DNA of 64,000 nucleotides from Candidatus Gastranaerophilales bacterium (GTDB lineage: Bacteria > Cyanobacteriota > Vampirovibrionia > Gastranaerophilales > Gastranaerophilaceae): NCBI GenBank assembly GCA_944326015.1, contig CALVCJ010000001.1, positions 1,068 through 65,067 of the forward strand. The letters are read 5' to 3'. A program made the translations under genes and the position numbers. Positions 1 through 64,000 of this stretch are shown here, in pieces. The notes under the pieces are model-generated. The model saw only the letters and a list, made by a program, of their open reading frames with translations. It was not told the DNA's origin and searched no databases. Every line of letters begins with the position of its first letter. Within the stretch, counting starts at the first letter, position 1.

Positions 1-428
1 ACTGTCTGACAAAACCCGATTTCGTTATTATGATTAGAAAAAGTTTTATGAGTTTTGAATTTTTCAGACAAAACAGAATAAACCATCTCTTTTGTTGTAG
101 TTTTACCGGAACTTCCCGTAATACCGACAACTATCGGATTATATTTTTTTCTGGCAAAATTTGCAATCTGCAGATATGCTTTTAATGTATCAGGGACTTT
201 TAAACTGAACTCAGCACAGCAATCTTGTGTACAGAAGCACCCTGCAGCTCCTGCCTCAATTGCTTTTTCACAAAAACTTTCGCCGTCAAAATTTGCACCC
301 TTTAAAGGTAAATACAAATTTCCCTTTTTAATTGTTCTTGTATCAGTTGAAATTTCAAAATCCCCTTCCAAGTTTCCTTTAATTTCGGCATGTGTAGCTT
401 TTTTCAATTCTTCAACAGTAAATTTCAT
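1..428 (-). CDS. murF: UDP-N-acetylmuramoyl-tripeptide--D-Ala-D-Ala ligase, N-terminal part (runs off the window start)
   Basis: Manual translation from ATG at 428: MKFTVEELKKATHAEIKG...ISTDTRTIKKGNLYLPLKGANFDGESF...VVGITGSSGKTTTKEM...NHNNEIG, which are MurF motifs. Not in the ORF track. Confidence 0.9.
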   Translation of the reverse strand, partial: MKFTVEELKKATHAEIKGNLEGDFEISTDTRTIKKGNLYLPLKGANFDGESFCEKAIEAGAAGCFCTQDCCAEFSLKVPDTLKAYLQIANFARKKYNPIVVGITGSSGKTTTKEMVYSVLSEKFKTHKTFSNHNNEIGFCQT

Positions 429-500
429 CTCTCCCTCGCTAAAATAATTTTACCGCAAACAAACACGCTAAAACGTAAAGTTAATAAATGTTAATAGTGC

Positions 501-529
501 TTGACAAGGGGTTTTGAGCAGGTGATAAT
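501..529 (+). promoter_or_regulatory. sigma70-type promoter for rplU-rpmA
   Basis: TTGACA (501-506), 17-nt spacer, GATAAT (524-529). Confidence 0.65.
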
Positions 530-764
530 AATTGATGTATTAGTATGCGGTAACTCGTTGACAATTTTTCGAAAGCTTATAAAGCCAAACAGATGCGAGG
601 GACAAGCCATTCTGAAACATATAAAATAAAACAAATTTACCCGAGTGCATTAATAATAAGTCGGTAATAAAAATGTTTCAAAACTTGATCTTAACCATTA
701 AAAGGCGGTATATGTAATCCCGTAAGCTATGTCGAAAAAACGAAACCCAAGAAAGGAAAAGAAA

Positions 765-1115
765 ATGTACGCAATTGTAGAAACAGGCGGAAAACAGTAT
801 CAGGTAGAAGAAGGAAGATACCTTGACGTTGAATTATTAGACGGCGAAAAAGATTCAAAAGTAGTTTTTGATAAAGTCGTTATGATAGTAAATGGTAAAA
901 AATCTAAAGTAGGGCAGCCTTATGTTACAGGCGCTTCTGCTGAAGGTACAATCGTTAAACATGACAAAGAAAAGAAAATCATCGTTTACAAACAAAGACC
1001 TAAAAAAGGTTACAGAAGAAAACAAGGACACAGACAGGGCTTCACAAGAGTAATGATTTCTAAAATCAGAACATCTGCTCAGAAAAAAGCCGCTGAAACA
1101 ACTGAAGAAGCATAA
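765..1115 (+). CDS. rplU: 50S ribosomal protein L21
   Basis: MYAIVETGGKQYQVEEG...KGYRRKQGHRQGFT. Start moved to ATG 765, after AAGGA. Confidence 0.97.
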   Translation: MYAIVETGGKQYQVEEGRYLDVELLDGEKDSKVVFDKVVMIVNGKKSKVGQPYVTGASAEGTIVKHDKEKKIIVYKQRPKKGYRRKQGHRQGFTRVMISKIRTSAQKKAAETTEEA

Positions 1116-1241
1116 AATAATGCATTAATCAAAACCGATAATAAAACTATCGGGAAAGTAATACAAAAAATCGTACAGAGGCGACACTTCAATTAACTGT
1201 AAGTTACGACTGCGTACGTAGTACATAAGGAGAAATAAATT

Positions 1242-1496
1242 ATGGCACATAAGAAAGGTATGGGATCAACCCGTAACGGACGTGATTCGGAAGCGAAGCG
1301 ATTAGGCGTTAAAAAATTCGGCGGAGAAATCGTTAAAGCCGGAAATATCCTTGTTCGTCAAAGAGGAACAAAAGTTCATCCCGGAAACAATGTAGGTATC
1401 GGTTCTGATGATACATTGTATGCATTAATTGACGGTCAGGTGAAATTTGAAGCGCACAGACGCGACAGAAAACAGGTTAGCGTTTACGCGGTGTAA
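1242..1496 (+). CDS. rpmA: 50S ribosomal protein L27
   Basis: [25 protein letters not shown]; AAGGAG RBS; no N-terminal Prp-cleaved extension. Confidence 0.98.
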
Positions 1497-1530
1497 AAAT
1501 TAAAAATAAAGTTATACAAATCAAATAAAC

Positions 1531-1554
1531 AAAGGGCTGCAATTGTGGCTCTTT
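1531..1554 (+). terminator. probable intrinsic terminator after rpmA
   Basis: AAAGGGCTGC-AATT-GTGGCTCTTT hairpin followed by a T-rich run. Confidence 0.55.
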
Positions 1555-1628
1555 ATTTATATTCAATAAATATTTTCATTCATTCGGAATGATAAAAGCT
1601 CATCCGGACTGTTCCAGCACCGAAACAA

Positions 1629-2417
1629 TCAGTATTTTATACTATCGTAATACTCGGTATAATTTGTTTTATCTTTACTAAAATATATTTCTGATTTCTT
1701 AAAGCCGTCTTTATCAATCATACAAATAGCAACATCACCTACTACATCGTCCTGAGTCCCATAATAGAATTCATACCTTTTTACCTCACCTGTTTTGGGA
1801 TTAAATGCTGTGGTTTTATTAATCATACGTCCATTGTTATATTCAATATCTTTTGCAAATTGGCTTCTGTCCGCTTTCAATTTTTCTTCAAGGTCAAATG
1901 GAGAAGTTCCATAACTTACAATATCATCTTTATATGGAAAATTATCCCTGTCATATTCAAATGTTCTAAAATGAAATTCCCCATCCGCACCGTAAGTTGT
2001 TTCAATATGTTTTAATCCTTTTGAAGCGTCGAGAGGATATGAAAATTCCTGTATAGCCTCAAAATTTTCCTTTTTTGACCCGTCTTTATCATATCTGTAA
2101 ATTTTTACCGGTCTGCCGTTTTCAATAATTGTCAGCTTTGATGCTAATTCGTCTTTTTCTACTTCAAAATCCTTGCCTTCAACTTTTCCCTGCGTCGTTA
2201 AATCAACTTTCAATTCATCTATACTTTTCCTTTCAGGCGCTCTTTTTTGTCGAGGGGTAACAATTGCATAAGCCTTTGCGACATCTGAGGTTTCTTTTTT
2301 CACTATATCAGGAGCTATTGTTGTTGAATTTGAGTTATCTTTATTTTCAGCAGGAGTATTTACCTGCGATTTATAAGTGTAAAGTAAATTTGTACTAACA
2401 GGACTAATTTTATCCAT
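1629..2417 (-). CDS. hypothetical protein (262 aa)
   Basis: ORF with AAGGA RBS; N/S/T-rich N-terminus; no family recognised. Confidence 0.75.
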   Translation of the reverse strand: MDKISPVSTNLLYTYKSQVNTPAENKDNSNSTTIAPDIVKKETSDVAKAYAIVTPRQKRAPERKSIDELKVDLTTQGKVEGKDFEVEKDELASKLTIIENGRPVKIYRYDKDGSKKENFEAIQEFSYPLDASKGLKHIETTYGADGEFHFRTFEYDRDNFPYKDDIVSYGTSPFDLEEKLKADRSQFAKDIEYNNGRMINKTTAFNPKTGEVKRYEFYYGTQDDVVGDVAICMIDKDGFKKSEIYFSKDKTNYTEYYDSIKY

Positions 2418-2594
2418 ATAAAAATCCTTACTACACTAATTGTTAATGTTAATATTAAGTCACAAAAAATCAAAAAATTGCTAGAAATTAAAATTATGTT
2501 ACAAAATATTAAAGTTTTATATAAAATTCTAAAGATTTAAGGCTGTAAAACCGATAAAATAAATATGATAAGAAAGTATTGGAGATAACCAGAT

Positions 2595-2750
2595 ATGCTA
2601 AAAAAGATTGTAACACCTTCGTGTAATATATGCGACAGTGTGGAATTTATATTAAGAGGAGCGAGAAAACGCCGTCATATGGCATTATTATCCGCAAAAC
2701 AAATTAATGCGGATGCTGGTATTCAATCAGCACTGAAAGCAGTCAGATAG
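2595..2750 (+). CDS. small hypothetical protein (51 aa) with CxxC
   Basis: GGAG (2581-2584), ATG 2595, MLKKIVTPSCNICDSVEFILRGARKRRHMALLSAKQINADAGIQSALKAVR, TAG ending at 2750, then a strong hairpin. Below the ORF-track cutoff. Confidence 0.55.
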   Translation: MLKKIVTPSCNICDSVEFILRGARKRRHMALLSAKQINADAGIQSALKAVR

Positions 2751-2784
2751 TGATTACTTTTTAGTAAGAATGAGAGTGCATAAT

Positions 2785-2809
2785 TAAAGACCGGTATTGC
2801 CGGTCTTTA
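2785..2809. terminator. bidirectional intrinsic terminator
   Basis: Perfect 10-bp stem TAAAGACCGG-TATTG-CCGGTCTTTA between convergent ORFs. Confidence 0.8.
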
Positions 2810-2863
2810 TTTTAAAACAGCCACAAATTAATACTTGAAAATAAAATTCGATTTAATTTTTAA

Positions 2864-3487
2864 TCAAATTTTAGAATAATGTCTTAAAGTTTCACCTTTC
2901 AGAACATGCTTTCTATAACTTTTAAGCTTACAATTTATGCTTGGTAGAGAGTCAATTTCTCTCTGAAAATTACGATATAAAGCTTTTTCACGCTCTTTTA
3001 TAGCTTTCTCAATATCACTTTTACCGTCATACGATTTAGCGCTCTTTCTTGCAGAACACATTACCAAAAGCAGTATAATTATCGACATTAAGCTCCATAT
3101 AACACGTTGTTCATGAATTGAATTACTAACAACAAGGGGTGAAGAATTTGGAGTTTCAAAGACTATGTCAGCTTTTGAAATTTCAGGAGCTTCTATATAA
3201 ATTTTTAACTCATTATTTTTTTTGTTCTGAATAATAATCCCTTTTACATCAGAAGTATTTTTATAAAGAGTATTAATATCTGGAGACTGTGAAATACCTC
3301 TAAGAGTCAAAACAAGTTTATCACTGCTCTGTGACTCTCTTTTCATTTTAACAACCTTATCCAATCGTAATATAACAGATAAATTACCATCATTATTTGA
3401 AATTACAACGGAATTCAAAAAATTATCTGAAGCGTAAGCTGCCAGACCTGCAAAGACTAATAATATTATTAAAAATTTCTTCAACAT
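2864..3487 (-). CDS. secreted/membrane protein with AMIN-like domain
   Basis: Signal peptide MLKKFLIILLVFAGLAAYA; beta-rich domain (LNSVVISNNDGNLSVILRL...KLVLTL) resembling AMIN; C-terminal TM helix. Confidence 0.55.
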   Translation of the reverse strand: MLKKFLIILLVFAGLAAYASDNFLNSVVISNNDGNLSVILRLDKVVKMKRESQSSDKLVLTLRGISQSPDINTLYKNTSDVKGIIIQNKKNNELKIYIEAPEISKADIVFETPNSSPLVVSNSIHEQRVIWSLMSIIILLLVMCSARKSAKSYDGKSDIEKAIKEREKALYRNFQREIDSLPSINCKLKSYRKHVLKGETLRHYSKI

Positions 3488-3681
3488 ATCCTAGTATTCC
3501 TTTTACATATACACAATACAAGATGCAGTTTAAATTAACATCAATCAAGCGGGTTAAGTATATAAATCTATAGTATGATATATTTATTAAGCTTTGTAAC
3601 AAAAGAAAGCTACTCTGAAATTCAAGGTAAAAATATTTTTTTATATCTATGTAAGACATGAGATATTAACAGGAGCAGAAT

Positions 3682-4050
3682 ATGAATGATATAACAGCAA
3701 AATCATCGGATTCAAGAACAAACAATATCAGAAACACAAAACCTTCAGAATCAGTTGAGACAGCAGGCTCTCTTGCAATGAATAAGTTTCAAAGCCTTTT
3801 TGAAACAAATGTTTATGATATGTTTTCTTCAAGTAATCCGTTTACAGTTGACTATACTCAATATTCTGACAGCGGATCAAATATTGCATTTACCGGCGGC
3901 TTTTTAAGCAGTTTTTCAAATGCAGTTTCAATATTATCTTCAAGCAGCAGTTTTTCAGATGGTGGTTCGTTCTCAGGTACCTCTTGCGGAGGCGGATTTA
4001 CAGGCGGCAGTTGCACAGGATCTTCAGGCGGTTTTACCTCAGTATGTTAA
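3682..4050 (+). CDS. Ser/Gly-rich hypothetical protein (122 aa)
   Basis: AGGAG RBS; low-complexity C-terminus GGSFSGTSCGGGFTGGSCTGSSGGFTSVC. Confidence 0.7.
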   Translation: MNDITAKSSDSRTNNIRNTKPSESVETAGSLAMNKFQSLFETNVYDMFSSSNPFTVDYTQYSDSGSNIAFTGGFLSSFSNAVSILSSSSSFSDGGSFSGTSCGGGFTGGSCTGSSGGFTSVC

Positions 4051-4120
4051 GCTACAACAAAAAAAGAAATACATTAATTGACGGTTAAAATAACCGTCTT
4101 TTTTATATTATAAATATAAT

Positions 4121-4381
4121 ATGAGTAAAAAATATTATACTTACATAATTTTGACAAAACGAAATACATTTTACTGTGGCTACACTGATAATTTAGAAAA
4201 AAGATTTCAGGCCCATATTGAGGGCAAAGGTGCAAAATATACACGTGCAAATAAACCACTTAAAATAGTTTATAAAAAAGAATTTGACACAAAATCCGAA
4301 GCCATGAAAGAAGAAGCAAAAATTAAAAGACTTTCTCATCAAAAAAAACTTGAGCTATTAAGAAATAAAAATTTATCTTAA
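4121..4381 (+). CDS. GIY-YIG nuclease, UPF0213 (YazA/YhbQ) family
   Basis: YYTYII...FYCGYTDNLEKRFQAH..GKGAKYTR...EAMKEEAKIKRLS. Confidence 0.9.
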   Translation: MSKKYYTYIILTKRNTFYCGYTDNLEKRFQAHIEGKGAKYTRANKPLKIVYKKEFDTKSEAMKEEAKIKRLSHQKKLELLRNKNLS

Positions 4382-5727
4382 ATCTGGTTCTCTACTTTTT
4401 GCCGCTCTTTTTGAAGACGTCTCAGCTCTTTCCGGCGTTGTTTTTCCAGTTTTTGCTGCTTCTTTGCTTCTTGTACTGCCTTTATTTCCTTATATTTTAC
4501 AAGTATTTCATCTGAAGATGTTGAACCTTGAATTTTTCTGCGTAAATCATAATCTTTTTGGGATTCTTTGAATTCTTCATCCAACTGCTTAATTTTTGCT
4601 TTGTAAGATTTTTCCAGAGCTTTCACTTCATCTTTGTCTTGTTGTTTCTTTTGTTTTGTCTTTTCTTTTTCAATACGTTTAAGCTGCTTTTCTTCCATTT
4701 CTGATATATCAGGTGAAACAATTCCGTCCTTAATAAGTTTATAGCCATTCATACCTATCAAAACATCAGAATTTGTAAATGTAATAAGTCTTGACTGTTC
4801 TCCTTTAGAATTCACTGACCAGGTTCCAAGATTAACAGGAAAATCCCCAGTGTATGCAACAGCATTCACAATTACCCAATCAGGATTATCCGCAGCAAAA
4901 CCGAGAGGATAAATATCCCAACGCTTATCTTCTAAATTTAGATTTCTGTTTTCTTTCCAGTAGTAAATAATTGCATCCCTGACTTCAATTAAATCGTAGG
5001 AAACATTTGTTGTAAAATCATAAACTACTGGAGTAGTCCTCCATATACCGTCTTTTGAATTTCCAATCTTTTCTTTAACGAGGAGCTTTGACCCATCTGC
5101 GGTAAAATCAACGGGAGTCAATGTTCTGAATGTATAATAATTATCATTAGTTTTGTCTGTTGACAAAATAGGATCTGAAAGTCTATGAATAGTATTTGCC
5201 GTTAAAATCTTGTCCATATTCGATTTTGCTTCCTCAAGATTTATAACAAATAAATCACACGCTGTTGAACCACTGTTAGGATAATAATAAACAGCCGGGT
5301 AAACAAGTTTTGTAAAATCCGGAGACACAATACCTTGAGCATTTTGCTGACGTTTTTGGTAAAATGTTTTTGTCAGAGTAATTTCAGGACTTCCCGGTGG
5401 ATCATTGTATCTTACGATTTTATAAGAAGGCTGTGGGACATAAACCATGTCCGCAGGAGTCGGGGGTTTAGGAACATCAATTTCAACAGTCATTCTATCT
5501 TTTGGAGCCGATAAAATTTCGTATTCCTCCATTGTCATATATCCGGACGGATTTCTATTTAATTTTGCACGTTTAAATTTATCTTTTTCTTCCTGTTTAT
5601 TAACATTGTGTATATATTTGGCTTCTTTTTTTGTAACATCTTTGTCAAAATTCGGTAGCGGAATTTCATCACCCCACTGAATATAAGCGCAGAAAGCAGC
5701 CGCAATTCCGAGAAGCACATAAATCAT
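4378..5727 (-). CDS. hypothetical membrane-anchored protein with C-terminal coiled coil (449 aa)
   Basis: N-terminal hydrophobic stretch, beta-rich middle, K/E/Q-rich tail; start abuts the stop of the upstream response regulator. Confidence 0.75.
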   Translation of the reverse strand: MIYVLLGIAAAFCAYIQWGDEIPLPNFDKDVTKKEAKYIHNVNKQEEKDKFKRAKLNRNPSGYMTMEEYEILSAPKDRMTVEIDVPKPPTPADMVYVPQPSYKIVRYNDPPGSPEITLTKTFYQKRQQNAQGIVSPDFTKLVYPAVYYYPNSGSTACDLFVINLEEAKSNMDKILTANTIHRLSDPILSTDKTNDNYYTFRTLTPVDFTADGSKLLVKEKIGNSKDGIWRTTPVVYDFTTNVSYDLIEVRDAIIYYWKENRNLNLEDKRWDIYPLGFAADNPDWVIVNAVAYTGDFPVNLGTWSVNSKGEQSRLITFTNSDVLIGMNGYKLIKDGIVSPDISEMEEKQLKRIEKEKTKQKKQQDKDEVKALEKSYKAKIKQLDEEFKESQKDYDLRRKIQGSTSSDEILVKYKEIKAVQEAKKQQKLEKQRRKELRRLQKERQKVENQI

Positions 5728-6402
5728 TTACACAAGTCCTTCTTTCATTGCCATTGAAATAGCTTTTGATCTGGTATTTACATACAATTTTTGCAAAATA
5801 CTATGTACATGAGTTTTTGTAGTTGAAATTGTAATAACAAGTTTTTCTGCAATTTGAGGATTAGTAAGTCCGTCTACGATTAAAGCCAAAACTTCCATCT
5901 CGCGCTCTGTTAACCCATAAAGATTTTTACCTAGTTTATAATTAATTTCTCCGCGTTTTTCAGTTACAGAAGTTGAGCGTCTTATATTAGTCAAAACGAC
6001 CTTCGCAATTGCAGGATCGAGCCAGCCTGCTCCCTCTGACACAGCAAGAACAGCAGAAACTGTCTGCTCTGATGTAGCACCTTTGGTAATATAACCGTCG
6101 GCTCCTGCTTTAAAAGAATCAAAAATATCATCTTCACTTTCACGTGAAGTATACATGAGAACTTTAATATCAGAATTTACAGCTTTAATTCTACGCGTTG
6201 CCTCAATACCATCTATTGTGGGCAGCCCTATATCCATGATCATTACATCCGGCAGAATTTCAAGAGCCATATCAACGCCTTCCTGACCATCAGCACACAT
6301 ACCGGCAATTTTAATATCGGGATTATTGCCAAGAATAACGGAAAGTCCCATACGCGCCATGTCATGGTCTTCGACAATTAAAACTCTTACATTTTTAGCC
6401 AT
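5728..6402 (-). CDS. NarL/FixJ-family response regulator (REC + LuxR HTH)
   Basis: VLIVEDH...PDVMIMDIGLP...GADGYITK; LTEREMEVLALIVDGLTNPQIAEKL..STTKTHVHSILQKL. Start moved to ATG 6402. Confidence 0.93.
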   Translation of the reverse strand: MAKNVRVLIVEDHDMARMGLSVILGNNPDIKIAGMCADGQEGVDMALEILPDVMIMDIGLPTIDGIEATRRIKAVNSDIKVLMYTSRESEDDIFDSFKAGADGYITKGATSEQTVSAVLAVSEGAGWLDPAIAKVVLTNIRRSTSVTEKRGEINYKLGKNLYGLTEREMEVLALIVDGLTNPQIAEKLVITISTTKTHVHSILQKLYVNTRSKAISMAMKEGLV

Positions 6403-7996
6403 TTGAAACCTGTCTTTCTTTAATTTTACCGTCAGTAACCACATCTGTCAGTATAAAAGAAAATTCACTGCCTTTATCAAGTTTGCTATCAACCCAAATT
6501 TTACCATTGTGAGCTTCTATAATCTGCCTTGATAAATATAAACCTAAGCCCGTCCCTGTTGAGCGCTTTCGTGCCGTTCCCTGTGAAAAACGCTTAAAAA
6601 GGTTAGGGATATCAGATTGTGGAATTCCATTACCATTATCCGTCACTGAAAATATAAAATCACCGTTCTGTGATTTTGTAAGAACACTAATTTTACCTCT
6701 TTTATTAGTGTAGTTAATAGCATTTCCGCAAAGATTTGTTATAACCCTTTTTATCTCTGCTCTGTCAGCCATTATATGAAGATTATTTGGTATTTCGTAA
6801 ATCAAATCAAACGAAAGCTCTTTCTTATCAGCAAGCGGCTTTAATTCCGAATAGCACTGATCAACAAGATCTTTTACAGAAAATGCTGTTTTACAAAGTG
6901 TTAACTGACCGCTTTCAAATCTATAAACTTCAAGCAAAGCATTAACAAGTCCTAAAAGATCTTCATTGCTCTGAAGCATTGTAGATAATAAAACCTTTTG
7001 TTTTTCGTCAAGTTCACCGATTGCACCTTCAAGGAAAAATTTTAAAGTCTGTATAGCAGCAAGTAACGGAGTTCTCATATCATGTGTAAGAGTTGCAATA
7101 AAGTCATCTCTTAATTTTTCAGCTTCTTTCTGAACACTGACATCTCTTATAACACCTACAAATTTATCAGGAGCATTGTCATCGCTGGAAATCATCGCAA
7201 AACTAATTTCAACCGGTGAATGAATTCCACTTAAAGAATTAACAATGTAGTAGTCTCTCAGTAAAATCTCAAAATTATCTTCACCCAGTCCAAAAATTTC
7301 GCCAGACTTATTATTCTGTGAGGAATTAAACTCTTTAACATTTGAATACGCAATTTCCTGAAATCTCTTTTTACACAGAGCATCACAAGAAAGCCCGGTC
7401 ATATTTTCGCAAGCGGGGTTAACCTGCAATATATGTCCGCAGCCATCCAGAATAACTATTCCGTCTGCACAATAATTAATTATTCCAGAAAGTTTTTTAT
7501 TAGCTTCTTGAAGTTCGGCGGTACGCTCTGCCACTATTTTTTCAAGATTTGCGGAATACTCTTGCAATTGAATTTTTGCCTGTTCAAGCTCTTCTATTTT
7601 ATTTCTCAGATTTTCTAACAAATGACTTCTTTCAATACCATTTCTGATATTCATAAGTAAGTCATCGTTATCCCATGGTTTTTCAATATATTTGTACAAA
7701 CCAACCTCATTAATAGCACGAATAGCATTTTCTTTATCAGCATACCCCGTTAAAAGTATCATACTGACTTCAGGATAAAGTTTTTTTGCTTCGCGCAGGA
7801 ATTCAAGCCCGTTCATTTCAGGCATAATAAAGTCCGAGATAATCAAATCAGGTATATTATCTTTTAAAAATGCCAATGCCTCACACGGGCTGTTAAATAA
7901 ATGTATATCATTAAATCCCTCAACTTTAAATAAGGTTTTAAAAGCCGAGGTAACCATTTTTTCATCATCAACTATTACAATTTTACCGGTATTCAT
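6395..7996 (-). CDS. hybrid sensor histidine kinase (REC-PAS-HisKA-HATPase)
   Basis: IVIVDDE...DLIISDFIMP; PAS (DGIVILD..VNPA); LTHDMRTPL; N and G boxes (GTGLGLY). Confidence 0.93.
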   Translation of the reverse strand: MNTGKIVIVDDEKMVTSAFKTLFKVEGFNDIHLFNSPCEALAFLKDNIPDLIISDFIMPEMNGLEFLREAKKLYPEVSMILLTGYADKENAIRAINEVGLYKYIEKPWDNDDLLMNIRNGIERSHLLENLRNKIEELEQAKIQLQEYSANLEKIVAERTAELQEANKKLSGIINYCADGIVILDGCGHILQVNPACENMTGLSCDALCKKRFQEIAYSNVKEFNSSQNNKSGEIFGLGEDNFEILLRDYYIVNSLSGIHSPVEISFAMISSDDNAPDKFVGVIRDVSVQKEAEKLRDDFIATLTHDMRTPLLAAIQTLKFFLEGAIGELDEKQKVLLSTMLQSNEDLLGLVNALLEVYRFESGQLTLCKTAFSVKDLVDQCYSELKPLADKKELSFDLIYEIPNNLHIMADRAEIKRVITNLCGNAINYTNKRGKISVLTKSQNGDFIFSVTDNGNGIPQSDIPNLFKRFSQGTARKRSTGTGLGLYLSRQIIEAHNGKIWVDSKLDKGSEFSFILTDVVTDGKIKERQVSNG

Positions 7997-8054
7997 ACTT
8001 TATATAATACGATATTTTAATAAACAAGACAAATACATTACAAAATTGCAATAA

Positions 8055-9803
8055 TTAAATTTCAGCGATCTTTTCTACTTCAATATCACTAATAAGTTCG
8101 GAATATGATAAGACTTTTATATTCTCTATATAACTGCAAAGCAAATCAAATAAAGGTTTTCTAATATCCGGTGATACTAGCAGAACAACATCATTTTTAT
8201 GATTCTTAATTTTTGATGCTGCATTAACAAATGAAAGCACAAGCTGTTCAATTTCGTCAGGTGTTAGTTTAAATATTACTCCTAACTCTGCCCATAAAAG
8301 GGCATCACCGAGTTTTCGCTCAGTTTCAGGTTTTAAAGTCAGCGCATATAAAATTCGTTTATCATTTAACTTTATCGAAAACTTTTCACATATTTGAGCT
8401 CTTAACTCAACGCGCAGCTGGGTTAGTAAAATTTCCGGGCTTTTACTGAATCTTGCAAAATCACATAACCTTTCAAATATTAATATTACATCTGTTACAG
8501 GAACTTCTTCTCTTATAAGCCAGACAAGTATCCGTCTTAAATCTACTGCAGATATAAGTTCCGGAATCAAATCATTTACAAGTGTAGGATTTTCCGATCT
8601 CACTAGTTCCATATATTTTATAACATCTTTTTTCGTCAAAATATCATTTACATGCTTTATAAAACACTTTCTCATATGTTCTAATACAACTTTAGAGATA
8701 TCTTCTTGAGAAGCAAATTTATCAACAAAAAATGTATCACGTCTTATAGAACGAACGTAAATCCCGAATTCATAAGGTTTATAGCTTGCATCATCAAGAC
8801 ATCTGACTTTAGGAATTATATAACCTAATTCATCAGCAAGTTCTTTTCGCAAATTTCCAATTAAAGGCAAAAGTACATTTTTCAATTCAGGATCAGCATA
8901 ATCAACAAGAGCACTGCCCATTCTAACAGATAAAATATCAACCCCGAGCCTTTCAAACATCAAATTCGGACAGTTAAATTTAAAACTATCTACATTTTCG
9001 TCAGATTCAGTAATCAGCTTATTTTTTTTACTATTATTTACCTGTTCAAGCACATCATAATTAGTAAGCACAATAAACCAGCATACAATCGAAAGGCTTG
9101 AAATAAATAGCCCGAGATATCTTACATATTTTTCTATCTGCTCAAAACCGGCCAGGTAAAGAAATAATCCAATCAAAACAAATATTAAAAATACGCAGAA
9201 CTCCATCGGATGTTTTTTAATATCATTAAATAATCCTTCATTTTGCTTTGACACACGCTTAAAATCATCTTTATTTATGTAGTCAGATGAAATATTATCA
9301 ATTTTGCCTGAATAATTGTCATAATGCGACTGCATAATAGCAAATTTATAAGTATCATAGTCAATTATTTTATCGTCATACAATTCTTTAACTGAGTCTT
9401 TATAAATTTTTGAAACAGGAATTTCTGTCAGTTGAATATAATCACTCATTGTATAATGTTCAAGAGTCAGCGCATTATCATGATTTTTGTTAATAAGGTA
9501 CTCATAGATTTCGGAATTAATTTTTTTTATAATTATATCTATGAAATCTGCGGGAATTTGAGCGTAAATAAGATCAATAACTCTGTGAAATGTCCATTCC
9601 GCCACAGTTTGCGTTATAATTTCACATGCTTCATTGTTAACATCAGAATCATCATATAATAATTTTGCGGTTTCTGTTGAAAATTTATACACATAGTCCC
9701 ATACAAAATCTTTCCAATACTTATCAAAATCTACCGGACAATCAGCAACAAGCTTAAATCTTAATTTATTTATAAAATCTTTGTACTTAAAGTCCTTAGT
9801 CAT
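8055..9803 (-). CDS. protein with FlhA/FHIPEP cytoplasmic-domain-like C-terminus, a lineage-specific N-terminus and 2 TM helices
   Basis: C-terminus LSVRMGSALV...LRKELADELGYIIPKVRCLDD...LIREEVPVTDVILIFE...VVLLVSPDIRKPLF...KVLSYSEL matches FlhA-C. The 8-TM FlhA N-domain is absent. Confidence 0.7.
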   Translation of the reverse strand: MTKDFKYKDFINKLRFKLVADCPVDFDKYWKDFVWDYVYKFSTETAKLLYDDSDVNNEACEIITQTVAEWTFHRVIDLIYAQIPADFIDIIIKKINSEIYEYLINKNHDNALTLEHYTMSDYIQLTEIPVSKIYKDSVKELYDDKIIDYDTYKFAIMQSHYDNYSGKIDNISSDYINKDDFKRVSKQNEGLFNDIKKHPMEFCVFLIFVLIGLFLYLAGFEQIEKYVRYLGLFISSLSIVCWFIVLTNYDVLEQVNNSKKNKLITESDENVDSFKFNCPNLMFERLGVDILSVRMGSALVDYADPELKNVLLPLIGNLRKELADELGYIIPKVRCLDDASYKPYEFGIYVRSIRRDTFFVDKFASQEDISKVVLEHMRKCFIKHVNDILTKKDVIKYMELVRSENPTLVNDLIPELISAVDLRRILVWLIREEVPVTDVILIFERLCDFARFSKSPEILLTQLRVELRAQICEKFSIKLNDKRILYALTLKPETERKLGDALLWAELGVIFKLTPDEIEQLVLSFVNAASKIKNHKNDVVLLVSPDIRKPLFDLLCSYIENIKVLSYSELISDIEVEKIAEI

Positions 9804-9854
9804 AAATATAATTATATGCCAGCACACAGTAAATTTCAAATTGTAAATAATTAA

Positions 9855-9885
9855 AAACAGGAAAGTTATTTTAACCTCCCTGTTT
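9855..9885 (-). terminator. terminator after the ferritin gene
   Basis: Minus-strand AAACAGGGAGGTTA-AAA-TAACTTTCCTGTTT followed by further T residues. Confidence 0.65.
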
Positions 9886-9909
9886 ATTAAAATTTAGCGA
9901 ATTTAATTT

Positions 9910-10422
9910 TTATTCCTTGTAGCTGTGCGACTTGTAAGATCTTGACTGAAGCTCTTTATCAAGATGGAAAAGCGAGGCTTTTTCATCGCCGAACATTTTT
10001 AACTTTGTAATAACATCTCTTGCGTTAGCTTCTTCTTCAACCTGTTCTGTTATATACCAGTTGATAAAATGACGTGTTGCAAGATCACATTCATCTTCAC
10101 TCATAGATGCAACGCAATTTATGCTTTCTGTAACATATTTTTCATGTTCAAGAATTTTTTCAAAAACCTGAAGCGGACTCTCAAAACTACCCTCAGGCGC
10201 ATCAATTTGTTCAAGTTTTACAGTACCGTCTCTTTCTATTATGTAGTCAAAAAGAATCATTCCATGATCCATTTCTTCTTTAGCCTGCACTTTTGTCCAA
10301 TTTGAAAAACCATATAAACCAACTTCATCAAAAAAAGCAGACATAGCAAGATATAGATAAGCTGAATAAAATTCTTTGTTAATTTGTGAATTAAGAACAT
10401 TTTGTACCTTCTCGTTAATCAC
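9910..10422 (-). CDS. ftnA: non-heme ferritin
   Basis: QINKEFYSAYLYLAMS...QAKEEMDHG...HEKYVTESIN...WYITEQVEEE. GTG start at 10422 with GGGAGG RBS, overlapping the dfx stop. Confidence 0.92.
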   Translation of the reverse strand: MINEKVQNVLNSQINKEFYSAYLYLAMSAFFDEVGLYGFSNWTKVQAKEEMDHGMILFDYIIERDGTVKLEQIDAPEGSFESPLQVFEKILEHEKYVTESINCVASMSEDECDLATRHFINWYITEQVEEEANARDVITKLKMFGDEKASLFHLDKELQSRSYKSHSYKE

Positions 10423-10807
10423 TTTTGCCCTCCCACAAGCCGTGTAAAGAACAAAATTCTCTTGCAAGAATTTTTCCAAACTTTTGATTAAGAATCATTT
10501 TAGGTTCTTCACCGGGATGTAAATATTTTAGTTGTACATTATTTTTGTCTTCTGAAATTGTTTCAATAAACATAATATAGTGATCATCATTCATAGGATG
10601 CAGAACTTCTCCCACTCGGACTTCATCGCCATTGTCATTGTTTTTGACAAATACCGGAATATGCTTTTCAATCATAGCTTCTTCTTGATTTTTGGCTTCA
10701 AGTTTTTGCATAGGCTGGCCACAACATACAAGTTCTCCGCCGCCGTCAATGATGACCTGGATAAGATTTCCACAGATTTCACACCTATATAAATCTAATT
10801 TTTCCAT
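10415..10807 (-). CDS. dfx: desulfoferrodoxin (2Fe superoxide reductase)
   Basis: YRCEICGN...LVCCGQPM; EKHIP...HPM...HYIMFIE...CSLHGLW; AAGGAG RBS. Confidence 0.93.
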   Translation of the reverse strand: MEKLDLYRCEICGNLIQVIIDGGGELVCCGQPMQKLEAKNQEEAMIEKHIPVFVKNNDNGDEVRVGEVLHPMNDDHYIMFIETISEDKNNVQLKYLHPGEEPKMILNQKFGKILAREFCSLHGLWEGKSD

Positions 10808-10885
10808 TATTACTCCTTTCAATATATTATTACAATTTACTTAGCAAAATTTGCATTAACCGCATGGCTAAAAATTCAAATTATC

Positions 10886-10913
10886 TAGACTAATATTATT
10901 TTCATGTTATACT
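10886..10913 (+). promoter_or_regulatory. promoter of the SRP RNA
   Basis: TAGACT, 16 nt, TATACT with extended -10 TG; 7 nt upstream of the RNA 5' end. Confidence 0.6.
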
Positions 10914-10920
10914 TTAAATA

Positions 10921-11175
10921 GCCGTGCTCCACGGGGAATTGCAATCCCTTGACCCGAAGTTAACGCGGGGTGCAGAGCCTGTTGTGAGGATACGGTAGGT
11001 AACTTTGATAAATATATTATTGTTGACGTTTAAGGATATGGCGGCGCAAGCTGTCGAACCGTGTCAGGATGGAAACATAGCAGCACTAAGACAATCCTTG
11101 CGGGTGTCGTATTGTTAAAAAGAGATAATATGTTTAAAAATTTTATTTATTGTGTTCGATAGACAGTGGCACGGC
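10921..11175 (+). ncRNA. ffs: signal recognition particle RNA, large (Alu-containing) bacterial type
   Basis: Helix-8 motif GTCAGG-ATG-GAAA-CAT-AGCAGCA; 5' GCCGTGCT..CGGGGA Alu-like start; 3' GCACGGC pairs with the 5' end, then a T-run; about 255 nt, resembling Bacillus scRNA. Confidence 0.9.
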
Positions 11176-11196
11176 TTTTTTATCTGAAATAAGATA

Positions 11197-12150
11197 TTAT
11201 CTGAGTTCAATATCTTTTATATATCTTGGTCTCGCCTTAACTTCTCTGAAGACTTGCCCAACGTATTCTCCTATAAGTCCGAGGCAAAATAATTGAATTC
11301 CTCCAAATATACACAACAAAATAATTGCAGTTGCCCAACCATTAGGCGAATTATGCCAGAAGACCTTTTCTATCACGGTCTCAAGGCCAATCAAAAAGCC
11401 GAAAAGCGCCATTAAAAATCCTAAAACGGCAACAAATCTCAATGGAACAACACTATAAGATGTTATACCATTAAGTGCCAGGGCTGTAAGAGACATAAAA
11501 TTAAATTTTGATTTTCCTGCAAGACGCGGTTTTACATCAAAATTGATATATGATGTCTTTAATCCCAACTCATTAAAAAATCCTCTTAAAAATAAATATT
11601 TTTCTGGATACAATTTCATAATATCAATTGCCTTTTTACTCACAAGCCTGTAATCTGAATGATTTACAGGAATCTTTGCGCCAAGAAGATTCATTGTTTT
11701 ATAAAACATTAACGCTGTAAGCTTTTTTAAAAACGAATCAGTTTCACGATTATTTCTGATACCACAAACAATATCAGCACCCTTCACATATTCTTCAACA
11801 AATTTTTCAATAGCATTTTCATCCTGTTGTAAATCTGCATCAATTGAGACAGCACAATCACAACCTATATCTCTTACACCATCTAAACCTGCAATTAAAG
11901 CTTTCTGGTTCCCAAAATTTCTTATAAATTTTACTGCTTTTACACGACTGTCATTCTTATGTAAATTCTCAATTATTTCCCAGGTTCTGTCTGAAGACCC
12001 GTCGTCTACAAGATACAAATAACTGTCTTTCTTTATTTTTTCAGCAGAAACAAGCAAATCCAAAAATCTAAGAAGAGTTACTACGGTAGATTTTATACAT
12101 AACTCTTCATTAAAACAAGGTATGATAACAGCTAAAGTCGGTTTCTGCAT
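11197..12150 (-). CDS. GT2 glycosyltransferase, GtrB/ArnC-like (polyprenol-phosphate glycosyltransferase)
   Basis: VIIPCFNEE..VDDGSSD..RNFGNQKAL..SIDADLQQD; two C-terminal TMs; EVKARPRYI. Confidence 0.9.
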   Translation of the reverse strand: MQKPTLAVIIPCFNEELCIKSTVVTLLRFLDLLVSAEKIKKDSYLYLVDDGSSDRTWEIIENLHKNDSRVKAVKFIRNFGNQKALIAGLDGVRDIGCDCAVSIDADLQQDENAIEKFVEEYVKGADIVCGIRNNRETDSFLKKLTALMFYKTMNLLGAKIPVNHSDYRLVSKKAIDIMKLYPEKYLFLRGFFNELGLKTSYINFDVKPRLAGKSKFNFMSLTALALNGITSYSVVPLRFVAVLGFLMALFGFLIGLETVIEKVFWHNSPNGWATAIILLCIFGGIQLFCLGLIGEYVGQVFREVKARPRYIKDIELR

Positions 12151-12230
12151 AAGTCCTATCCTCCAATTTGAAAAAAAGGCAGTTTTATAATATAATATAA
12201 ATACTATTAAAGCAAGGAACTTTAAAATTT

Positions 12231-13082
12231 ATGGTTAGCAAAAAATTTATTCTTAATGCAGATGATTTTGGGATGTCAAAAGCTTTTAACAGAGCTGTAC
12301 TAGATGGTTATCACAACGGTTTTTTGACAAGCGCAAGCCTGTGTGCAAATGGTAAAGCCTTTAATGCTGCAGTAAACGAGATTATACCGGAATGTCCCAA
12401 TCTGGGCATAGGCGTACATTTGAATATTATTGAAGGTCGTTCGCTTACAAAAGCACCTATGCTTACAAACAAAAGAGGGAAATTTAACAATGGATTTTTT
12501 AATATTTTACTAAAATCGAAAAATCCAAAATTTCTTGAGCAGGTTGAGTTTGAATTTAGAACACAAATTGAAACAGTCATGAATTATACAAAAATTGATC
12601 ATATAGACTCTCATGTTCACACGCATGCAATACCAGAATTATTTAAATTGACAGCAAAACTTGCCAGAGAATATAATATCCAGAATATCAGAACCCAGTA
12701 TGAAGAAATTTATTTTGTTCCTTCAATAAAAAAACATCTAAATTTAAAATATCCTCCAAACATCCTAAAAATTCTGCTTTTAAATTATTTCACTTCCAAA
12801 AATAATAAAGTAGTAAAAGAATACGGATTACGAACAAATGACTACATTATAGGAGTGGGTTACACAGGTCTTATGGATGAAATGACAGTTGAATACGGAC
12901 TAAAAGCTCTTGACAATGATTGTACGGCTGAAGCGCTTATTCATCCTTGCCACTATGCTGTAACAAACAATAATCAACACTATAAGGAATTTTTAATTAC
13001 ACGCAGTAAAGCTCTTAAAGATAAAATAACAAGAATGGGATTTGAAATTACAAACTACAAAAAAGAATATGCGCTCTGCTAA
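12231..13082 (+). CDS. YdjC/ChbG/HpnK-family carbohydrate deacetylase
   Basis: ILNADDFG...GVHLNI...HIDSHVHTH...EALIHP. Confidence 0.88.
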   Translation: MVSKKFILNADDFGMSKAFNRAVLDGYHNGFLTSASLCANGKAFNAAVNEIIPECPNLGIGVHLNIIEGRSLTKAPMLTNKRGKFNNGFFNILLKSKNPKFLEQVEFEFRTQIETVMNYTKIDHIDSHVHTHAIPELFKLTAKLAREYNIQNIRTQYEEIYFVPSIKKHLNLKYPPNILKILLLNYFTSKNNKVVKEYGLRTNDYIIGVGYTGLMDEMTVEYGLKALDNDCTAEALIHPCHYAVTNNNQHYKEFLITRSKALKDKITRMGFEITNYKKEYALC

Positions 13083-14838
13083 AATAATATCGATTTTTTT
13101 TATAATATTGATTTTTACGGTTTTTACAACCTTTATACTGCTTGATAAGTCAGAAAAAGCTGTTTTAAATATTATAACACCTTCTGAAATTCAAATTGAT
13201 TTAAATAATAATAAAATTGCTGATTCCAATGAAATTATATGTCTTGAAAATATACAAACATTGACTTCAAATCTATCAAAGAATCAAAAAGATCTTGCGG
13301 ACAAATTAAATTTACCAGTTGAAGATGCTCTTAAATTTGGTTACATAAGCGACTCTTTTGCTGATAGCACACTTTCAGATAAAAAAGTAAAATTAAAATT
13401 TTCAAGTAATAAAACTCCAAACTGCGTATTTGCAGATATTATAATTGATAATGAATCATATAGAGAAAAACTTATAAACTCCGGACTAGCCTTTGTCAAT
13501 GGCAAACCTTCAAACATTGATAAGTATAAAAAACAACTGCAGAAAGCGCGGAAATACAAACTTGTTATACTAAATCACAGAAGCAGCAAATATCACAAAA
13601 CTGATTGTAAATACGGACTTGCAGCACATGATTCTATTGTATTACCTACTAATCAAATCCCTGAAGATGCAAAACCATGCAAATTTTGTCACATTACAAA
13701 AAAAAATGGAAAGACTAAAAAATACTCTAAAAAATCGTTACAAACTTATCCGCTTGCAATTTCAAACGGAAGTATAAAAATGTATTTAAGCGATTTAACA
13801 TTAAAGTTAAAACCTGATAACAAATGTTCATCTCTTGCATGTAAAGAAATTCTTAACAGGATTAACCAAAGTAAACAATCAATAGATATTGCTCTTTATG
13901 GCTGGGAGAGCATACCAGAAATACGAAACGCAATTTTAAATGCAAAATCCCGCGGTGTAAAAATAAGACTTGTGTATGACACCAGCAGCAATCAATATTA
14001 TTCAGATATAAAATCAATTATTTCTCTCGCGGATGAAACTTCTACAGATACACCCAAAATTATTATGCACAATAAATTTATAATTTTTGACAATTCAAAA
14101 GTTATAACAGGCTCTATGAATTTCGCACGCACAGGCTTTGCTGGATTTAACAGCGACTGTGTAATATTTTTAGATTCAAAAGAAATAGCAGAACTCTATA
14201 AAGAAGAATTCACACAGATGCTATCTGGCAAATTTCATAATGAAAAGTCAAATGTAAATCATAAAATAGTAATTCTAGGCAGCGCAAAGGTTACACCACT
14301 GTTTTCACCGAAAGACAAAATCATAACAAATAGTATATTGCCACTTATAAATAATGCCAAACAATATATTTACATTCCGGCATTTTTAATAACCCATGAT
14401 GAGCTTTCTTCTTCATTAATCAGTGCTAAAAAGCGTGGGGTAAACATCAAAATAATTATTGACGCAACAAATACTTATACGGCAAGAAGTAAAGTAAAAA
14501 TGCTAAGATCTGCAGGAATCCCACTCAAAATAGAAAACTTTGCAGGCAAACTACATTCAAAAAGCATAATCATAGATGACAAATATATAATTGCCGGTTC
14601 AATGAATTTTTCAAAAAGCGGCGAAAACAAAAACGATGAAAATGCCCTAATTATTGAAGATGAAAGATTGGCAAGGTACTATAAAGGATTTTTTGAATAT
14701 TTGTGGAAGAAAATACCTGATAAATACCTAAAACAAGGAGTACGTGCGGAAGGCAAAAATTCAATCGGTTCCTGCACAGACGGTATAGACAATAACTTTG
14801 ACGGAAAAATTGATTCAGAAGATGCAGGATGTAGATAG
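13069..14838 (+). CDS. phospholipase D/Nuc-family protein with N-terminal SNase-like and Ada-type Zn domains
   Basis: Two HKD motifs (HNKFIIFD, HSKSIIID) with GSMNF; YHKTDC...PCKFC; C-terminal CTDGIDNNFDGKIDSEDAGC. Confidence 0.8.
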   Translation: MRSAKIISIFFIILIFTVFTTFILLDKSEKAVLNIITPSEIQIDLNNNKIADSNEIICLENIQTLTSNLSKNQKDLADKLNLPVEDALKFGYISDSFADSTLSDKKVKLKFSSNKTPNCVFADIIIDNESYREKLINSGLAFVNGKPSNIDKYKKQLQKARKYKLVILNHRSSKYHKTDCKYGLAAHDSIVLPTNQIPEDAKPCKFCHITKKNGKTKKYSKKSLQTYPLAISNGSIKMYLSDLTLKLKPDNKCSSLACKEILNRINQSKQSIDIALYGWESIPEIRNAILNAKSRGVKIRLVYDTSSNQYYSDIKSIISLADETSTDTPKIIMHNKFIIFDNSKVITGSMNFARTGFAGFNSDCVIFLDSKEIAELYKEEFTQMLSGKFHNEKSNVNHKIVILGSAKVTPLFSPKDKIITNSILPLINNAKQYIYIPAFLITHDELSSSLISAKKRGVNIKIIIDATNTYTARSKVKMLRSAGIPLKIENFAGKLHSKSIIIDDKYIIAGSMNFSKSGENKNDENALIIEDERLARYYKGFFEYLWKKIPDKYLKQGVRAEGKNSIGSCTDGIDNNFDGKIDSEDAGCR

Positions 14839-14844
14839 AATGAA

Positions 14845-15734
14845 TTACCAGGGATAATCGTCTCTTATTTCCCACCCATCAGCCATAATCAAAGCAGAAC
14901 ACCATAATCCGCGGGCATTCCTGCTGCAATTGTAATTTTGTTTACTCGGTCCATCACGAAGTTCATCTCTTGTCCGTCCAACATTCGCTGGAATTTCATC
15001 GTCATCAACATTAGTTGGTCTTACACCAATTGTTGATACCGAAAAAGAAAATATGTCACGTCCAATTTTATTTGGACGAGTAAATCCGTTCAAATCTACC
15101 ATATAAAATTTACGCTGTTTAATTGCTCTGTTATCACTTGCACAAAAAATCTGTACCCCAGAAGGCAAAGTTATAATATCAGCAGAGTCAAACAACTGAA
15201 TTAAGGAGTCTTCTTCCTTACCGGAGGTGTTGTAATAAATTATTCCGAGCTGTTTTGCACTGCCAACAGTAGTGCTTGATATCTGATTATAAGATGAAGA
15301 TAAATATTTTACAAAAAAATCTGTACCGTTTAAAGAATAATCCCACAAAGACATATCTCCATATTTAAGCTTTGCAAGTTCTGCTGACTGAGATAATTCA
15401 GAATAGACCTTTTTTAGCTGAGATACAGTTTGTTTTTTTTGATAATTCGCAATCAAAGAAGGCATTGTCATTGCAGCAACAATCCCGATTATTCCGAGGG
15501 TGATTAAAACCTCTGCTAAAGTAAACGCAACACGACTTTTGGAAGATAAAAAAGTAGAAAGGGAAGACCGTAAGCTATTTACGCTAAATAGGCTATCTTC
15601 ATATCTTCCTATCTTCTTACACTCGAAATAAGCTTGACTCTCAAACTTCCTGCATTCTTGACATATGACTAGCTCAGAAACGCCCCCCCCCCGAAATTTC
15701 GGGGAATGTTATTACTGATCTTTAATTCACTCAT
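14845..15734 (-). CDS. type IV pilin/pseudopilin-like protein, out of frame at a G10 tract (phase-variable or frameshifted)
   Basis: The frame upstream of the track ORF reads KSRVA|FTLAEVLITLGIIGIVAAMTMPSL (prepilin motif) with no in-frame start codon. The ATG at 15734, with GAGGAG RBS, joins this frame only if the G tract is 8 or 11 long. Confidence 0.8.
15683..15692 (-). repeat. poly-G (G10) homopolymer in the pilin leader, overlapping palindrome CCCCGAAATTTCGGGG (15689-15704)
   Basis: C10 run on the + strand, read directly. Confidence 0.9.
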
Positions 15735-15770
15735 AATTTGCTCCTCTATAACTTTATATATTACATATTT

Positions 15771-15799
15771 ATATTACCACATTGTCATATTTTTTTCAA
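15771..15799 (-). promoter_or_regulatory. sigma70-type promoter of the pilin-like gene
   Basis: Minus strand TTGAAA, 17 nt, TAATAT with extended -10 TG; about 36 nt upstream of ATG 15734. Confidence 0.6.
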
Positions 15800-15910
15800 G
15801 CGGGAACACACTGGGAAAAGCCCGCATCAATCTTAAAACAAAACACTGGCATGCAATATCATCACACCTGCCCCGCCGCAGGCAATCAATTATCTGAGGC
15901 ATCAAACTTA

Positions 15911-16924
15911 TTACAAATTCAACGGATCAAATCTGCTATCACGCTCACATAAACGTTCAAATGTAAAAATGTTTTCAATCTGCTTATATTCCTTATCTGA
16001 AATGTATCTTATAAAAATTGGGAAAGGCTCAAATAAACCGTTAACAAAAATTCCGTGCTGATGCCCGTCTTTTAACAAATCTTGCTTTGCGACAGCTATA
16101 ACTTTACCATTCTCATATGCGTAATTATAGCGCACAATCATTGAATTCACTTCTTTTTCAGTTTGTTTATCAACATAAACATAACTCTCATATAGTTTTC
16201 CGTTTCTGTAGAAATTTTGTATTGTTTTTGGGGAATGATCCTGACTTATTATTCTAATTGTACGTTCAGTTCCTTCCTCATACACAAAAGGTTTTGAAAT
16301 ACCTGCAAAAACTTCTGTTGTTAAGTTTTTTGCATCTATTTGATCTGGCAAAACCGCAAATATTTCCTCCTCAGAACCCCGATACGTTCTATGAATAACA
16401 GCCTCAGCTTCTTTATCATACTTTGAAAAATATCTTAACTTAAGCTTTCCATCATTGTCAAAAATAAGAATATCACGCATATAGTCGGGCTTACCCTTTG
16501 AAGAATGAGAATATTCCACTTTTAAAGTGGAATTTTTTAATTTACTTACAATTCTTGATCCCTTATCATCAATATACGTCCTAAAGTTATTAAGTAATTC
16601 AATTATTTTCGGATTTTCATAAATTAATTTTTGTTCTTCTTGACTAATTTCTCTTTTCTTTTCTGGCGGCACAGAAGGATACTTATTGGTAGAATTACTT
16701 ACATTTAAAACTTTTTCAGAGATTTTTTTCGGTTTTATTTTACCTCTGAAAATAAAATATGTTGCAAAACCAAGAGCAACAGCTCCAGATAGTCCAATTG
16801 CGAGTTGTTGTGTGTTAGTCAAATGTGTTTTATAATTACTAGAATTGTTTTTCTGGACTTTATTATTAATATCAGGATTATGCTTAAATCCTATACTATT
16901 CAGCGCTGAAATCTTCATGCTCAT
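15911..16924 (-). CDS. hypothetical protein with one TM segment
   Basis: ORF; N-rich N-terminus (MKISALNSIGFK), hydrophobic LAIGLSGAVALGFATYFIF. Confidence 0.75.
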   Translation of the reverse strand: MSMKISALNSIGFKHNPDINNKVQKNNSSNYKTHLTNTQQLAIGLSGAVALGFATYFIFRGKIKPKKISEKVLNVSNSTNKYPSVPPEKKREISQEEQKLIYENPKIIELLNNFRTYIDDKGSRIVSKLKNSTLKVEYSHSSKGKPDYMRDILIFDNDGKLKLRYFSKYDKEAEAVIHRTYRGSEEEIFAVLPDQIDAKNLTTEVFAGISKPFVYEEGTERTIRIISQDHSPKTIQNFYRNGKLYESYVYVDKQTEKEVNSMIVRYNYAYENGKVIAVAKQDLLKDGHQHGIFVNGLFEPFPIFIRYISDKEYKQIENIFTFERLCERDSRFDPLNL

Positions 16925-16950
16925 ATAAAACCTTAACAAAAAAATTTTTG

Positions 16951-18234
16951 CTATCCGAAAATTTCATCTGAATAAAAAATAAATTCCAGACGTCCTATAA
17001 TTATTGTATCACCGTCTTTAATTCCTTTTTGAGAAAGAGCATCAAAAACACCCATACCCTTCATAATATTTTGAAAACGTATTACCTGCTCAGAATTTCT
17101 TTCATCGGTAACTCCGGCAATTCTTTCAATTTTACCGCCTTCTATAATAAATGTATCTTTTGTAACTTTAAATATTTCAAAAGAACTATCATCATTATAA
17201 TAAGCGCCTAAATCTTTCTGAACAGTAATTTCTATTTCAGGTTTTGGAATTTCATCAACCTTTTGCCCCATAAAATCAAGAAGTCTGTCAAGATTTTCAC
17301 CTGTAACAGCAGAAATTTCAAAAACATCAGAAGAAACTGCTTTAAACTGTTTGAGAAGATCAAATTTTTTTTCATCAGAAATAGCATCAATTTTATTTAA
17401 CGCAATAATCTGATAGCGATTTGCCAGATTTTCCGAGTGCTTTTCAAGTTCAAGATTAATTTTCTTATAATTCTCAAAGGGATTTTCTTCTGTTGAATCA
17501 ATTAAATGCACAAGAAATCTGCATCTTTCTACGTGTCTCAGGAAATCAAACCCTAGACCGACACCTTCTGACGCACCTTCAATAAGTCCCGGAACATCTG
17601 CAACAACATATCCGTCTCCTGAATACTTTTTAACAACACCTAAATTAGGGATTAATGTTGTGAAAGGATAGTCAGCAATTTTCGGTTTGGCAGAACTTAT
17701 ACGGCTGATAAGAGTTGATTTCCCGGCATTCGGCATTCCTAGCAGTCCAACATCTGCAATAAGTTTTAATTCAAGCAATAATTCTCTTTCAATAGAAGGC
17801 TCACCGGGTTCACAAAACTGCGGGGCTCTTTTCTGAGCTGTAGCAAAACGCGCATTCCCGCGGCCGCCGCGGCCACCTTTTGCTACAAGAACCTTCTGCT
17901 CATGATAAGTTAAATCAGCAATAACATTACCTGTTTTTATATCTTTTACGACAGTTCCGACAGGAACTTTTATATACAAATCTTTTGCACAGGCGCCATG
18001 CATATTTTTAATTCCGCCGTTTTCGCCGGCTTCTGCTTTGAATACTGATTTATGCTTAAAATCCATTAATGTAGACATATTTTCATCGGCAATTAAATAT
18101 ACATCACCGCCTCTGCCTCCGTCACCGCCGGCGGGGCCTCCTTTATCCACATATTTTTCTCTGCGCCACGCAACCATTCCGTTTCCGCCGCGACCTGATA
18201 CAACACGTATTTTTGTCTTATCAATAAACTTCAT
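16951..18234 (-). CDS. obgE: GTPase ObgE/CgtA
   Basis: GGPAGGDGGRGG; GMPNAGKST; DVPGLIEGAS; NKID; C-terminal OCT domain. Confidence 0.97.
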   Translation of the reverse strand: MKFIDKTKIRVVSGRGGNGMVAWRREKYVDKGGPAGGDGGRGGDVYLIADENMSTLMDFKHKSVFKAEAGENGGIKNMHGACAKDLYIKVPVGTVVKDIKTGNVIADLTYHEQKVLVAKGGRGGRGNARFATAQKRAPQFCEPGEPSIERELLLELKLIADVGLLGMPNAGKSTLISRISSAKPKIADYPFTTLIPNLGVVKKYSGDGYVVADVPGLIEGASEGVGLGFDFLRHVERCRFLVHLIDSTEENPFENYKKINLELEKHSENLANRYQIIALNKIDAISDEKKFDLLKQFKAVSSDVFEISAVTGENLDRLLDFMGQKVDEIPKPEIEITVQKDLGAYYNDDSSFEIFKVTKDTFIIEGGKIERIAGVTDERNSEQVIRFQNIMKGMGVFDALSQKGIKDGDTIIIGRLEFIFYSDEIFG

Positions 18235-18299
18235 CTTTATACCGGTTTATATCATTCTGAACTTGTTTCAGAATCTCTTTGTACTATAATAATACTACT

Positions 18300-19355
18300 A
18301 TGAAAAATATAAAAAATAAATTATTCTCTAAAGAACCTGTAACAATCGGCCCTGAAAGCGGATACGATAATTACATAATGGCAATAGAATCAAGCTGTGA
18401 TGAAACGGCCTGCGCGATAGTAAAAAACGGACGTGAAGTCATTGCAAATGTAGTGGCCTCACAAATTAAAACGCACGCACAATTTGGAGGTGTAATTCCC
18501 GAAATTGCCGCGAGGGAACATCTTGATTCCATTAATATAGTTATAGATGAAGCCTTTAAACAGGCAAAAGAAAAAGCAAATCTAAAACCTGAAGATATAA
18601 CGGCATTTGCAGGAACCGTAGGCCCGGGGCTTGTCGGATGTCTGCTTGTCGGGCTTAATGCCGCAAAAACTCTTGCGCTGACTTATGACAAACCATTTAT
18701 CGGAGTAAATCATTTAAATGCGCATATTTGCGGAAACTATCTTGACACTGATTTAAAACCGCCGTTTATGGCTTTGTTAGTCAGCGGAGGTCACACACAG
18801 ATAATTGATGTTAAATCGTATTCCGAACAGACAATTATAGGTGAAACTGTTGATGATGCGGTAGGTGAAGCTTATGATAAAGTAGCAAGGCTTATAGGAC
18901 TGCCATACCCCGGAGGACCAAAGCTTGATAAACTTGCTCAGGAAGGCAATCCGCATGCATTCAAGCTGCCAGAATCACGTGTTGACGGATATAATTTCAG
19001 TTTTAGCGGGCTAAAAACAGCAGTACTCAGACTTGTAAAATCTTTTGACGGGAAAGAAATGCCTGTTAAAGATATCTGTGCAAGTTTTCAGGAAACTGTT
19101 TCTTCTACGCTTCTTCACAAACTCAAAAAAGCACTTGAATCAAGCGGATATAATCAGGTTGTAATAGCAGGCGGAGTTGCTGCCAATTCAGAAATCAGAA
19201 AAAAAATATTCAACCTTGAAACTGAAGGCTATAAAATTTTTGCCCCAGCTATGAAATATTGTACAGATAATGCCGCAATGGTCGCATCTTGTGCCTATTT
19301 TAACACTAACACATATGATGATATAAATACAGAAGTATTTTCGCGTGTTATATAA
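18300..19355 (+). CDS. tsaD: tRNA N6-threonylcarbamoyladenosine transferase TsaD
   Basis: AIESSCDETA; GGVIPEIAAREH; VNHLNAH; LVSGGHT; GEAYDKVAR; CTDNAAM. Confidence 0.96.
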   Translation: MKNIKNKLFSKEPVTIGPESGYDNYIMAIESSCDETACAIVKNGREVIANVVASQIKTHAQFGGVIPEIAAREHLDSINIVIDEAFKQAKEKANLKPEDITAFAGTVGPGLVGCLLVGLNAAKTLALTYDKPFIGVNHLNAHICGNYLDTDLKPPFMALLVSGGHTQIIDVKSYSEQTIIGETVDDAVGEAYDKVARLIGLPYPGGPKLDKLAQEGNPHAFKLPESRVDGYNFSFSGLKTAVLRLVKSFDGKEMPVKDICASFQETVSSTLLHKLKKALESSGYNQVVIAGGVAANSEIRKKIFNLETEGYKIFAPAMKYCTDNAAMVASCAYFNTNTYDDINTEVFSRVI

Positions 19356-19538
19356 TTGTTAAAAATTGTAAAAATTACACTTTATAAATAGCAAAAAATA
19401 ATTTGCACTGTCTTTATTCCCAGTAAAATCTTGGGAATAAAAACTATACTATGAAACCTTTTAGCGGAATACGGACTATCTGTTTCCGCATTCTTATTCT
19501 AAGTCATTAAATTTGACTTGATTTGTACAATAAAAAAA

Positions 19539-19560
19539 AAAAGAGCCGCATGGCTCTTTT
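19539..19560. terminator. intrinsic terminator (bidirectional)
   Basis: AAAAGAGCC-GCAT-GGCTCTTTT flanked by A/T runs. Confidence 0.75.
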
Positions 19561-19572
19561 CGTATAAGCAAA

Positions 19573-19935
19573 TTATCTTATATGACATGGACATTTTGGA
19601 ACTTCAACAGGCTGCAAATACAATCTTTGGCAGGTAGGACAAGGTTCAGCAAAAGCCTTTCTGCAAGTAGGACAAGGATTAAGCTTTATTTTAGTACACT
19701 CATCACATTTTTTTACTTTCTTAATCTTGCATGGATTACAGTTTTTAAATCCTGTGAAAGGATTAAGGCTAAAATTAGTTTTGTTTTCACCAATACCAAT
19801 ATAAGGTAAAGGGTTCAGGTAAGATAAATAAGGCATCGGATTTAATGACTGCATGCCTTCCCATGCTGCAAATGCACCCTGAGTCGAGAAAACTAATGCA
19901 CCAATCAGTGCTAAAGAAATACATAAATTTTTCAT
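19573..19935 (-). CDS. secreted cysteine-rich protein (120 aa)
   Basis: Signal peptide ending GAFA; CKNCNPC, CDEC, CPTC x2, CPC; GGGAG RBS. Confidence 0.8.
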   Translation of the reverse strand: MKNLCISLALIGALVFSTQGAFAAWEGMQSLNPMPYLSYLNPLPYIGIGENKTNFSLNPFTGFKNCNPCKIKKVKKCDECTKIKLNPCPTCRKAFAEPCPTCQRLYLQPVEVPKCPCHIR

Positions 19936-20125
19936 AAAATACTCCCATAAAAAATTTCCAATATATGTAAAATTTAATTTACATATCCATTTTAAACTTT
20001 AAGGTAATTTTTACAATAAACACGCTGGCAGTTCTTATCAGCAGAAAATATTAAGAAAAAAGGATAAAAAAGAATCGGTAACTTTTACAATTACCGATTC
20101 GTTATAAAAAATACAATCAATTTAA

Positions 20126-21385
20126 TTATTTAGCAATGGTTGCATCATCAAGCAAAATAACATAAATTGTTTCACCTGATTTAGCGTGATATTCAAGTCC
20201 TTTAGTTACAAGACCAGTTGCAAGACCAACTGCTGCGCCGACAGGAAGACCAATTGCAACACCTGTACCGATTAAATCAGGGCTTGGAATAAATGCAAAA
20301 CCAACACCTGCACCAGTACCGATTGCACCGCCTGTTAATGTACATAAAACTAATTTTCCAGTTGTCATCCAAGGCCCTTCTTTTAAAGAATAATCTTTAG
20401 AAAAAGGTTTAGCATTAAATGCAGCTTCTTTACCGTCCGGTAAAATTATTTTCTGCAATTGAGGATAAACTCTTGCATTTTTGTTAAACCATTTTGGATC
20501 TTTTATTTCATTGATTTGAGCAATAAATTTAGTTCCGGCGGGAATAATCAAAGAACCTTCTTCTGTTAAGATATCTTCATTTGCAACGAAAGTAACAATA
20601 TCTCCTGATTTATGATCTTCAGACCTAAATTTATCTTCAAAGGCAACAACAAGAACATTACCTTCATTAATAATATTTTGAATATTATTTATTCTGACTT
20701 CATTATTCGGAGCATTTCTTTTTACATCTAGGTGCTCAATTCTTGTTGCGCCAATATACTGTGCTTTTACAAGATCCAATTTTTCTTTAAGTCTTGCTAA
20801 AAGAACAGCAGCTTCAGCTCTTGATAAATTATCATTAGGTCTTAATTCTCTTGAATCAGGATAATTTACATAGATACCGTAATTAATTGTTTTAGCATAT
20901 ACATTTTTAGCCCAGCCAGGAATTGCCGAAGCGTCTTTAAACTGATTAAGAATAGATTTATCAGCATCCATATCTTTTGTAATATGGCTGATAACAGATT
21001 GAGCTTCAGATCTCAAGACTGCTTTGTTAGGCTGAAATGTGCCGTTCGGATAACCATAAACCAGACCCAATTGCTGTGAACGCAAAATGTTATCATAATT
21101 TGGATTAGATTTTGCAACATCTGAAAATTTATTTGAAATAGTAACATTCAAATTTTCATCAGATAACACTTTTAAAAGGGCATTCACAAACTCAACTCTT
21201 GTCATATTTCCTTCAGGATTAAAACGATTACCTGAAAGAGACATAATATCATTATCAACAACGATATTAATTTCTTTGCTTGCCCAGTAATTTTGTCCAA
21301 CATCAGCTATAGAAACTGCAAGAGCCGGAACAGAATTTAATAAAAGCAAGCTTAGAGCCATAACCCCTGAAATAAATTTTTTCAT
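20126..21385 (-). CDS. S-layer homology (SLH) domain protein with C-terminal Gly-rich hydrophobic hairpin
   Basis: Signal peptide; three SLH repeats (FNPEGNMTRVEF, FQPNKAVLRSEA, LRPNDNLSRAEAA); glycine-zipper GGAIGTGAGVG. Confidence 0.88.
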   Translation of the reverse strand: MKKFISGVMALSLLLLNSVPALAVSIADVGQNYWASKEINIVVDNDIMSLSGNRFNPEGNMTRVEFVNALLKVLSDENLNVTISNKFSDVAKSNPNYDNILRSQQLGLVYGYPNGTFQPNKAVLRSEAQSVISHITKDMDADKSILNQFKDASAIPGWAKNVYAKTINYGIYVNYPDSRELRPNDNLSRAEAAVLLARLKEKLDLVKAQYIGATRIEHLDVKRNAPNNEVRINNIQNIINEGNVLVVAFEDKFRSEDHKSGDIVTFVANEDILTEEGSLIIPAGTKFIAQINEIKDPKWFNKNARVYPQLQKIILPDGKEAAFNAKPFSKDYSLKEGPWMTTGKLVLCTLTGGAIGTGAGVGFAFIPSPDLIGTGVAIGLPVGAAVGLATGLVTKGLEYHAKSGETIYVILLDDATIAK

Positions 21386-21506
21386 TTTCTTACTTCCTCA
21401 TATTTACTAGTAAACCTTTTTCGTGTAAGATTATAACGTACAATTAAATTTTTGTAAACAAGTAATTTAATATTTTAATAATTTACCCAACATAGAAAGG
21501 AAAAAT

Positions 21507-22949
21507 ATGGATAATTACACTATGACCAAAATCGTTGCAACACTAGGCCCTGCAACGTCAACAAAAGAAAAAATCAGAGAGCTTTTCAAAGCCGGCGTAA
21601 CCATGTTCAGATTAAATTCTTCGCATGGCGATGTTGAAATGCACAAAACAAATTTGTCTTACATCAGAGAAATCGAAAAAGAAGAAAGAACTCTTATTCC
21701 AGTACTTTTAGACCTTCAGGGGCCTAAAATCAGAATAGGCAATCTGCCGGAATCAATCGAAATAAAAAAAGGGGAAATATTAAAATTTAAACACCAACCG
21801 GAAGTAACAGGCGACATTCTGCCTGTTGACTATAAAGGCATGGCTGATGATGTTACCCCGGGTGAAAAAATAATGATTGATGACGGGAAAATTCAACTTG
21901 AAGTAAAAAAAGTTGAAGATAGAGTTATTTTTGCTGAAGTATTGACAGACGGGCTTTTAAAACAAAGAAAAGGTATCAATATCCCGGGTTCTCAAGGCAG
22001 CCTTGATGTTTTGACTGAAAGAGACATAAAATTTGTAGAATTTGCGGCTAAAAATGATATTGACTATCTTGGCTTATCATTTGTTAGACAGGCCTCAGAT
22101 GTTGTAAAACTGAGAGAACTTCTCCACGAAAATGGAAATACAACTGCCAGAATTATCTCAAAAATAGAAAAACCGCAAGCTGTTGAAAATATTGATGCAA
22201 TTATTGAAGTTTCAGACGGCATAATGGTTGCCAGAGGCGATCTTGGTATTGAAATTTCAAATGAGAAAGTTCCTATTGTCCAGAAAACTATTATCAGAAA
22301 AGCAAATGCAAAAAGAAAAGTTGTAATTGTTGCGACCCAGATGCTTGACAGCATGATTGAAAATCCTATTCCGACACGTGCTGAAACATCAGACGTTGCA
22401 AATGCTATTCTCGATGGCACTGATGCAATTATGTTATCTGGTGAAACTGCTGCCGGAGCTTATCCTGTTGAAGCTGTTGCAATGATGAAAAAAATTGCTG
22501 ATAATGTTGAATCCTCTCCTTTTATGAGAAAAAATAAATTTCCGAGAAAAATGATTGAAGAAGAAAAAGATTCACAAGCTATGGCAATCGGAATGTCAAT
22601 TGCAGATATGACAAGAAAAATGGATGTGAAAGCAGCAATAGCATTAACAGGAAGCGGATTTACCGCATCAATGCTTGCAGAAGCAAAACTAAGTGTTCCT
22701 ATTTTTGCTTGCTGCCCGCACAGACACATATGCCGTGATATAAAATTATACAGGGGAGTTTATCCTATTCCTGTTGATATTGAACCATCAATTGATAAAA
22801 AATCATTGTTAGAGCTGGATAAATTTTTGATTAATGGTTTAGGCCTTGCAAAAGGTGATTATGTCGTAATCACAGGTTCTGTACCAGAATTACTTGTCGG
22901 AGGCACAAACTTCATTAAAATCCACAAAATCGGGTTGCTTGAAAAATAA
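21507..22949 (+). CDS. pyk: pyruvate kinase
   Basis: TKIVATLGPA; RLNSSHG; LDLQGPKIR; IMVARGDLG; TQMLDSM..PTRAE; MLSGETA. Confidence 0.97.
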   Translation: MDNYTMTKIVATLGPATSTKEKIRELFKAGVTMFRLNSSHGDVEMHKTNLSYIREIEKEERTLIPVLLDLQGPKIRIGNLPESIEIKKGEILKFKHQPEVTGDILPVDYKGMADDVTPGEKIMIDDGKIQLEVKKVEDRVIFAEVLTDGLLKQRKGINIPGSQGSLDVLTERDIKFVEFAAKNDIDYLGLSFVRQASDVVKLRELLHENGNTTARIISKIEKPQAVENIDAIIEVSDGIMVARGDLGIEISNEKVPIVQKTIIRKANAKRKVVIVATQMLDSMIENPIPTRAETSDVANAILDGTDAIMLSGETAAGAYPVEAVAMMKKIADNVESSPFMRKNKFPRKMIEEEKDSQAMAIGMSIADMTRKMDVKAAIALTGSGFTASMLAEAKLSVPIFACCPHRHICRDIKLYRGVYPIPVDIEPSIDKKSLLELDKFLINGLGLAKGDYVVITGSVPELLVGGTNFIKIHKIGLLEK

Positions 22950-22957
22950 TAAATTAC

Positions 22958-22990
22958 AAAAAGCCGTCTTTAAATTTAAGATGGCTTTTT
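22958..22990 (+). terminator. terminator after pyk
   Basis: AAAAAGCCGTCTT-TAAATTT-AAGATGGCTTTTT. Confidence 0.75.
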
Positions 22991-23235
22991 TGTGCAAAAA
23001 AATACCCCTTTCGGGGTTAAAATTCTGTTTTTTTAGGAAGGTAGGAATAGAAATTTATGTCTCTCTCTTATTTAATACTGTCTCTTTTAATATCTTTGAG
23101 TTTATTATATATATAAAGTATATAAAAAGTATCTAATTTCAAAAATTATACAACTTGTTACAAAAATTAATACTTGATTTTATAATCATATTGATTTATA
23201 CTAAAAAAGTAGGAGATATAAGATAGGAGTTAGGA

Positions 23236-23514
23236 ATGTTAGTTTCGTCCATAGCCCGCTTTAATGCAATTAACACAATGAATAGTGCGTTATCAGCTTC
23301 TATTCAGACTGCAAATTTAGTGTCTTACAATATAAATAATACGCATACATTCGGCGGTGAACATGATTTGAGCATGCTTAACAAAATGGATAAAAAAATG
23401 AGTCTTGATCTACTTTCAAATAAACTTTTATATAAAATTGCATATCTTCAAGAAAAACTTGCAACAAAATATCAAAACAATGAATTAAAAAAATCTTTAA
23501 ACTTTTTAGCTTAA
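23236..23514 (+). CDS. small lineage-specific hypothetical protein (92 aa)
   Basis: AGGAG RBS; helical; ends KKSLNFLA. Confidence 0.75.
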   Translation: MLVSSIARFNAINTMNSALSASIQTANLVSYNINNTHTFGGEHDLSMLNKMDKKMSLDLLSNKLLYKIAYLQEKLATKYQNNELKKSLNFLA

Positions 23515-24698
23515 TCGTTTTCTTTTTTGAATAATTCTTTAACAAATACAGAACAGACAGCAGGAATTACAGAAACAAATAACAATACATTTGTAATACC
23601 ATATTTCTCCGCAATTAATCCCAATGCAGACATAACAATTGCCACAACACCCCAGGAAAAACCGTTAATAAATCCTGATATAATGCTTTTATATTCAGGA
23701 ATTACATTTTGTGCCATTGTTAATGTAACAGGGGTTGCCATCATAGTTATAAAACCGGTTATAATAAAAATTACAAGAGAAAAAACTGGCAGTTGCTTGT
23801 AAGTCAAAACAAAAATTAACATTAAAGGAAATGTTGAAATCATAGAAATATAAAAAACGTTTGCTGCTCCCAGTCTCTTTTCAATGCTGCTGCTAATAAG
23901 AGAGCCTATCCCACCGGCAAAAATGAAAGCAAACAGCGCAGCTCCTATATAAAAAGGGCGGTAACCCATGTTTTTCCACAAAAAAGGTAAAAATATAAAA
24001 CAGGAAGAATTTATCATTGTTTTAAGCATAGCAATAACATTTAAAATATTAAGCTTTTTGTTAGATAAAATTTTTCTAAAAGCAAATTTAAAATCAATAC
24101 GTGTAAATTTCTTATTAAAAACAGAGAGTTTCGGTATGAACTTAAACATTAAACCAGCCCAACAAAGTCCCAAAACTGACATTAAAGGCATTTTATGAAT
24201 GCCTAAAAACTGAGTAATAGCAGAAGAAATTACAGGTCCGCTCGAATAGCCGAGTGTACCCATTGAAATAAATACGGCCATTGCTTTTCCAGCATCTACT
24301 TTATTTGCAAATCTTGATGCAAAACCGAGTGCCTGAGGATGAAAAAGACTTGATCCGACACTTCCCGCAATTATAAAAAGCACAAGCATAAAAGCACTAT
24401 GTGCCATGGCAGAAAGTGGAATAAATATTGAAGATAAAATTATTCCCCAGAATATAAAGGAACGCTTTACAATATTATCTGCAAAAAAGCCAAAAAGAGG
24501 CTGTAAAAGCGAAGAAAAAATATGTGATACAGTTAATATAACAGTTGCAGCTGCCATGGATAAACCAATTTTTGCCGAAATAAAAGGCATAATTGGATTC
24601 AACACACCTGTATATATATCATTTATAAAATGAGCGCCATTAAGCCATATTAAAGCCTTTTTACAAGCATTACGGGGTAAATTTTGATCTATATCCAT
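23511..24698 (-). CDS. MFS transporter, Fsr (fosmidomycin resistance)-like
   Basis: AHFINDIYTG..PIMP...SSLLQPLFGFFAD...FHPQA...GTLGYSSGP; about 12 TMs. Confidence 0.85.
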   Translation of the reverse strand: MDIDQNLPRNACKKALIWLNGAHFINDIYTGVLNPIMPFISAKIGLSMAAATVILTVSHIFSSLLQPLFGFFADNIVKRSFIFWGIILSSIFIPLSAMAHSAFMLVLFIIAGSVGSSLFHPQALGFASRFANKVDAGKAMAVFISMGTLGYSSGPVISSAITQFLGIHKMPLMSVLGLCWAGLMFKFIPKLSVFNKKFTRIDFKFAFRKILSNKKLNILNVIAMLKTMINSSCFIFLPFLWKNMGYRPFYIGAALFAFIFAGGIGSLISSSIEKRLGAANVFYISMISTFPLMLIFVLTYKQLPVFSLVIFIITGFITMMATPVTLTMAQNVIPEYKSIISGFINGFSWGVVAIVMSALGLIAEKYGITNVLLFVSVIPAVCSVFVKELFKKEND

Positions 24699-24751
24699 AA
24701 CAATTAAATTTAAACCTAAATATAAACAAAAATCAACAAAAAATCATCAGT

Positions 24752-25534
24752 TTAAGTTTTACGAAAAATTAGATAAGCCATACAAAATGAAGCAAAAATT
24801 ATTAGAATAAATGACATAATCTGTGCAACAGGTAGTCCGTGAACATTCAATGCACTGTCAATTCTTATATTTTCAATAAAAATTCTTACAAAAGAATATA
24901 GAATTAGATATGTGCATGCAATGATACCCGGCTTTTTACTGAAATTTTTAAATAATATAAGCAATATAATAAAAATTAACAAATCTAAAATACTTTCATA
25001 TAAAAAAGCAGGATGAAAATATTGAAAATCAATATACTGATAAGGTCTGTGGGCTATCGAAATAAAAAGTTTCCATGGCAAATCTGTCGGAGTACCAAAA
25101 GCCTCCGAGTTGAAAAAATTTCCCCACCTGCCAATACTCTGAGCCAGAGATGTTGCACACAAAAATACATCAGCTAGTTTTAAAAAAGACATTTTATAAA
25201 TTTTTGAAAATATCCACAAAGATAAAATTCCTGCAATAATCATGCCATGAATCGACTGCCCGCCCTGGCGGATAAAAAAAATTTCTATAGGACTTTGAAG
25301 ATAATAAGAATAATTGACAAGACAATAATACAGTCTTGCACCAGCTATTCCCAAAATAATCAGATACGGAGCAAAGTCTAATATGTTTGAAGCTTTATCT
25401 CTTTCATAAAAATACTTATACAAAACATAAGCACAAGATATACCCGTAAAAATAGAAAAAGCAAGAATTATTCCGTAAAAATATACTGGGAAATTAAAAA
25501 TTCTAAATGCGATTTCACCGGGAGAACTGAACAT
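24752..25534 (-). CDS. lgt: prolipoprotein diacylglyceryl transferase
   Basis: GARLYY...GGQSIHG...AQSIGRWGNFFNSEAFG...HPAFLYES...FIENIR. Confidence 0.95.
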   Translation of the reverse strand: MFSSPGEIAFRIFNFPVYFYGIILAFSIFTGISCAYVLYKYFYERDKASNILDFAPYLIILGIAGARLYYCLVNYSYYLQSPIEIFFIRQGGQSIHGMIIAGILSLWIFSKIYKMSFLKLADVFLCATSLAQSIGRWGNFFNSEAFGTPTDLPWKLFISIAHRPYQYIDFQYFHPAFLYESILDLLIFIILLILFKNFSKKPGIIACTYLILYSFVRIFIENIRIDSALNVHGLPVAQIMSFILIIFASFCMAYLIFRKT

Positions 25535-25536
25535 AA

Positions 25537-26130
25537 TTACTTAACCGCATTTTTTGCCAGTAGCATCTGTAATTCTTTTATTTTATCTTCGACAAAAGTT
25601 CTGTCATCAATACTATCGCCTTTATCTAGATAAATTCCATAATCAGAAATTGCATTAGTTAAAAGATTAGTAATCATTTTTTTTGCATTAGACGGAAGTT
25701 CTTGATTATTCAGCAGATTATCGGAGCCAGAATCAATACTATTAACCTCAGTTTTAGATATTGTATCATCGTCATTTACTATTACATCACCGGATATTAT
25801 ATCCTTTGCGAGATTTTCCTCACACACAGCCAAAGAATAATAAGTATCGGGAAAGTCAGGTTTTAATTTAATAGCATTATTATAGGTTTTTATTGCATTT
25901 GCATAATCTTCAGCCTTTGTATAGGCAACAGCAAGATTATACTGAGTTTCGAATACGCTCCCGTCAAGATCTGCACTTGATTTTAATCGTTCAATAGCGG
26001 ATACATAATCACCTTTATCCATAAAATATTTTGCTTTATTGTTGAGCTCCTGCACCGCAAAATTATTAATACATGCTGTTGATATAACAGAAATAAACAA
26101 GATACTTGCTAGTAAAAATGCTTTTTTCAT
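25537..26130 (-). CDS. TPR-repeat probable lipoprotein
   Basis: Lipobox-like ISTAC; TPRs (YNLAVAY, PDTYYSLA). Confidence 0.8.
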   Translation of the reverse strand: MKKAFLLASILFISVISTACINNFAVQELNNKAKYFMDKGDYVSAIERLKSSADLDGSVFETQYNLAVAYTKAEDYANAIKTYNNAIKLKPDFPDTYYSLAVCEENLAKDIISGDVIVNDDDTISKTEVNSIDSGSDNLLNNQELPSNAKKMITNLLTNAISDYGIYLDKGDSIDDRTFVEDKIKELQMLLAKNAVK

Positions 26131-26240
26131 GGTATAATCATCCTCATAAAAATAATTTGTAATTTTTATTATAAAATAAACTGATTTTATAAAGCAAATT
26201 TTATAAACAAAATTTACAAAAACAAAATGTGAGGTTTTAT

Positions 26241-26513
26241 ATGTCAGAAGAAAAAGTAATTAAGTTCGGCGAAAAAAGAGAAAAAAAATCAGAACATAAC
26301 AAAGAAAACGAACATCATAAGGATGATGCAGTATATTGCAGTTTTTGTGGAAGACCAAATACTCAGGTTCTGAAAATGGTTCAGGGACCAGGTGTTAATA
26401 TTTGTTCGGAATGCGCAATGATAGCCGTTCAATATTTAATCCTTAACGACAGAATGCCGTCTGCCGAAGCGCAGCAGATACTTGATGCCTTCTGGGGGAA
26501 AGCTCGCAAATGA
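26241..26513 (+). CDS. standalone ClpX-type C4 zinc-finger protein
   Basis: YCSFCGRPNTQVLKMVQGPGVNICSECA; no AAA+ domain. Confidence 0.85.
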   Translation: MSEEKVIKFGEKREKKSEHNKENEHHKDDAVYCSFCGRPNTQVLKMVQGPGVNICSECAMIAVQYLILNDRMPSAEAQQILDAFWGKARK

Positions 26514-28024
26514 CCGAAAACATTGAGCTTAATCCGTTTGAAATAAAAACGGAACTTTCAAAAATAAATAATGCATTAACAGGAATTAGCGATTATGAGA
26601 ATTACGCAGCAAACTACAGAGTTTTAGATGCCCAGAACGACAAAAGTATTATTATCAAACTCCTTTTCAGAGAAATCTCAAGTCAGCATATAAATCCAGA
26701 GTTAATAAAATTTTTACTTTTACGCTACTGTCCGGCTAAAGAGCTTACAGATAGACTCTGGACAGTAATCAAAAATAATCTTTCTTCAAACAGTGCAAAA
26801 ATTTTTGCACTTGATTTGTTGAGAGATTTAGATACAAACTGGTCTTACGAACAATGCGAGCAATACCTTGAAAACCCTGATGAACTTGTAAATGCAGATA
26901 CAAAAAAACTGCTTAATCAGGCTATAATAAATCCGGAAGTTCAAATTGATTTTCTTGATTTCTTTAACTCACTGCCTGATACCGACAAGATTATACTTTT
27001 AAAATCACTATCTCAAGATTATACAAAAGATGAACTTGCAAACATGCTCGTTCCTGTGTTTCTATCAATGCCTGATACAGAAGCCGGAAAAATCGCTTTG
27101 GAATTATTGGGAAACTCTAAATCACCTCTTGCATATCACGCACTTTTGAATACACTTGAGTATGCTGATACAAAAATTGTCCCAGCAATACAAAAAAATA
27201 TTAATTTACTGAAACTCTCAGGTATAAGAGAAGATAATACAAAAGAATTTTATAAAAATCTTCTTAAAGACTCAAAGCCGTACAAATTCTGCATAACATA
27301 TCCGGACGGTCATGGTAACCAGGCTATAATTATTTCACGAATTAACAGCAGCGGTAAAATTCAGTTCGTGGCAATAGTAATTGATGATTATAAAGGAATC
27401 CGCGACTGTTTCGGGTTTAATGAAATTTCAAAATTTGAATGTAATGCAATAATAGAAAGATTTTACAGAGGGCAGCGCGCACTTGACATTGAACCAGGAA
27501 TATTAAAAACAATACTGCTTGATGCAGAAAAGCTGTCAGCAAATAAAATACCATACGAATATGCTTGCTGGAAAAACTTGATTGCTGACGTAAAACCTGA
27601 TAAAACAAAAATTGAATATAAAAATAAAAAAATAACAAAAAAAGAATTTGAAGAAATTTTAAAATATGACTTTACGGATTACTGGTTTTTAAACAGTGCG
27701 TACAGCGATGAATTTGAAGAGTTTATTAAAATTCTCAACAAAACATCGACAGAAGATTACGAAAAAATTATTGAAGATAATCTCTATAAAATTTTTTATC
27801 CTCAAGAATACAGTGTCTGGAAAAAACGTATTCTTCATACAGCTTTATTAAAAAGCTGCGACGGAGAAAAAAAAGCTTCACAAAATTTATATTCCTTATA
27901 TAATGATAAAGAGCTACTACATGAATTTTTGAAAAATGTAATTCGAAAAAGTATATATGAATACTACTTTTCTCTACAGGATAAAGATAAAATTAAAGCA
28001 ATAGAAGATATGTGGGTAAAATAA
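26510..28024 (+). CDS. hypothetical alpha-helical protein (504 aa)
   Basis: Long ORF translationally coupled to its neighbours; HEAT-like helical N-half. Confidence 0.8.
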   Translation: MTENIELNPFEIKTELSKINNALTGISDYENYAANYRVLDAQNDKSIIIKLLFREISSQHINPELIKFLLLRYCPAKELTDRLWTVIKNNLSSNSAKIFALDLLRDLDTNWSYEQCEQYLENPDELVNADTKKLLNQAIINPEVQIDFLDFFNSLPDTDKIILLKSLSQDYTKDELANMLVPVFLSMPDTEAGKIALELLGNSKSPLAYHALLNTLEYADTKIVPAIQKNINLLKLSGIREDNTKEFYKNLLKDSKPYKFCITYPDGHGNQAIIISRINSSGKIQFVAIVIDDYKGIRDCFGFNEISKFECNAIIERFYRGQRALDIEPGILKTILLDAEKLSANKIPYEYACWKNLIADVKPDKTKIEYKNKKITKKEFEEILKYDFTDYWFLNSAYSDEFEEFIKILNKTSTEDYEKIIEDNLYKIFYPQEYSVWKKRILHTALLKSCDGEKKASQNLYSLYNDKELLHEFLKNVIRKSIYEYYFSLQDKDKIKAIEDMWVK

Positions 28025-28431
28025 TGTACAAAATTATGGCGCTGGATATTGGAACCAAACGAATAGGAATCGCTTTAAGCGACTATCTTCTTATGCTTGC
28101 AAACGGCCATTCTTATATTCAAAGACAGCCGGAAGTTCAGGCTATTGAAAAAATTATTCAAATTGCAAAAGAAAATAATGTAAAAACGATTGTCGCCGGA
28201 ATTCCTCTTAATATGGACGGAACAGAAGGAGTTCAGGCTAAAGACTGCAGAAACTTTGCATCTAAAATTCAAGGATTTGAATTAATATTTGAGGATGAAA
28301 GATTAACATCTGACGCAGCAGAAGCAAATTTACGCGCAAAGAAAATTGACTACAGACAAGATAAAGGACTAGTTGATATTGAAAGCGCTTGTATTATACT
28401 TGAACAGTACCTGTATACACATAAAAAATAA
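28024..28431 (+). CDS. ruvX: pre-16S rRNA nuclease YqgF / putative Holliday junction resolvase RuvX
   Basis: IMALDIGTKRIGIALSD; GIPLNMDG; DERLTS; DIESACIILEQYL. Confidence 0.93.
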   Translation: MYKIMALDIGTKRIGIALSDYLLMLANGHSYIQRQPEVQAIEKIIQIAKENNVKTIVAGIPLNMDGTEGVQAKDCRNFASKIQGFELIFEDERLTSDAAEANLRAKKIDYRQDKGLVDIESACIILEQYLYTHKK

Positions 28432-28443
28432 GGAGATAGCAAA

Positions 28444-28716
28444 ATGGCAGACGAAGACCAAATTATTGAAACAATTGATGAAAATGGAAACTTAATCAAA
28501 TTTGAATTGTACGATATTGTAGAAGTAGACGAACAGGAATATGCACTACTTCTTCCTGTTGATACAGAAGAAGAAGATGATGATGAAGCCGTACTGATGA
28601 AATTATCAAAAGATGGCGATGAATACCTTTTTGAAACAATTGATGACGACGAAGAATTTGAAAAAGTTGCGGCTTATGTAGAAAATATGGACGATGAAGC
28701 TGAAGACGAGGAATAG
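28444..28716 (+). CDS. DUF1292 family acidic protein
   Basis: IETIDENGNLIKFELYDIVEVDEQEYALL...IDDDEEFEKVA; yqgF-DUF1292 synteny as in Firmicutes. Confidence 0.88.
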   Translation: MADEDQIIETIDENGNLIKFELYDIVEVDEQEYALLLPVDTEEEDDDEAVLMKLSKDGDEYLFETIDDDEEFEKVAAYVENMDDEAEDEE

Positions 28717-28719
28717 ATT

Positions 28720-30084
28720 TTGTTTGAAAAATTTACGGAAAAAGCAATAAATGTAGTAAGTTCATCACAAAATACTGCAAAAAAACTCGGAGTAAAAAAA
28801 ATAACTCCTGAATTGCTTTTGCTTGCGCTTTTTGATGAAGCAAAAGGCATTTCTTTAAAAATATTTAAATCTTACAATATTACGCATGAAAAACTTGTAG
28901 AAGAAATAAAAAAATATACAGAATTGAGTAGCAGTCAGGCAGCGCAGGCAAAAATACCGCCATTTGCGGATGAATATAAAGAGATATTAAAAAAAACACT
29001 TGATCTTGCAAACAAATCAGGAAATCCCACAATTTTATACGAACATTTGTTTTTGTCAGTAATATCAGACAGAAAATCAAATAACGTTAAAATTCTTGAA
29101 AAATTAGGCTTTGATATCTATAAGTCTAAATTACTTCTTGAAAAACTTGTTCAAAAAAAAACAAAACTTCTCTACCATCCAGAAATCGATGACAATAGTT
29201 ACACAAAAGAAGATAAAGCCAGGGAAACAGATAATATTTTTGACTGTGAAGAATCTGCAAAAGTTTTTGAACGTGCAGTTGCAAAATTATCAACCTCTAA
29301 TTACGAAATACTCGGAACAGAACAAATTTTATCTTCAATTCTGGAAGATAATGAGTCACAGTTATCAAAAATCCTTGCAGACTTTGGAGTTACGAGTGAA
29401 ATTTTTGAAGAAAAATTGAAGAATATTCAATCACGCCAGTCTGAATACGAAGGAAGACAAATTATATTCACACCAAATGCTTTCAGAACAATGAACATGG
29501 CACTTGAAACAGCAAAAGAATTAGGTTCATCAGTTGTACTGCCAGAGCACATTATCCTTGGTCTTTTGAAAACGAAAAGCGGAATTGCATATGACATACT
29601 GAAAGAATTAAAAATCCCAGGAGATGAACTTGCGCACAGCATAATTAAACCCATAGAAAAACAAATGCCGGAAACACTTACTATATTACGGCTTGCAAAG
29701 GAAGAAGCAAGACGGCTCGGACGAAATATTGTCGGAACTGAAATGTTTTTACTCGGTATTATAGGTGAGGCTACAGGTGTTGGAGCGCGTGTACTTGCAG
29801 AACTTGAAATAAACATAAAAGATGCAAGAAATGTTGTTGAAAACCTTATAGGATTCGGGAATGAATATTATGATAAGGAAATTGTTTTTACAGAACGCGC
29901 AAAACGCGTTCTTGAAACAGCCTGGGAACTCGCCAAAAAAGAACATAAACAAAAAATAGAATCCTCACATATGCTGCTTGCACTTACAACAGAACCTGAA
30001 TCACTTGCAATGAAAACTCTTGAGCAACTCGGAGTTGACGCAGTTGAAATAAAAGAAGGTATTAAAAAATTACGCGATGCATGA
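28720..30084 (+). CDS. Clp N-terminal repeat protein (six Clp-N repeats, no AAA+ ATPase)
   Basis: MFEKFTEKAI; TPELLLLAL, YEHLFLSV, GTEQIL, PEHIILGL, LAKEEARRLG..GTEMFLLG, FTERAKRVLE..SHMLLAL; no Walker A. Confidence 0.88.
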   Translation: MFEKFTEKAINVVSSSQNTAKKLGVKKITPELLLLALFDEAKGISLKIFKSYNITHEKLVEEIKKYTELSSSQAAQAKIPPFADEYKEILKKTLDLANKSGNPTILYEHLFLSVISDRKSNNVKILEKLGFDIYKSKLLLEKLVQKKTKLLYHPEIDDNSYTKEDKARETDNIFDCEESAKVFERAVAKLSTSNYEILGTEQILSSILEDNESQLSKILADFGVTSEIFEEKLKNIQSRQSEYEGRQIIFTPNAFRTMNMALETAKELGSSVVLPEHIILGLLKTKSGIAYDILKELKIPGDELAHSIIKPIEKQMPETLTILRLAKEEARRLGRNIVGTEMFLLGIIGEATGVGARVLAELEINIKDARNVVENLIGFGNEYYDKEIVFTERAKRVLETAWELAKKEHKQKIESSHMLLALTTEPESLAMKTLEQLGVDAVEIKEGIKKLRDA

Positions 30085-31366
30085 GTTGATTAATAAAACA
30101 GTCAAAGATTTTATAAAAAAATACAATTTGTCAGGAAAGTTTATAATAGGCTTTTCCGGCGGATTTGATTCTATGTGCCTGCTTGATATAATGTATAAAT
30201 CTGGATTTGATATTGTTGCTGCTCATCTTAATCACAACTGGCGCGGGAAAGAAAGCTTTGAAGAAGCAAAAAACTGTGAAAATTTTGCAAAATCACGTGG
30301 AATAATTTATTATTCTGAAATTTTACCTGACTCAGTAAAAAAAAACGAAACTTCAGCACGGGAAGCTAGATACAAATTTTTTGAAAAATGTGCCAAAAAA
30401 TTTAACTCAAATATTGTATTAACTGCACACAACTTTGATGATAATGCTGAAACTTTACTCTATAGAATAATCAAAGGAACAAGTGTTACTGGACTTTGCG
30501 CTATTGCAGAACATAGAGATATATTTTACAGACCACTTTTAAAAGTTCCACGCTCTGAAATAGAGAAATACTGTGCAGATAGTGGTTTAATACCAAACCA
30601 AGACAGCTCAAACAATGATACAAAATATAAAAGAAATCTTATAAGACATAAAATTTTGCCAGTATTGAAGGAAATTAACCCGAAAGTGACAGAAGCACTG
30701 AATTCACTATCTGAAACTGCTAAGGAGTACTTATGCTGTAATCAAGATTTTACGCAGGAACTTCTTATTAATGCTGCAGAATCTCAACAAAAAATGATAA
30801 TACGGAATATTCTGGTACAGCATCATATTGAATATGACAGAAAAAAAATTGAATATATAACTGATTTTATAAATAAAAATAAAACATCCAAATCTGGTAA
30901 AAAAATATCACTAACCAAAGATATCTGGCTTTTCGTAAATAATAAAAAAACTGAAATTATCACTCAAAAAGGAAAAAACGCTCTGGAAATCAAGATAACA
31001 CAATGTGGAAATTATACTTTTGAGGACAAAATTTTCACAATAGAGCCATATAATAAAGAAGTTGTACAATTTCCGGCAGACAAAGATTACAAAGCATATA
31101 TTTCAGCAAAAACAATTGATTTTACCCTCAGGCACAGAAAAGACGGAGACAGGATTTTTCCGCTTGGCTCAAACGGTTCACAAAAACTAAAAAAATATCT
31201 GAATGAAAAAAAAATTCCGGCACATGAAAAAGACAATATAGTTCTTTTGTGCAAAGGTAACGAAATTGTGTGGGCTGCAGGAATTGGTATAAATGAAAAG
31301 TTTAAGGTTACAAATAATGCATCATATGTATTAAAACTGAAAAAAGAGGGGCTGTATGAATATTGA
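30077..31366 (+). CDS. tilS: tRNA(Ile)-lysidine synthase
   Basis: SGGFDS; AHLNHNWRG; AREARY; TAHNFDDNAET; RPLL; NNDTKYKRNLIR. Confidence 0.95.
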   Translation: MHELINKTVKDFIKKYNLSGKFIIGFSGGFDSMCLLDIMYKSGFDIVAAHLNHNWRGKESFEEAKNCENFAKSRGIIYYSEILPDSVKKNETSAREARYKFFEKCAKKFNSNIVLTAHNFDDNAETLLYRIIKGTSVTGLCAIAEHRDIFYRPLLKVPRSEIEKYCADSGLIPNQDSSNNDTKYKRNLIRHKILPVLKEINPKVTEALNSLSETAKEYLCCNQDFTQELLINAAESQQKMIIRNILVQHHIEYDRKKIEYITDFINKNKTSKSGKKISLTKDIWLFVNNKKTEIITQKGKNALEIKITQCGNYTFEDKIFTIEPYNKEVVQFPADKDYKAYISAKTIDFTLRHRKDGDRIFPLGSNGSQKLKKYLNEKKIPAHEKDNIVLLCKGNEIVWAAGIGINEKFKVTNNASYVLKLKKEGLYEY

Positions 31367-31895
31367 AAAACTAAAAATCTTGTTTACAGAACAACAAATA
31401 CAGGAACGAATTAAAGAACTGGCATATGAAATGAACAAATTTTACGGCAGCGAAGAAGTTTACGCTATATGCGTGTTAAAGGGCGCAGTAATGTTTGCAG
31501 TAGATCTCGTAAAACATTTGAATATGCCAATAAAGTTAGAATTTATAAGGCTTTCAAGTTATAATGGCGGTACGAGCACCTCAGGCAAAGTCAACGCAGT
31601 AGATATATCACTGCCAGATCTTAACGGAAAAAATGTTCTTATTGTAGAAGATATCGTTGATACAGGGCTTACTGCTAAATTCCTGATTGATTTTTTAAAC
31701 TGCAATTTCCATACAAAATCAACAAAGTTTTGCTCACTGCTTGACAAAAAAATCACAAGAATTGCAGATGTAGATGCTGATTATTACGGTTTTGAAGTTG
31801 ATGACAAATTTCTTATTGGCTACGGACTTGATTATGACGGATATTACAGAAATCTTAGATATATAGGCTATATTGAAAAAAACAATGCGGAGTAG
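31356..31895 (+). CDS. hpt: hypoxanthine phosphoribosyltransferase
   Basis: VLKGAVMFAVDL; VLIVEDIVDTGLT; FLIGYGLDY; tilS-hpt synteny. Confidence 0.96.
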   Translation: MNIEKLKILFTEQQIQERIKELAYEMNKFYGSEEVYAICVLKGAVMFAVDLVKHLNMPIKLEFIRLSSYNGGTSTSGKVNAVDISLPDLNGKNVLIVEDIVDTGLTAKFLIDFLNCNFHTKSTKFCSLLDKKITRIADVDADYYGFEVDDKFLIGYGLDYDGYYRNLRYIGYIEKNNAE

Positions 31896-31898
31896 AAT

Positions 31899-32999
31899 TT
31901 GAACAGATTTGAAAAAGCACTTGATTTAATATGTGAATTTAACAAAATAAATAATTCTGAGAATTTTGGGGAACAAATTTTTTCAAACCTGAAAAAAATT
32001 TTTAGATTTAATTCAGGCTATATATTTTACACAAATTCTACAAAACCAGAATACTTTTTTAATAAAAAAGTAAATTCTATAAATGATATAGATGAAAGCT
32101 ATCTGATTGAAGATTTATTGTATAAAAAAACCCCATTTGGCAAGATAATAATAACAGGCAGCAATTTTAGCGAAAACGATAAAAAAATATTTAAAGCCTG
32201 TGCATCTGTCATTGCAAATATTACAAAAGATGAAGAAATTTCCAAAATCTTGAAAATGCAAATACATGCTTTTCAGGAAGGCTTTGATAAAGTAAAAAAA
32301 AGCAATGAGAAAATTACAAAATTAGAAAAAACTAAAACAGACTTTATTTCCCGCATTTCACACGAACTTAGAACACCACTTAATTCAATTCTAGGTTTTT
32401 CAGACTTACTTGAAAAAGAATTTGTTGGAAAATTAAATAACAAACAAAAGGAATACATTAATGACATAAAAATATCCGCGCTACACCTTCTAGGGGTTAT
32501 AAATGAAGTACTTGATATCACAAAAATTGAAGCAAACGCAATGAAACTAAATATTACACACTTTTCAGCTCAGCAGGCACTTAATGAAGTAATAAATGTT
32601 ATTAAACCCCTCCTTATAAAAAAACATCAGACACTTAATACAAAAATTCCCGAAGATATAGAAATTAAAGCTGATTATCAAAAATTACGACAAATACTTT
32701 TTAATCTGCTTAGCAATGCAGTAAAATATACACGAGAAAACGGCAAAATCATAGTTAAATGCATAAAAAAAGAGAACAAAATATATATCAGCATAAAGGA
32801 TAACGGAATAGGAATTGAGAAAAAAAACCTGAAAAAAATTTTTAATAAATTTGAACAGTTAGACCGAAATCAGGAAAATTCAACTGGTTTGGGCTTAGCA
32901 ATTACTAAAGAACTTGTAAAATTGCATAGAGGAGCAATCAAACTTGTGAGCATACCCGAAAAAGGTTCTACATTTACTGTTATACTGCCTATACAATAA
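31899..32999 (+). CDS. cytoplasmic sensor histidine kinase
   Basis: ISHELRTPLNSILGFS; QILFNLLSNAVKY; DNGIGI; STGLGLAI. Confidence 0.92.
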   Translation: MNRFEKALDLICEFNKINNSENFGEQIFSNLKKIFRFNSGYIFYTNSTKPEYFFNKKVNSINDIDESYLIEDLLYKKTPFGKIIITGSNFSENDKKIFKACASVIANITKDEEISKILKMQIHAFQEGFDKVKKSNEKITKLEKTKTDFISRISHELRTPLNSILGFSDLLEKEFVGKLNNKQKEYINDIKISALHLLGVINEVLDITKIEANAMKLNITHFSAQQALNEVINVIKPLLIKKHQTLNTKIPEDIEIKADYQKLRQILFNLLSNAVKYTRENGKIIVKCIKKENKIYISIKDNGIGIEKKNLKKIFNKFEQLDRNQENSTGLGLAITKELVKLHRGAIKLVSIPEKGSTFTVILPIQ

Positions 33000-33080
33000 G
33001 CAAGGGGTTGTTTTTTATATAAAGATATGTTATAATTAAATTGTTGAGAATAAATTAGCTGAACAGAGGAGTTTTGGAAT

Positions 33081-33794
33081 ATGGCATCTATAAAAGACGC
33101 TTTTGAAGAATCCTATCAGGATACAAATGCAATTTGGAAATGTATAATTTTTGCAATACCGGTATTTTTCTGTGCATACCTTTATATGAACGCTGAAAAT
33201 GGAAATTTGACAGGATTCTGGTTTTTGTTTTCAATTACATATCTTATACTTTTCGGTTTTATGATAAAATGTACGGCAAATGTAAGAAGCGGAAAGGCCG
33301 AAGTTATGCCGTCATTTAACGTATTTGCACTATTTTGGGCAGGATTAAAAGGAACTGTTGCTCTCGGTCCATCTATAGCTATAAATTGTTGGATTGCTTC
33401 ATTCTTATGCGGGCTTATCGCAAACTATATTCCTGAACCTAATACACTTTTAATATTTAAAATTATCATATGGGGCTTGTTTAGCTCCATCATACTGACA
33501 GGCTATCTTTGTTATGCAAAATCATTTAAAATTGCTGATGCATATAATTTCAAAGTAATATCTGAATCTTGCTGCAATATACTCATAGCTGTACTATTTA
33601 TGATTCCGCAGGTACTTATTGCAGATCTAATATTAATAGGCCCTGTTACATACGTTATATGGGTATTTCTTGGAATCCCCCACCCTGTTGCACTATATTA
33701 CTGGAGTATGGTGCTTGTATTTAACCTTTCCATGTGCGGTCATTATCTTGCACAGGTTGATTATGAAGCAATAGCCGAAAAAGAAGCAGAATAA
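33081..33794 (+). CDS. integral membrane protein (DUF4013-like)
   Basis: 5-6 hydrophobic segments; pattern MPSFNV..LFWAGLKG...AYNFKVI. Confidence 0.65.
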   Translation: MASIKDAFEESYQDTNAIWKCIIFAIPVFFCAYLYMNAENGNLTGFWFLFSITYLILFGFMIKCTANVRSGKAEVMPSFNVFALFWAGLKGTVALGPSIAINCWIASFLCGLIANYIPEPNTLLIFKIIIWGLFSSIILTGYLCYAKSFKIADAYNFKVISESCCNILIAVLFMIPQVLIADLILIGPVTYVIWVFLGIPHPVALYYWSMVLVFNLSMCGHYLAQVDYEAIAEKEAE

Positions 33795-33836
33795 ATAAAA
33801 TCCCCCTTATTATCCAAAGAAAAAGGGGATTTTATT
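33794..33836. terminator. bidirectional terminator between the membrane protein gene and uvrB
   Basis: AATAAAATCCCC...GGGGATTTTATT inverted repeat. Confidence 0.75.
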
Positions 33837-33837
33837 A

Positions 33838-35829
33838 TTAAGACTGAGACATTTCCCGCAATTTTTTCAACTTATCTCTTATTTCAGCAGCTCTTTCAAA
33901 ATCAAGAATTTTAGCAGCCTTATGCATATCTTTTTCAAGTTTGTCAATCAGTTTCGGCAAATCTTTTTTATCAATTCCCAAATCTACCATTTCTTCTGCT
34001 ACAATATCCTCTAGATCTCTATAGCTTGCAACAAGAGAGAGTAGATTATTTTCAATCGGTTTTTTAATTGTTTGCGGAACAACTCCATATTTTTTATTAT
34101 AGTCAATCTGAATTTTTCGTCTTCTTTCAGTTTCATCAATAGCTTTTCGCATAGAATCAGTCATCCTATCAGCATACATAATAACTTCACCGCAAGCATT
34201 ACGCGCTGCGCGTCCAATTGTCTGAATTAAACTTGTTTCAGAACGCAAAAAGCCTTCTTTATCCGCATCCATTATAGCAACAAGCGAAACTTCAGGTATA
34301 TCAAGTCCCTCTCTCAAAAGATTAACACCTATAAGAACATCAAATTCACCAAGTCTAAGGTCTCTTAATATTTCAACCCTCTCAAGTGATTGTATTTCAC
34401 TGTGCAAATACCTGACTCTGATACCTTCCTGAATAAAGAAATCAGTTAAATCTTCTGCCATTCGCTTTGTTAAAGTTGTAATTAAAACTCTTTCATTTTT
34501 ATCAGTACGTTTTTTGATTTCAGCTTTCAAGTCATTTATCTGCGATTCAATAGGTCTTACTGAAATTTTAGGATCAACAAGCCCTGTTGGTCTGATAATC
34601 TGCTCGACAAGATGTGCCGATGTTTTACGTTCAAATTCCCCGGGGGTTGCAGAAATATATATTTTTTGATGAACTTTTTTGAAAAATTCTTCATATTTTA
34701 AAGGTCTGTTATCCCTAGCACAAGGAAGTCTAAAGCCGTATTCAATAAGAGTATTTTTCCTTGAAGAATCACCATGGTACATACCTTTAAGCTGAGGAAG
34801 CGTAACATGAGATTCATCAATAACGGTTAAAAAATCTCCCTGAAAATAATCCAAAAGTGTAGCAGGTGCAGAACCTTTTGGACGTCGTTCTATAATTCGT
34901 GAATAGTTTTCAATGCCAGAGCAATAGCCCATTTCCTTTATCATTTCAATATCATATTTCACTCTTTGTTCAAGACGTTGAGCTTCAACGAGTTTATTTT
35001 CATTATTCAGCTCAATCAATCTCTGCTGCAGTTCCTGCTTTATAAGAGAAATTGTTTCATCAACATTTTCATCATAAGAAATATAGTGAACAGCAGGATA
35101 TATCACGACTTTTTGCAGATTTTCGATAATTTCACCTGTAACGTTATCGATTCTCACAATTTTTTCTATTTCATCACAAAAAAAATAAATTCTTGTAATA
35201 ATCTTTTCATATGCTGGCATAATTTCAACAATATCACCGCGTGCTCTGAAAGTCGAACGTTCCAAAACCAGATCATTTCGTGTATACTGCACACTAACCA
35301 GATGTTTAAAAAAATCGTCTCTTGATAGTTCATCACCGACATTAAGCTCTACTGAACCCTTAAAATAATTTTCAGGTAACCCCAAACCATATATACAGCT
35401 CACAGAAGCAACAATTATAACATCATTTCGTTCATAAAGACTTCTTGTAGAATTATGACGAAGCCTGTCAATTTCCTCATTTATTGATGCAGATTTTTCA
35501 ATAAACGTATCAGTTCGCGGAATATAAGCTTCAGGCTGGTAGTAATCATAATAACTTATAAAATACTCAACTGCATTGTCAGGGAAAAGTTCTTTGAATT
35601 CATTATATAACTGAGCGGCAAGGGTTTTGTTATGTGCAATTATAAGAGTTGGTTTTTGAATCTTTTCTATAACATTTGCAATTGTAAATGTTTTACCGGA
35701 ACCTGTTATACCAAGTAAGGTTTGAGCATCATCACCATTTTTAAGACCAGCTACAAGCTCGGCAATAGCTTTGGGCTGATCCCCCGCAGGTTTATATTTA
35801 GATGATATTTTAAACTTCTTGTTATTCAT
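33838..35829 (-). CDS. uvrB: excinuclease ABC subunit B
   Basis: PAGDQP; LGITGSGKT; [10 protein letters not shown]; DESHVT; NLLREGLD; UVR domain [11 protein letters not shown]. Confidence 0.98.
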
Positions 35830-35907
35830 GCTAAAATTATAACTTAATAACAAAATAGTAGCAAAAAAATTTTTTCACGCGGTTATATTTTAAAGAAGAA
35901 GGACATT

Positions 35908-36987
35908 TTGGCAGGTACCCTGAAATTGATTAATTCTACAACATCTAATCCAAATAAAACCAATAAATATCAGGATCCGTTAAACAAACCAATTCCTGTA
36001 CTAATGTCGTATTCTAACGAATTAGGAACAGCTATATACGAAATTGCCCCGAGACTTGGGACGACTCTTTGGGCGCCCTCATTAATGTATCTGGGAGCTG
36101 ATATTTACGACAAGTACAAAAATGACAAAGACAGCTACAACCCTAGCGGGAAAAGAGCGTTTAAAAGAGCTGTTTTTCAAGGCATGACATCTGTCATTGC
36201 ACTTCCTTTATTAATATTTGCAGGTCAATGTATTGTATCACCGCTTGCCAAAATGGATAAATACGGAATAAGCGGAAATGCAAAAGATGCCGTTTACAAA
36301 CATACAAAAAGTGTTATTGATCAGATTCCGCCTGAAATACTTGACAATTACTCTAAATTAAAAGAAACAATAATGTTAACGCTTAAAAATAAAATTGAGT
36401 CAAGAGCACATGAAAAATCAAATATCAATATCTTTAAAAGATTATATTATATCTTCTTCACAGAAAGATACGAAGTTCTGAGCAGCAAAAAAGACAAAGT
36501 TATGATTTTTGCAGTAGATAATGCTAAGAACATATTTAATATTATAACTGGACTAAAAAATAATGAAAAGGATAAAGTTCCAAAAAATATATTAAGTAAA
36601 TACAAAAAACTGCTTCCGGAAATGAAAGAAATGTATCATGTTGCCGATTATTCGCATAATGCAGCAAAAGCAGCTTTAAAGCAATATCAGTCTTCTCTGA
36701 TATTTAAAAATAAACTACTTAAAACATTAGGTGGATTTGGAGCACTAATATTGTTTGCAGAACCTGTTAACGATTTTGTTGAAAAGTATATTATGAAAAA
36801 ATATATTAATCCCGGAATAGATCAGATTAACTTTAATTTTGTAAACGAATCAAAGTTAAAAAATATATTCAATGATATGAAAAACAATATTAATCACTCC
36901 TATACGGATAAAAGATTGACATCAAACCTCATTGCGAAATTAAAGAGTCCGCGAGAATCGAAGTCAGCGGCTGCGGAATCTCAGTAA
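35908..36987 (+). CDS. hypothetical membrane-associated protein, MTP18/MTFP1-like
   Basis: SYSNELG..IYEIAP...SLMYLGADIYDKY...AVFQGMTSVIALP and KTLGGFGALILFAEPVNDFVE follow the MTP18 pattern as recalled. Confidence 0.55.
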   Translation: MAGTLKLINSTTSNPNKTNKYQDPLNKPIPVLMSYSNELGTAIYEIAPRLGTTLWAPSLMYLGADIYDKYKNDKDSYNPSGKRAFKRAVFQGMTSVIALPLLIFAGQCIVSPLAKMDKYGISGNAKDAVYKHTKSVIDQIPPEILDNYSKLKETIMLTLKNKIESRAHEKSNINIFKRLYYIFFTERYEVLSSKKDKVMIFAVDNAKNIFNIITGLKNNEKDKVPKNILSKYKKLLPEMKEMYHVADYSHNAAKAALKQYQSSLIFKNKLLKTLGGFGALILFAEPVNDFVEKYIMKKYINPGIDQINFNFVNESKLKNIFNDMKNNINHSYTDKRLTSNLIAKLKSPRESKSAAAESQ

Positions 36988-38281
36988 CATACAAATTATC
37001 AACTAGCTTTGCAACAGTTTTTACAGACAAAGCCGATGTTCGTGCAGGAGTAAGTTCTACCACAGATGTAACGCGTCTTGAGCCATCCGGAAGTTTATTT
37101 ATTTGAACAATATAGTCAAAATCTGAAAGGACCTTTGTTTTTGCCATTTTTTCAGGCATATGTTCAAAACAAACATAAGAAGAGATCAGTTTTGACAAAG
37201 CTGCATCAATACAATTCGCACGCAAAGTATATATTCCACCTTTAATTTCTGACAGACTGCTAACCGGAAAATTTAAATCACATACAACATAGTCCGGTTC
37301 AAGTTTTAAAATACTTGACACTAGCTTTTGATAATCAGGGTGCCTACTATTAATCATAAATTTTATTAGGGAATTATTTGTATGCGAAATTTCAGAAGCT
37401 TCCTCCATAAGAACAATTCTTTTAAGAGCTGGCATTGAATTAAGTAATACACCTGTCAGAGTAGTTTTTCCTGAATTTATATCTCCCGATATAACAATAT
37501 TCTTATTTGAATTAACAACAGAAATTAAAAAATCCAGTATTTCTTTTGTCATCATACTTTTATTAAGTAAAAAATTTATATCAAAATTTAAAGATTTTCT
37601 TATAGAAATATTTACCCCTGAGCCAGATAACGGCGGTAGAATAATCGTTACAAAATAATTCTTTATTTTTAAATTTAAAATATTTTTATGCACATCAGCA
37701 ATATTAATATCTGCCATATCATAAATATGATTTAAAAGAAAATCAATATGACTTTGTTCGGGTTTTATTTCAGTATTCAACACCTTGCCGCCTATTTCTA
37801 TATAAATACCTGATAAACCGTTCACAAAAACAGCATCAACATTATCTCTGTCAAGTAAATTTTGCACAGGGCCGAAACCTTCGACAAAACGATATAATTT
37901 ATCAGTTAATAAATCGCGTTCATTATCCTCAAGCTCAATGTGATCAACACTAAGCTTATTAAAAATAAAATTCCTGATAAGTTCTCTACGTTTTGAAAGA
38001 TCATATTCATACCAAACGGGAGTGAAAGATATTTTTTCCAAAAGGGCATTTGTTATAGCTTCCTGAGTTTCTAAAAAATTATCATGTTTTTCTTCAATAT
38101 CAGCAGTAATTTCCTGATGTACTAGTTCTTGTAGAGGAGGTTGCTCCATAAGTTCCACACTAATATTTTGCGTTTTCTTCTGCGGAAAAACAAATTTTCT
38201 TGGAGGCTGCTGTTCTGGAACTGCATTTTCCTGCTCTATACGCTTTTTAAATCTGCTGCTTAATCTACTACTATCTGACAT
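36929..38281 (-). CDS. CpaF/TadA-family secretion ATPase with degenerate catalytic motifs
   Basis: GFGPVQNLLDRDNVDAVFVNG; ISIRK; GDINSGKT; DYIVQINKLPDGSRRVTSV; directly downstream of cpaE. Confidence 0.8.
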   Translation of the reverse strand: MSDSSRLSSRFKKRIEQENAVPEQQPPRKFVFPQKKTQNISVELMEQPPLQELVHQEITADIEEKHDNFLETQEAITNALLEKISFTPVWYEYDLSKRRELIRNFIFNKLSVDHIELEDNERDLLTDKLYRFVEGFGPVQNLLDRDNVDAVFVNGLSGIYIEIGGKVLNTEIKPEQSHIDFLLNHIYDMADINIADVHKNILNLKIKNYFVTIILPPLSGSGVNISIRKSLNFDINFLLNKSMMTKEILDFLISVVNSNKNIVISGDINSGKTTLTGVLLNSMPALKRIVLMEEASEISHTNNSLIKFMINSRHPDYQKLVSSILKLEPDYVVCDLNFPVSSLSEIKGGIYTLRANCIDAALSKLISSYVCFEHMPEKMAKTKVLSDFDYIVQINKLPDGSRRVTSVVELTPARTSALSVKTVAKLVDNLYVTEIPQPLTSILADSLISQ

Positions 38282-38284
38282 AAT

Positions 38285-39460
38285 CTAAAACCTTTCCTGT
38301 CTTTTCATAAATTTTTGGCGGTAAACACTATCAGAAACTAATAAGGCTAAATTCTTAAAACTCAATGCAAGATTAGAGTCTGGGTTAATCTCAGGCACAG
38401 GAATTCCTTTATTAATTGCCGCCATCATGGTAAAATAGTTATTAGGAATTTTCCAATAAATTTTTTGACCTAGAGCTTCCTCTACATCTTCAGCTTTAAT
38501 TTCATCATTTTCCATATAACGATTAATTAAAACTTGAATTTTACTCTGATCAAAGCCAAGTTTTTCAAATAATTCCAAGCACCTCTGACAATTTCGTATT
38601 GCTGGTAAATTTACTATGGTAACTAGAAAAACTAGATCAGAATTTTCAATAGCATTCAAAGCACTTTTATCAAAACCACCTGATGTATCTACAACAACAT
38701 AAGAAAATGCTTTCCTCAATATATCAAAAAGTTTTGTAATATCATTTGGTAAAACATTTTCTGCACTGTTAAAATACGGAGGATCTGCAAGAATATATAA
38801 ACTTGTATCTTTATACTTTTCAAGAGTCGAAAGCAGAAATTTTTCATTTATTTTGTCCGGATTATTAAGCATATACGAGATATTAAAAGAAGGTTTTATA
38901 TCAAAAAAAGCAGCTATATCACCTAATTGAAAATTTAAATCAATAAGTGCCACATTTTCTTTTGTAGTTTTAGCAAGCTCAAAAGCAAGATTAGAAGCTA
39001 TTGATGTCTTACCTATTCCGCCTTTGTTTGAGTACACTGTAATAATTCGGCATTTAGATTTTTTAGAAATGACGTCTGATAAATTATCATAAACTTTTTT
39101 TAAAACTTCAAAAAATTCTTCTTTAATAACAGGCAATGCAAGAAAATCGCAAGCTCCTATTCTCATTGCTCTAATTACAATATCAACTGAGGGTTTATCA
39201 GAAATAACAACGACTTTGCACTTTGGAAATTCCGATGCTATTTTGGATACAAAGTTCAAGGCTTGTTCCTGATAATCAGAGATATCCATTATCACTAAAG
39301 ATTTATCAAGCTCACAAACAGCGTTATAAGCCTTTGTAAAATCAGATGTTTGAGCAAGAAAAGAAAATTTTTCAAACTCTCTGAGATAAGATTTTAAAAG
39401 TTCGCCTGTATTTAAATGTCCTGTAACAACAATAGTTTGAATATACTTATCCATAGGCAT
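38285..39460 (-). CDS. cpaE: CpaE/TadZ-like pilus assembly protein (REC-like + MinD/ParA ATPase)
   Basis: AMRIGACDFL; SNKGGIGKTSIASNLA; LIDLNFQLGD; AAINKGIP. Confidence 0.88.
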   Translation of the reverse strand: MPMDKYIQTIVVTGHLNTGELLKSYLREFEKFSFLAQTSDFTKAYNAVCELDKSLVIMDISDYQEQALNFVSKIASEFPKCKVVVISDKPSVDIVIRAMRIGACDFLALPVIKEEFFEVLKKVYDNLSDVISKKSKCRIITVYSNKGGIGKTSIASNLAFELAKTTKENVALIDLNFQLGDIAAFFDIKPSFNISYMLNNPDKINEKFLLSTLEKYKDTSLYILADPPYFNSAENVLPNDITKLFDILRKAFSYVVVDTSGGFDKSALNAIENSDLVFLVTIVNLPAIRNCQRCLELFEKLGFDQSKIQVLINRYMENDEIKAEDVEEALGQKIYWKIPNNYFTMMAAINKGIPVPEINPDSNLALSFKNLALLVSDSVYRQKFMKRQERF

Positions 39461-39591
39461 ATTGTAACATGTTTTATTAAATGAAGCAAATCTATAAAAC
39501 AAAAATACTAAAATCTAAAAGGATAATCATCAGGGATATTATTATATGAAATGTATTGCTTGTTTATGACTGAGATGATATAATTGTTAGT

Positions 39592-41367
39592 ATGAATAAT
39601 GTAAGTTTGACAACTCAAAACAGACTGATTATTTCAGGGCTTGTTATAAGTACAGTGCTTATTGTTGTAATTGCTGTTTTCGCAATCTTTAACATACAAA
39701 ACAATTTAAACAAAGGCTATCAAAATTTCGGACAAATAGTTTCCAAGGCTCTGGCTATTGAATGCGCTGAACTTACCATTAATGCACCGGCTTCCAAAGT
39801 AAAACAAACGCTCAAGGCACATGTCGACGCAATTGTCAGCTCACACAATGATATTGTTTTTATTGAACTAAGAAATAAAGATGGAAAACTTATTTATAAA
39901 TCCGGCAACTCTGGTCAAATGTCTAAAGTTCCTAACATTGTAGTAAGTTCACCTATGATGACAGGCAATGACGTAAATGTTGGATATGTCACCGTAGGTC
40001 TGTCCGGTAATATTATAAATAAAATTTCATCAACTACAAGGGCTTCGCTTTTCTTTGTATTTACAGTAGCCTGGATAGTTTTTGCATTTGTAATATTAAT
40101 TAACACATATCTAATTACAAGAGAACTTAGAGTTTTGCATGAAGGAGTTCAAAAAATTTCAACCGGAGAATTCGGATATACAATTAAAGATAAAGATGTA
40201 AGTTCCGAAGTTAAAGAGCTTTTTAATTCTTTTAATAACATGTCTAACAGACTTCACATATATGAAGAGCAGAATATAGAACAATTAACGCTTGAAAGGA
40301 ACAAGCTTGAAGCTGTATTAATGAGTATAGCAAATGGGGTTGTTGTATGTGATAACAATGATAATGTAGTGCTGGTCAATAACCATGCACACAAACTTCT
40401 TGAACTTGAAGATGATCAGATGATTGGGACCAAAATTCAAAATTACATTGATACAGAAGGTAATTATTGCTTTAAAGATAAAATTGAAGAATTTAAAGAT
40501 ACTCCACTAGAAGTTATGGAAAATAAACCGCTTGAATTTAATATTCAGGTAGATAAACGTACTATCAAATCAATAATATCACCAATGTTTACTAGAAATA
40601 AAGAATATGTAGGCTACATTATAGTATTAATTGACATGACAAAAGAAGCTGAAATGGATGCTATGCGTTCAACATTTATATCAAACGTTTCGCATGAATT
40701 AAGAACTCCTGTAACAGTTTTAAGAAGCTATATTGACACACTTTACAATTACGGCAATGAATTTGATTATAAAACCCAAAAAGAATTTATCGGAACCATT
40801 AATCAAGAAATTATAAGGCTTAACAGGATGGTTAATGACATACTTGATTTTTCACGCATGGAAGCTAATGCTGAAATGGAAAAATCACTAAACAGTATTT
40901 ACGAAGTTGTCGATAATTGCGTAAATCAAATTCAAGCACTGACCAAAGATCATAATCTTACGATAACTGTCACCAAGCAGGACGGTATACCCAACTTCCT
41001 ATTTAACTACGATGGTATAGAAAGAGCACTTACAAATCTTTTGTCAAACGCAATAAAATATTCACCTGAAAACGGCCAAATTGAAGTAAATTTAGAAAAA
41101 GACAATGATAATGCAGTAATAACTGTTACAGATCAAGGATGCGGAATTGCTCCAGAATATCAGAAAAAGATTTTTGATAGATTTTACAGGGTCGAAAATA
41201 ATATTCACACAATAAAAGGGACAGGACTCGGATTACACCTTGTAAAGCAAACCATAGAAAAATACCATGGCGGAAAAGTATTTTTACATTCACAGATAGG
41301 ACATGGTTCAACATTCGGCTTTTCACTTCCAACACAGGTTGTTGATGACCTAAAAAGTTATGTTTAA
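39592..41367 (+). CDS. nblS: sensor histidine kinase TM-HAMP-PAS-HisKA-HATPase, Hik33/NblS-like
   Basis: Two TMs, HAMP, LTLERNKLEAVLMSIANG, SNVSHELRTP, FYRVENNIHTIKGTGLGL; architecture and motifs parallel cyanobacterial Hik33. Confidence 0.75.
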   Translation: MNNVSLTTQNRLIISGLVISTVLIVVIAVFAIFNIQNNLNKGYQNFGQIVSKALAIECAELTINAPASKVKQTLKAHVDAIVSSHNDIVFIELRNKDGKLIYKSGNSGQMSKVPNIVVSSPMMTGNDVNVGYVTVGLSGNIINKISSTTRASLFFVFTVAWIVFAFVILINTYLITRELRVLHEGVQKISTGEFGYTIKDKDVSSEVKELFNSFNNMSNRLHIYEEQNIEQLTLERNKLEAVLMSIANGVVVCDNNDNVVLVNNHAHKLLELEDDQMIGTKIQNYIDTEGNYCFKDKIEEFKDTPLEVMENKPLEFNIQVDKRTIKSIISPMFTRNKEYVGYIIVLIDMTKEAEMDAMRSTFISNVSHELRTPVTVLRSYIDTLYNYGNEFDYKTQKEFIGTINQEIIRLNRMVNDILDFSRMEANAEMEKSLNSIYEVVDNCVNQIQALTKDHNLTITVTKQDGIPNFLFNYDGIERALTNLLSNAIKYSPENGQIEVNLEKDNDNAVITVTDQGCGIAPEYQKKIFDRFYRVENNIHTIKGTGLGLHLVKQTIEKYHGGKVFLHSQIGHGSTFGFSLPTQVVDDLKSYV

Positions 41368-41377
41368 AGGGTGCTCA

Positions 41378-42118
41378 ATGAGTTTCATAAAAATATGGTA
41401 TATTTTTTGTAAAATTTGTCTTTTAATATTTATAATAATAGTGATTAATTCAATACTGGGAGATATTTTATTCAGAATAAAATACTCATTTCCAAAAGCA
41501 GAACTGACCGAGATTCAAATAATTGATCCTACAAAAGATCCTGTACAAATTAATTTTGAAAATTCACAATACATAAAAGCGCGCGGTGAAAAAGGAATTT
41601 TTGCTTTAAAACCGCAGGCGCAATATTCGATTTCAGGTCTAGTTGTAACAAGAAATACAAATTTTTGGTTCAGAGATATAATGCGAAATAAGTTTGACGA
41701 CATCTGCCTAATGGATATCGGAATTGCCTGGGGTGAATTAGCAACGCACAAAAAAGAATTATACAGATACTGGAAGTTTAAATCAAAAAAAACTTTAGGC
41801 CAGAGTCGTCGTCTTGAATGGCGATCAAAACCGCCATACGATGCTAGTCCATGGGATGCAAGCTATATAAGTTCACACATATCTCACACGCACCTTATTC
41901 CGGCAAACTATAACGTAATGGGTGGACTTTTGAGCATAAGAAAAAATGATATAGTAAAACTTGACGGATATCTTGTTGATATTTATACAGATAAAAATGA
42001 ACTTATAGCTAAAACAAGCCTGTCAAGAACAGATACAAATCCGACAAGCAGAGGTTCGGGTGCCTGCGAAGATATGTATGTAAACCAGGTTCAGGTTGGA
42101 AATAAATTATACAAATAA
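41378..42118 (+). CDS. hypothetical protein with N-terminal TM
   Basis: ORF overlapping or abutting the kinase stop; HISHTHLIPA...VKLDGYLVD; no function assigned. Confidence 0.75.
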   Translation: MSFIKIWYIFCKICLLIFIIIVINSILGDILFRIKYSFPKAELTEIQIIDPTKDPVQINFENSQYIKARGEKGIFALKPQAQYSISGLVVTRNTNFWFRDIMRNKFDDICLMDIGIAWGELATHKKELYRYWKFKSKKTLGQSRRLEWRSKPPYDASPWDASYISSHISHTHLIPANYNVMGGLLSIRKNDIVKLDGYLVDIYTDKNELIAKTSLSRTDTNPTSRGSGACEDMYVNQVQVGNKLYK

Positions 42119-42149
42119 ATTTGCATAATATTAAATCCAAATCCAGGTG

Positions 42150-43742
42150 CTATTCAAATAAAGCATTTATCTTATCTAAAATATCCTGCGGCTCAATTTC
42201 ATTAGTAATTTTATTTATATCTTGTGCAATCTGATAAAGTTTAGCAGCTTCAATCTTATCACCTGTAATAGAAATCGCACGCGCAAGGTTAAAATGAGCC
42301 AAAGCGTAATTAGGATTACATTCAACAGATTTTTTGAATAAATCTATTGACTGCTTTACTCTGCCTAAATCATCAAGATAAATTACTCCCATATTGTTAT
42401 AGGCAATATCATAATCCGGGTCGTATTTTATAGCAAGGCCGTATTCCTTCAAAGCTTCATCAATTTCACCTTTACCCCAGTATAAAAAACCAAGATTACA
42501 ATGAATTTTAGCATTTTGAGGGTCAAGATCAAGCGCATTTCTATAAACCTGTAAAGCATTTTCAATATCATCTTTATCATAAAATGCACTACCCAAATTA
42601 ACATATATATCCAAATCCTTGGGCGTCAATAGATATGCACTCTGATAAGAACTTATAGCTGCATTTAAATCCTGCTTTGATTCCTGATAAACAAAACCTA
42701 AAGTTTGATTTATAATACTTGTCCATTGTTTGCGCGGATTTAAAGTAATAGCAGTCTGAAAATGAGAAATAGCACCGTCAATATCCCCCTTAACATAGAG
42801 TATATTGGCAAGATTAGAGTGGACATCCGGCATATTAGGCATTATCTCAATTAATTTTTCATAAATTTGCACTGCGCTATCATAATCTCCTTGCTCCTCG
42901 TAAGCCTGACATAAATGTCTGTAAGCCGGAATATTCAAACTATCAAGCCATATAGCCATTTTGTATTCTGTAACAGCATCATCAAATTGCCCAAGAGAGC
43001 GGTAAATATCTCCTAAAAGACAATATAATGGGATAAACCCGGGAGCTTTTTCAACGGCTTCTGCATATGTTTCAAGCGCATCACTAAATTTGTTTAACTG
43101 AACTTGATACGCACCTTTCAACAATATCGGCAAAAATTTTACATAAGATAACATTCTGCAAACATTTCCAATTGCAATTTTATCAAAAGGCAGAGTTAAT
43201 AAAGATAAAATAAATTCTTGCTTTGAAAGCAAAAAGTTTTTAAAACTTCTTGCCGAAGATACATTGTACAAGCATGAAAGAAGAAAATGCGAGCACGAAT
43301 TTGCAAAAGGCATAACTTTTATTGCTTTTTTAGCATAGATGAATGCATCAGAAAATCTAGCCTTTTTGGTATAAGTTTCAGCAAGAAGGTAATAAGCTTT
43401 TCCTGATTTTGGATTTTTAGATAAAGCCATGTCAAGATAATTGACTGCCTTGTCCAAATCTCCTTTAAAATAATTTGCCTGACCGATTTTAAAATAAATC
43501 TCGTCAGATTCAATATAAGTTTCCAGAGCAATTTGATACTCAGTTATAGCCTCATCAATATAACGGCATGAATTAGATATATCAAGATGCCAGGCTAGAT
43601 ATAAATCACCGAGTCTTATATGCAAATCTGCATTTGTTGGATCATCCTGAAGCCCGAGCTGACAAAGTTCAATTGCATTTTTTACATTGCCTATTTTACA
43701 CTCTTTATTAATCTTTTTTTCCAGTTGCTTTGTTATACTCAT
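42150..43742 (-). CDS. TPR-repeat protein
   Basis: More than 10 TPRs (e.g. VHSNLANILY, IHCNLGFLYW, AYNNMGVIY). Start moved to ATG 43742. Confidence 0.9.
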   Translation of the reverse strand: MSITKQLEKKINKECKIGNVKNAIELCQLGLQDDPTNADLHIRLGDLYLAWHLDISNSCRYIDEAITEYQIALETYIESDEIYFKIGQANYFKGDLDKAVNYLDMALSKNPKSGKAYYLLAETYTKKARFSDAFIYAKKAIKVMPFANSCSHFLLSCLYNVSSARSFKNFLLSKQEFILSLLTLPFDKIAIGNVCRMLSYVKFLPILLKGAYQVQLNKFSDALETYAEAVEKAPGFIPLYCLLGDIYRSLGQFDDAVTEYKMAIWLDSLNIPAYRHLCQAYEEQGDYDSAVQIYEKLIEIMPNMPDVHSNLANILYVKGDIDGAISHFQTAITLNPRKQWTSIINQTLGFVYQESKQDLNAAISSYQSAYLLTPKDLDIYVNLGSAFYDKDDIENALQVYRNALDLDPQNAKIHCNLGFLYWGKGEIDEALKEYGLAIKYDPDYDIAYNNMGVIYLDDLGRVKQSIDLFKKSVECNPNYALAHFNLARAISITGDKIEAAKLYQIAQDINKITNEIEPQDILDKINALFE

Positions 43743-43875
43743 AATATTATTTATAAAAAGACTCTTGACAGAACATTTAAAACGTTCCATACTAAACATT
43801 GTAAATAACATAACAGAAAAATGCAAGTTATTTATAAATAAAAACATATTTGTAAATTAGATTTTAGGAGTATAA

Positions 43876-45186
43876 ATGAAAGCAAACAAAATTTACTTTG
43901 TAGATGTAACAAACAGAGATGGTGTACAAACTTCACGTTTAGGACTTGCAAAACTCGAAAAAACAATGATTAATCTCATGCTTGATGATATGGGGATTAC
44001 CCAGTCAGAATTCGGTTTCCCTACAACAAAGCACGAAATAAATTATCTTAATGGCAACCTTGAACTTGCGGAAAGAAAAGTTATTTCAAGGACAAAGCTC
44101 TCAGGATGGATGAGAGGTATAGCTGAGGATGTTGAACTTTCCTTCAAAAATGTCCCAAAATTAAAAAACCTTAACCTATCACAATCCACATCAGAACAAA
44201 TGATTAACGGGAAATATCTCGGGAAAAAAACTCCGCGTGACATCATTAATATGACCTGTGAAGCCGTGGAGTGCGCAATTTCTCTCGGAGCAGAAGATAT
44301 AGGTATTAACGCGGAAGATGCCTCCAGAAGCGATATAGACTTTCTAATAAAATACGCAACAGAAGCAAAAAAATGCGGAGCAAGACGTTTCAGATACTGT
44401 GATACGCTTGGCTACGAAGACCCTCAAACTGCATATGAAAGAATTTTTAAAATAGCAAGAGCAATAGAAATGCCTGTGGAAGTTCACTATCATAATGATC
44501 TTGGAATGGCTGCGGCATGTTCTGTAATGGGGGCAAAAGCGGCGATAGACGCCGGGGTTGATGCTTATATAAACACTGCAATTAACGGAATGGGAGAACG
44601 TGCCGGTAATGCCGACCTTGCCTCCTGTCTTCTTGCAATACTAAAATCAGCAGGCTTTAAAAACAAATATAAAATTGATCCTAATATTGATCTTAGCAAA
44701 ATATGGAAACTTGCTAAATACACATCTTATGCATTTGGAGTTCCTATCCCCATAAACCAGCCTGCTGTTGGTGACAACGCGTTTGCTCATGAATCAGGAA
44801 TTCACGCAGACGGAGCTTTAAAAGACAGAAGAAATTATGAATTGTACGATTTTGAAGAACTTGGCAGAGGGGACCCAGAAATAATTGAGACAGGAAGAAT
44901 GATTACAACAGGTGAATACGGTGGCATAAAAGGTTTTAGAAATGTCTATAATAACCTGGAAATAGAGTTCAAAGACGAACATGAAGCAAGAAATATTCTT
45001 GAACTTGTCAGATACGCAAATGTTCACACCCAAAAACCACTTACTTCTGGGGAATTAAGATTTATATATTACTATCCTGATATAGCAGCCAAAATTATGA
45101 CAGTCTCTCCATACTATGAACCGGAAGGAGCAATTAAAGAAAGAATGGAAGCAGGTATTGTTACCAACCCGCAAAAAATTGTATAG
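43876..45186 (+). CDS. LeuA/NifV-family Claisen-condensing synthase (homocitrate or Re-citrate synthase-like)
   Basis: DVTNRDGVQ; YCDTLG; VHYHNDLGMA; GMGERAGNA; FAHESGIHADG. Confidence 0.85.
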   Translation: MKANKIYFVDVTNRDGVQTSRLGLAKLEKTMINLMLDDMGITQSEFGFPTTKHEINYLNGNLELAERKVISRTKLSGWMRGIAEDVELSFKNVPKLKNLNLSQSTSEQMINGKYLGKKTPRDIINMTCEAVECAISLGAEDIGINAEDASRSDIDFLIKYATEAKKCGARRFRYCDTLGYEDPQTAYERIFKIARAIEMPVEVHYHNDLGMAAACSVMGAKAAIDAGVDAYINTAINGMGERAGNADLASCLLAILKSAGFKNKYKIDPNIDLSKIWKLAKYTSYAFGVPIPINQPAVGDNAFAHESGIHADGALKDRRNYELYDFEELGRGDPEIIETGRMITTGEYGGIKGFRNVYNNLEIEFKDEHEARNILELVRYANVHTQKPLTSGELRFIYYYPDIAAKIMTVSPYYEPEGAIKERMEAGIVTNPQKIV

Positions 45187-45215
45187 AGTATCTTTTAGCC
45201 ATATATTTTATCCTT

Positions 45216-45233
45216 TTTGTAACGAAATGTAAC
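45216..45233 (-). promoter_or_regulatory. HLR1-type direct repeat (RpaB/OmpR-family site)
   Basis: Minus strand GTTACATT-TC-GTTACAAA, an exact match to (G/T)TTACA(T/A)(T/A)-N2 repeat, 85 bp upstream of the 45319 gene. Confidence 0.6.
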
Positions 45234-45318
45234 AGAAAATTATTCAAAAGTTAAAGAAAATTAAAATACATTCCGTAATAAAAAATATAAGGAAACAAAC
45301 AACGAAAGGGATAAAGTC

Positions 45319-46380
45319 ATGGGTATGGCAGCATCGCAGGCAAGGTTTTTAGGACTGACTGCGAGAAAAACAAATGTTGAATATGAAGGGCAGCAGATTA
45401 ATCAGCAGCGTACAACTTTGTCAAATCAATCTGCAAACTACTACAACGATCTGCTCGGTATGACAGTGCCTGTCCCCCCGTCAGTTGCAGACTACACCAA
45501 AACTGTTTACACATTTGAAGACGGAGCTTTGCAAAATTCAATATCAACAATGATAGCACAGAATGACGGGACTTATCTAATAAGTTATACTTCCTCCTGG
45601 ACAGATGACTTCGCAGTTGTATCTGCAGGACAGTCCATCGTAACCAGAAAGGGAACAGAAGGTGCTTATACCTACAATGTCGGAGCTAAAGAATTAAGAC
45701 AAATGCAAACACTTGAGGACGACGATATTGATGGTATGTCAGAAGAAGAATTGGAAACTCTCAGAGGAAATGATGAGTATTTGAAAACACTCTCAGATGA
45801 CCAGCTGAAAAAATTATTGAAAGAAGAAAATAATTACATATCCATGCTTAACGCGCAATACGGACAAGCAGATTGGATGGTAAGATATGTTGAAAATACG
45901 ACAACAAAAACCTGGACACCGTATTTCTGTAAAAAGCAGGTGCTTGATTCTGCAATTTATTCCAATACAGGCTCTTCTCAAAGCAGCATACCTGTATATA
46001 CAACAGGATCCACTGACAGAACTGAAGAAGTTAAAGGGGTAACTGCACGACTTGAACAGGATTCAACAGGAAGAATTATTAGCGTAACGCTTAAGCCGGG
46101 CGATCCTGACGAAGTTACCTACTCTGTTACAACAAACACTGTAACAGATCAGGCTGCATATGATGATGCTATGAACCAGTATGAATATGATAAGTATCAA
46201 TATGATCAAACAGTTCAAGAAATTAATGCTAAAATTGAGATTATTCAGGCTCAGGATAAAAATCTTGAATTGCGCTTAAAACAGCTTGATACTGAACAGG
46301 ATGCTATTCAAACTGAAATGGATGCAGTACAGAAAGTTATTGAAAAAAATACTGAATCAACATTTAAAACATTCGGTTAA
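45319..46380 (+). CDS. lineage-specific protein with coiled-coil termini (MGMAASQARFL...TFKTFG)
   Basis: Helical Q/E/N-rich N- and C-termini flanking a T/S/D/Y-rich middle; no signal peptide. Confidence 0.8.
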   Translation: MGMAASQARFLGLTARKTNVEYEGQQINQQRTTLSNQSANYYNDLLGMTVPVPPSVADYTKTVYTFEDGALQNSISTMIAQNDGTYLISYTSSWTDDFAVVSAGQSIVTRKGTEGAYTYNVGAKELRQMQTLEDDDIDGMSEEELETLRGNDEYLKTLSDDQLKKLLKEENNYISMLNAQYGQADWMVRYVENTTTKTWTPYFCKKQVLDSAIYSNTGSSQSSIPVYTTGSTDRTEEVKGVTARLEQDSTGRIISVTLKPGDPDEVTYSVTTNTVTDQAAYDDAMNQYEYDKYQYDQTVQEINAKIEIIQAQDKNLELRLKQLDTEQDAIQTEMDAVQKVIEKNTESTFKTFG

Positions 46381-46496
46381 ACAAAAACTAAAAATTATTA
46401 ATTATATATATTGTTTCCCTTTTTTCATATTTTTATTAAAACGACTTTTGTCGTTTTTTTTTTATGTTAAAATAATAAAAAAAAAGGAGAATGGTT

Positions 46497-47738
46497 ATGG
46501 GACAGACTTTAGCAGAAAAAATCATATCAGCACATGCCGAAAAAAAAGTAAAAGCAGGAGAACTTGTAATTGCAAAAGTTGATGTTTGCGCTGTTCAAGA
46601 TGGTACAGGGCCTTTAACCGTTCAAGAATTTAAAAAACTCGGAAAAAACAAACTTAATAACCCTGAAAGAACTATTTTATTTATTGATCACGCTTCACCA
46701 AGTCCGCGGAAAGAATTATCAAATACACACACCGTTTTAAGAGAATTTTCCAAAGAATATAAAGCAATACTTTCAGATGTTGGAGCAGGCGTATGCCACC
46801 AGAGGCTTGTCGAAACTTTTATCAATCCAGGAGAAATTTTGGTGGGTGCAGATTCACATACGTGCACATCAGGGGCAGTTGGTGCGTTCGCGACCGGCAT
46901 GGGCTCGACAGATATTGCAGTTGCAATGGCTCTTGGTAAAACATGGCTCAAAGTTCCTGCAACATTTAAAATCGAAGTTACAGGTAAATTTAAAAAAGGT
47001 ATTTGTTCCAAAGATTTGATGCTTCATTTAATAGGACTTATAGGAGCAGACGGTGCAACATATAAAGCACTGGAATTCTGCGGTGAAACAATTGAAAATA
47101 TGCCAATGTCAGAAAGATTTACCCTTGCCAATATGGCTGTTGAAGCAGGAGCAAAAGCAGGACTATTTGCGACTGATGACAAAACTAAAGAGTTTTTGAA
47201 ATCAAGAGGTCGCGAAGACAAATTTAAGTTAATTAAACCTGATGACAATGCAATATATGAAAGAGTGATAAAAATTAATGCAGAAGAGATTGACTACACT
47301 GTATCTTGCCCGCATACAGTTGACAACACAAAGCACGTTAGCGAGTTAAAAGATATAAAAGTTGATCAGGTATTTATCGGAACCTGTACAAATGGAAGAA
47401 TAGAAGATTTACGCATTGCTGCAGAAATATTAAAAGGGAAAAAAGTAAATTCAAATGTACGGCTTCTTATTTGTCCGGCATCAAAAGATGTTTATCTTCA
47501 AGCACTGGAAGAAGGCCTTATAACGATATTCGTAAAAGCAAATGCAGCAATACTTCCTCCGGGATGCGGTCCATGCGTGGGAGTGCATTCCGGAACTCTT
47601 GCGGATGGAGAGGTTTGTCTTGCAACCCAAAATAGAAATTTTCAAGGCAGAATGGGTAATGTTAAAGGCTCAATTTATCTATCATCGCCTTATGTAGCTG
47701 CTTATACAGCTTTATCAGGCTACATATGTGCAGCTTAA
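46497..47738 (+). CDS. leuC: 3-isopropylmalate dehydratase/homoaconitase-family large subunit (LeuC/HacA type)
   Basis: MGQTLAEKII; GVCHQ; GADSHTCT; FIGTCTNGR; PGCGPC; NRNFQGRMG. Substrate is uncertain. Confidence 0.85.
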   Translation: MGQTLAEKIISAHAEKKVKAGELVIAKVDVCAVQDGTGPLTVQEFKKLGKNKLNNPERTILFIDHASPSPRKELSNTHTVLREFSKEYKAILSDVGAGVCHQRLVETFINPGEILVGADSHTCTSGAVGAFATGMGSTDIAVAMALGKTWLKVPATFKIEVTGKFKKGICSKDLMLHLIGLIGADGATYKALEFCGETIENMPMSERFTLANMAVEAGAKAGLFATDDKTKEFLKSRGREDKFKLIKPDDNAIYERVIKINAEEIDYTVSCPHTVDNTKHVSELKDIKVDQVFIGTCTNGRIEDLRIAAEILKGKKVNSNVRLLICPASKDVYLQALEEGLITIFVKANAAILPPGCGPCVGVHSGTLADGEVCLATQNRNFQGRMGNVKGSIYLSSPYVAAYTALSGYICAA

Positions 47739-47836
47739 TTCGACTTGTATAAAAAAAAATATAATCAACCTACTATGTATCAAGGAATGAGCATTTCCTG
47801 ACAAAAATTCCTTACTATATTTGTAAGGAGAATTTT

Positions 47837-48430
47837 ATGTCAGGCAATAAATTGCAGTACAAAAAAATGCCTTTGGAAGAATTAATCGTTTTGTCACAGC
47901 AAGATGATTTTAAAGCTCTGGAAGAATTGATTAGACGGGAACAAAAAAACGTCTATGCCGCCTTTTCATATTTATGTCCGCTAAAAGAAAATGTTTCAGA
48001 CCTGACACAGGAAGCACTTTTAAGAGTTGCAAAAAATATTCAAAATCTTAAACAGCCAAAACTCTTTAAAGGCTGGCTAAATCAGATTATTAATAATCTT
48101 TTTTACGATGAACTCAGAAAATCACAGAAAAAAATTGATACAATTTCACTTGATGATGAAACAGACGATTCTTCAGGGATAAAATTTCAGCTTCCCGATA
48201 AAAAATGCAAGCCGCACGAAAAATGCATTTCATCAGAACTGGAAAAAATTATCAGAAGCGCAATACTAGAATTGCCTGAACAATTCAGAATTGCAATAAT
48301 TTTACGAGAACTTCAAGGGCTTAGTTACGAAGAAATCGCAAAGGCTACACATTCAAGTATAGGAACCGTAAAATCACGCATTGCAAGAGCCAGAGGTAAA
48401 CTTCAAGAAGATTTGAAAGCATACATATAA
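47837..48430 (+). CDS. sigG: ECF sigma factor, cyanobacterial SigG-like
   Basis: DLTQEALLRV..NIQNLKQPKLFKGWL...NLFYDELRK; LPEQFR..ILRELQGLSYEEIA...GTVKSRIARAR. Confidence 0.82.
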   Translation: MSGNKLQYKKMPLEELIVLSQQDDFKALEELIRREQKNVYAAFSYLCPLKENVSDLTQEALLRVAKNIQNLKQPKLFKGWLNQIINNLFYDELRKSQKKIDTISLDDETDDSSGIKFQLPDKKCKPHEKCISSELEKIIRSAILELPEQFRIAIILRELQGLSYEEIAKATHSSIGTVKSRIARARGKLQEDLKAYI

Positions 48431-48444
48431 AGGAGTAAATACTT

Positions 48445-48975
48445 ATGCAAAACTCGTTATCCTGCGAACAAGTAACAGCACTTCTCAGTTTCTATGCTGA
48501 AGATAAATTAAGTTCAAAACTTGCACAATACGTAAAACAGCATCTTGAAAAATGCCCATCATGCATGGAAAAATTTATGATTATGAAAAACATGCTTACT
48601 AAATTGACCGAACTTCATGATGAAGAACTTGAAAATCCATATGCTACAAAGCAATATGAGGATTTTAAATCAAACCTATCTGCTTATGTTGATAATGAGC
48701 TTAATAATTCAGACAGCATTAAAATAAAAAAAATAGCAATTTCAAATCCACTTGCAAGACAAGATCTCGAAAATATATATACATTTAAAAAACTTTTATA
48801 TTCATCTTTTGAAAAAACAAAAAACGATATGAAAAACGATTATTCTAGAATTGTTATAAACCAACTCCAACTTGATGAAGAAAAAAGTCTTGATCCCTTT
48901 TTTAAACTTAGTGCAGCATTTGTTCTTATGTTAACTTTAATAGTTGCAGGAATAATAAAATTCCTATACTTTTAA
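48445..48975 (+). CDS. anti-sigma factor (zf-HC2) with C-terminal TM
   Basis: CEQV..LLSFY..KL...HLEKCPSC; second repeat NLSAYVDNEL; C-terminal TM; follows the sigma gene. Confidence 0.85.
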   Translation: MQNSLSCEQVTALLSFYAEDKLSSKLAQYVKQHLEKCPSCMEKFMIMKNMLTKLTELHDEELENPYATKQYEDFKSNLSAYVDNELNNSDSIKIKKIAISNPLARQDLENIYTFKKLLYSSFEKTKNDMKNDYSRIVINQLQLDEEKSLDPFFKLSAAFVLMLTLIVAGIIKFLYF

Positions 48976-49638
48976 ATTCCCTGAATGTTTAATTGAAGCT
49001 AGCTTCATATATGCATTCATGGAAATTTCTCCCGGATATAACGTTTTTTCGTTTTGTTCCCGATTGGTATTTTTCATACTGTCAAGCGCCTGTTTTTGTT
49101 TAGCTGAAGCATACTTATTTCGTACAAGAGGTGTAACAAGATTGCTGGAAAGAATTGATCCTGTAAGACCAGCTATAACTTCAGCTCCATTTTTAAATGG
49201 TTTAAATTTTGACGCAATTTCAGAATTATAATTATCAAGTTTTGTTATATCAAAATTCCAATCACCAGCATAAACTTTTCCTTCAACTCTTTTCTGACCT
49301 TTTTCAAGAACATGACCTCCTTTTTTTAAAAAATTTGAAATTTCGGCTGTTCTTAATTTTGCGGTTTTAACGAGCTTTGCTCCTATATATTTCACTCCGC
49401 TTGTAAGGGTGTAAAAAGATACTATATTAACAACTGCATCAGCAATTTCTTGAGGTATTAAAAAGACTTTTTGTTCTTTTGAAATTTTATCGTTAAAAAT
49501 AACGGCATAAACCTGAGCAAGCGAAGACAAAATCCATCCTATAACACCGGTATGTACAAGCATGGAGCCAGGATTTTCGCCATAATTCTTATATATATAA
49601 GATTTAAAACCATTCCACATTTTTGCAGGAGAAAACAT
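48964..49638 (-). CDS. hypothetical membrane protein (224 aa)
   Basis: ORF with 3 hydrophobic helices; its ATG overlaps the upstream TAA. Confidence 0.75.
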   Translation of the reverse strand: MFSPAKMWNGFKSYIYKNYGENPGSMLVHTGVIGWILSSLAQVYAVIFNDKISKEQKVFLIPQEIADAVVNIVSFYTLTSGVKYIGAKLVKTAKLRTAEISNFLKKGGHVLEKGQKRVEGKVYAGDWNFDITKLDNYNSEIASKFKPFKNGAEVIAGLTGSILSSNLVTPLVRNKYASAKQKQALDSMKNTNREQNEKTLYPGEISMNAYMKLASIKHSGNLKV

Positions 49639-50183
49639 TATTTATTCTCTCCTTTCTTTTGCATCCTTATAAAATTATTTGTAAGAAATTTTGTGAGAGG
49701 TGCATCAATAAGAAAATTTGTAAACACCATAGCAACCAGCGAAAGAATTGTCCCCATAGCATTGCGGTATTGTTCCAGAGCATCTTTATTTGACGGATCA
49801 AGATTTTTTGGAGTCAGACACTGTTTTAAATTTTTTATAAATGGCTTAGTATTTGCTGGAATTTCTGAAGCAGTTTTTGACATTGCTGCAATCCCTTTTA
49901 TAAATCCAGCCCTTAAAGCAACACCAGTAAGTGTTCCTGCAATAATTTTTGCACATGTTCTTGCAACAGCAACTTTACGCGTTTTATCATCAACACTTTT
50001 ATTTTTCCAGTCTATATATGGCTGCATGACAATTGCTGTAACACCTAAAATAGCTCTCTGATGGGGTGATGACCACTTTTTACCTATATATACGATTTTA
50101 TCGATTACTTTATCTTTGCTGACTTGCATTGAAGGTAAACGATTATAAAAATTCTTTGCAATATTTAACTTTACAGCTGCCAT
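49638..50183 (-). CDS. hypothetical membrane protein (181 aa)
   Basis: ORF with basic amphipathic helices; translationally coupled to the downstream ORF. Confidence 0.75.
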   Translation of the reverse strand: MAAVKLNIAKNFYNRLPSMQVSKDKVIDKIVYIGKKWSSPHQRAILGVTAIVMQPYIDWKNKSVDDKTRKVAVARTCAKIIAGTLTGVALRAGFIKGIAAMSKTASEIPANTKPFIKNLKQCLTPKNLDPSNKDALEQYRNAMGTILSLVAMVFTNFLIDAPLTKFLTNNFIRMQKKGENK

Positions 50184-50324
50184 AACACAATACCCATAGC
50201 TATAAAAATTGTAAATAAAAAAAATTGTCTTAATATAAGGGGAAATTAATAAATATTTACAATCTTAATTAATAGGGACTACTATACAACAGAAAAATTA
50301 TTTTGTAAAGAATTTAGAACAAAT

Positions 50325-51560
50325 TTAAAGTATAGCACCTTTTGGTACAACTGTAACACCGTTTTCCGAAACATGAAAACCACGCTTAATATCTTCTTCT
50401 CTACAAAATCCGATTCTTGAATTAGGAGGTACAGTTACATTTTTATCAATAATAGCTTTTTTAATTTTTGAATGTCTGCCAATTTCAACATTTTCCATTA
50501 AAATACTTTCAGAAATTTGCGAATAGCTGTTTACCTTAACTTTTGGAGAAAGCACGCATCTTGACAGTCCGGCACCAGAAACAATACAACCCTCTGATAC
50601 CATAGAATTTGTAGCCATACCAACACGTTCACCCTCTGCCCAGATAAACTTTGCAGGCGGGTAATTGTAATTAAAAGTTCTTATTGGCCAGTCTTTTGAG
50701 TATAAATTCAATTCCGGATCATAGGAAAGAAGATCCATATTAGCCTGCCAGTACGCATCAATACTTCCCACATCACGCCAGTATCCGCGTTCTGTGTCAG
50801 TCATCCCGGGGAATGAATTATCTTTAAAATTGTAAATAAATATTTTTTTACCATCTTTCAAAAGCATGGGAATAACATTTTTGCCAAAATCATGACTTGA
50901 GTTCTTAATTTCCTCATCCTTATTTAATGCATCAAGAAGGATTGTTTTGTTAAAAATATAGTTCCCCATAGAAGCCAGACACATATCAGGATTTCCTGGG
51001 ATTGATTTAGGTTTTACTTTAGGTTTTTCAACAAAATTAATAAGCCTCCAGTCATCATCAACTTCTATAATTCCAAATTCAGAAGCTTCTTCAATAGGTA
51101 TCGGAATAGCAGAAATTGATAAATCAGCCTCTTTTTCTTTATGATAATCAAGCATCTGAGAAATATCCATTTTATAAATATGATCACCGCCAAAAATACA
51201 AACATAATCAGGATCTTCATCTGTTATATGAAAAACATTCTGATATATCGCGTCAGCGGTTCCCTTGTACCAGTCAGAACCAGTTCTCATCTGTGCCGGC
51301 GCAAGATCTACATACTGATTTAAAAATGGAGATAATGCCCAGCCTCTTGTAATATGTTTATTAAGCGAATCCGATTTATACTGGGTTAAAACCTTTATCT
51401 TAAAGAAACCAGAATTAATAAAATTATTTAATACAAAATCAATAATTCTGTATCGTCCTCCGAACGGAACGGCGGGTTTAGCCCTATCTTTTGTTAAAGG
51501 ATAAAGTCTTCTACCTTCACCGCCAGCTAAAATCATTACCAAAGCATCATCTACAGACAT
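50325..51560 (-). CDS. glgC: glucose-1-phosphate adenylyltransferase
   Basis: ILAGGEGRRLYPLTKDRAKPAVPFGG; KGTADAIYQN; GGDHIYKMD; FVEKP; DFGKNVIP; YWRDVG. Confidence 0.97.
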   Translation of the reverse strand: MSVDDALVMILAGGEGRRLYPLTKDRAKPAVPFGGRYRIIDFVLNNFINSGFFKIKVLTQYKSDSLNKHITRGWALSPFLNQYVDLAPAQMRTGSDWYKGTADAIYQNVFHITDEDPDYVCIFGGDHIYKMDISQMLDYHKEKEADLSISAIPIPIEEASEFGIIEVDDDWRLINFVEKPKVKPKSIPGNPDMCLASMGNYIFNKTILLDALNKDEEIKNSSHDFGKNVIPMLLKDGKKIFIYNFKDNSFPGMTDTERGYWRDVGSIDAYWQANMDLLSYDPELNLYSKDWPIRTFNYNYPPAKFIWAEGERVGMATNSMVSEGCIVSGAGLSRCVLSPKVKVNSYSQISESILMENVEIGRHSKIKKAIIDKNVTVPPNSRIGFCREEDIKRGFHVSENGVTVVPKGAIL

Positions 51561-51634
51561 AATATACTCCATTGTTGCCCAGTACACAAAAAATTATACA
51601 TCAATAATAAAAATCAGTCTACATATATTTATTA

Positions 51635-52357
51635 TTACAATGTATATCCCGCATTGAGCAAAATTTCAGTGTTATTAGTTAAAATAACCAGCCCTCCTGA
51701 ATCAGTAACAGATTTTGCAACTCCGCTAATTTTTCCCTGTGGCATGCTTATACTGATTTGCTTCCCTAAAAAATTAGCCCTTTTTTCATAATCACATTTA
51801 ATTAATTTAAATCCTTTATCCAAAAACTCATGATAATTTTTACAAAAATTCTTTAGTAATTTATTCAAAAAAAGATTTTTATCAATATTTTCCACACCAA
51901 TTTCCATATTAAGAGCAGTAGCAGTCTTATCAGTTATTTGTTTCAAATTCTCTCTTCCAGAATTCAGATTAACACCCACGCCAATAACAACTCCCTTAAA
52001 TGTTTTTCCCTTAGTAACAGCTTCAGCAAGAATACCGGCAATTTTTGCGTCTTTAACAAAAATATCATTCGGCCATTTTACAAAAGTCTGAATTCCATAT
52101 TCATCAAACGTTTTACACAAAACAAGAGCCATATACTGAGTTAAATTAGCGTAAACAGGTAGGAATTCACCAGAAGGTTTAAGCACAATTGAAGTAAATA
52201 GGTTACCATACCCAAGGTCAATCCATGAATGGTTGAATCTTCCCCTTCCTTTAATCTGCGTTGATGCAGAGATTACCGTTAAATCAGGAAGGGATTCAAT
52301 ATATTTTTTTGCGTATGTGTTGGTTGAATCAATTCTGTCAAATTCAATAATATTCAT
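51635..52357 (-). CDS. birA: biotin--protein ligase (no HTH)
   Basis: IDSTN; QIKGRGR; VKWPNDI; KIAGIL; IGVGVN. Confidence 0.92.
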   Translation of the reverse strand: MNIIEFDRIDSTNTYAKKYIESLPDLTVISASTQIKGRGRFNHSWIDLGYGNLFTSIVLKPSGEFLPVYANLTQYMALVLCKTFDEYGIQTFVKWPNDIFVKDAKIAGILAEAVTKGKTFKGVVIGVGVNLNSGRENLKQITDKTATALNMEIGVENIDKNLFLNKLLKNFCKNYHEFLDKGFKLIKCDYEKRANFLGKQISISMPQGKISGVAKSVTDSGGLVILTNNTEILLNAGYTL

Positions 52358-52446
52358 AATTTACAAAATTTATAATAAAATAAACAAAAAAAATTTGCGA
52401 TTTTTTTTTTACGCGTTACAATAAACTCATAAGGGAGAGAATTTAC

Positions 52447-53136
52447 ATGGAACATTGGGTTTACAAATTAAATATTGCAGGTCAAGTTTTATCTCTAAAC
52501 ATGGATACTCTTATTACTATGTGGTTAAGCATGATTTTGCTAATAATTCTGGCTCTGGTCACAACCAGAAAAACCTCAATATTCCCAACCAAACTACAGA
52601 TAATAGGCGAGGGAATAGTTAAATACTTTTCCAATATAGCTACAGCAAGCATGGGTGAAACAGAAGCCAAAAGACATTTGCCGCTTATCTTAACTTTATT
52701 TATGTTTATACTGACGGCTAATCTGGTAGGACAACTCCCCTGGCATCTTATACATCTGAAAACAGGAGAGCTTGCATCCCCTAACAATGATATTAATATG
52801 ACAGCAGCAATGGCTATTGTTGTATCTTTATATTACATTTATTACGGTGTAAAGAAAAAAGGTTTTCATTTTTTTGTTCACGGGTTTAGCGTTGACGGCA
52901 TAATTATTACTCTTGTTGACACCCTTGAATTATTTGTAAGACCTTTTTCACTTGCACTGCGACTTTTTGCAAACATATTTGCAGGCGAAGTTTTAGTGTT
53001 TACAATACTTGGAATGGCTGCGTACTTCATACCACTTCCTTTTATGCTATTTGAACTTTTCGTAGCACTAATTCAGGCACTTGTATTCACACTTTTATCA
53101 ACAACTTATATATCTATGGCAATTAAAGAAGAATAA
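52447..53136 (+). CDS. atpB: ATP synthase F0 subunit a
   Basis: SPNNDINMTAAMA; RPFSLALRLFANIFAGE; IQALVFTLL. Confidence 0.96.
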   Translation: MEHWVYKLNIAGQVLSLNMDTLITMWLSMILLIILALVTTRKTSIFPTKLQIIGEGIVKYFSNIATASMGETEAKRHLPLILTLFMFILTANLVGQLPWHLIHLKTGELASPNNDINMTAAMAIVVSLYYIYYGVKKKGFHFFVHGFSVDGIIITLVDTLELFVRPFSLALRLFANIFAGEVLVFTILGMAAYFIPLPFMLFELFVALIQALVFTLLSTTYISMAIKEE

Positions 53137-53161
53137 CTTAAATAAACAAAGGAGAAAAATT

Positions 53162-53407
53162 ATGGCAATTGAACAATTAGCAGGATTAGATTTAGCTAAA
53201 CTAGGCGCAGGTGTTGCAATCGGTTTTGGCGCAATAGGCGGAGGTTTAGGCTTAGGCATTGCGACTAAAGGTGTACTGGATGCGATTGCAAGACAGCCTG
53301 AAATCAAAGATGAAGCTTTTAAAAACTTTATTATAGGTGCAGGTCTTGCTGAAGCAACAGCTATTTATGCTTTGCTTGTAGCTATGTTATTAATATTCGT
53401 AAAATAG
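53162..53407 (+). CDS. atpE: ATP synthase F0 subunit c
   Basis: GAIGGGLGLG..IARQPE..GAGLAEATAIY. Start moved to ATG 53162 after GGAG. Confidence 0.96.
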   Translation: MAIEQLAGLDLAKLGAGVAIGFGAIGGGLGLGIATKGVLDAIARQPEIKDEAFKNFIIGAGLAEATAIYALLVAMLLIFVK

Positions 53408-53419
53408 TAAGGAAAAATA

Positions 53420-53890
53420 ATGTTAGAGTTTAATGCAACATTTTTAGTATCAATAATAAGTTTTATAGTATTCATAATAATTATGAACGCTATATTCTAT
53501 AAACCTATTCTAAGTATCATTGATGAAAGAAATAAATATATCACCGATAAATATAATGATGCAAAAAACTCTAAAGACAAAGCTCAAATGCTTCTTGAAG
53601 AAAAAGACAAACGCCTGAATGAAACGCTGATTGAATCAAAAAAACTTGTATCAGAAAAAGTTTCAAAGGCAAATGCAGAAGCAAAAAGCATAACTGATGC
53701 AGCTAAAATACATTCAGCAACAAAAATACAATCAGCAAAAGATAAGCTCAAAGATGAAGAAATGAATACTGAAGAAGCACTAAAAAGTAGTGTAAAAAAT
53801 TTGGCAGAAACAATTTCTTCAAAAATTCTAGGTGAGAGTACAATCATTGAAAATGTTGATTATGAACTTATCAGTAAGGAGCTTAAATGA
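53420..53890 (+). CDS. atpF: ATP synthase F0 subunit b' (first b-type subunit)
   Basis: MLEFNATFL..FYKPILSIIDERNKYI; N-terminal TM plus coiled coil; position in the operon. Confidence 0.88.
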   Translation: MLEFNATFLVSIISFIVFIIIMNAIFYKPILSIIDERNKYITDKYNDAKNSKDKAQMLLEEKDKRLNETLIESKKLVSEKVSKANAEAKSITDAAKIHSATKIQSAKDKLKDEEMNTEEALKSSVKNLAETISSKILGESTIIENVDYELISKELK

Positions 53891-54384
53891 ATACGGTTAT
53901 AAATATTTGGGATACAATAGTAAAAAGCAATACATTTAACTTTCTGGTAATGCTTGCAATCCTTTACTGGATTGTTAAAAAGTTTGATATTCAAGGAAAT
54001 CTTGAAAATTTCAAAAACAGTATAACTAATTCAATAAAAAAAGCTGATGTAGAAAAAGAACTTGCCGGTAAAACACTTTTATCAGCAGAAAAATCCGTTG
54101 CAAATCTTGATTTTGAAATTTCTCAAAAACTTAAAAACGCAAAAAAACAGGCTGAAACTCTGGTAAAAAGTATTGAAGAGCAAACTGAAAACAAAGTTAA
54201 TCAACTTGAAAAAAATATTGAAAAAGTTATTGAAACAGAAGAAAAAAAGATTTCTTCAAAACTTACCTCTAAAACAGCGACAACCTCAGCATTACTTGCA
54301 AAAAACCATATTATATCTGTTTTGAAAGCTCACCCTGAACTTCACGAAAGATTTATAAACCAGAGCATTCAGGAGTTAGGATAA
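53887..54384 (+). CDS. atpF: ATP synthase F0 subunit b
   Basis: KSNTFNFLVMLAILYW; coiled coil; position in the operon. Confidence 0.85.
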   Translation: MNTVINIWDTIVKSNTFNFLVMLAILYWIVKKFDIQGNLENFKNSITNSIKKADVEKELAGKTLLSAEKSVANLDFEISQKLKNAKKQAETLVKSIEEQTENKVNQLEKNIEKVIETEEKKISSKLTSKTATTSALLAKNHIISVLKAHPELHERFINQSIQELG

Positions 54385-54388
54385 ACCA

Positions 54389-54934
54389 ATGAATAATACT
54401 CAAATATCGTTAATAGCAAAAAATTATGCTGATGCGCTTGTGAAACTTTGTAAAGATCAAGCAATGGACTGCAGAGAAATTTTAAACAGTCTTCTCTTTA
54501 TTAAAGATACATGCAAGCAATCTACTGATCTCAAAACAATTCTCGACAATCCTTCAGTATCTGATGATGTAAAATGTTCAATAATTGATGAAGTTTTCAA
54601 AAACAGCATTGACAATCATACTATCGAATTTCTTAAAATCTTAATTGAGAAGAAAAGATTTAATGAATTTGAAGGTATAATTGCAGCTTTCTCTGATGAA
54701 ACAGATAAAATAAATAATATCCAGCGTATTGAAGTAACTTCGGCAATAGATTTAAACGATGACTTGAAACAGCGTATAAAAGAAAAACTTGAAAACCGAC
54801 TGAATAAAACAGTGATTACCGAATGGATTGTGAATGAAGATATTATTGGAGGGTTAGTCGTTAAGATTAATGACGATGTTATTGATTCAAGCCTGAAAAA
54901 TAAATTGGAAAATTTAAGTAAAAATATAATATAA
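54389..54934 (+). CDS. atpH: ATP synthase F1 subunit delta
   Basis: IAKNYADAL; [10 protein letters not shown]; [22 protein letters not shown]. Confidence 0.93.
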
Positions 54935-54944
54935 AGGGGAAATT

Positions 54945-56456
54945 ATGGCACTTATTAAACCTGATGAAATCAGTTCTATAATTAAAAGTAAAATAGAAAA
55001 CTATGATATTCAAACAGAAATATCAAACACCGGTACGGTAATTGAAATCGGTGACGGTATTGCAAGAATTTACGGACTTAGAAATGTCATGTCAAATGAA
55101 CTTGTAACGTTTAATGACGGGAAAGATACACTAGGAATTACAATGAACCTAGAAGAAGACAACGTTGGTGTTGTAATTTTGGGAGAATATACACAGATAA
55201 AAGAAGGAATGACCGTTAAAACAACCGGCAGAATTGCATCTGTACCTGTCGGAGATTCCCTTATCGGAAGAATTATTGATCCAACAGGAACAGCAATAGA
55301 TGGTAAAGGAGAAATTGATTCATCCAAAACCCGACCTATAGAAAGAGTAGCTCCAGGAATTGTTGCAAGAAAATCTGTTCACCAGCCGCTTCAAACCGGT
55401 CTGACTGCTATTGACGCGCTAACACCAATCGGCAGAGGACAACGTGAGCTTATTATCGGCGATAGACAAACTGGTAAAACAGCAATAGCAATTGATACAA
55501 TAATAAACCAGAAAGGCCAAAACGTAATCTGTATTTATGTAGCAATTGGTCAAAAAGCATCTACTGTTGCACAAATTGCCAAAACTCTGGAAGAACATGG
55601 AGCAATGGAATATTCAATTATTGTCTCAGCAACAGCAAATGAAGCTGCTCCGCTTCAATATATTGCACCTTTTGCAGGCGTTGCGATAGGTGAAGAATTC
55701 ATGGAACAAGGCAAAGATGTTTTGATAATCTATGATGATTTGTCAAAACATGCTCAAGCCTATCGCGCAATGAGTCTTCTTTTAAAAAGACCACCCGGAC
55801 GTGAAGCATATCCAGGTGATGTATTCTATCTTCACTCAAGATTGCTAGAACGAGCAGTTAAATTAAACGATGAATTGGGTGGAGGAAGTATTACAGCACT
55901 TCCAATAATAGAAACACAGGCAGGTGATGTATCTGCATACATTCCAACAAACGTAATCTCAATTACTGACGGGCAGATTTTTCTAGAATCAAATCTATTC
56001 AATTCCGGCGTTAGACCTGCAATAAATGCTGGTATATCAGTATCGCGTGTTGGTGGAGCTGCTCAAACCAAAGGTATTAAACAGGTAGCAGGTCAACTTA
56101 GACTTGATTTAGCACAATTTAGAGAATTGGAAGCATTTGCACAGTTCGCTTCAGATCTTGATCAAGCTACAAAAAATCAGTTATTGCGAGGAGAAAAACT
56201 TACAGAAGTACTCAAGCAGCCTCAATATAATCCTTTAAGCGTTGCGGAACAAATTACTATTTTGTTTGCTGCAAATGAAGGTATACTCGATGATGTTGTA
56301 AATTCGGATATCAGCAAATTCAAAAAAGAATGGTTTGTATACCTTAATTCTAACATGAATGAACTGGTTATCAGACTCAATGACGGTGCAAAACTGGAAG
56401 ATGCTGACAAAGAACAACTAAAACAAGCTTTAGAAAACTTCAAAAAAACTTTTTAA
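54945..56456 (+). CDS. atpA: ATP synthase F1 subunit alpha
   Basis: [10 protein letters not shown]; IGDRQTGKT; [21 protein letters not shown]. Confidence 0.98.
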
Positions 56457-56577
56457 CAGTAAAGTAAAAAGAAAGGATAGTTTATTACGCAAGAAAGGAC
56501 GTGAATAACAGGGCATAATGTTCCCTAACGAATATGGATGTCCAGATGCATTGACTAAAGTAAACTATATTATAAAA

Positions 56578-57510
56578 ATGGCAAATTTGAAAGATATAAA
56601 AAACAGAATACAAAGTGTTAAAAGTACACAAAAAATAACACGTGCAATGAAAATGGTTGCGGCAGCAAAAGTTAAAAGGGCTGAAAACACAGTAAAAGCA
56701 TCACGTCCATTTACAACAGAGCTTACCTCCATGTTGAAAAAACTTTTAGCGTCAGTCGATTTCTACAGTGCTCAAAGCCTTAAAATAAAGTCAGCAATTG
56801 ATAATTATCCTAAACTTCTGCAGATCAGAGAAATTAAAACAGTAGGACTTCTTGTTATTACATCCAATAAAGGACTTGCAGGCGCTTACAATGCTAATAT
56901 TGTAAGAAAAACTTTACAAACTATAAAAGATTATGAAGAAAAAGGAATAAAGACAATTCTATTTGTAGCAGGCCAAAAGGGAATATCTGCATTAAAGCGT
57001 AAATGTAAAGACTACAATTGTGAAATCGCAAAAACATATCTTAACGTTGTAAATTCGCCCTCCGGGGAAGGTGCAAAAATTATAATAGAAGATATAGCAG
57101 AATATTTTGTTTCTCAAAAAATAGATAAAATTGAAATAATAACTACGCGTTTCAAAAATATGATGAGTTATTTTGTGGAAAACTGGGATATTTTGCCGCT
57201 AAAAGGTCTATATGATGATTCTGAACGTATTAAAGACGGAATATTAGATCCTTTGATGGAATTTATACCGGATATGCACAATATTTTGCAAAAAGTTGTT
57301 CCAATGTATATGACAAATATTTTGTATCAATCGCTATTAGAAGCACAAGCAAGCGAACTTGCAAGCAGAATGACAGCAATGTCTGCAGCTACAAGCAACG
57401 CAGAAAAAATGATTAACGAGTTGTCAGTTGCATATAATAAAACTCGCCAGTTCGCTATCACTCAGGAAATTATAGAAGTTGTATCAGGTGCCAATGCGCA
57501 GTTAGGTTAA
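56578..57510 (+). CDS. atpG: ATP synthase F1 subunit gamma
   Basis: MANLKDIKNRIQSVKSTQKITRAMKMVAAAK; SELASRMTAMSAATSNA; RQFAITQEIIEVVSGA. Confidence 0.96.
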   Translation: MANLKDIKNRIQSVKSTQKITRAMKMVAAAKVKRAENTVKASRPFTTELTSMLKKLLASVDFYSAQSLKIKSAIDNYPKLLQIREIKTVGLLVITSNKGLAGAYNANIVRKTLQTIKDYEEKGIKTILFVAGQKGISALKRKCKDYNCEIAKTYLNVVNSPSGEGAKIIIEDIAEYFVSQKIDKIEIITTRFKNMMSYFVENWDILPLKGLYDDSERIKDGILDPLMEFIPDMHNILQKVVPMYMTNILYQSLLEAQASELASRMTAMSAATSNAEKMINELSVAYNKTRQFAITQEIIEVVSGANAQLG

Positions 57511-58019
57511 TATAATTAAAAACAGAATAGATAAGTTATCTTACTCCTATAGCATGTGACAAATGTTATAGTTGCGCAAATATTTAAACTTATAGGAAAT
57601 CTGTTCTATTAAATTGGGAGTAATTTGTCAAGTGAAACGCCTAAGGCTCTCACAATATTGGCAAGCAAAAGAATTGTAGGAACAAACTTTTTCATTCTCA
57701 ATACAATATAAATGCTTCGGGGTAATCTCAGCTTACTCAGTCAAATATTCCTGAGAATATTATTAGGCAGAGACATATATAAGTTTTATATTATGCAGAA
57801 GTAAAGGTCAATGCAATGTAGAAAGTAATCAAGTCAGAGCAAAATATTGTGCACCAAAGTGGACACAATATCCTATAAGAGATGAGTTTATACACGATTG
57901 CTATTACCCTGTACATATTATTGCACAATATTACTAGAAGAAAATCAGTATGAATTTCCTAAAGATTATCCAAAAGGTCTACAAAAAGCCTTATATTAAT
58001 ATATTAGTTATTTGATATT

Positions 58020-59684
58020 TTACATCTGGGTACTCAAAAAAGCAAGGTTTTCAGGTGTAAGCATATTTTCATATTGCTGGTTGAAAGAAGGATTAGCTTT
58101 TGCCCTTTCAGCTGCAATACGTGCTTTGCGCCTTGCTTCAGATTTATTTGTCATATATATATTCAAATTTGGAATACCTACACCAAGCACAAGTCCAGAA
58201 TACAAGTAGCCTGCAATCTGAGCAATACTTAATGCTCTGAGTTTACCTTTTGTTTCTTTACGAATAGCTTCTGCAACCTGTGGCGATGCAATTTTATTGA
58301 GCATACTTTTAAAACTTAAAGCTTTTCCATTCTCTATAGTATCAATTCCTGCAGCTTTTAACCCTCTGTGCAAAACTTCATCACGAGTTACCAGAGGTGC
58401 CTTTATAATTTTATTAAAGAAACCTTTACCATGCTCTTTTTCACTGTAATTAAGAAGGCTTTGATCCATTGAATTCGCAACCATTTTTGCAACAAAATTA
58501 CCTAAAACAAGCCAGTTAAAGAAACCAAGAACATCTTTAACAACAGATTCTCTGAGCTCATCTTTATCGCGCGCAACTATAAATCTCGACATTATAGTAA
58601 CACCATATATAAATTTAAATTGATCAAGTGTTGGAACTAGCCCCCTGAACTGAATTTTTTTCAATAATCCCTTCAATCCACTGCGCATTCCTATTGTTGC
58701 AAGAATTCCTCCGCCAAAAACACCTGCTGCGGCAACTTTCATAGCCTTAAAACCAAGAGAATTATCTTTTTCACGACCTTCTACTCCGACAAAGCCGTCG
58801 CTGCCAGTTTTCTTTTTTGTAAGATAAATATTTAACGGCTGAATTGACATCCCGACAGCAGAAGCAATACCAAGTCCTAAAATTGAACGTCCAAGGTTCA
58901 TACGCTTCAAAGCAGCAAGATATTTATTATCTTTTAACTCACTTTTAAAAGCATTTTTGATGTTTTCGTTTTCATTAACAAATGTCCTTGAAACATTATA
59001 AACACTTTCAAGTAAGTTGGCTATAGAAGTTGTTTTTTGATCCTGAGCAAGTCTGAAAGAGTTTTCAGATCCAGTAGAATGAGTTATAACTGATTGTGCA
59101 TAGGCCTTTAAATCTTTTGAAATAGTAACAGGTGCATTTTTTGAGTTTAAAACATCACTAAATTTATTAACAACATCCTTTATCTTATCTTCCGGAATTT
59201 TTTTCCAATCATCACCGACACGTGTTTCCGTTCCTGAGAAAACATCTCTCAAATAGGCTTTAACAGTGTCTTGCTTATTCTTTGGCAGTGCTGATTTAAT
59301 CTGCTTATCCCACGCCTTTGCAAGAACAGATAGAGTTTCATCATCAACAAACAATTTATGTGCTTTAATTCCATAATGTTTGTTTAATGCAGTAGCTAAA
59401 GCCAAACCTGCAATAGTACCATATACACCTACAAGAGAATGATTTATGGTACCGGAAGCTTCTCTTCTACCAGTTTCCATACCAGCAGCAGGACCTCTAC
59501 TAACAAAATCTACAGTTGTTCTAGGAATTACCATTGAAGCAAGATCAACAGCGTTAGCACCCCAAGCCTGGTTAGTATCAAGAAATCTTAAAAAAACATC
59601 TACTGAACCTGAGAAATTGATATTATCCTTTTTGTATTCATTATTTTGTTGTAATCGGGGTGATGTTATATTTTGAACTTGCAT
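58020..59684 (-). CDS. lineage-specific multi-pass membrane protein (paralog of 59698..61398)
   Basis: DLASMVIPRT...METGRREASG; DELRESVVKDVLGF; several hydrophobic helices. Confidence 0.8.
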   Translation of the reverse strand: MQVQNITSPRLQQNNEYKKDNINFSGSVDVFLRFLDTNQAWGANAVDLASMVIPRTTVDFVSRGPAAGMETGRREASGTINHSLVGVYGTIAGLALATALNKHYGIKAHKLFVDDETLSVLAKAWDKQIKSALPKNKQDTVKAYLRDVFSGTETRVGDDWKKIPEDKIKDVVNKFSDVLNSKNAPVTISKDLKAYAQSVITHSTGSENSFRLAQDQKTTSIANLLESVYNVSRTFVNENENIKNAFKSELKDNKYLAALKRMNLGRSILGLGIASAVGMSIQPLNIYLTKKKTGSDGFVGVEGREKDNSLGFKAMKVAAAGVFGGGILATIGMRSGLKGLLKKIQFRGLVPTLDQFKFIYGVTIMSRFIVARDKDELRESVVKDVLGFFNWLVLGNFVAKMVANSMDQSLLNYSEKEHGKGFFNKIIKAPLVTRDEVLHRGLKAAGIDTIENGKALSFKSMLNKIASPQVAEAIRKETKGKLRALSIAQIAGYLYSGLVLGVGIPNLNIYMTNKSEARRKARIAAERAKANPSFNQQYENMLTPENLAFLSTQM

Positions 59685-59697
59685 AATTAACTACTCC

Positions 59698-61398
59698 TTA
59701 CGAATTGACAAATGAGCTAAACATTGAGTTACTTTTTATTATTGACTTTGAAAATGCATATTCTGCTGAAGTCGTTGCATCTGCAAAATTAGAATTTTCA
59801 CCAGACTGAGCAGTATTTAAGTTCTTTTGCGCATTTAAATTCGAGAGTTCTTCTGCATGCTTTTTGTTGGTTTTCGACCTTGTATAAATAGGGATAAATA
59901 CACCCAATGCCAGTAGAGAGAATAAAATATTACCTATCTGGCATACTGTTCTCAGACGTTTATCTTCGATTGTTTTTAATTCGTCTGAAGATTTAAGTGA
60001 AGTATGTTTGGCCCAGTGCCAGAATTTTTTAAATACATTTGCATCTTTATCAGGTGCTTCCTTCAACCTGTTTATCAAATGAACACCTTTGTTTTTATTC
60101 TTATGTTCTAAAAATGTTGCAATTCCTTTGGCTACATAATCTCCAAGGAAATAAAAACTTGAAAACGTTGCAATATCACGAACAGTAGCTTCTCGTAATT
60201 CATTTCTGTCTTCCGAAGCTCCCATACGGCTTGCAAAAGTAGCTGTCGAAATTATACGCGCCTGATCCATTGTCGGGAAAATACCTTTAAACTGAAAAAT
60301 ATTTTTCCACACCGGTCGATCCATAAACATTGAAAGACAACATACACCTAACATTGAACCAATTGAAATAAATTTTTGAACCAGTAGCTCCTGCTTTTCC
60401 TTAGGGCTCAACTCTTTATGTTCACTGTCCTTTGCAAAATCCTTATAAATCGGAGCACCTTTCTTGCCTGAAACTTTATGTGTTATCCATCTATTTATAG
60501 GCTGCATTGAAATTGCAAGCGGTATAATTAAGCCCAACCCTCCTATGCTCTTCCAATTTACAAGCTTTTTAGCACTACTAAAGTACTTCGAAAGTATATT
60601 AGAGTCAGTAATATTTTCTTTAACAACCCCTCTAACCATTTTTACGGTATCTTCACACAGCGATTCCAAATTATTGGAGAAAAAGCCTTGATCACCTTTA
60701 AATTTAATATTTTCCGCTATTAAGGTTTCGCTGACAATATCGCGATAAGCTTTCTTAAATGCTTTTGAACTGTATTTATTTGCTTGTGTAAGATTTACAA
60801 GCTCGGTTACAGCATTATGTACTTTTTCATTTCCTATTTTACCTGAAAATTTACCGTCTACATCACGCTGTATTTTCAGTATATCTGCGAAATCTTTAAT
60901 TTCTTTACCATCAATACCAACAAGACTACCCAGTTGGTCACGGAAAGTATTGTATATTTTTTCTTTTTGGTCAATACCTGATGCATCTTTATAATATTTT
61001 TGAATTTTATTAATAGCATCTTCATTTGCCCAGGTATTTATAAGATTTGACTTTTTAAAGCCACTCATTATTGGCCGCTGTAAAAGTCCAGCAACAGCCA
61101 TTACAATAAAACTTGGGATTAAACAATTCACGATAAGTCCGGAAGATTCTCGCCTGAAAGCTTCAAAACCAGCATAACCGTTTGATTCTTTAGTTTCTAC
61201 AATTGTACGCGGAATAATAGCAGTAGATAAATCCAGTACTGAAACATTAATCATAGGTTGTTTTTCACACTGCTGAACAAGCCAAATAGCACCGTCTGCC
61301 AAACCATTAAATGACGGATTAACTTCATTTTTTGCACTACAATACCCTTCCGGGGTATTCTTTTTATTTACACTAGCTATACTAACTTTTTCAATCAT
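59698..61398 (-). CDS. lineage-specific multi-pass membrane protein (paralog of 58020..59684)
   Basis: DLSTAIIPRT...FEAFRRESSG; NELREATVRDIATF. Confidence 0.8.
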   Translation of the reverse strand: MIEKVSIASVNKKNTPEGYCSAKNEVNPSFNGLADGAIWLVQQCEKQPMINVSVLDLSTAIIPRTIVETKESNGYAGFEAFRRESSGLIVNCLIPSFIVMAVAGLLQRPIMSGFKKSNLINTWANEDAINKIQKYYKDASGIDQKEKIYNTFRDQLGSLVGIDGKEIKDFADILKIQRDVDGKFSGKIGNEKVHNAVTELVNLTQANKYSSKAFKKAYRDIVSETLIAENIKFKGDQGFFSNNLESLCEDTVKMVRGVVKENITDSNILSKYFSSAKKLVNWKSIGGLGLIIPLAISMQPINRWITHKVSGKKGAPIYKDFAKDSEHKELSPKEKQELLVQKFISIGSMLGVCCLSMFMDRPVWKNIFQFKGIFPTMDQARIISTATFASRMGASEDRNELREATVRDIATFSSFYFLGDYVAKGIATFLEHKNKNKGVHLINRLKEAPDKDANVFKKFWHWAKHTSLKSSDELKTIEDKRLRTVCQIGNILFSLLALGVFIPIYTRSKTNKKHAEELSNLNAQKNLNTAQSGENSNFADATTSAEYAFSKSIIKSNSMFSSFVNS

Positions 61399-61632
61399 AA
61401 TAAAGTCTGGTCTTAAATTTCATACCTATTATAACAATGATACATTCTTATTAAAAGACGTGCAGAAAAAAAATTGCCACTAAAATTGTTCATGTTAAGG
61501 ATATATTAAGAGTCAAATGTGTTTTTTTTATTAAAAATAAAATATATTTCAAAAAATTTGTCAAAAATAAATAAAAAAAAACGCTAAAGAATAATTTAAA
61601 TAAACAAAATTTTTACAAAAGAACTAAAAAAA

Positions 61633-61650
61633 AATGTAAAAAATTGTAAC
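61633..61650 (-). promoter_or_regulatory. HLR1-type direct repeat (RpaB/OmpR-family site)
   Basis: Minus strand GTTACAAT-TT-TTTACATT, an exact match, about 235 bp upstream of the 59698..61398 start. Confidence 0.55.
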
Positions 61651-61692
61651 AAATACATTTAAAACTATAGGATAATATAGAAACAGTATATA

Positions 61693-63090
61693 CTAAACAA
61701 GCTTTTTAACAAATTCAACAGCATGCTCTTTTGTTGTTACATCACCTGAAATTTGAGCTTCATGTAATGCATTCATAATATCTCCAAGCTTTTTAGACGG
61801 CTTAATATTCAAAATTTTCATAACATCGTTACCGTCTAATAATTTTGGCAGAGGTTTTAATGTCTCGTGTACTTCAAGACAAAAGCGCAAAAGCATATTT
61901 AAAGATGTAATATTGCGCTCCACTATTTCATCGGTAATTTCAGGACCACGGGCAGAAAGTCTGTCAGCCTGCGCCAGAATAATCGCATCAATGGAATTTT
62001 TATCCATTTTTCTTACATAACGCATCATGATTTTTTCAGTAATCTGGGGAGAAGTCATTACATGCGACGGATAAATATGATATTTTATCATTGAAGAAAT
62101 ATAATCAATCTGTTTGTTTGAAAAATGCAAGTCTTTTAATATCTTAACAGACAATTTAGCACCTACATCATCGTGTTTGATAAATCTATGTTTTCCTTCT
62201 TCAATAGTCCATGTAGAAAACTTGCCTATATCATGCATGAATCCTGCAAGTTTTAAATGCGCCAGCCTTGAAAATCCGCCGAAATCAATTCTGTTAAGAT
62301 GCTCTTTTACATCATCAGAGGCATTATCATACAAACATTGAATCTGTCTGACAGTTTCAATAGAATGGTGAAATAAATCCAGATGATGATGTGCATTCGG
62401 CGGAACCTGCTTCAACTCTTTTACAAAAGGAAAAATTTCTTCAAGAATCCAGGTTTTATTCATGTTTTCAAGAGCTAAATGAGCATATTCGCCGCTAAAA
62501 AGCTTTAAAAGTTCATAATTAATACGTTCAACAGCAGACTTATGAATTAAATCAGAATATTTACACACTGCATTGATGGTTTCCGGAGCAAGCTGAAAAC
62601 CGTATAATGCCTGAAATCTGTAAACCCTCAATAGTCTAAGTGGATCATCTACAAAATTCAGTTCATTAATATAATTTATACATTTATTCTTTATATCCGT
62701 AACACCGCCTGATATATCTATCACATCACCTGTTCGAATATTCATAGCAATCGCATTAATAGTCAAATCCCTGCGCATCAAATCCTTTTCAATAGAATCT
62801 CCTGCTGGATTTGTAACATCTATATAGTTAATTTTATCAGGCAGAACAAGCCTATAAATTTTATTTTCTTCATCAAGAGGTACAAATGCTGCATCAAACA
62901 AATCTTTAATTTTAAGTGCAAATTCACGGGCATCCTCATCCATTACAATAATATCTCTGTCAGTGCTTTCTATTCCCATATAATAATCACGCACAGCGCC
63001 GCCAACAAGATAAATTTCATTATCGAATTTTTTAATTATTTTAGATAAAATTTTATCAAATTTAATTTTTTCTATAATTTTCGAATTCAT
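61693..63090 (-). CDS. cca: class II tRNA nucleotidyltransferase with HD domain, probably CC-adding type
   Basis: LVGGAVRD..TDRD; DLMRRDLTINAIA; DDPLRLLRVYRF; HDIGK; short loop before RRD. Confidence 0.85.
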   Translation of the reverse strand: MNSKIIEKIKFDKILSKIIKKFDNEIYLVGGAVRDYYMGIESTDRDIIVMDEDAREFALKIKDLFDAAFVPLDEENKIYRLVLPDKINYIDVTNPAGDSIEKDLMRRDLTINAIAMNIRTGDVIDISGGVTDIKNKCINYINELNFVDDPLRLLRVYRFQALYGFQLAPETINAVCKYSDLIHKSAVERINYELLKLFSGEYAHLALENMNKTWILEEIFPFVKELKQVPPNAHHHLDLFHHSIETVRQIQCLYDNASDDVKEHLNRIDFGGFSRLAHLKLAGFMHDIGKFSTWTIEEGKHRFIKHDDVGAKLSVKILKDLHFSNKQIDYISSMIKYHIYPSHVMTSPQITEKIMMRYVRKMDKNSIDAIILAQADRLSARGPEITDEIVERNITSLNMLLRFCLEVHETLKPLPKLLDGNDVMKILNIKPSKKLGDIMNALHEAQISGDVTTKEHAVEFVKKLV

Positions 63091-63811
63091 AAATAACATT
63101 TCCTAAAGCAACCGTTACAGCTGTATCAGCTTTTAATATAAGATTCCCTAGAGTAAGCATCGGGATATTGGCAACTTCAAAAAGTTCAAATTCTTTTTGA
63201 GAAAAACCTCCTTCAGGTCCTATAATTATCACAATTTTTTCGCCAGGCTTAACGGGACTTTTTGAACAATATTCATGCAGAGAAAGTGAAGCAAAGTGTT
63301 CGCAAAATGCAATAACCCGATACCCTTCATTTTTTAATTTTATAATATTTTCTAAATTAGTCAACCCGTAACATGTGGGAATATATGCTCTTTCACACTG
63401 TTTAGATGCTTCAAGCATAATTCTCTGCCATTTAGGGATTTTCTTTTCGATAACACTTCGACAGATAGCACAATTATCAGTATAAACAGGATAAATACCC
63501 TCTGCCCCGAGTTCGGTTGCTTTTTCAATAAGCCGTGACTGAGCATCACTCCGTAGCGGACTTTGCGCAAGGTATAATCCAAAATCCAGCCTTCTATCAG
63601 AGTAATAATTATTTTCAACATAAACTGTTATTTCCTTATTTGTAATTTCATCAACAACAGTTTCGTATTGAATTTGATTTTCGTCAATTAAAAGGAGTTT
63701 TTCACCTTTTTTAATCCGTAATGATTTTGCAATATGCTTAAAATTATCTTTATCAGAAATAACAATTTTATTATCAATAACATCTTTTGAATTTATAAAA
63801 AAATGCGGCAT
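63062..63811 (-). CDS. rsmE: 16S rRNA m3U1498 methyltransferase
   Basis: MPHFF; HIAKSLR; EKATELG; EASKQCER; IGPEGGFS; LILKADTA. Confidence 0.95.
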   Translation of the reverse strand: MPHFFINSKDVIDNKIVISDKDNFKHIAKSLRIKKGEKLLLIDENQIQYETVVDEITNKEITVYVENNYYSDRRLDFGLYLAQSPLRSDAQSRLIEKATELGAEGIYPVYTDNCAICRSVIEKKIPKWQRIMLEASKQCERAYIPTCYGLTNLENIIKLKNEGYRVIAFCEHFASLSLHEYCSKSPVKPGEKIVIIIGPEGGFSQKEFELFEVANIPMLTLGNLILKADTAVTVALGNVIYEFENYRKN

Positions 63812-64000
63812 TTTAACTCCTTACAAAATTTATTTTACTATAAACAATAAGATATGTTATCGGAAGTTAAACAATCTACTAAAGATATCTTGTTAGTACT
63901 TACTTGTACCGACAAGCGGATTGCAAGCTGAGGCTGGAGTGACGGATGCGTTGAGCATTCGACACGCAATGACGTTAAGAGCGAGCAACCAAGCGAAAGT

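Follow-up and report, generated by a model that had tools for sequence, protein, structure and literature searches.

The window, that is the whole stretch of 64 kb of DNA analysed here, is AT-rich (G+C about 33%), and its sequence is present in chicken-gut metagenome runs. It belongs to a gut melainabacterium of the Gastranaerophilaceae; homologs of its proteins are found in Candidatus Gastranaerophilales/Gastranaerophilaceae, gut Melainabacteria (Vampirovibrionia). Two genes of the window are preceded by an 18-bp direct repeat which matches exactly the HLR1 box, and one of the two repeats lies next to a promoter of the sigma-28 (FliA/SigD) type. The features relevant to the following are listed by coordinates.

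39592-41367, plus strand: sensor histidine kinase, NblS/Hik33-like, with TM-HAMP-PAS-HisKA-HATPase organization
45216-45233, minus strand: site 1, HLR1-type direct repeat GTTACATTTCGTTACAAA, exact consensus match
45226-45233 and 45216-45223, minus strand: half-sites of site 1, GTTACATT and GTTACAAA, respectively
45252-45256, plus strand: -35 element TAAAG, sigma-28-type, kept in 76 of 76 homologous loci
45272-45279, plus strand: -10 element TCCGTAAT, sigma-28-type, family consensus GCCGTAA/GCCGATAA
45286-45288, plus strand: predicted transcription start
45289-45314, plus strand: 5' leader with two GGA motifs, AAGGAAAC at 45289-45296 and GAAAGGGATAA at 45304-45314
45319-46380, plus strand: target gene 1, encoding a 353-aa orphan protein (MGMAASQAR...) of a multi-copy family
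46438-46457, plus strand: terminator-like hairpin and T-run, 3' of target gene 1
58020-59684: paralog of target gene 2, directly downstream of it
59698-61398, minus strand: target gene 2, encoding a 566-aa lineage-specific protein of unknown function
61428-61436, minus strand: extended -10 element TGTTATAAT, a conserved block in 47 aligned upstream regions
61633-61650, minus strand: site 2, HLR1 box GTTACAATTTTTTACATT, exact consensus match

A reading of the window made from the sequence only had claimed a perfect HLR1 upstream of the MGMAASQAR gene, a second exact match, the location of both in intergenic DNA, and about 0.03 matches expected by chance. All this was verified. Exact matches to KTTACAWWNNKTTACAWW in the 64-kb window are two, at 45216-45233 and 61633-61650, both on the minus strand; they reside in the spacers 45187-45318 and 61399-61692, and both satisfy the HLR1 octamer definition, a direct repeat of (G/T)TTACA(T/A)(T/A) with a 2-nt gap. 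The chance expectation is 0.027 matches under a mononucleotide model of the window, 0.02 in dinucleotide shuffles of the whole window, 0.004 when the local composition of the intergenic segments alone is considered, and 0.023 when dinucleotides are shuffled in each intergenic segment separately (300 shuffles, none with more than one match). Single HLR1 half-sites are in excess as well in the intergenic DNA of the window (24 seen, 7.5 expected), and spacers host 7 HLR1-like sequences with up to 2 mismatches, to be compared with 2.5 +/- 1.6 in shuffles. Weaker sites with 2 mismatches at 2488, 3583 and 50246 are not followed by a sigma-28 promoter. Rfam and tRNA scans of both site-bearing spacers gave no match. 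On the gene (plus) strand site 1 reads TTTGTAACGAAATGTAAC, that is TTTGTAAC-GA-AATGTAAC, and is thus inverted relative to the gene 45319-46380, the ATG of which is found 86 nt from the end of the site. Site 2 has the same orientation as the downstream gene 59698-61398, and the ATG is about 235-252 nt away.

Enrichment is not confined to the window. In an independent set of 76 loci surrounding rpaB in gut Melainabacteria (555 kb), picked regardless of the motif, 7 exact HLR1 have been identified, against 0.24 expected from dinucleotide shuffles of 150-bp blocks (maximum 2 in 100), so that the intergenic enrichment on which the sequence-only reading had staked its claim is observed both in the spacers of the window and in independent DNA of the same lineage. 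The sites found in rpaB-surrounding loci are intergenic, and several precede lineage-specific genes, at 80-105 nt from the ATG and inverted like site 1. At the rate measured in the 555 kb, the extrapolated density is about 25 exact boxes per 2-Mb genome. A conserved, autoregulatory HLR1 box upstream of rpaB itself has not been found in the rpaB loci of gut Melainabacteria.

The region upstream of target gene 1 was compared among homologous loci. Eighty loci were fetched, one genome per species, and the 76 with enough upstream sequence were used. The core promoter of the window, TAAAG-N16-TCCGTAAT, spans 45252-45279, and is separated from site 1 by 18 nt. It conforms to the consensus of sigma-28 (FliA/SigD) promoters, TAAA-N15-GCCGATAA, and is the single match to the strict pattern TAAAG-N14-17-KCCG in the 64-kb window. 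The family form of the promoter, TAAAG-N13-16-(G)CCG(T/A)(A/T)A, has been identified in all 76 loci, with a 16-nt spacer in 69 of them, and TAAAG is 62-73 nt distant from the ATG. A poly-C tract is found in the promoter spacer of some strains. The coupling of site 1 to a sigma-28-type promoter is absent from the sequence-only reading. In 61 of the 76 loci the best HLR1-like 18-mer has its first base exactly 36 nt before TAAAG, and in 66 it is oriented opposite to the gene. Mismatches to HLR1 number 0 in 4 loci, 1 in 13, 2 in 31, 3 in 17 and 4 in 11; the family is therefore, across paralogs, a degenerate HLR1 (median 2 mismatches), and exact copies number only four, that of the window included. 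The consensus of the family reads TTTGTWAC-gAAa-TrTTAM. Position frequencies (T-34 100%, G-33 74%, T-32 96%, A-30 97%, C-29 70%, T-24 95%, A-20 99%) tell that G and C residues are kept, and not just A and T. Judged from these alignments, the perfect HLR1 of the window belongs to a family of direct repeats that is conserved, somewhat degenerate and held at a fixed position. A module made by an exact HLR1, 17 nt and TAAAG-N16-CCGATAT has been found also before an unrelated gene in another genome (L241:5887).

The transcription start at 45286-45288 is inferred from the usual sigma-28 geometry, 7-9 nt after the -10 element, and no start-site data support it; a public metatranscriptome provided just fragments or contigs of related sequences, without start information. 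The position of site 1, centred near -62, is likewise inferred, and relative to the predicted start only. The GGA motifs of the leader are conserved in nearly all of the 76 loci, in the family forms AAGGAAAC and GAAAGGGA. The second motif is the ribosome-binding site; that the two are CsrA-type sites is an inference. The terminator-like hairpin at 46438-46457 ends the unit, which is monocistronic.

The product of target gene 1 matches no Pfam or NCBIfam family. Homologs are 5875, all among gut Melainabacteria, and each genome carries several copies (at least 3 in the complete genome MEL.A1). The first ~60 and the last ~90 residues are almost invariant in the family alignment, and the middle is variable, with insertions. 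In the AlphaFold model (pLDDT 84) long helices are predicted at residues 2-46 and 278-352, with a central beta domain. Foldseek found no significant relative of the model, the top match being a flagellin (E=0.045, TM 0.12), and a profile search of PDB sequences gave no match. The protein cannot be classified as a flagellin, as neither flagellin domains nor a flagellin fold were detected in it, and only the overall topology is similar. The family persists in genomes which have lost flagellin, as MEL.A1.

Target gene 2 is lineage-specific too. No Pfam or NCBIfam family was found for the 566-aa protein, and its orthologs are confined to Gastranaerophilales and related Melainabacteria. Orthologs were fetched from 51 loci, 47 of which usable. 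Exact HLR1 are located at the same place in 40 of the 47 loci, 248-264 nt upstream of the ATG and in the orientation of the gene, although the proteins encoded at the compared loci share only 51-84% identity. The logo of the site is GTTACAATTATTTACAAA, with nearly invariant TTACA cores; it is flanked by a conserved TAAGCGTA before and by phased T-tracts after. In the alignments, site 2 stands out as a still cleaner footprint than site 1. How it works is unclear, because ~200 nt separate it from the sole promoter element recognised downstream, before gene 59698-61398: the TGTTATAAT found ~35 nt before the ATG and inferred to be the -10 of a proximal sigma-70-type promoter. Site 2 may serve a second promoter, the -10 of which would be weak and GATTAT-like, about 50 nt downstream, or may alternatively act via DNA architecture.

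Homologs of RpaA, RpaB and NblS have been reported in Melainabacteria, RpaB and NblS of MEL.A1 being MEL.A1_121 and MEL.A1_199, respectively (Di Rienzi et al., PMC3787301), and in all three orders (Soo et al., PMC4040986). Lineage rpaB genes were detected at the DNA level by a degenerate pattern for the peptide DTRVVDVHISRLR, written in AT-rich codons. The pattern matched at least 119 stretches, mostly from Gastranaerophilales, and a response regulator with DTRVVDVHISRLR is encoded in more than 70 Gastranaerophilales genomes. CAG:768, BRZ_DM bin106, CAJMSH, CASDUQ, CAJUPC, CAMPBE and CAMTMK host both boxes and rpaB. In the lineage RpaB proteins, of ~250 aa, the receiver domain is intact. RpaB from Clostridium sp. 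CAG:768 (249 aa) shares 70% identity with RpaB of Gloeobacter violaceus (236 residues compared), and reaches 362.3 bits with the NCBIfam model of the RpaB equivalog, NF045944 (cut-off 330). The nearest NCBIfam families are MtrA and YycF, and the CAG:768 protein falls below the cut-offs of MtrA, YycF/WalR (227 bits vs 340), PhoB and OmpR. No residue differs between the lineage protein and cyanobacterial RpaB in the segments ERIRLTGMEFSLLEL and DTRVVDVHISRLRSKLE, within which the recognition helix lies. Identical recognition helices as a rule recognise the same sequence. The lineage RpaB should thus recognise HLR1, an inference not supported by binding data. The search of 5.8 billion proteins for the lineage RpaB returned cyanobacterial RpaB only, and that of 50%-representative proteins only unnamed clusters; one candidate, P0246, was rejected, being a Prochlorococcus protein.

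Kinase 39592-41367 is encoded 4 kb upstream of gene 45319-46380. The top NCBIfam match is NblS, with 338 bits (cut-off 1000), followed by WalK with 287 bits. The assignment of MEL.A1_199 as NblS (Di Rienzi et al., PMC3787301) fits the neighbourhood of this kinase. In the literature, melainabacterial sequences are placed at the root of the NblS clade. The kinase is a candidate partner of RpaB, on weak grounds, as it stays below the NblS cut-off and scores nearly as high on WalK; the link is inferred. As to sigma factors, the window encodes an ECF sigma; tblastn searches for FliA, CsrA, FliW and FliS in the fetched DNA were negative, and revealed only a RpoD-like sigma and one canonical flagellin.

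Within the reach of computation, these data support the interpretation put forward in the sequence-only reading. The conservation upstream of orthologs, which it proposed as a check, is found at both sites, as a fixed offset at site 1 and as an exact match at site 2. Both targets, which it called lineage-specific, encode proteins not assigned to any Pfam or NCBIfam family. The rpaB ortholog on which it depended is present in close relatives carrying both boxes, the genome of the window itself being outside the scope of the survey. The broader claim, that the ancestral Hik33-RpaB regulon had been retained, stands only in part: a regulator-operator pair has been kept, the ancestral set of targets has not, and the kinase is NblS-like but scores below the cut-off.

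The 18-bp repeat is probably an HLR1-type operator bound by the melainabacterial RpaB, likely activating a sigma-28-type promoter, with site 2 as a second operator; we favour this reading, and hold it with some reserve. RpaB would bind the two 8-bp half-sites as a head-to-tail (tandem) dimer. The box is part of a fixed composite promoter made, in order, of the box, an 18-nt spacer, TAAAG-N16-TCCGTAAT and a ~32-nt leader in which GGA occurs twice, followed by the ATG of the orphan gene, which is multi-copy and organised like a flagellin gene. Centred near -62, RpaB would most likely work as an upstream (class I-like) activator recruiting RNA polymerase. The sign of regulation is inferred by analogy: in Synechocystis HLR1 centred at -66 to -45 activate, those overlapping the start are repressive, and boxes are found in either orientation (PMC6525291). 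As the predicted centre of site 1 falls within the activating window, RpaB most likely helps to recruit the polymerase. Expression of the orphan family would depend both on the flagellar sigma factor and on a signal reaching RpaB, presumably as a phosphoryl group from the NblS-like kinase, whose gene is 4 kb away. The repeat at 61633-61650 would be a second operator of the same regulator, set before another lineage-specific gene. To our knowledge, there is no precedent for the action of RpaB at a sigma-28-type promoter.

The motif alone does not single out RpaB, since many regulators of the OmpR family recognise direct repeats of the TGTWAC type. Look-alike sites are TGTWAH-N5-TGTWAH for WalR, TTAACA repeats, TTAACA-N5-TTAACA, for PhoP, and GTTACA/TTTACA for OmpR. 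The boxes may be real, and yet bound by another winged-helix regulator, either a RpaA paralog or an OmpR/WalR/PhoP-like protein, the likeness to HLR1 reflecting the TGTWAC specificity of the whole family. The site 1 family lends some weight to this possibility. The promoter-proximal half-site of paralogs is mostly TGTTAA or TATTAC, and not TGTAAM, and one clade features an 11-bp instead of a 10-bp period, as in TTTTGTAACA-A-TTTTGTAACA; both N4 and N5 spacings are therefore represented, and both features count against assigning the family to HLR1 and RpaB. Moreover, two RpaA paralogs reside in Melainabacteria. Against it, site 2 fits HLR1 at every defined position in 40 of 47 lineages, the lineage protein carries the recognition helix of cyanobacterial RpaB and scores as RpaB, not as YycF/WalR or PhoB, and no further OmpR-type regulator was found in 0.8 Mb of fetched melainabacterial DNA. 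Binding by a different regulator is on the whole unlikely, and cannot be neglected. Resemblances to the boxes of WalR/YycF, PhoP and OmpR are many. These too consist of hexamers or octamers repeated directly every 10-11 bp, to which winged-helix proteins bind as tandem dimers; HLR1, in its reverse complement TGTAAM-N4-TGTAAM, resembles them, and the kinase of the window scores nearly equally on WalK and NblS. Unlike the WalR box (TGTWAH, N5), the window sites have N4 spacing, and the lineage regulator fails the YycF and PhoB cut-offs. The 4-nt spacing, and a regulator which reaches 227 bits where the YycF cut-off is 340, exclude the sites from the WalR/YycF box class. A palindrome of the NtcA or CRP type was dropped by eye, the element being a direct repeat.

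Whether the box is a mere part of the promoter can be judged by looking at flagellin genes. A canonical flagellin gene is present in one of the fetched loci (L290), and its relatives were retrieved from metagenome contigs, for a set of 30 distinct upstream regions. TAAAG-N15-YCG precedes the canonical flagellin genes of the lineage in 29 of the 30 regions, 61-74 nt from the ATG, and the leaders carry two GGA motifs as well, GAAAGGCAAA and TTGAAAGGAAAT. The sharing of this promoter with canonical flagellin genes supports the notion that TAAAG...CCGATAA is the late-flagellar, sigma-28-type promoter of the lineage. No HLR1-like repeat is found at the corresponding place in the 30 regions, where the best candidates have 5-8 mismatches. 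The box is thus a gene-specific input, and not a generic upstream element, because flagellin genes have the same promoter without the box. It could still be argued that site 1 is a UP-like or curvature element of strong sigma-28-type promoters, contacting directly the alpha subunit of the polymerase; it lies just upstream of the -35 in AT-rich surroundings, and a UP element is required at the flagellin promoter of B. subtilis. This is very unlikely, given the absence of the repeat from flagellin genes with the same core promoter, the conservation of its G and C positions, not expected of UP elements, and the maintenance of the same class of 18-mer at site 2, where there is no sigma-28 promoter. 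A generic UP element of sigma-28 promoters was rejected for the first of these reasons.

Even less credit can be given to the hypothesis of an antisense sigma-70 promoter (GTTACA-N17-TAAAAT, minus strand), with site 1 as its -35, directed into the 3' end of gene 43876-45186. A promoter scan does give a hexamer pair with 9 of 12 matches, but promoter-like matches in the region are no more than in shuffles (8 vs 6.6), and the hypothesis fails because a matching antisense -10 element is found in only 5 of the 76 homologous loci. Finally, an origin of both matches by chance in AT-rich intergenic DNA, in which single half-sites are common as TTTACA is like ordinary -35 hexamers, is practically untenable, and was rejected, in view of the ~0.02 exact matches expected even at intergenic composition, of the maintenance of both sites in position across dozens of genomes, and of the ~29-fold excess of exact matches in independent DNA.

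The preferred reading, an operator for RpaB, places the two sites within the HLR1/RpaB (Ycf27, Rre26) system of cyanobacteria and red-lineage plastids. The consensus is the same, (G/T)TTACA(T/A)(T/A)-N2-(G/T)TTACA(T/A)(T/A), the regulator is orthologous and its recognition helix the same, repeats may be imperfect and may face either way; site 1 falls, relative to its predicted start, in the -66 to -45 window (PMC6525291), and a NblS/Hik33-like kinase is nearby. Unlike described HLR1 sites, these occur in a non-photosynthetic, fermentative gut bacterium, and the targets are lineage-specific orphans, with no photosynthesis or high-light gene among them. The core promoter at site 1 is of the sigma-28 type, and not of the group-1/2 sigma-70 type; site 2 is unusually far from the start codon (~250 nt), and the signal sensed is unknown.

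The architecture of site 1 also recalls the hag/fliC genes of Firmicutes, in which a SigD core promoter is combined with an upstream element and with two CsrA sites in the leader. Common traits are the SigD/sigma-28 core TAAA(G)-N15/16-GCCGATAA, the short leader with two GGA motifs, the second overlapping the ribosome-binding site, the multi-copy nature of the genes, and a protein with conserved terminal helices and a variable middle. In contrast to flagellin, the 353-aa product has no detectable relation in sequence or fold, and in contrast to Firmicutes flagellin promoters the place of an A/T-rich UP element is taken by a sequence-specific repeat of the HLR1 type.

The presence of RpaB and NblS in non-photosynthetic Melainabacteria has been known since 2013, and no target or binding site had been described; in the library searched, no paper deals with HLR1 in combination with Melainabacteria, Vampirovibrionia or Gastranaerophilales. 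What is new is an operator which is conserved, enriched in the lineage, and tied to identifiable lineage-specific genes, which provides concrete targets to be tested. The coupling of an OmpR-family box to a sigma-28-type core is an unusual promoter design, and attention is drawn to a very abundant orphan family of gut Melainabacteria, wired like flagellin. The orphan family may represent a new filament, or a secreted substrate of a remnant flagellar export apparatus, and its phase variation through the poly-C tract in the promoter spacer is possible in some strains. RpaB and NblS/Hik33 are essential in cyanobacteria, where they are central to light and redox acclimation. As a tentative idea, which may well prove wrong, the NblS-RpaB system would predate photosynthesis, would have ancestrally controlled surface or secreted structures, and would gate in gut Melainabacteria a flagellin-like orphan family via HLR1 and sigma-28-type promoters. 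A pre-photosynthetic role of RpaB is now open to testing.

The gene at 45319-46380, preceded by an exact HLR1 box (45216-45233, minus strand, inverted relative to the gene), belongs to an orphan family which counts 5875 homologs in gut Melainabacteria, with several copies per genome (fetched loci L001-L080). Features of the window include the following.

2488-2505: HLR1-like site with two mismatches, before the ATG of the lineage-specific ORF 1629-2417
3583-3600: HLR1-like site with two mismatches, before the ATG of the lineage-specific ORF 3682-4050
10922-11174, plus strand: bacterial large SRP RNA (Rfam RF01854, 85.5 bits)
36929-39502, minus strand: Tad-pilus-type genes, encoding a TadA/CpaF/VirB11-like ATPase and a receiver-MinD/CpaE-like protein
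45289-45314: short leader with two conserved GGA motifs, the second over the ribosome-binding site
50246-50263: HLR1-like site with two mismatches, before the ATG of the lineage-specific ORF 49638-50183

The combination of an HLR1 box and a sigma-28 promoter is not peculiar to the orphan family. In another melainabacterial genome (L241:5887-5980) an exact box is followed, after 17 nt, by TAAAG-N16-CCGATAT, ahead of an unrelated gene that begins with TTG (MKITELRQQYPDLFPEF...), and the module therefore serves more than one gene family. The three two-mismatch sites of the window lie 63-99 nt from the ATG in the same inverted orientation as the box at 45216-45233, and a sigma-28 promoter was found at none of them. 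The second exact box (61633-61650, minus strand) resides in the spacer 61399-61692, which has a G+C content of 18%. Downstream of this box, phased T-tracts recur about every 10-11 bp, a spacing that suggests curved DNA. The spacer also holds several conserved blocks, TAAGCGTA, which adjoins the box, TCTTAATATCTCCTTAACATT and GGCAATTTTTTTTTGCC, for none of which we have an explanation.

The closest relatives of the window copy of the orphan gene are found at L001 and L003. In both (positions 2900-3000 of either locus) the sigma-28-type promoter has a run of ten C residues between its -35 and -10 elements (TAAAGTTTTG-C10-GACCGTATAA), and because of this run the spacer is 17 rather than 16 nt long. 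Judged from its sequence alone, the run looks like a putative slipped-strand phase-variation switch.

In canonical flagellin genes of the lineage (upstream regions L332-L382) two -35-like elements overlap in the tandem AACTAAAGT-TG-TAAAGT, about 70-85 nt before the ATG, and a conserved GGAGGATTCT block stands ahead of this tandem. The HLR1 box is absent from these promoters.

In the stretch 43876-47738, a homocitrate/isopropylmalate-synthase-like gene and an aconitase-family large-subunit gene flank the orphan gene, which has a promoter and a terminator of its own; but for this insertion the two would look like adjacent genes of one pathway. The Tad-pilus-type genes are the immediate upstream neighbours of the NblS-like kinase gene (39592-41367, plus strand) and point away from it. 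The 594-aa product of 8055-9839 (minus strand) matches the FlhA cytoplasmic domain in its C-terminal half (residues 381-594, E=1.7e-46); its N-terminal half is not related to the FlhA membrane domain. No tRNA gene was found across the 64-kb window.

The two-GGA leader is common to the orphan family and the canonical flagellin genes, and reproduces the design of CsrA-controlled flagellin mRNAs, the CsrA-type sites being inferred; neither csrA nor fliW found a match in the fetched DNA. Family and flagellin are alike in promoter type, in leader, and in organisation, terminal helices being invariant and the middle variable, and no homology between the two proteins is detectable. The complete gut melainabacterial genome MEL.A1, reported to be devoid of flagellin, cap and hook-junction genes, hosts at least three copies of the family. 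The orphan-family protein may form a filament of a new kind, or it may be secreted as a substrate of the flagellar export system.
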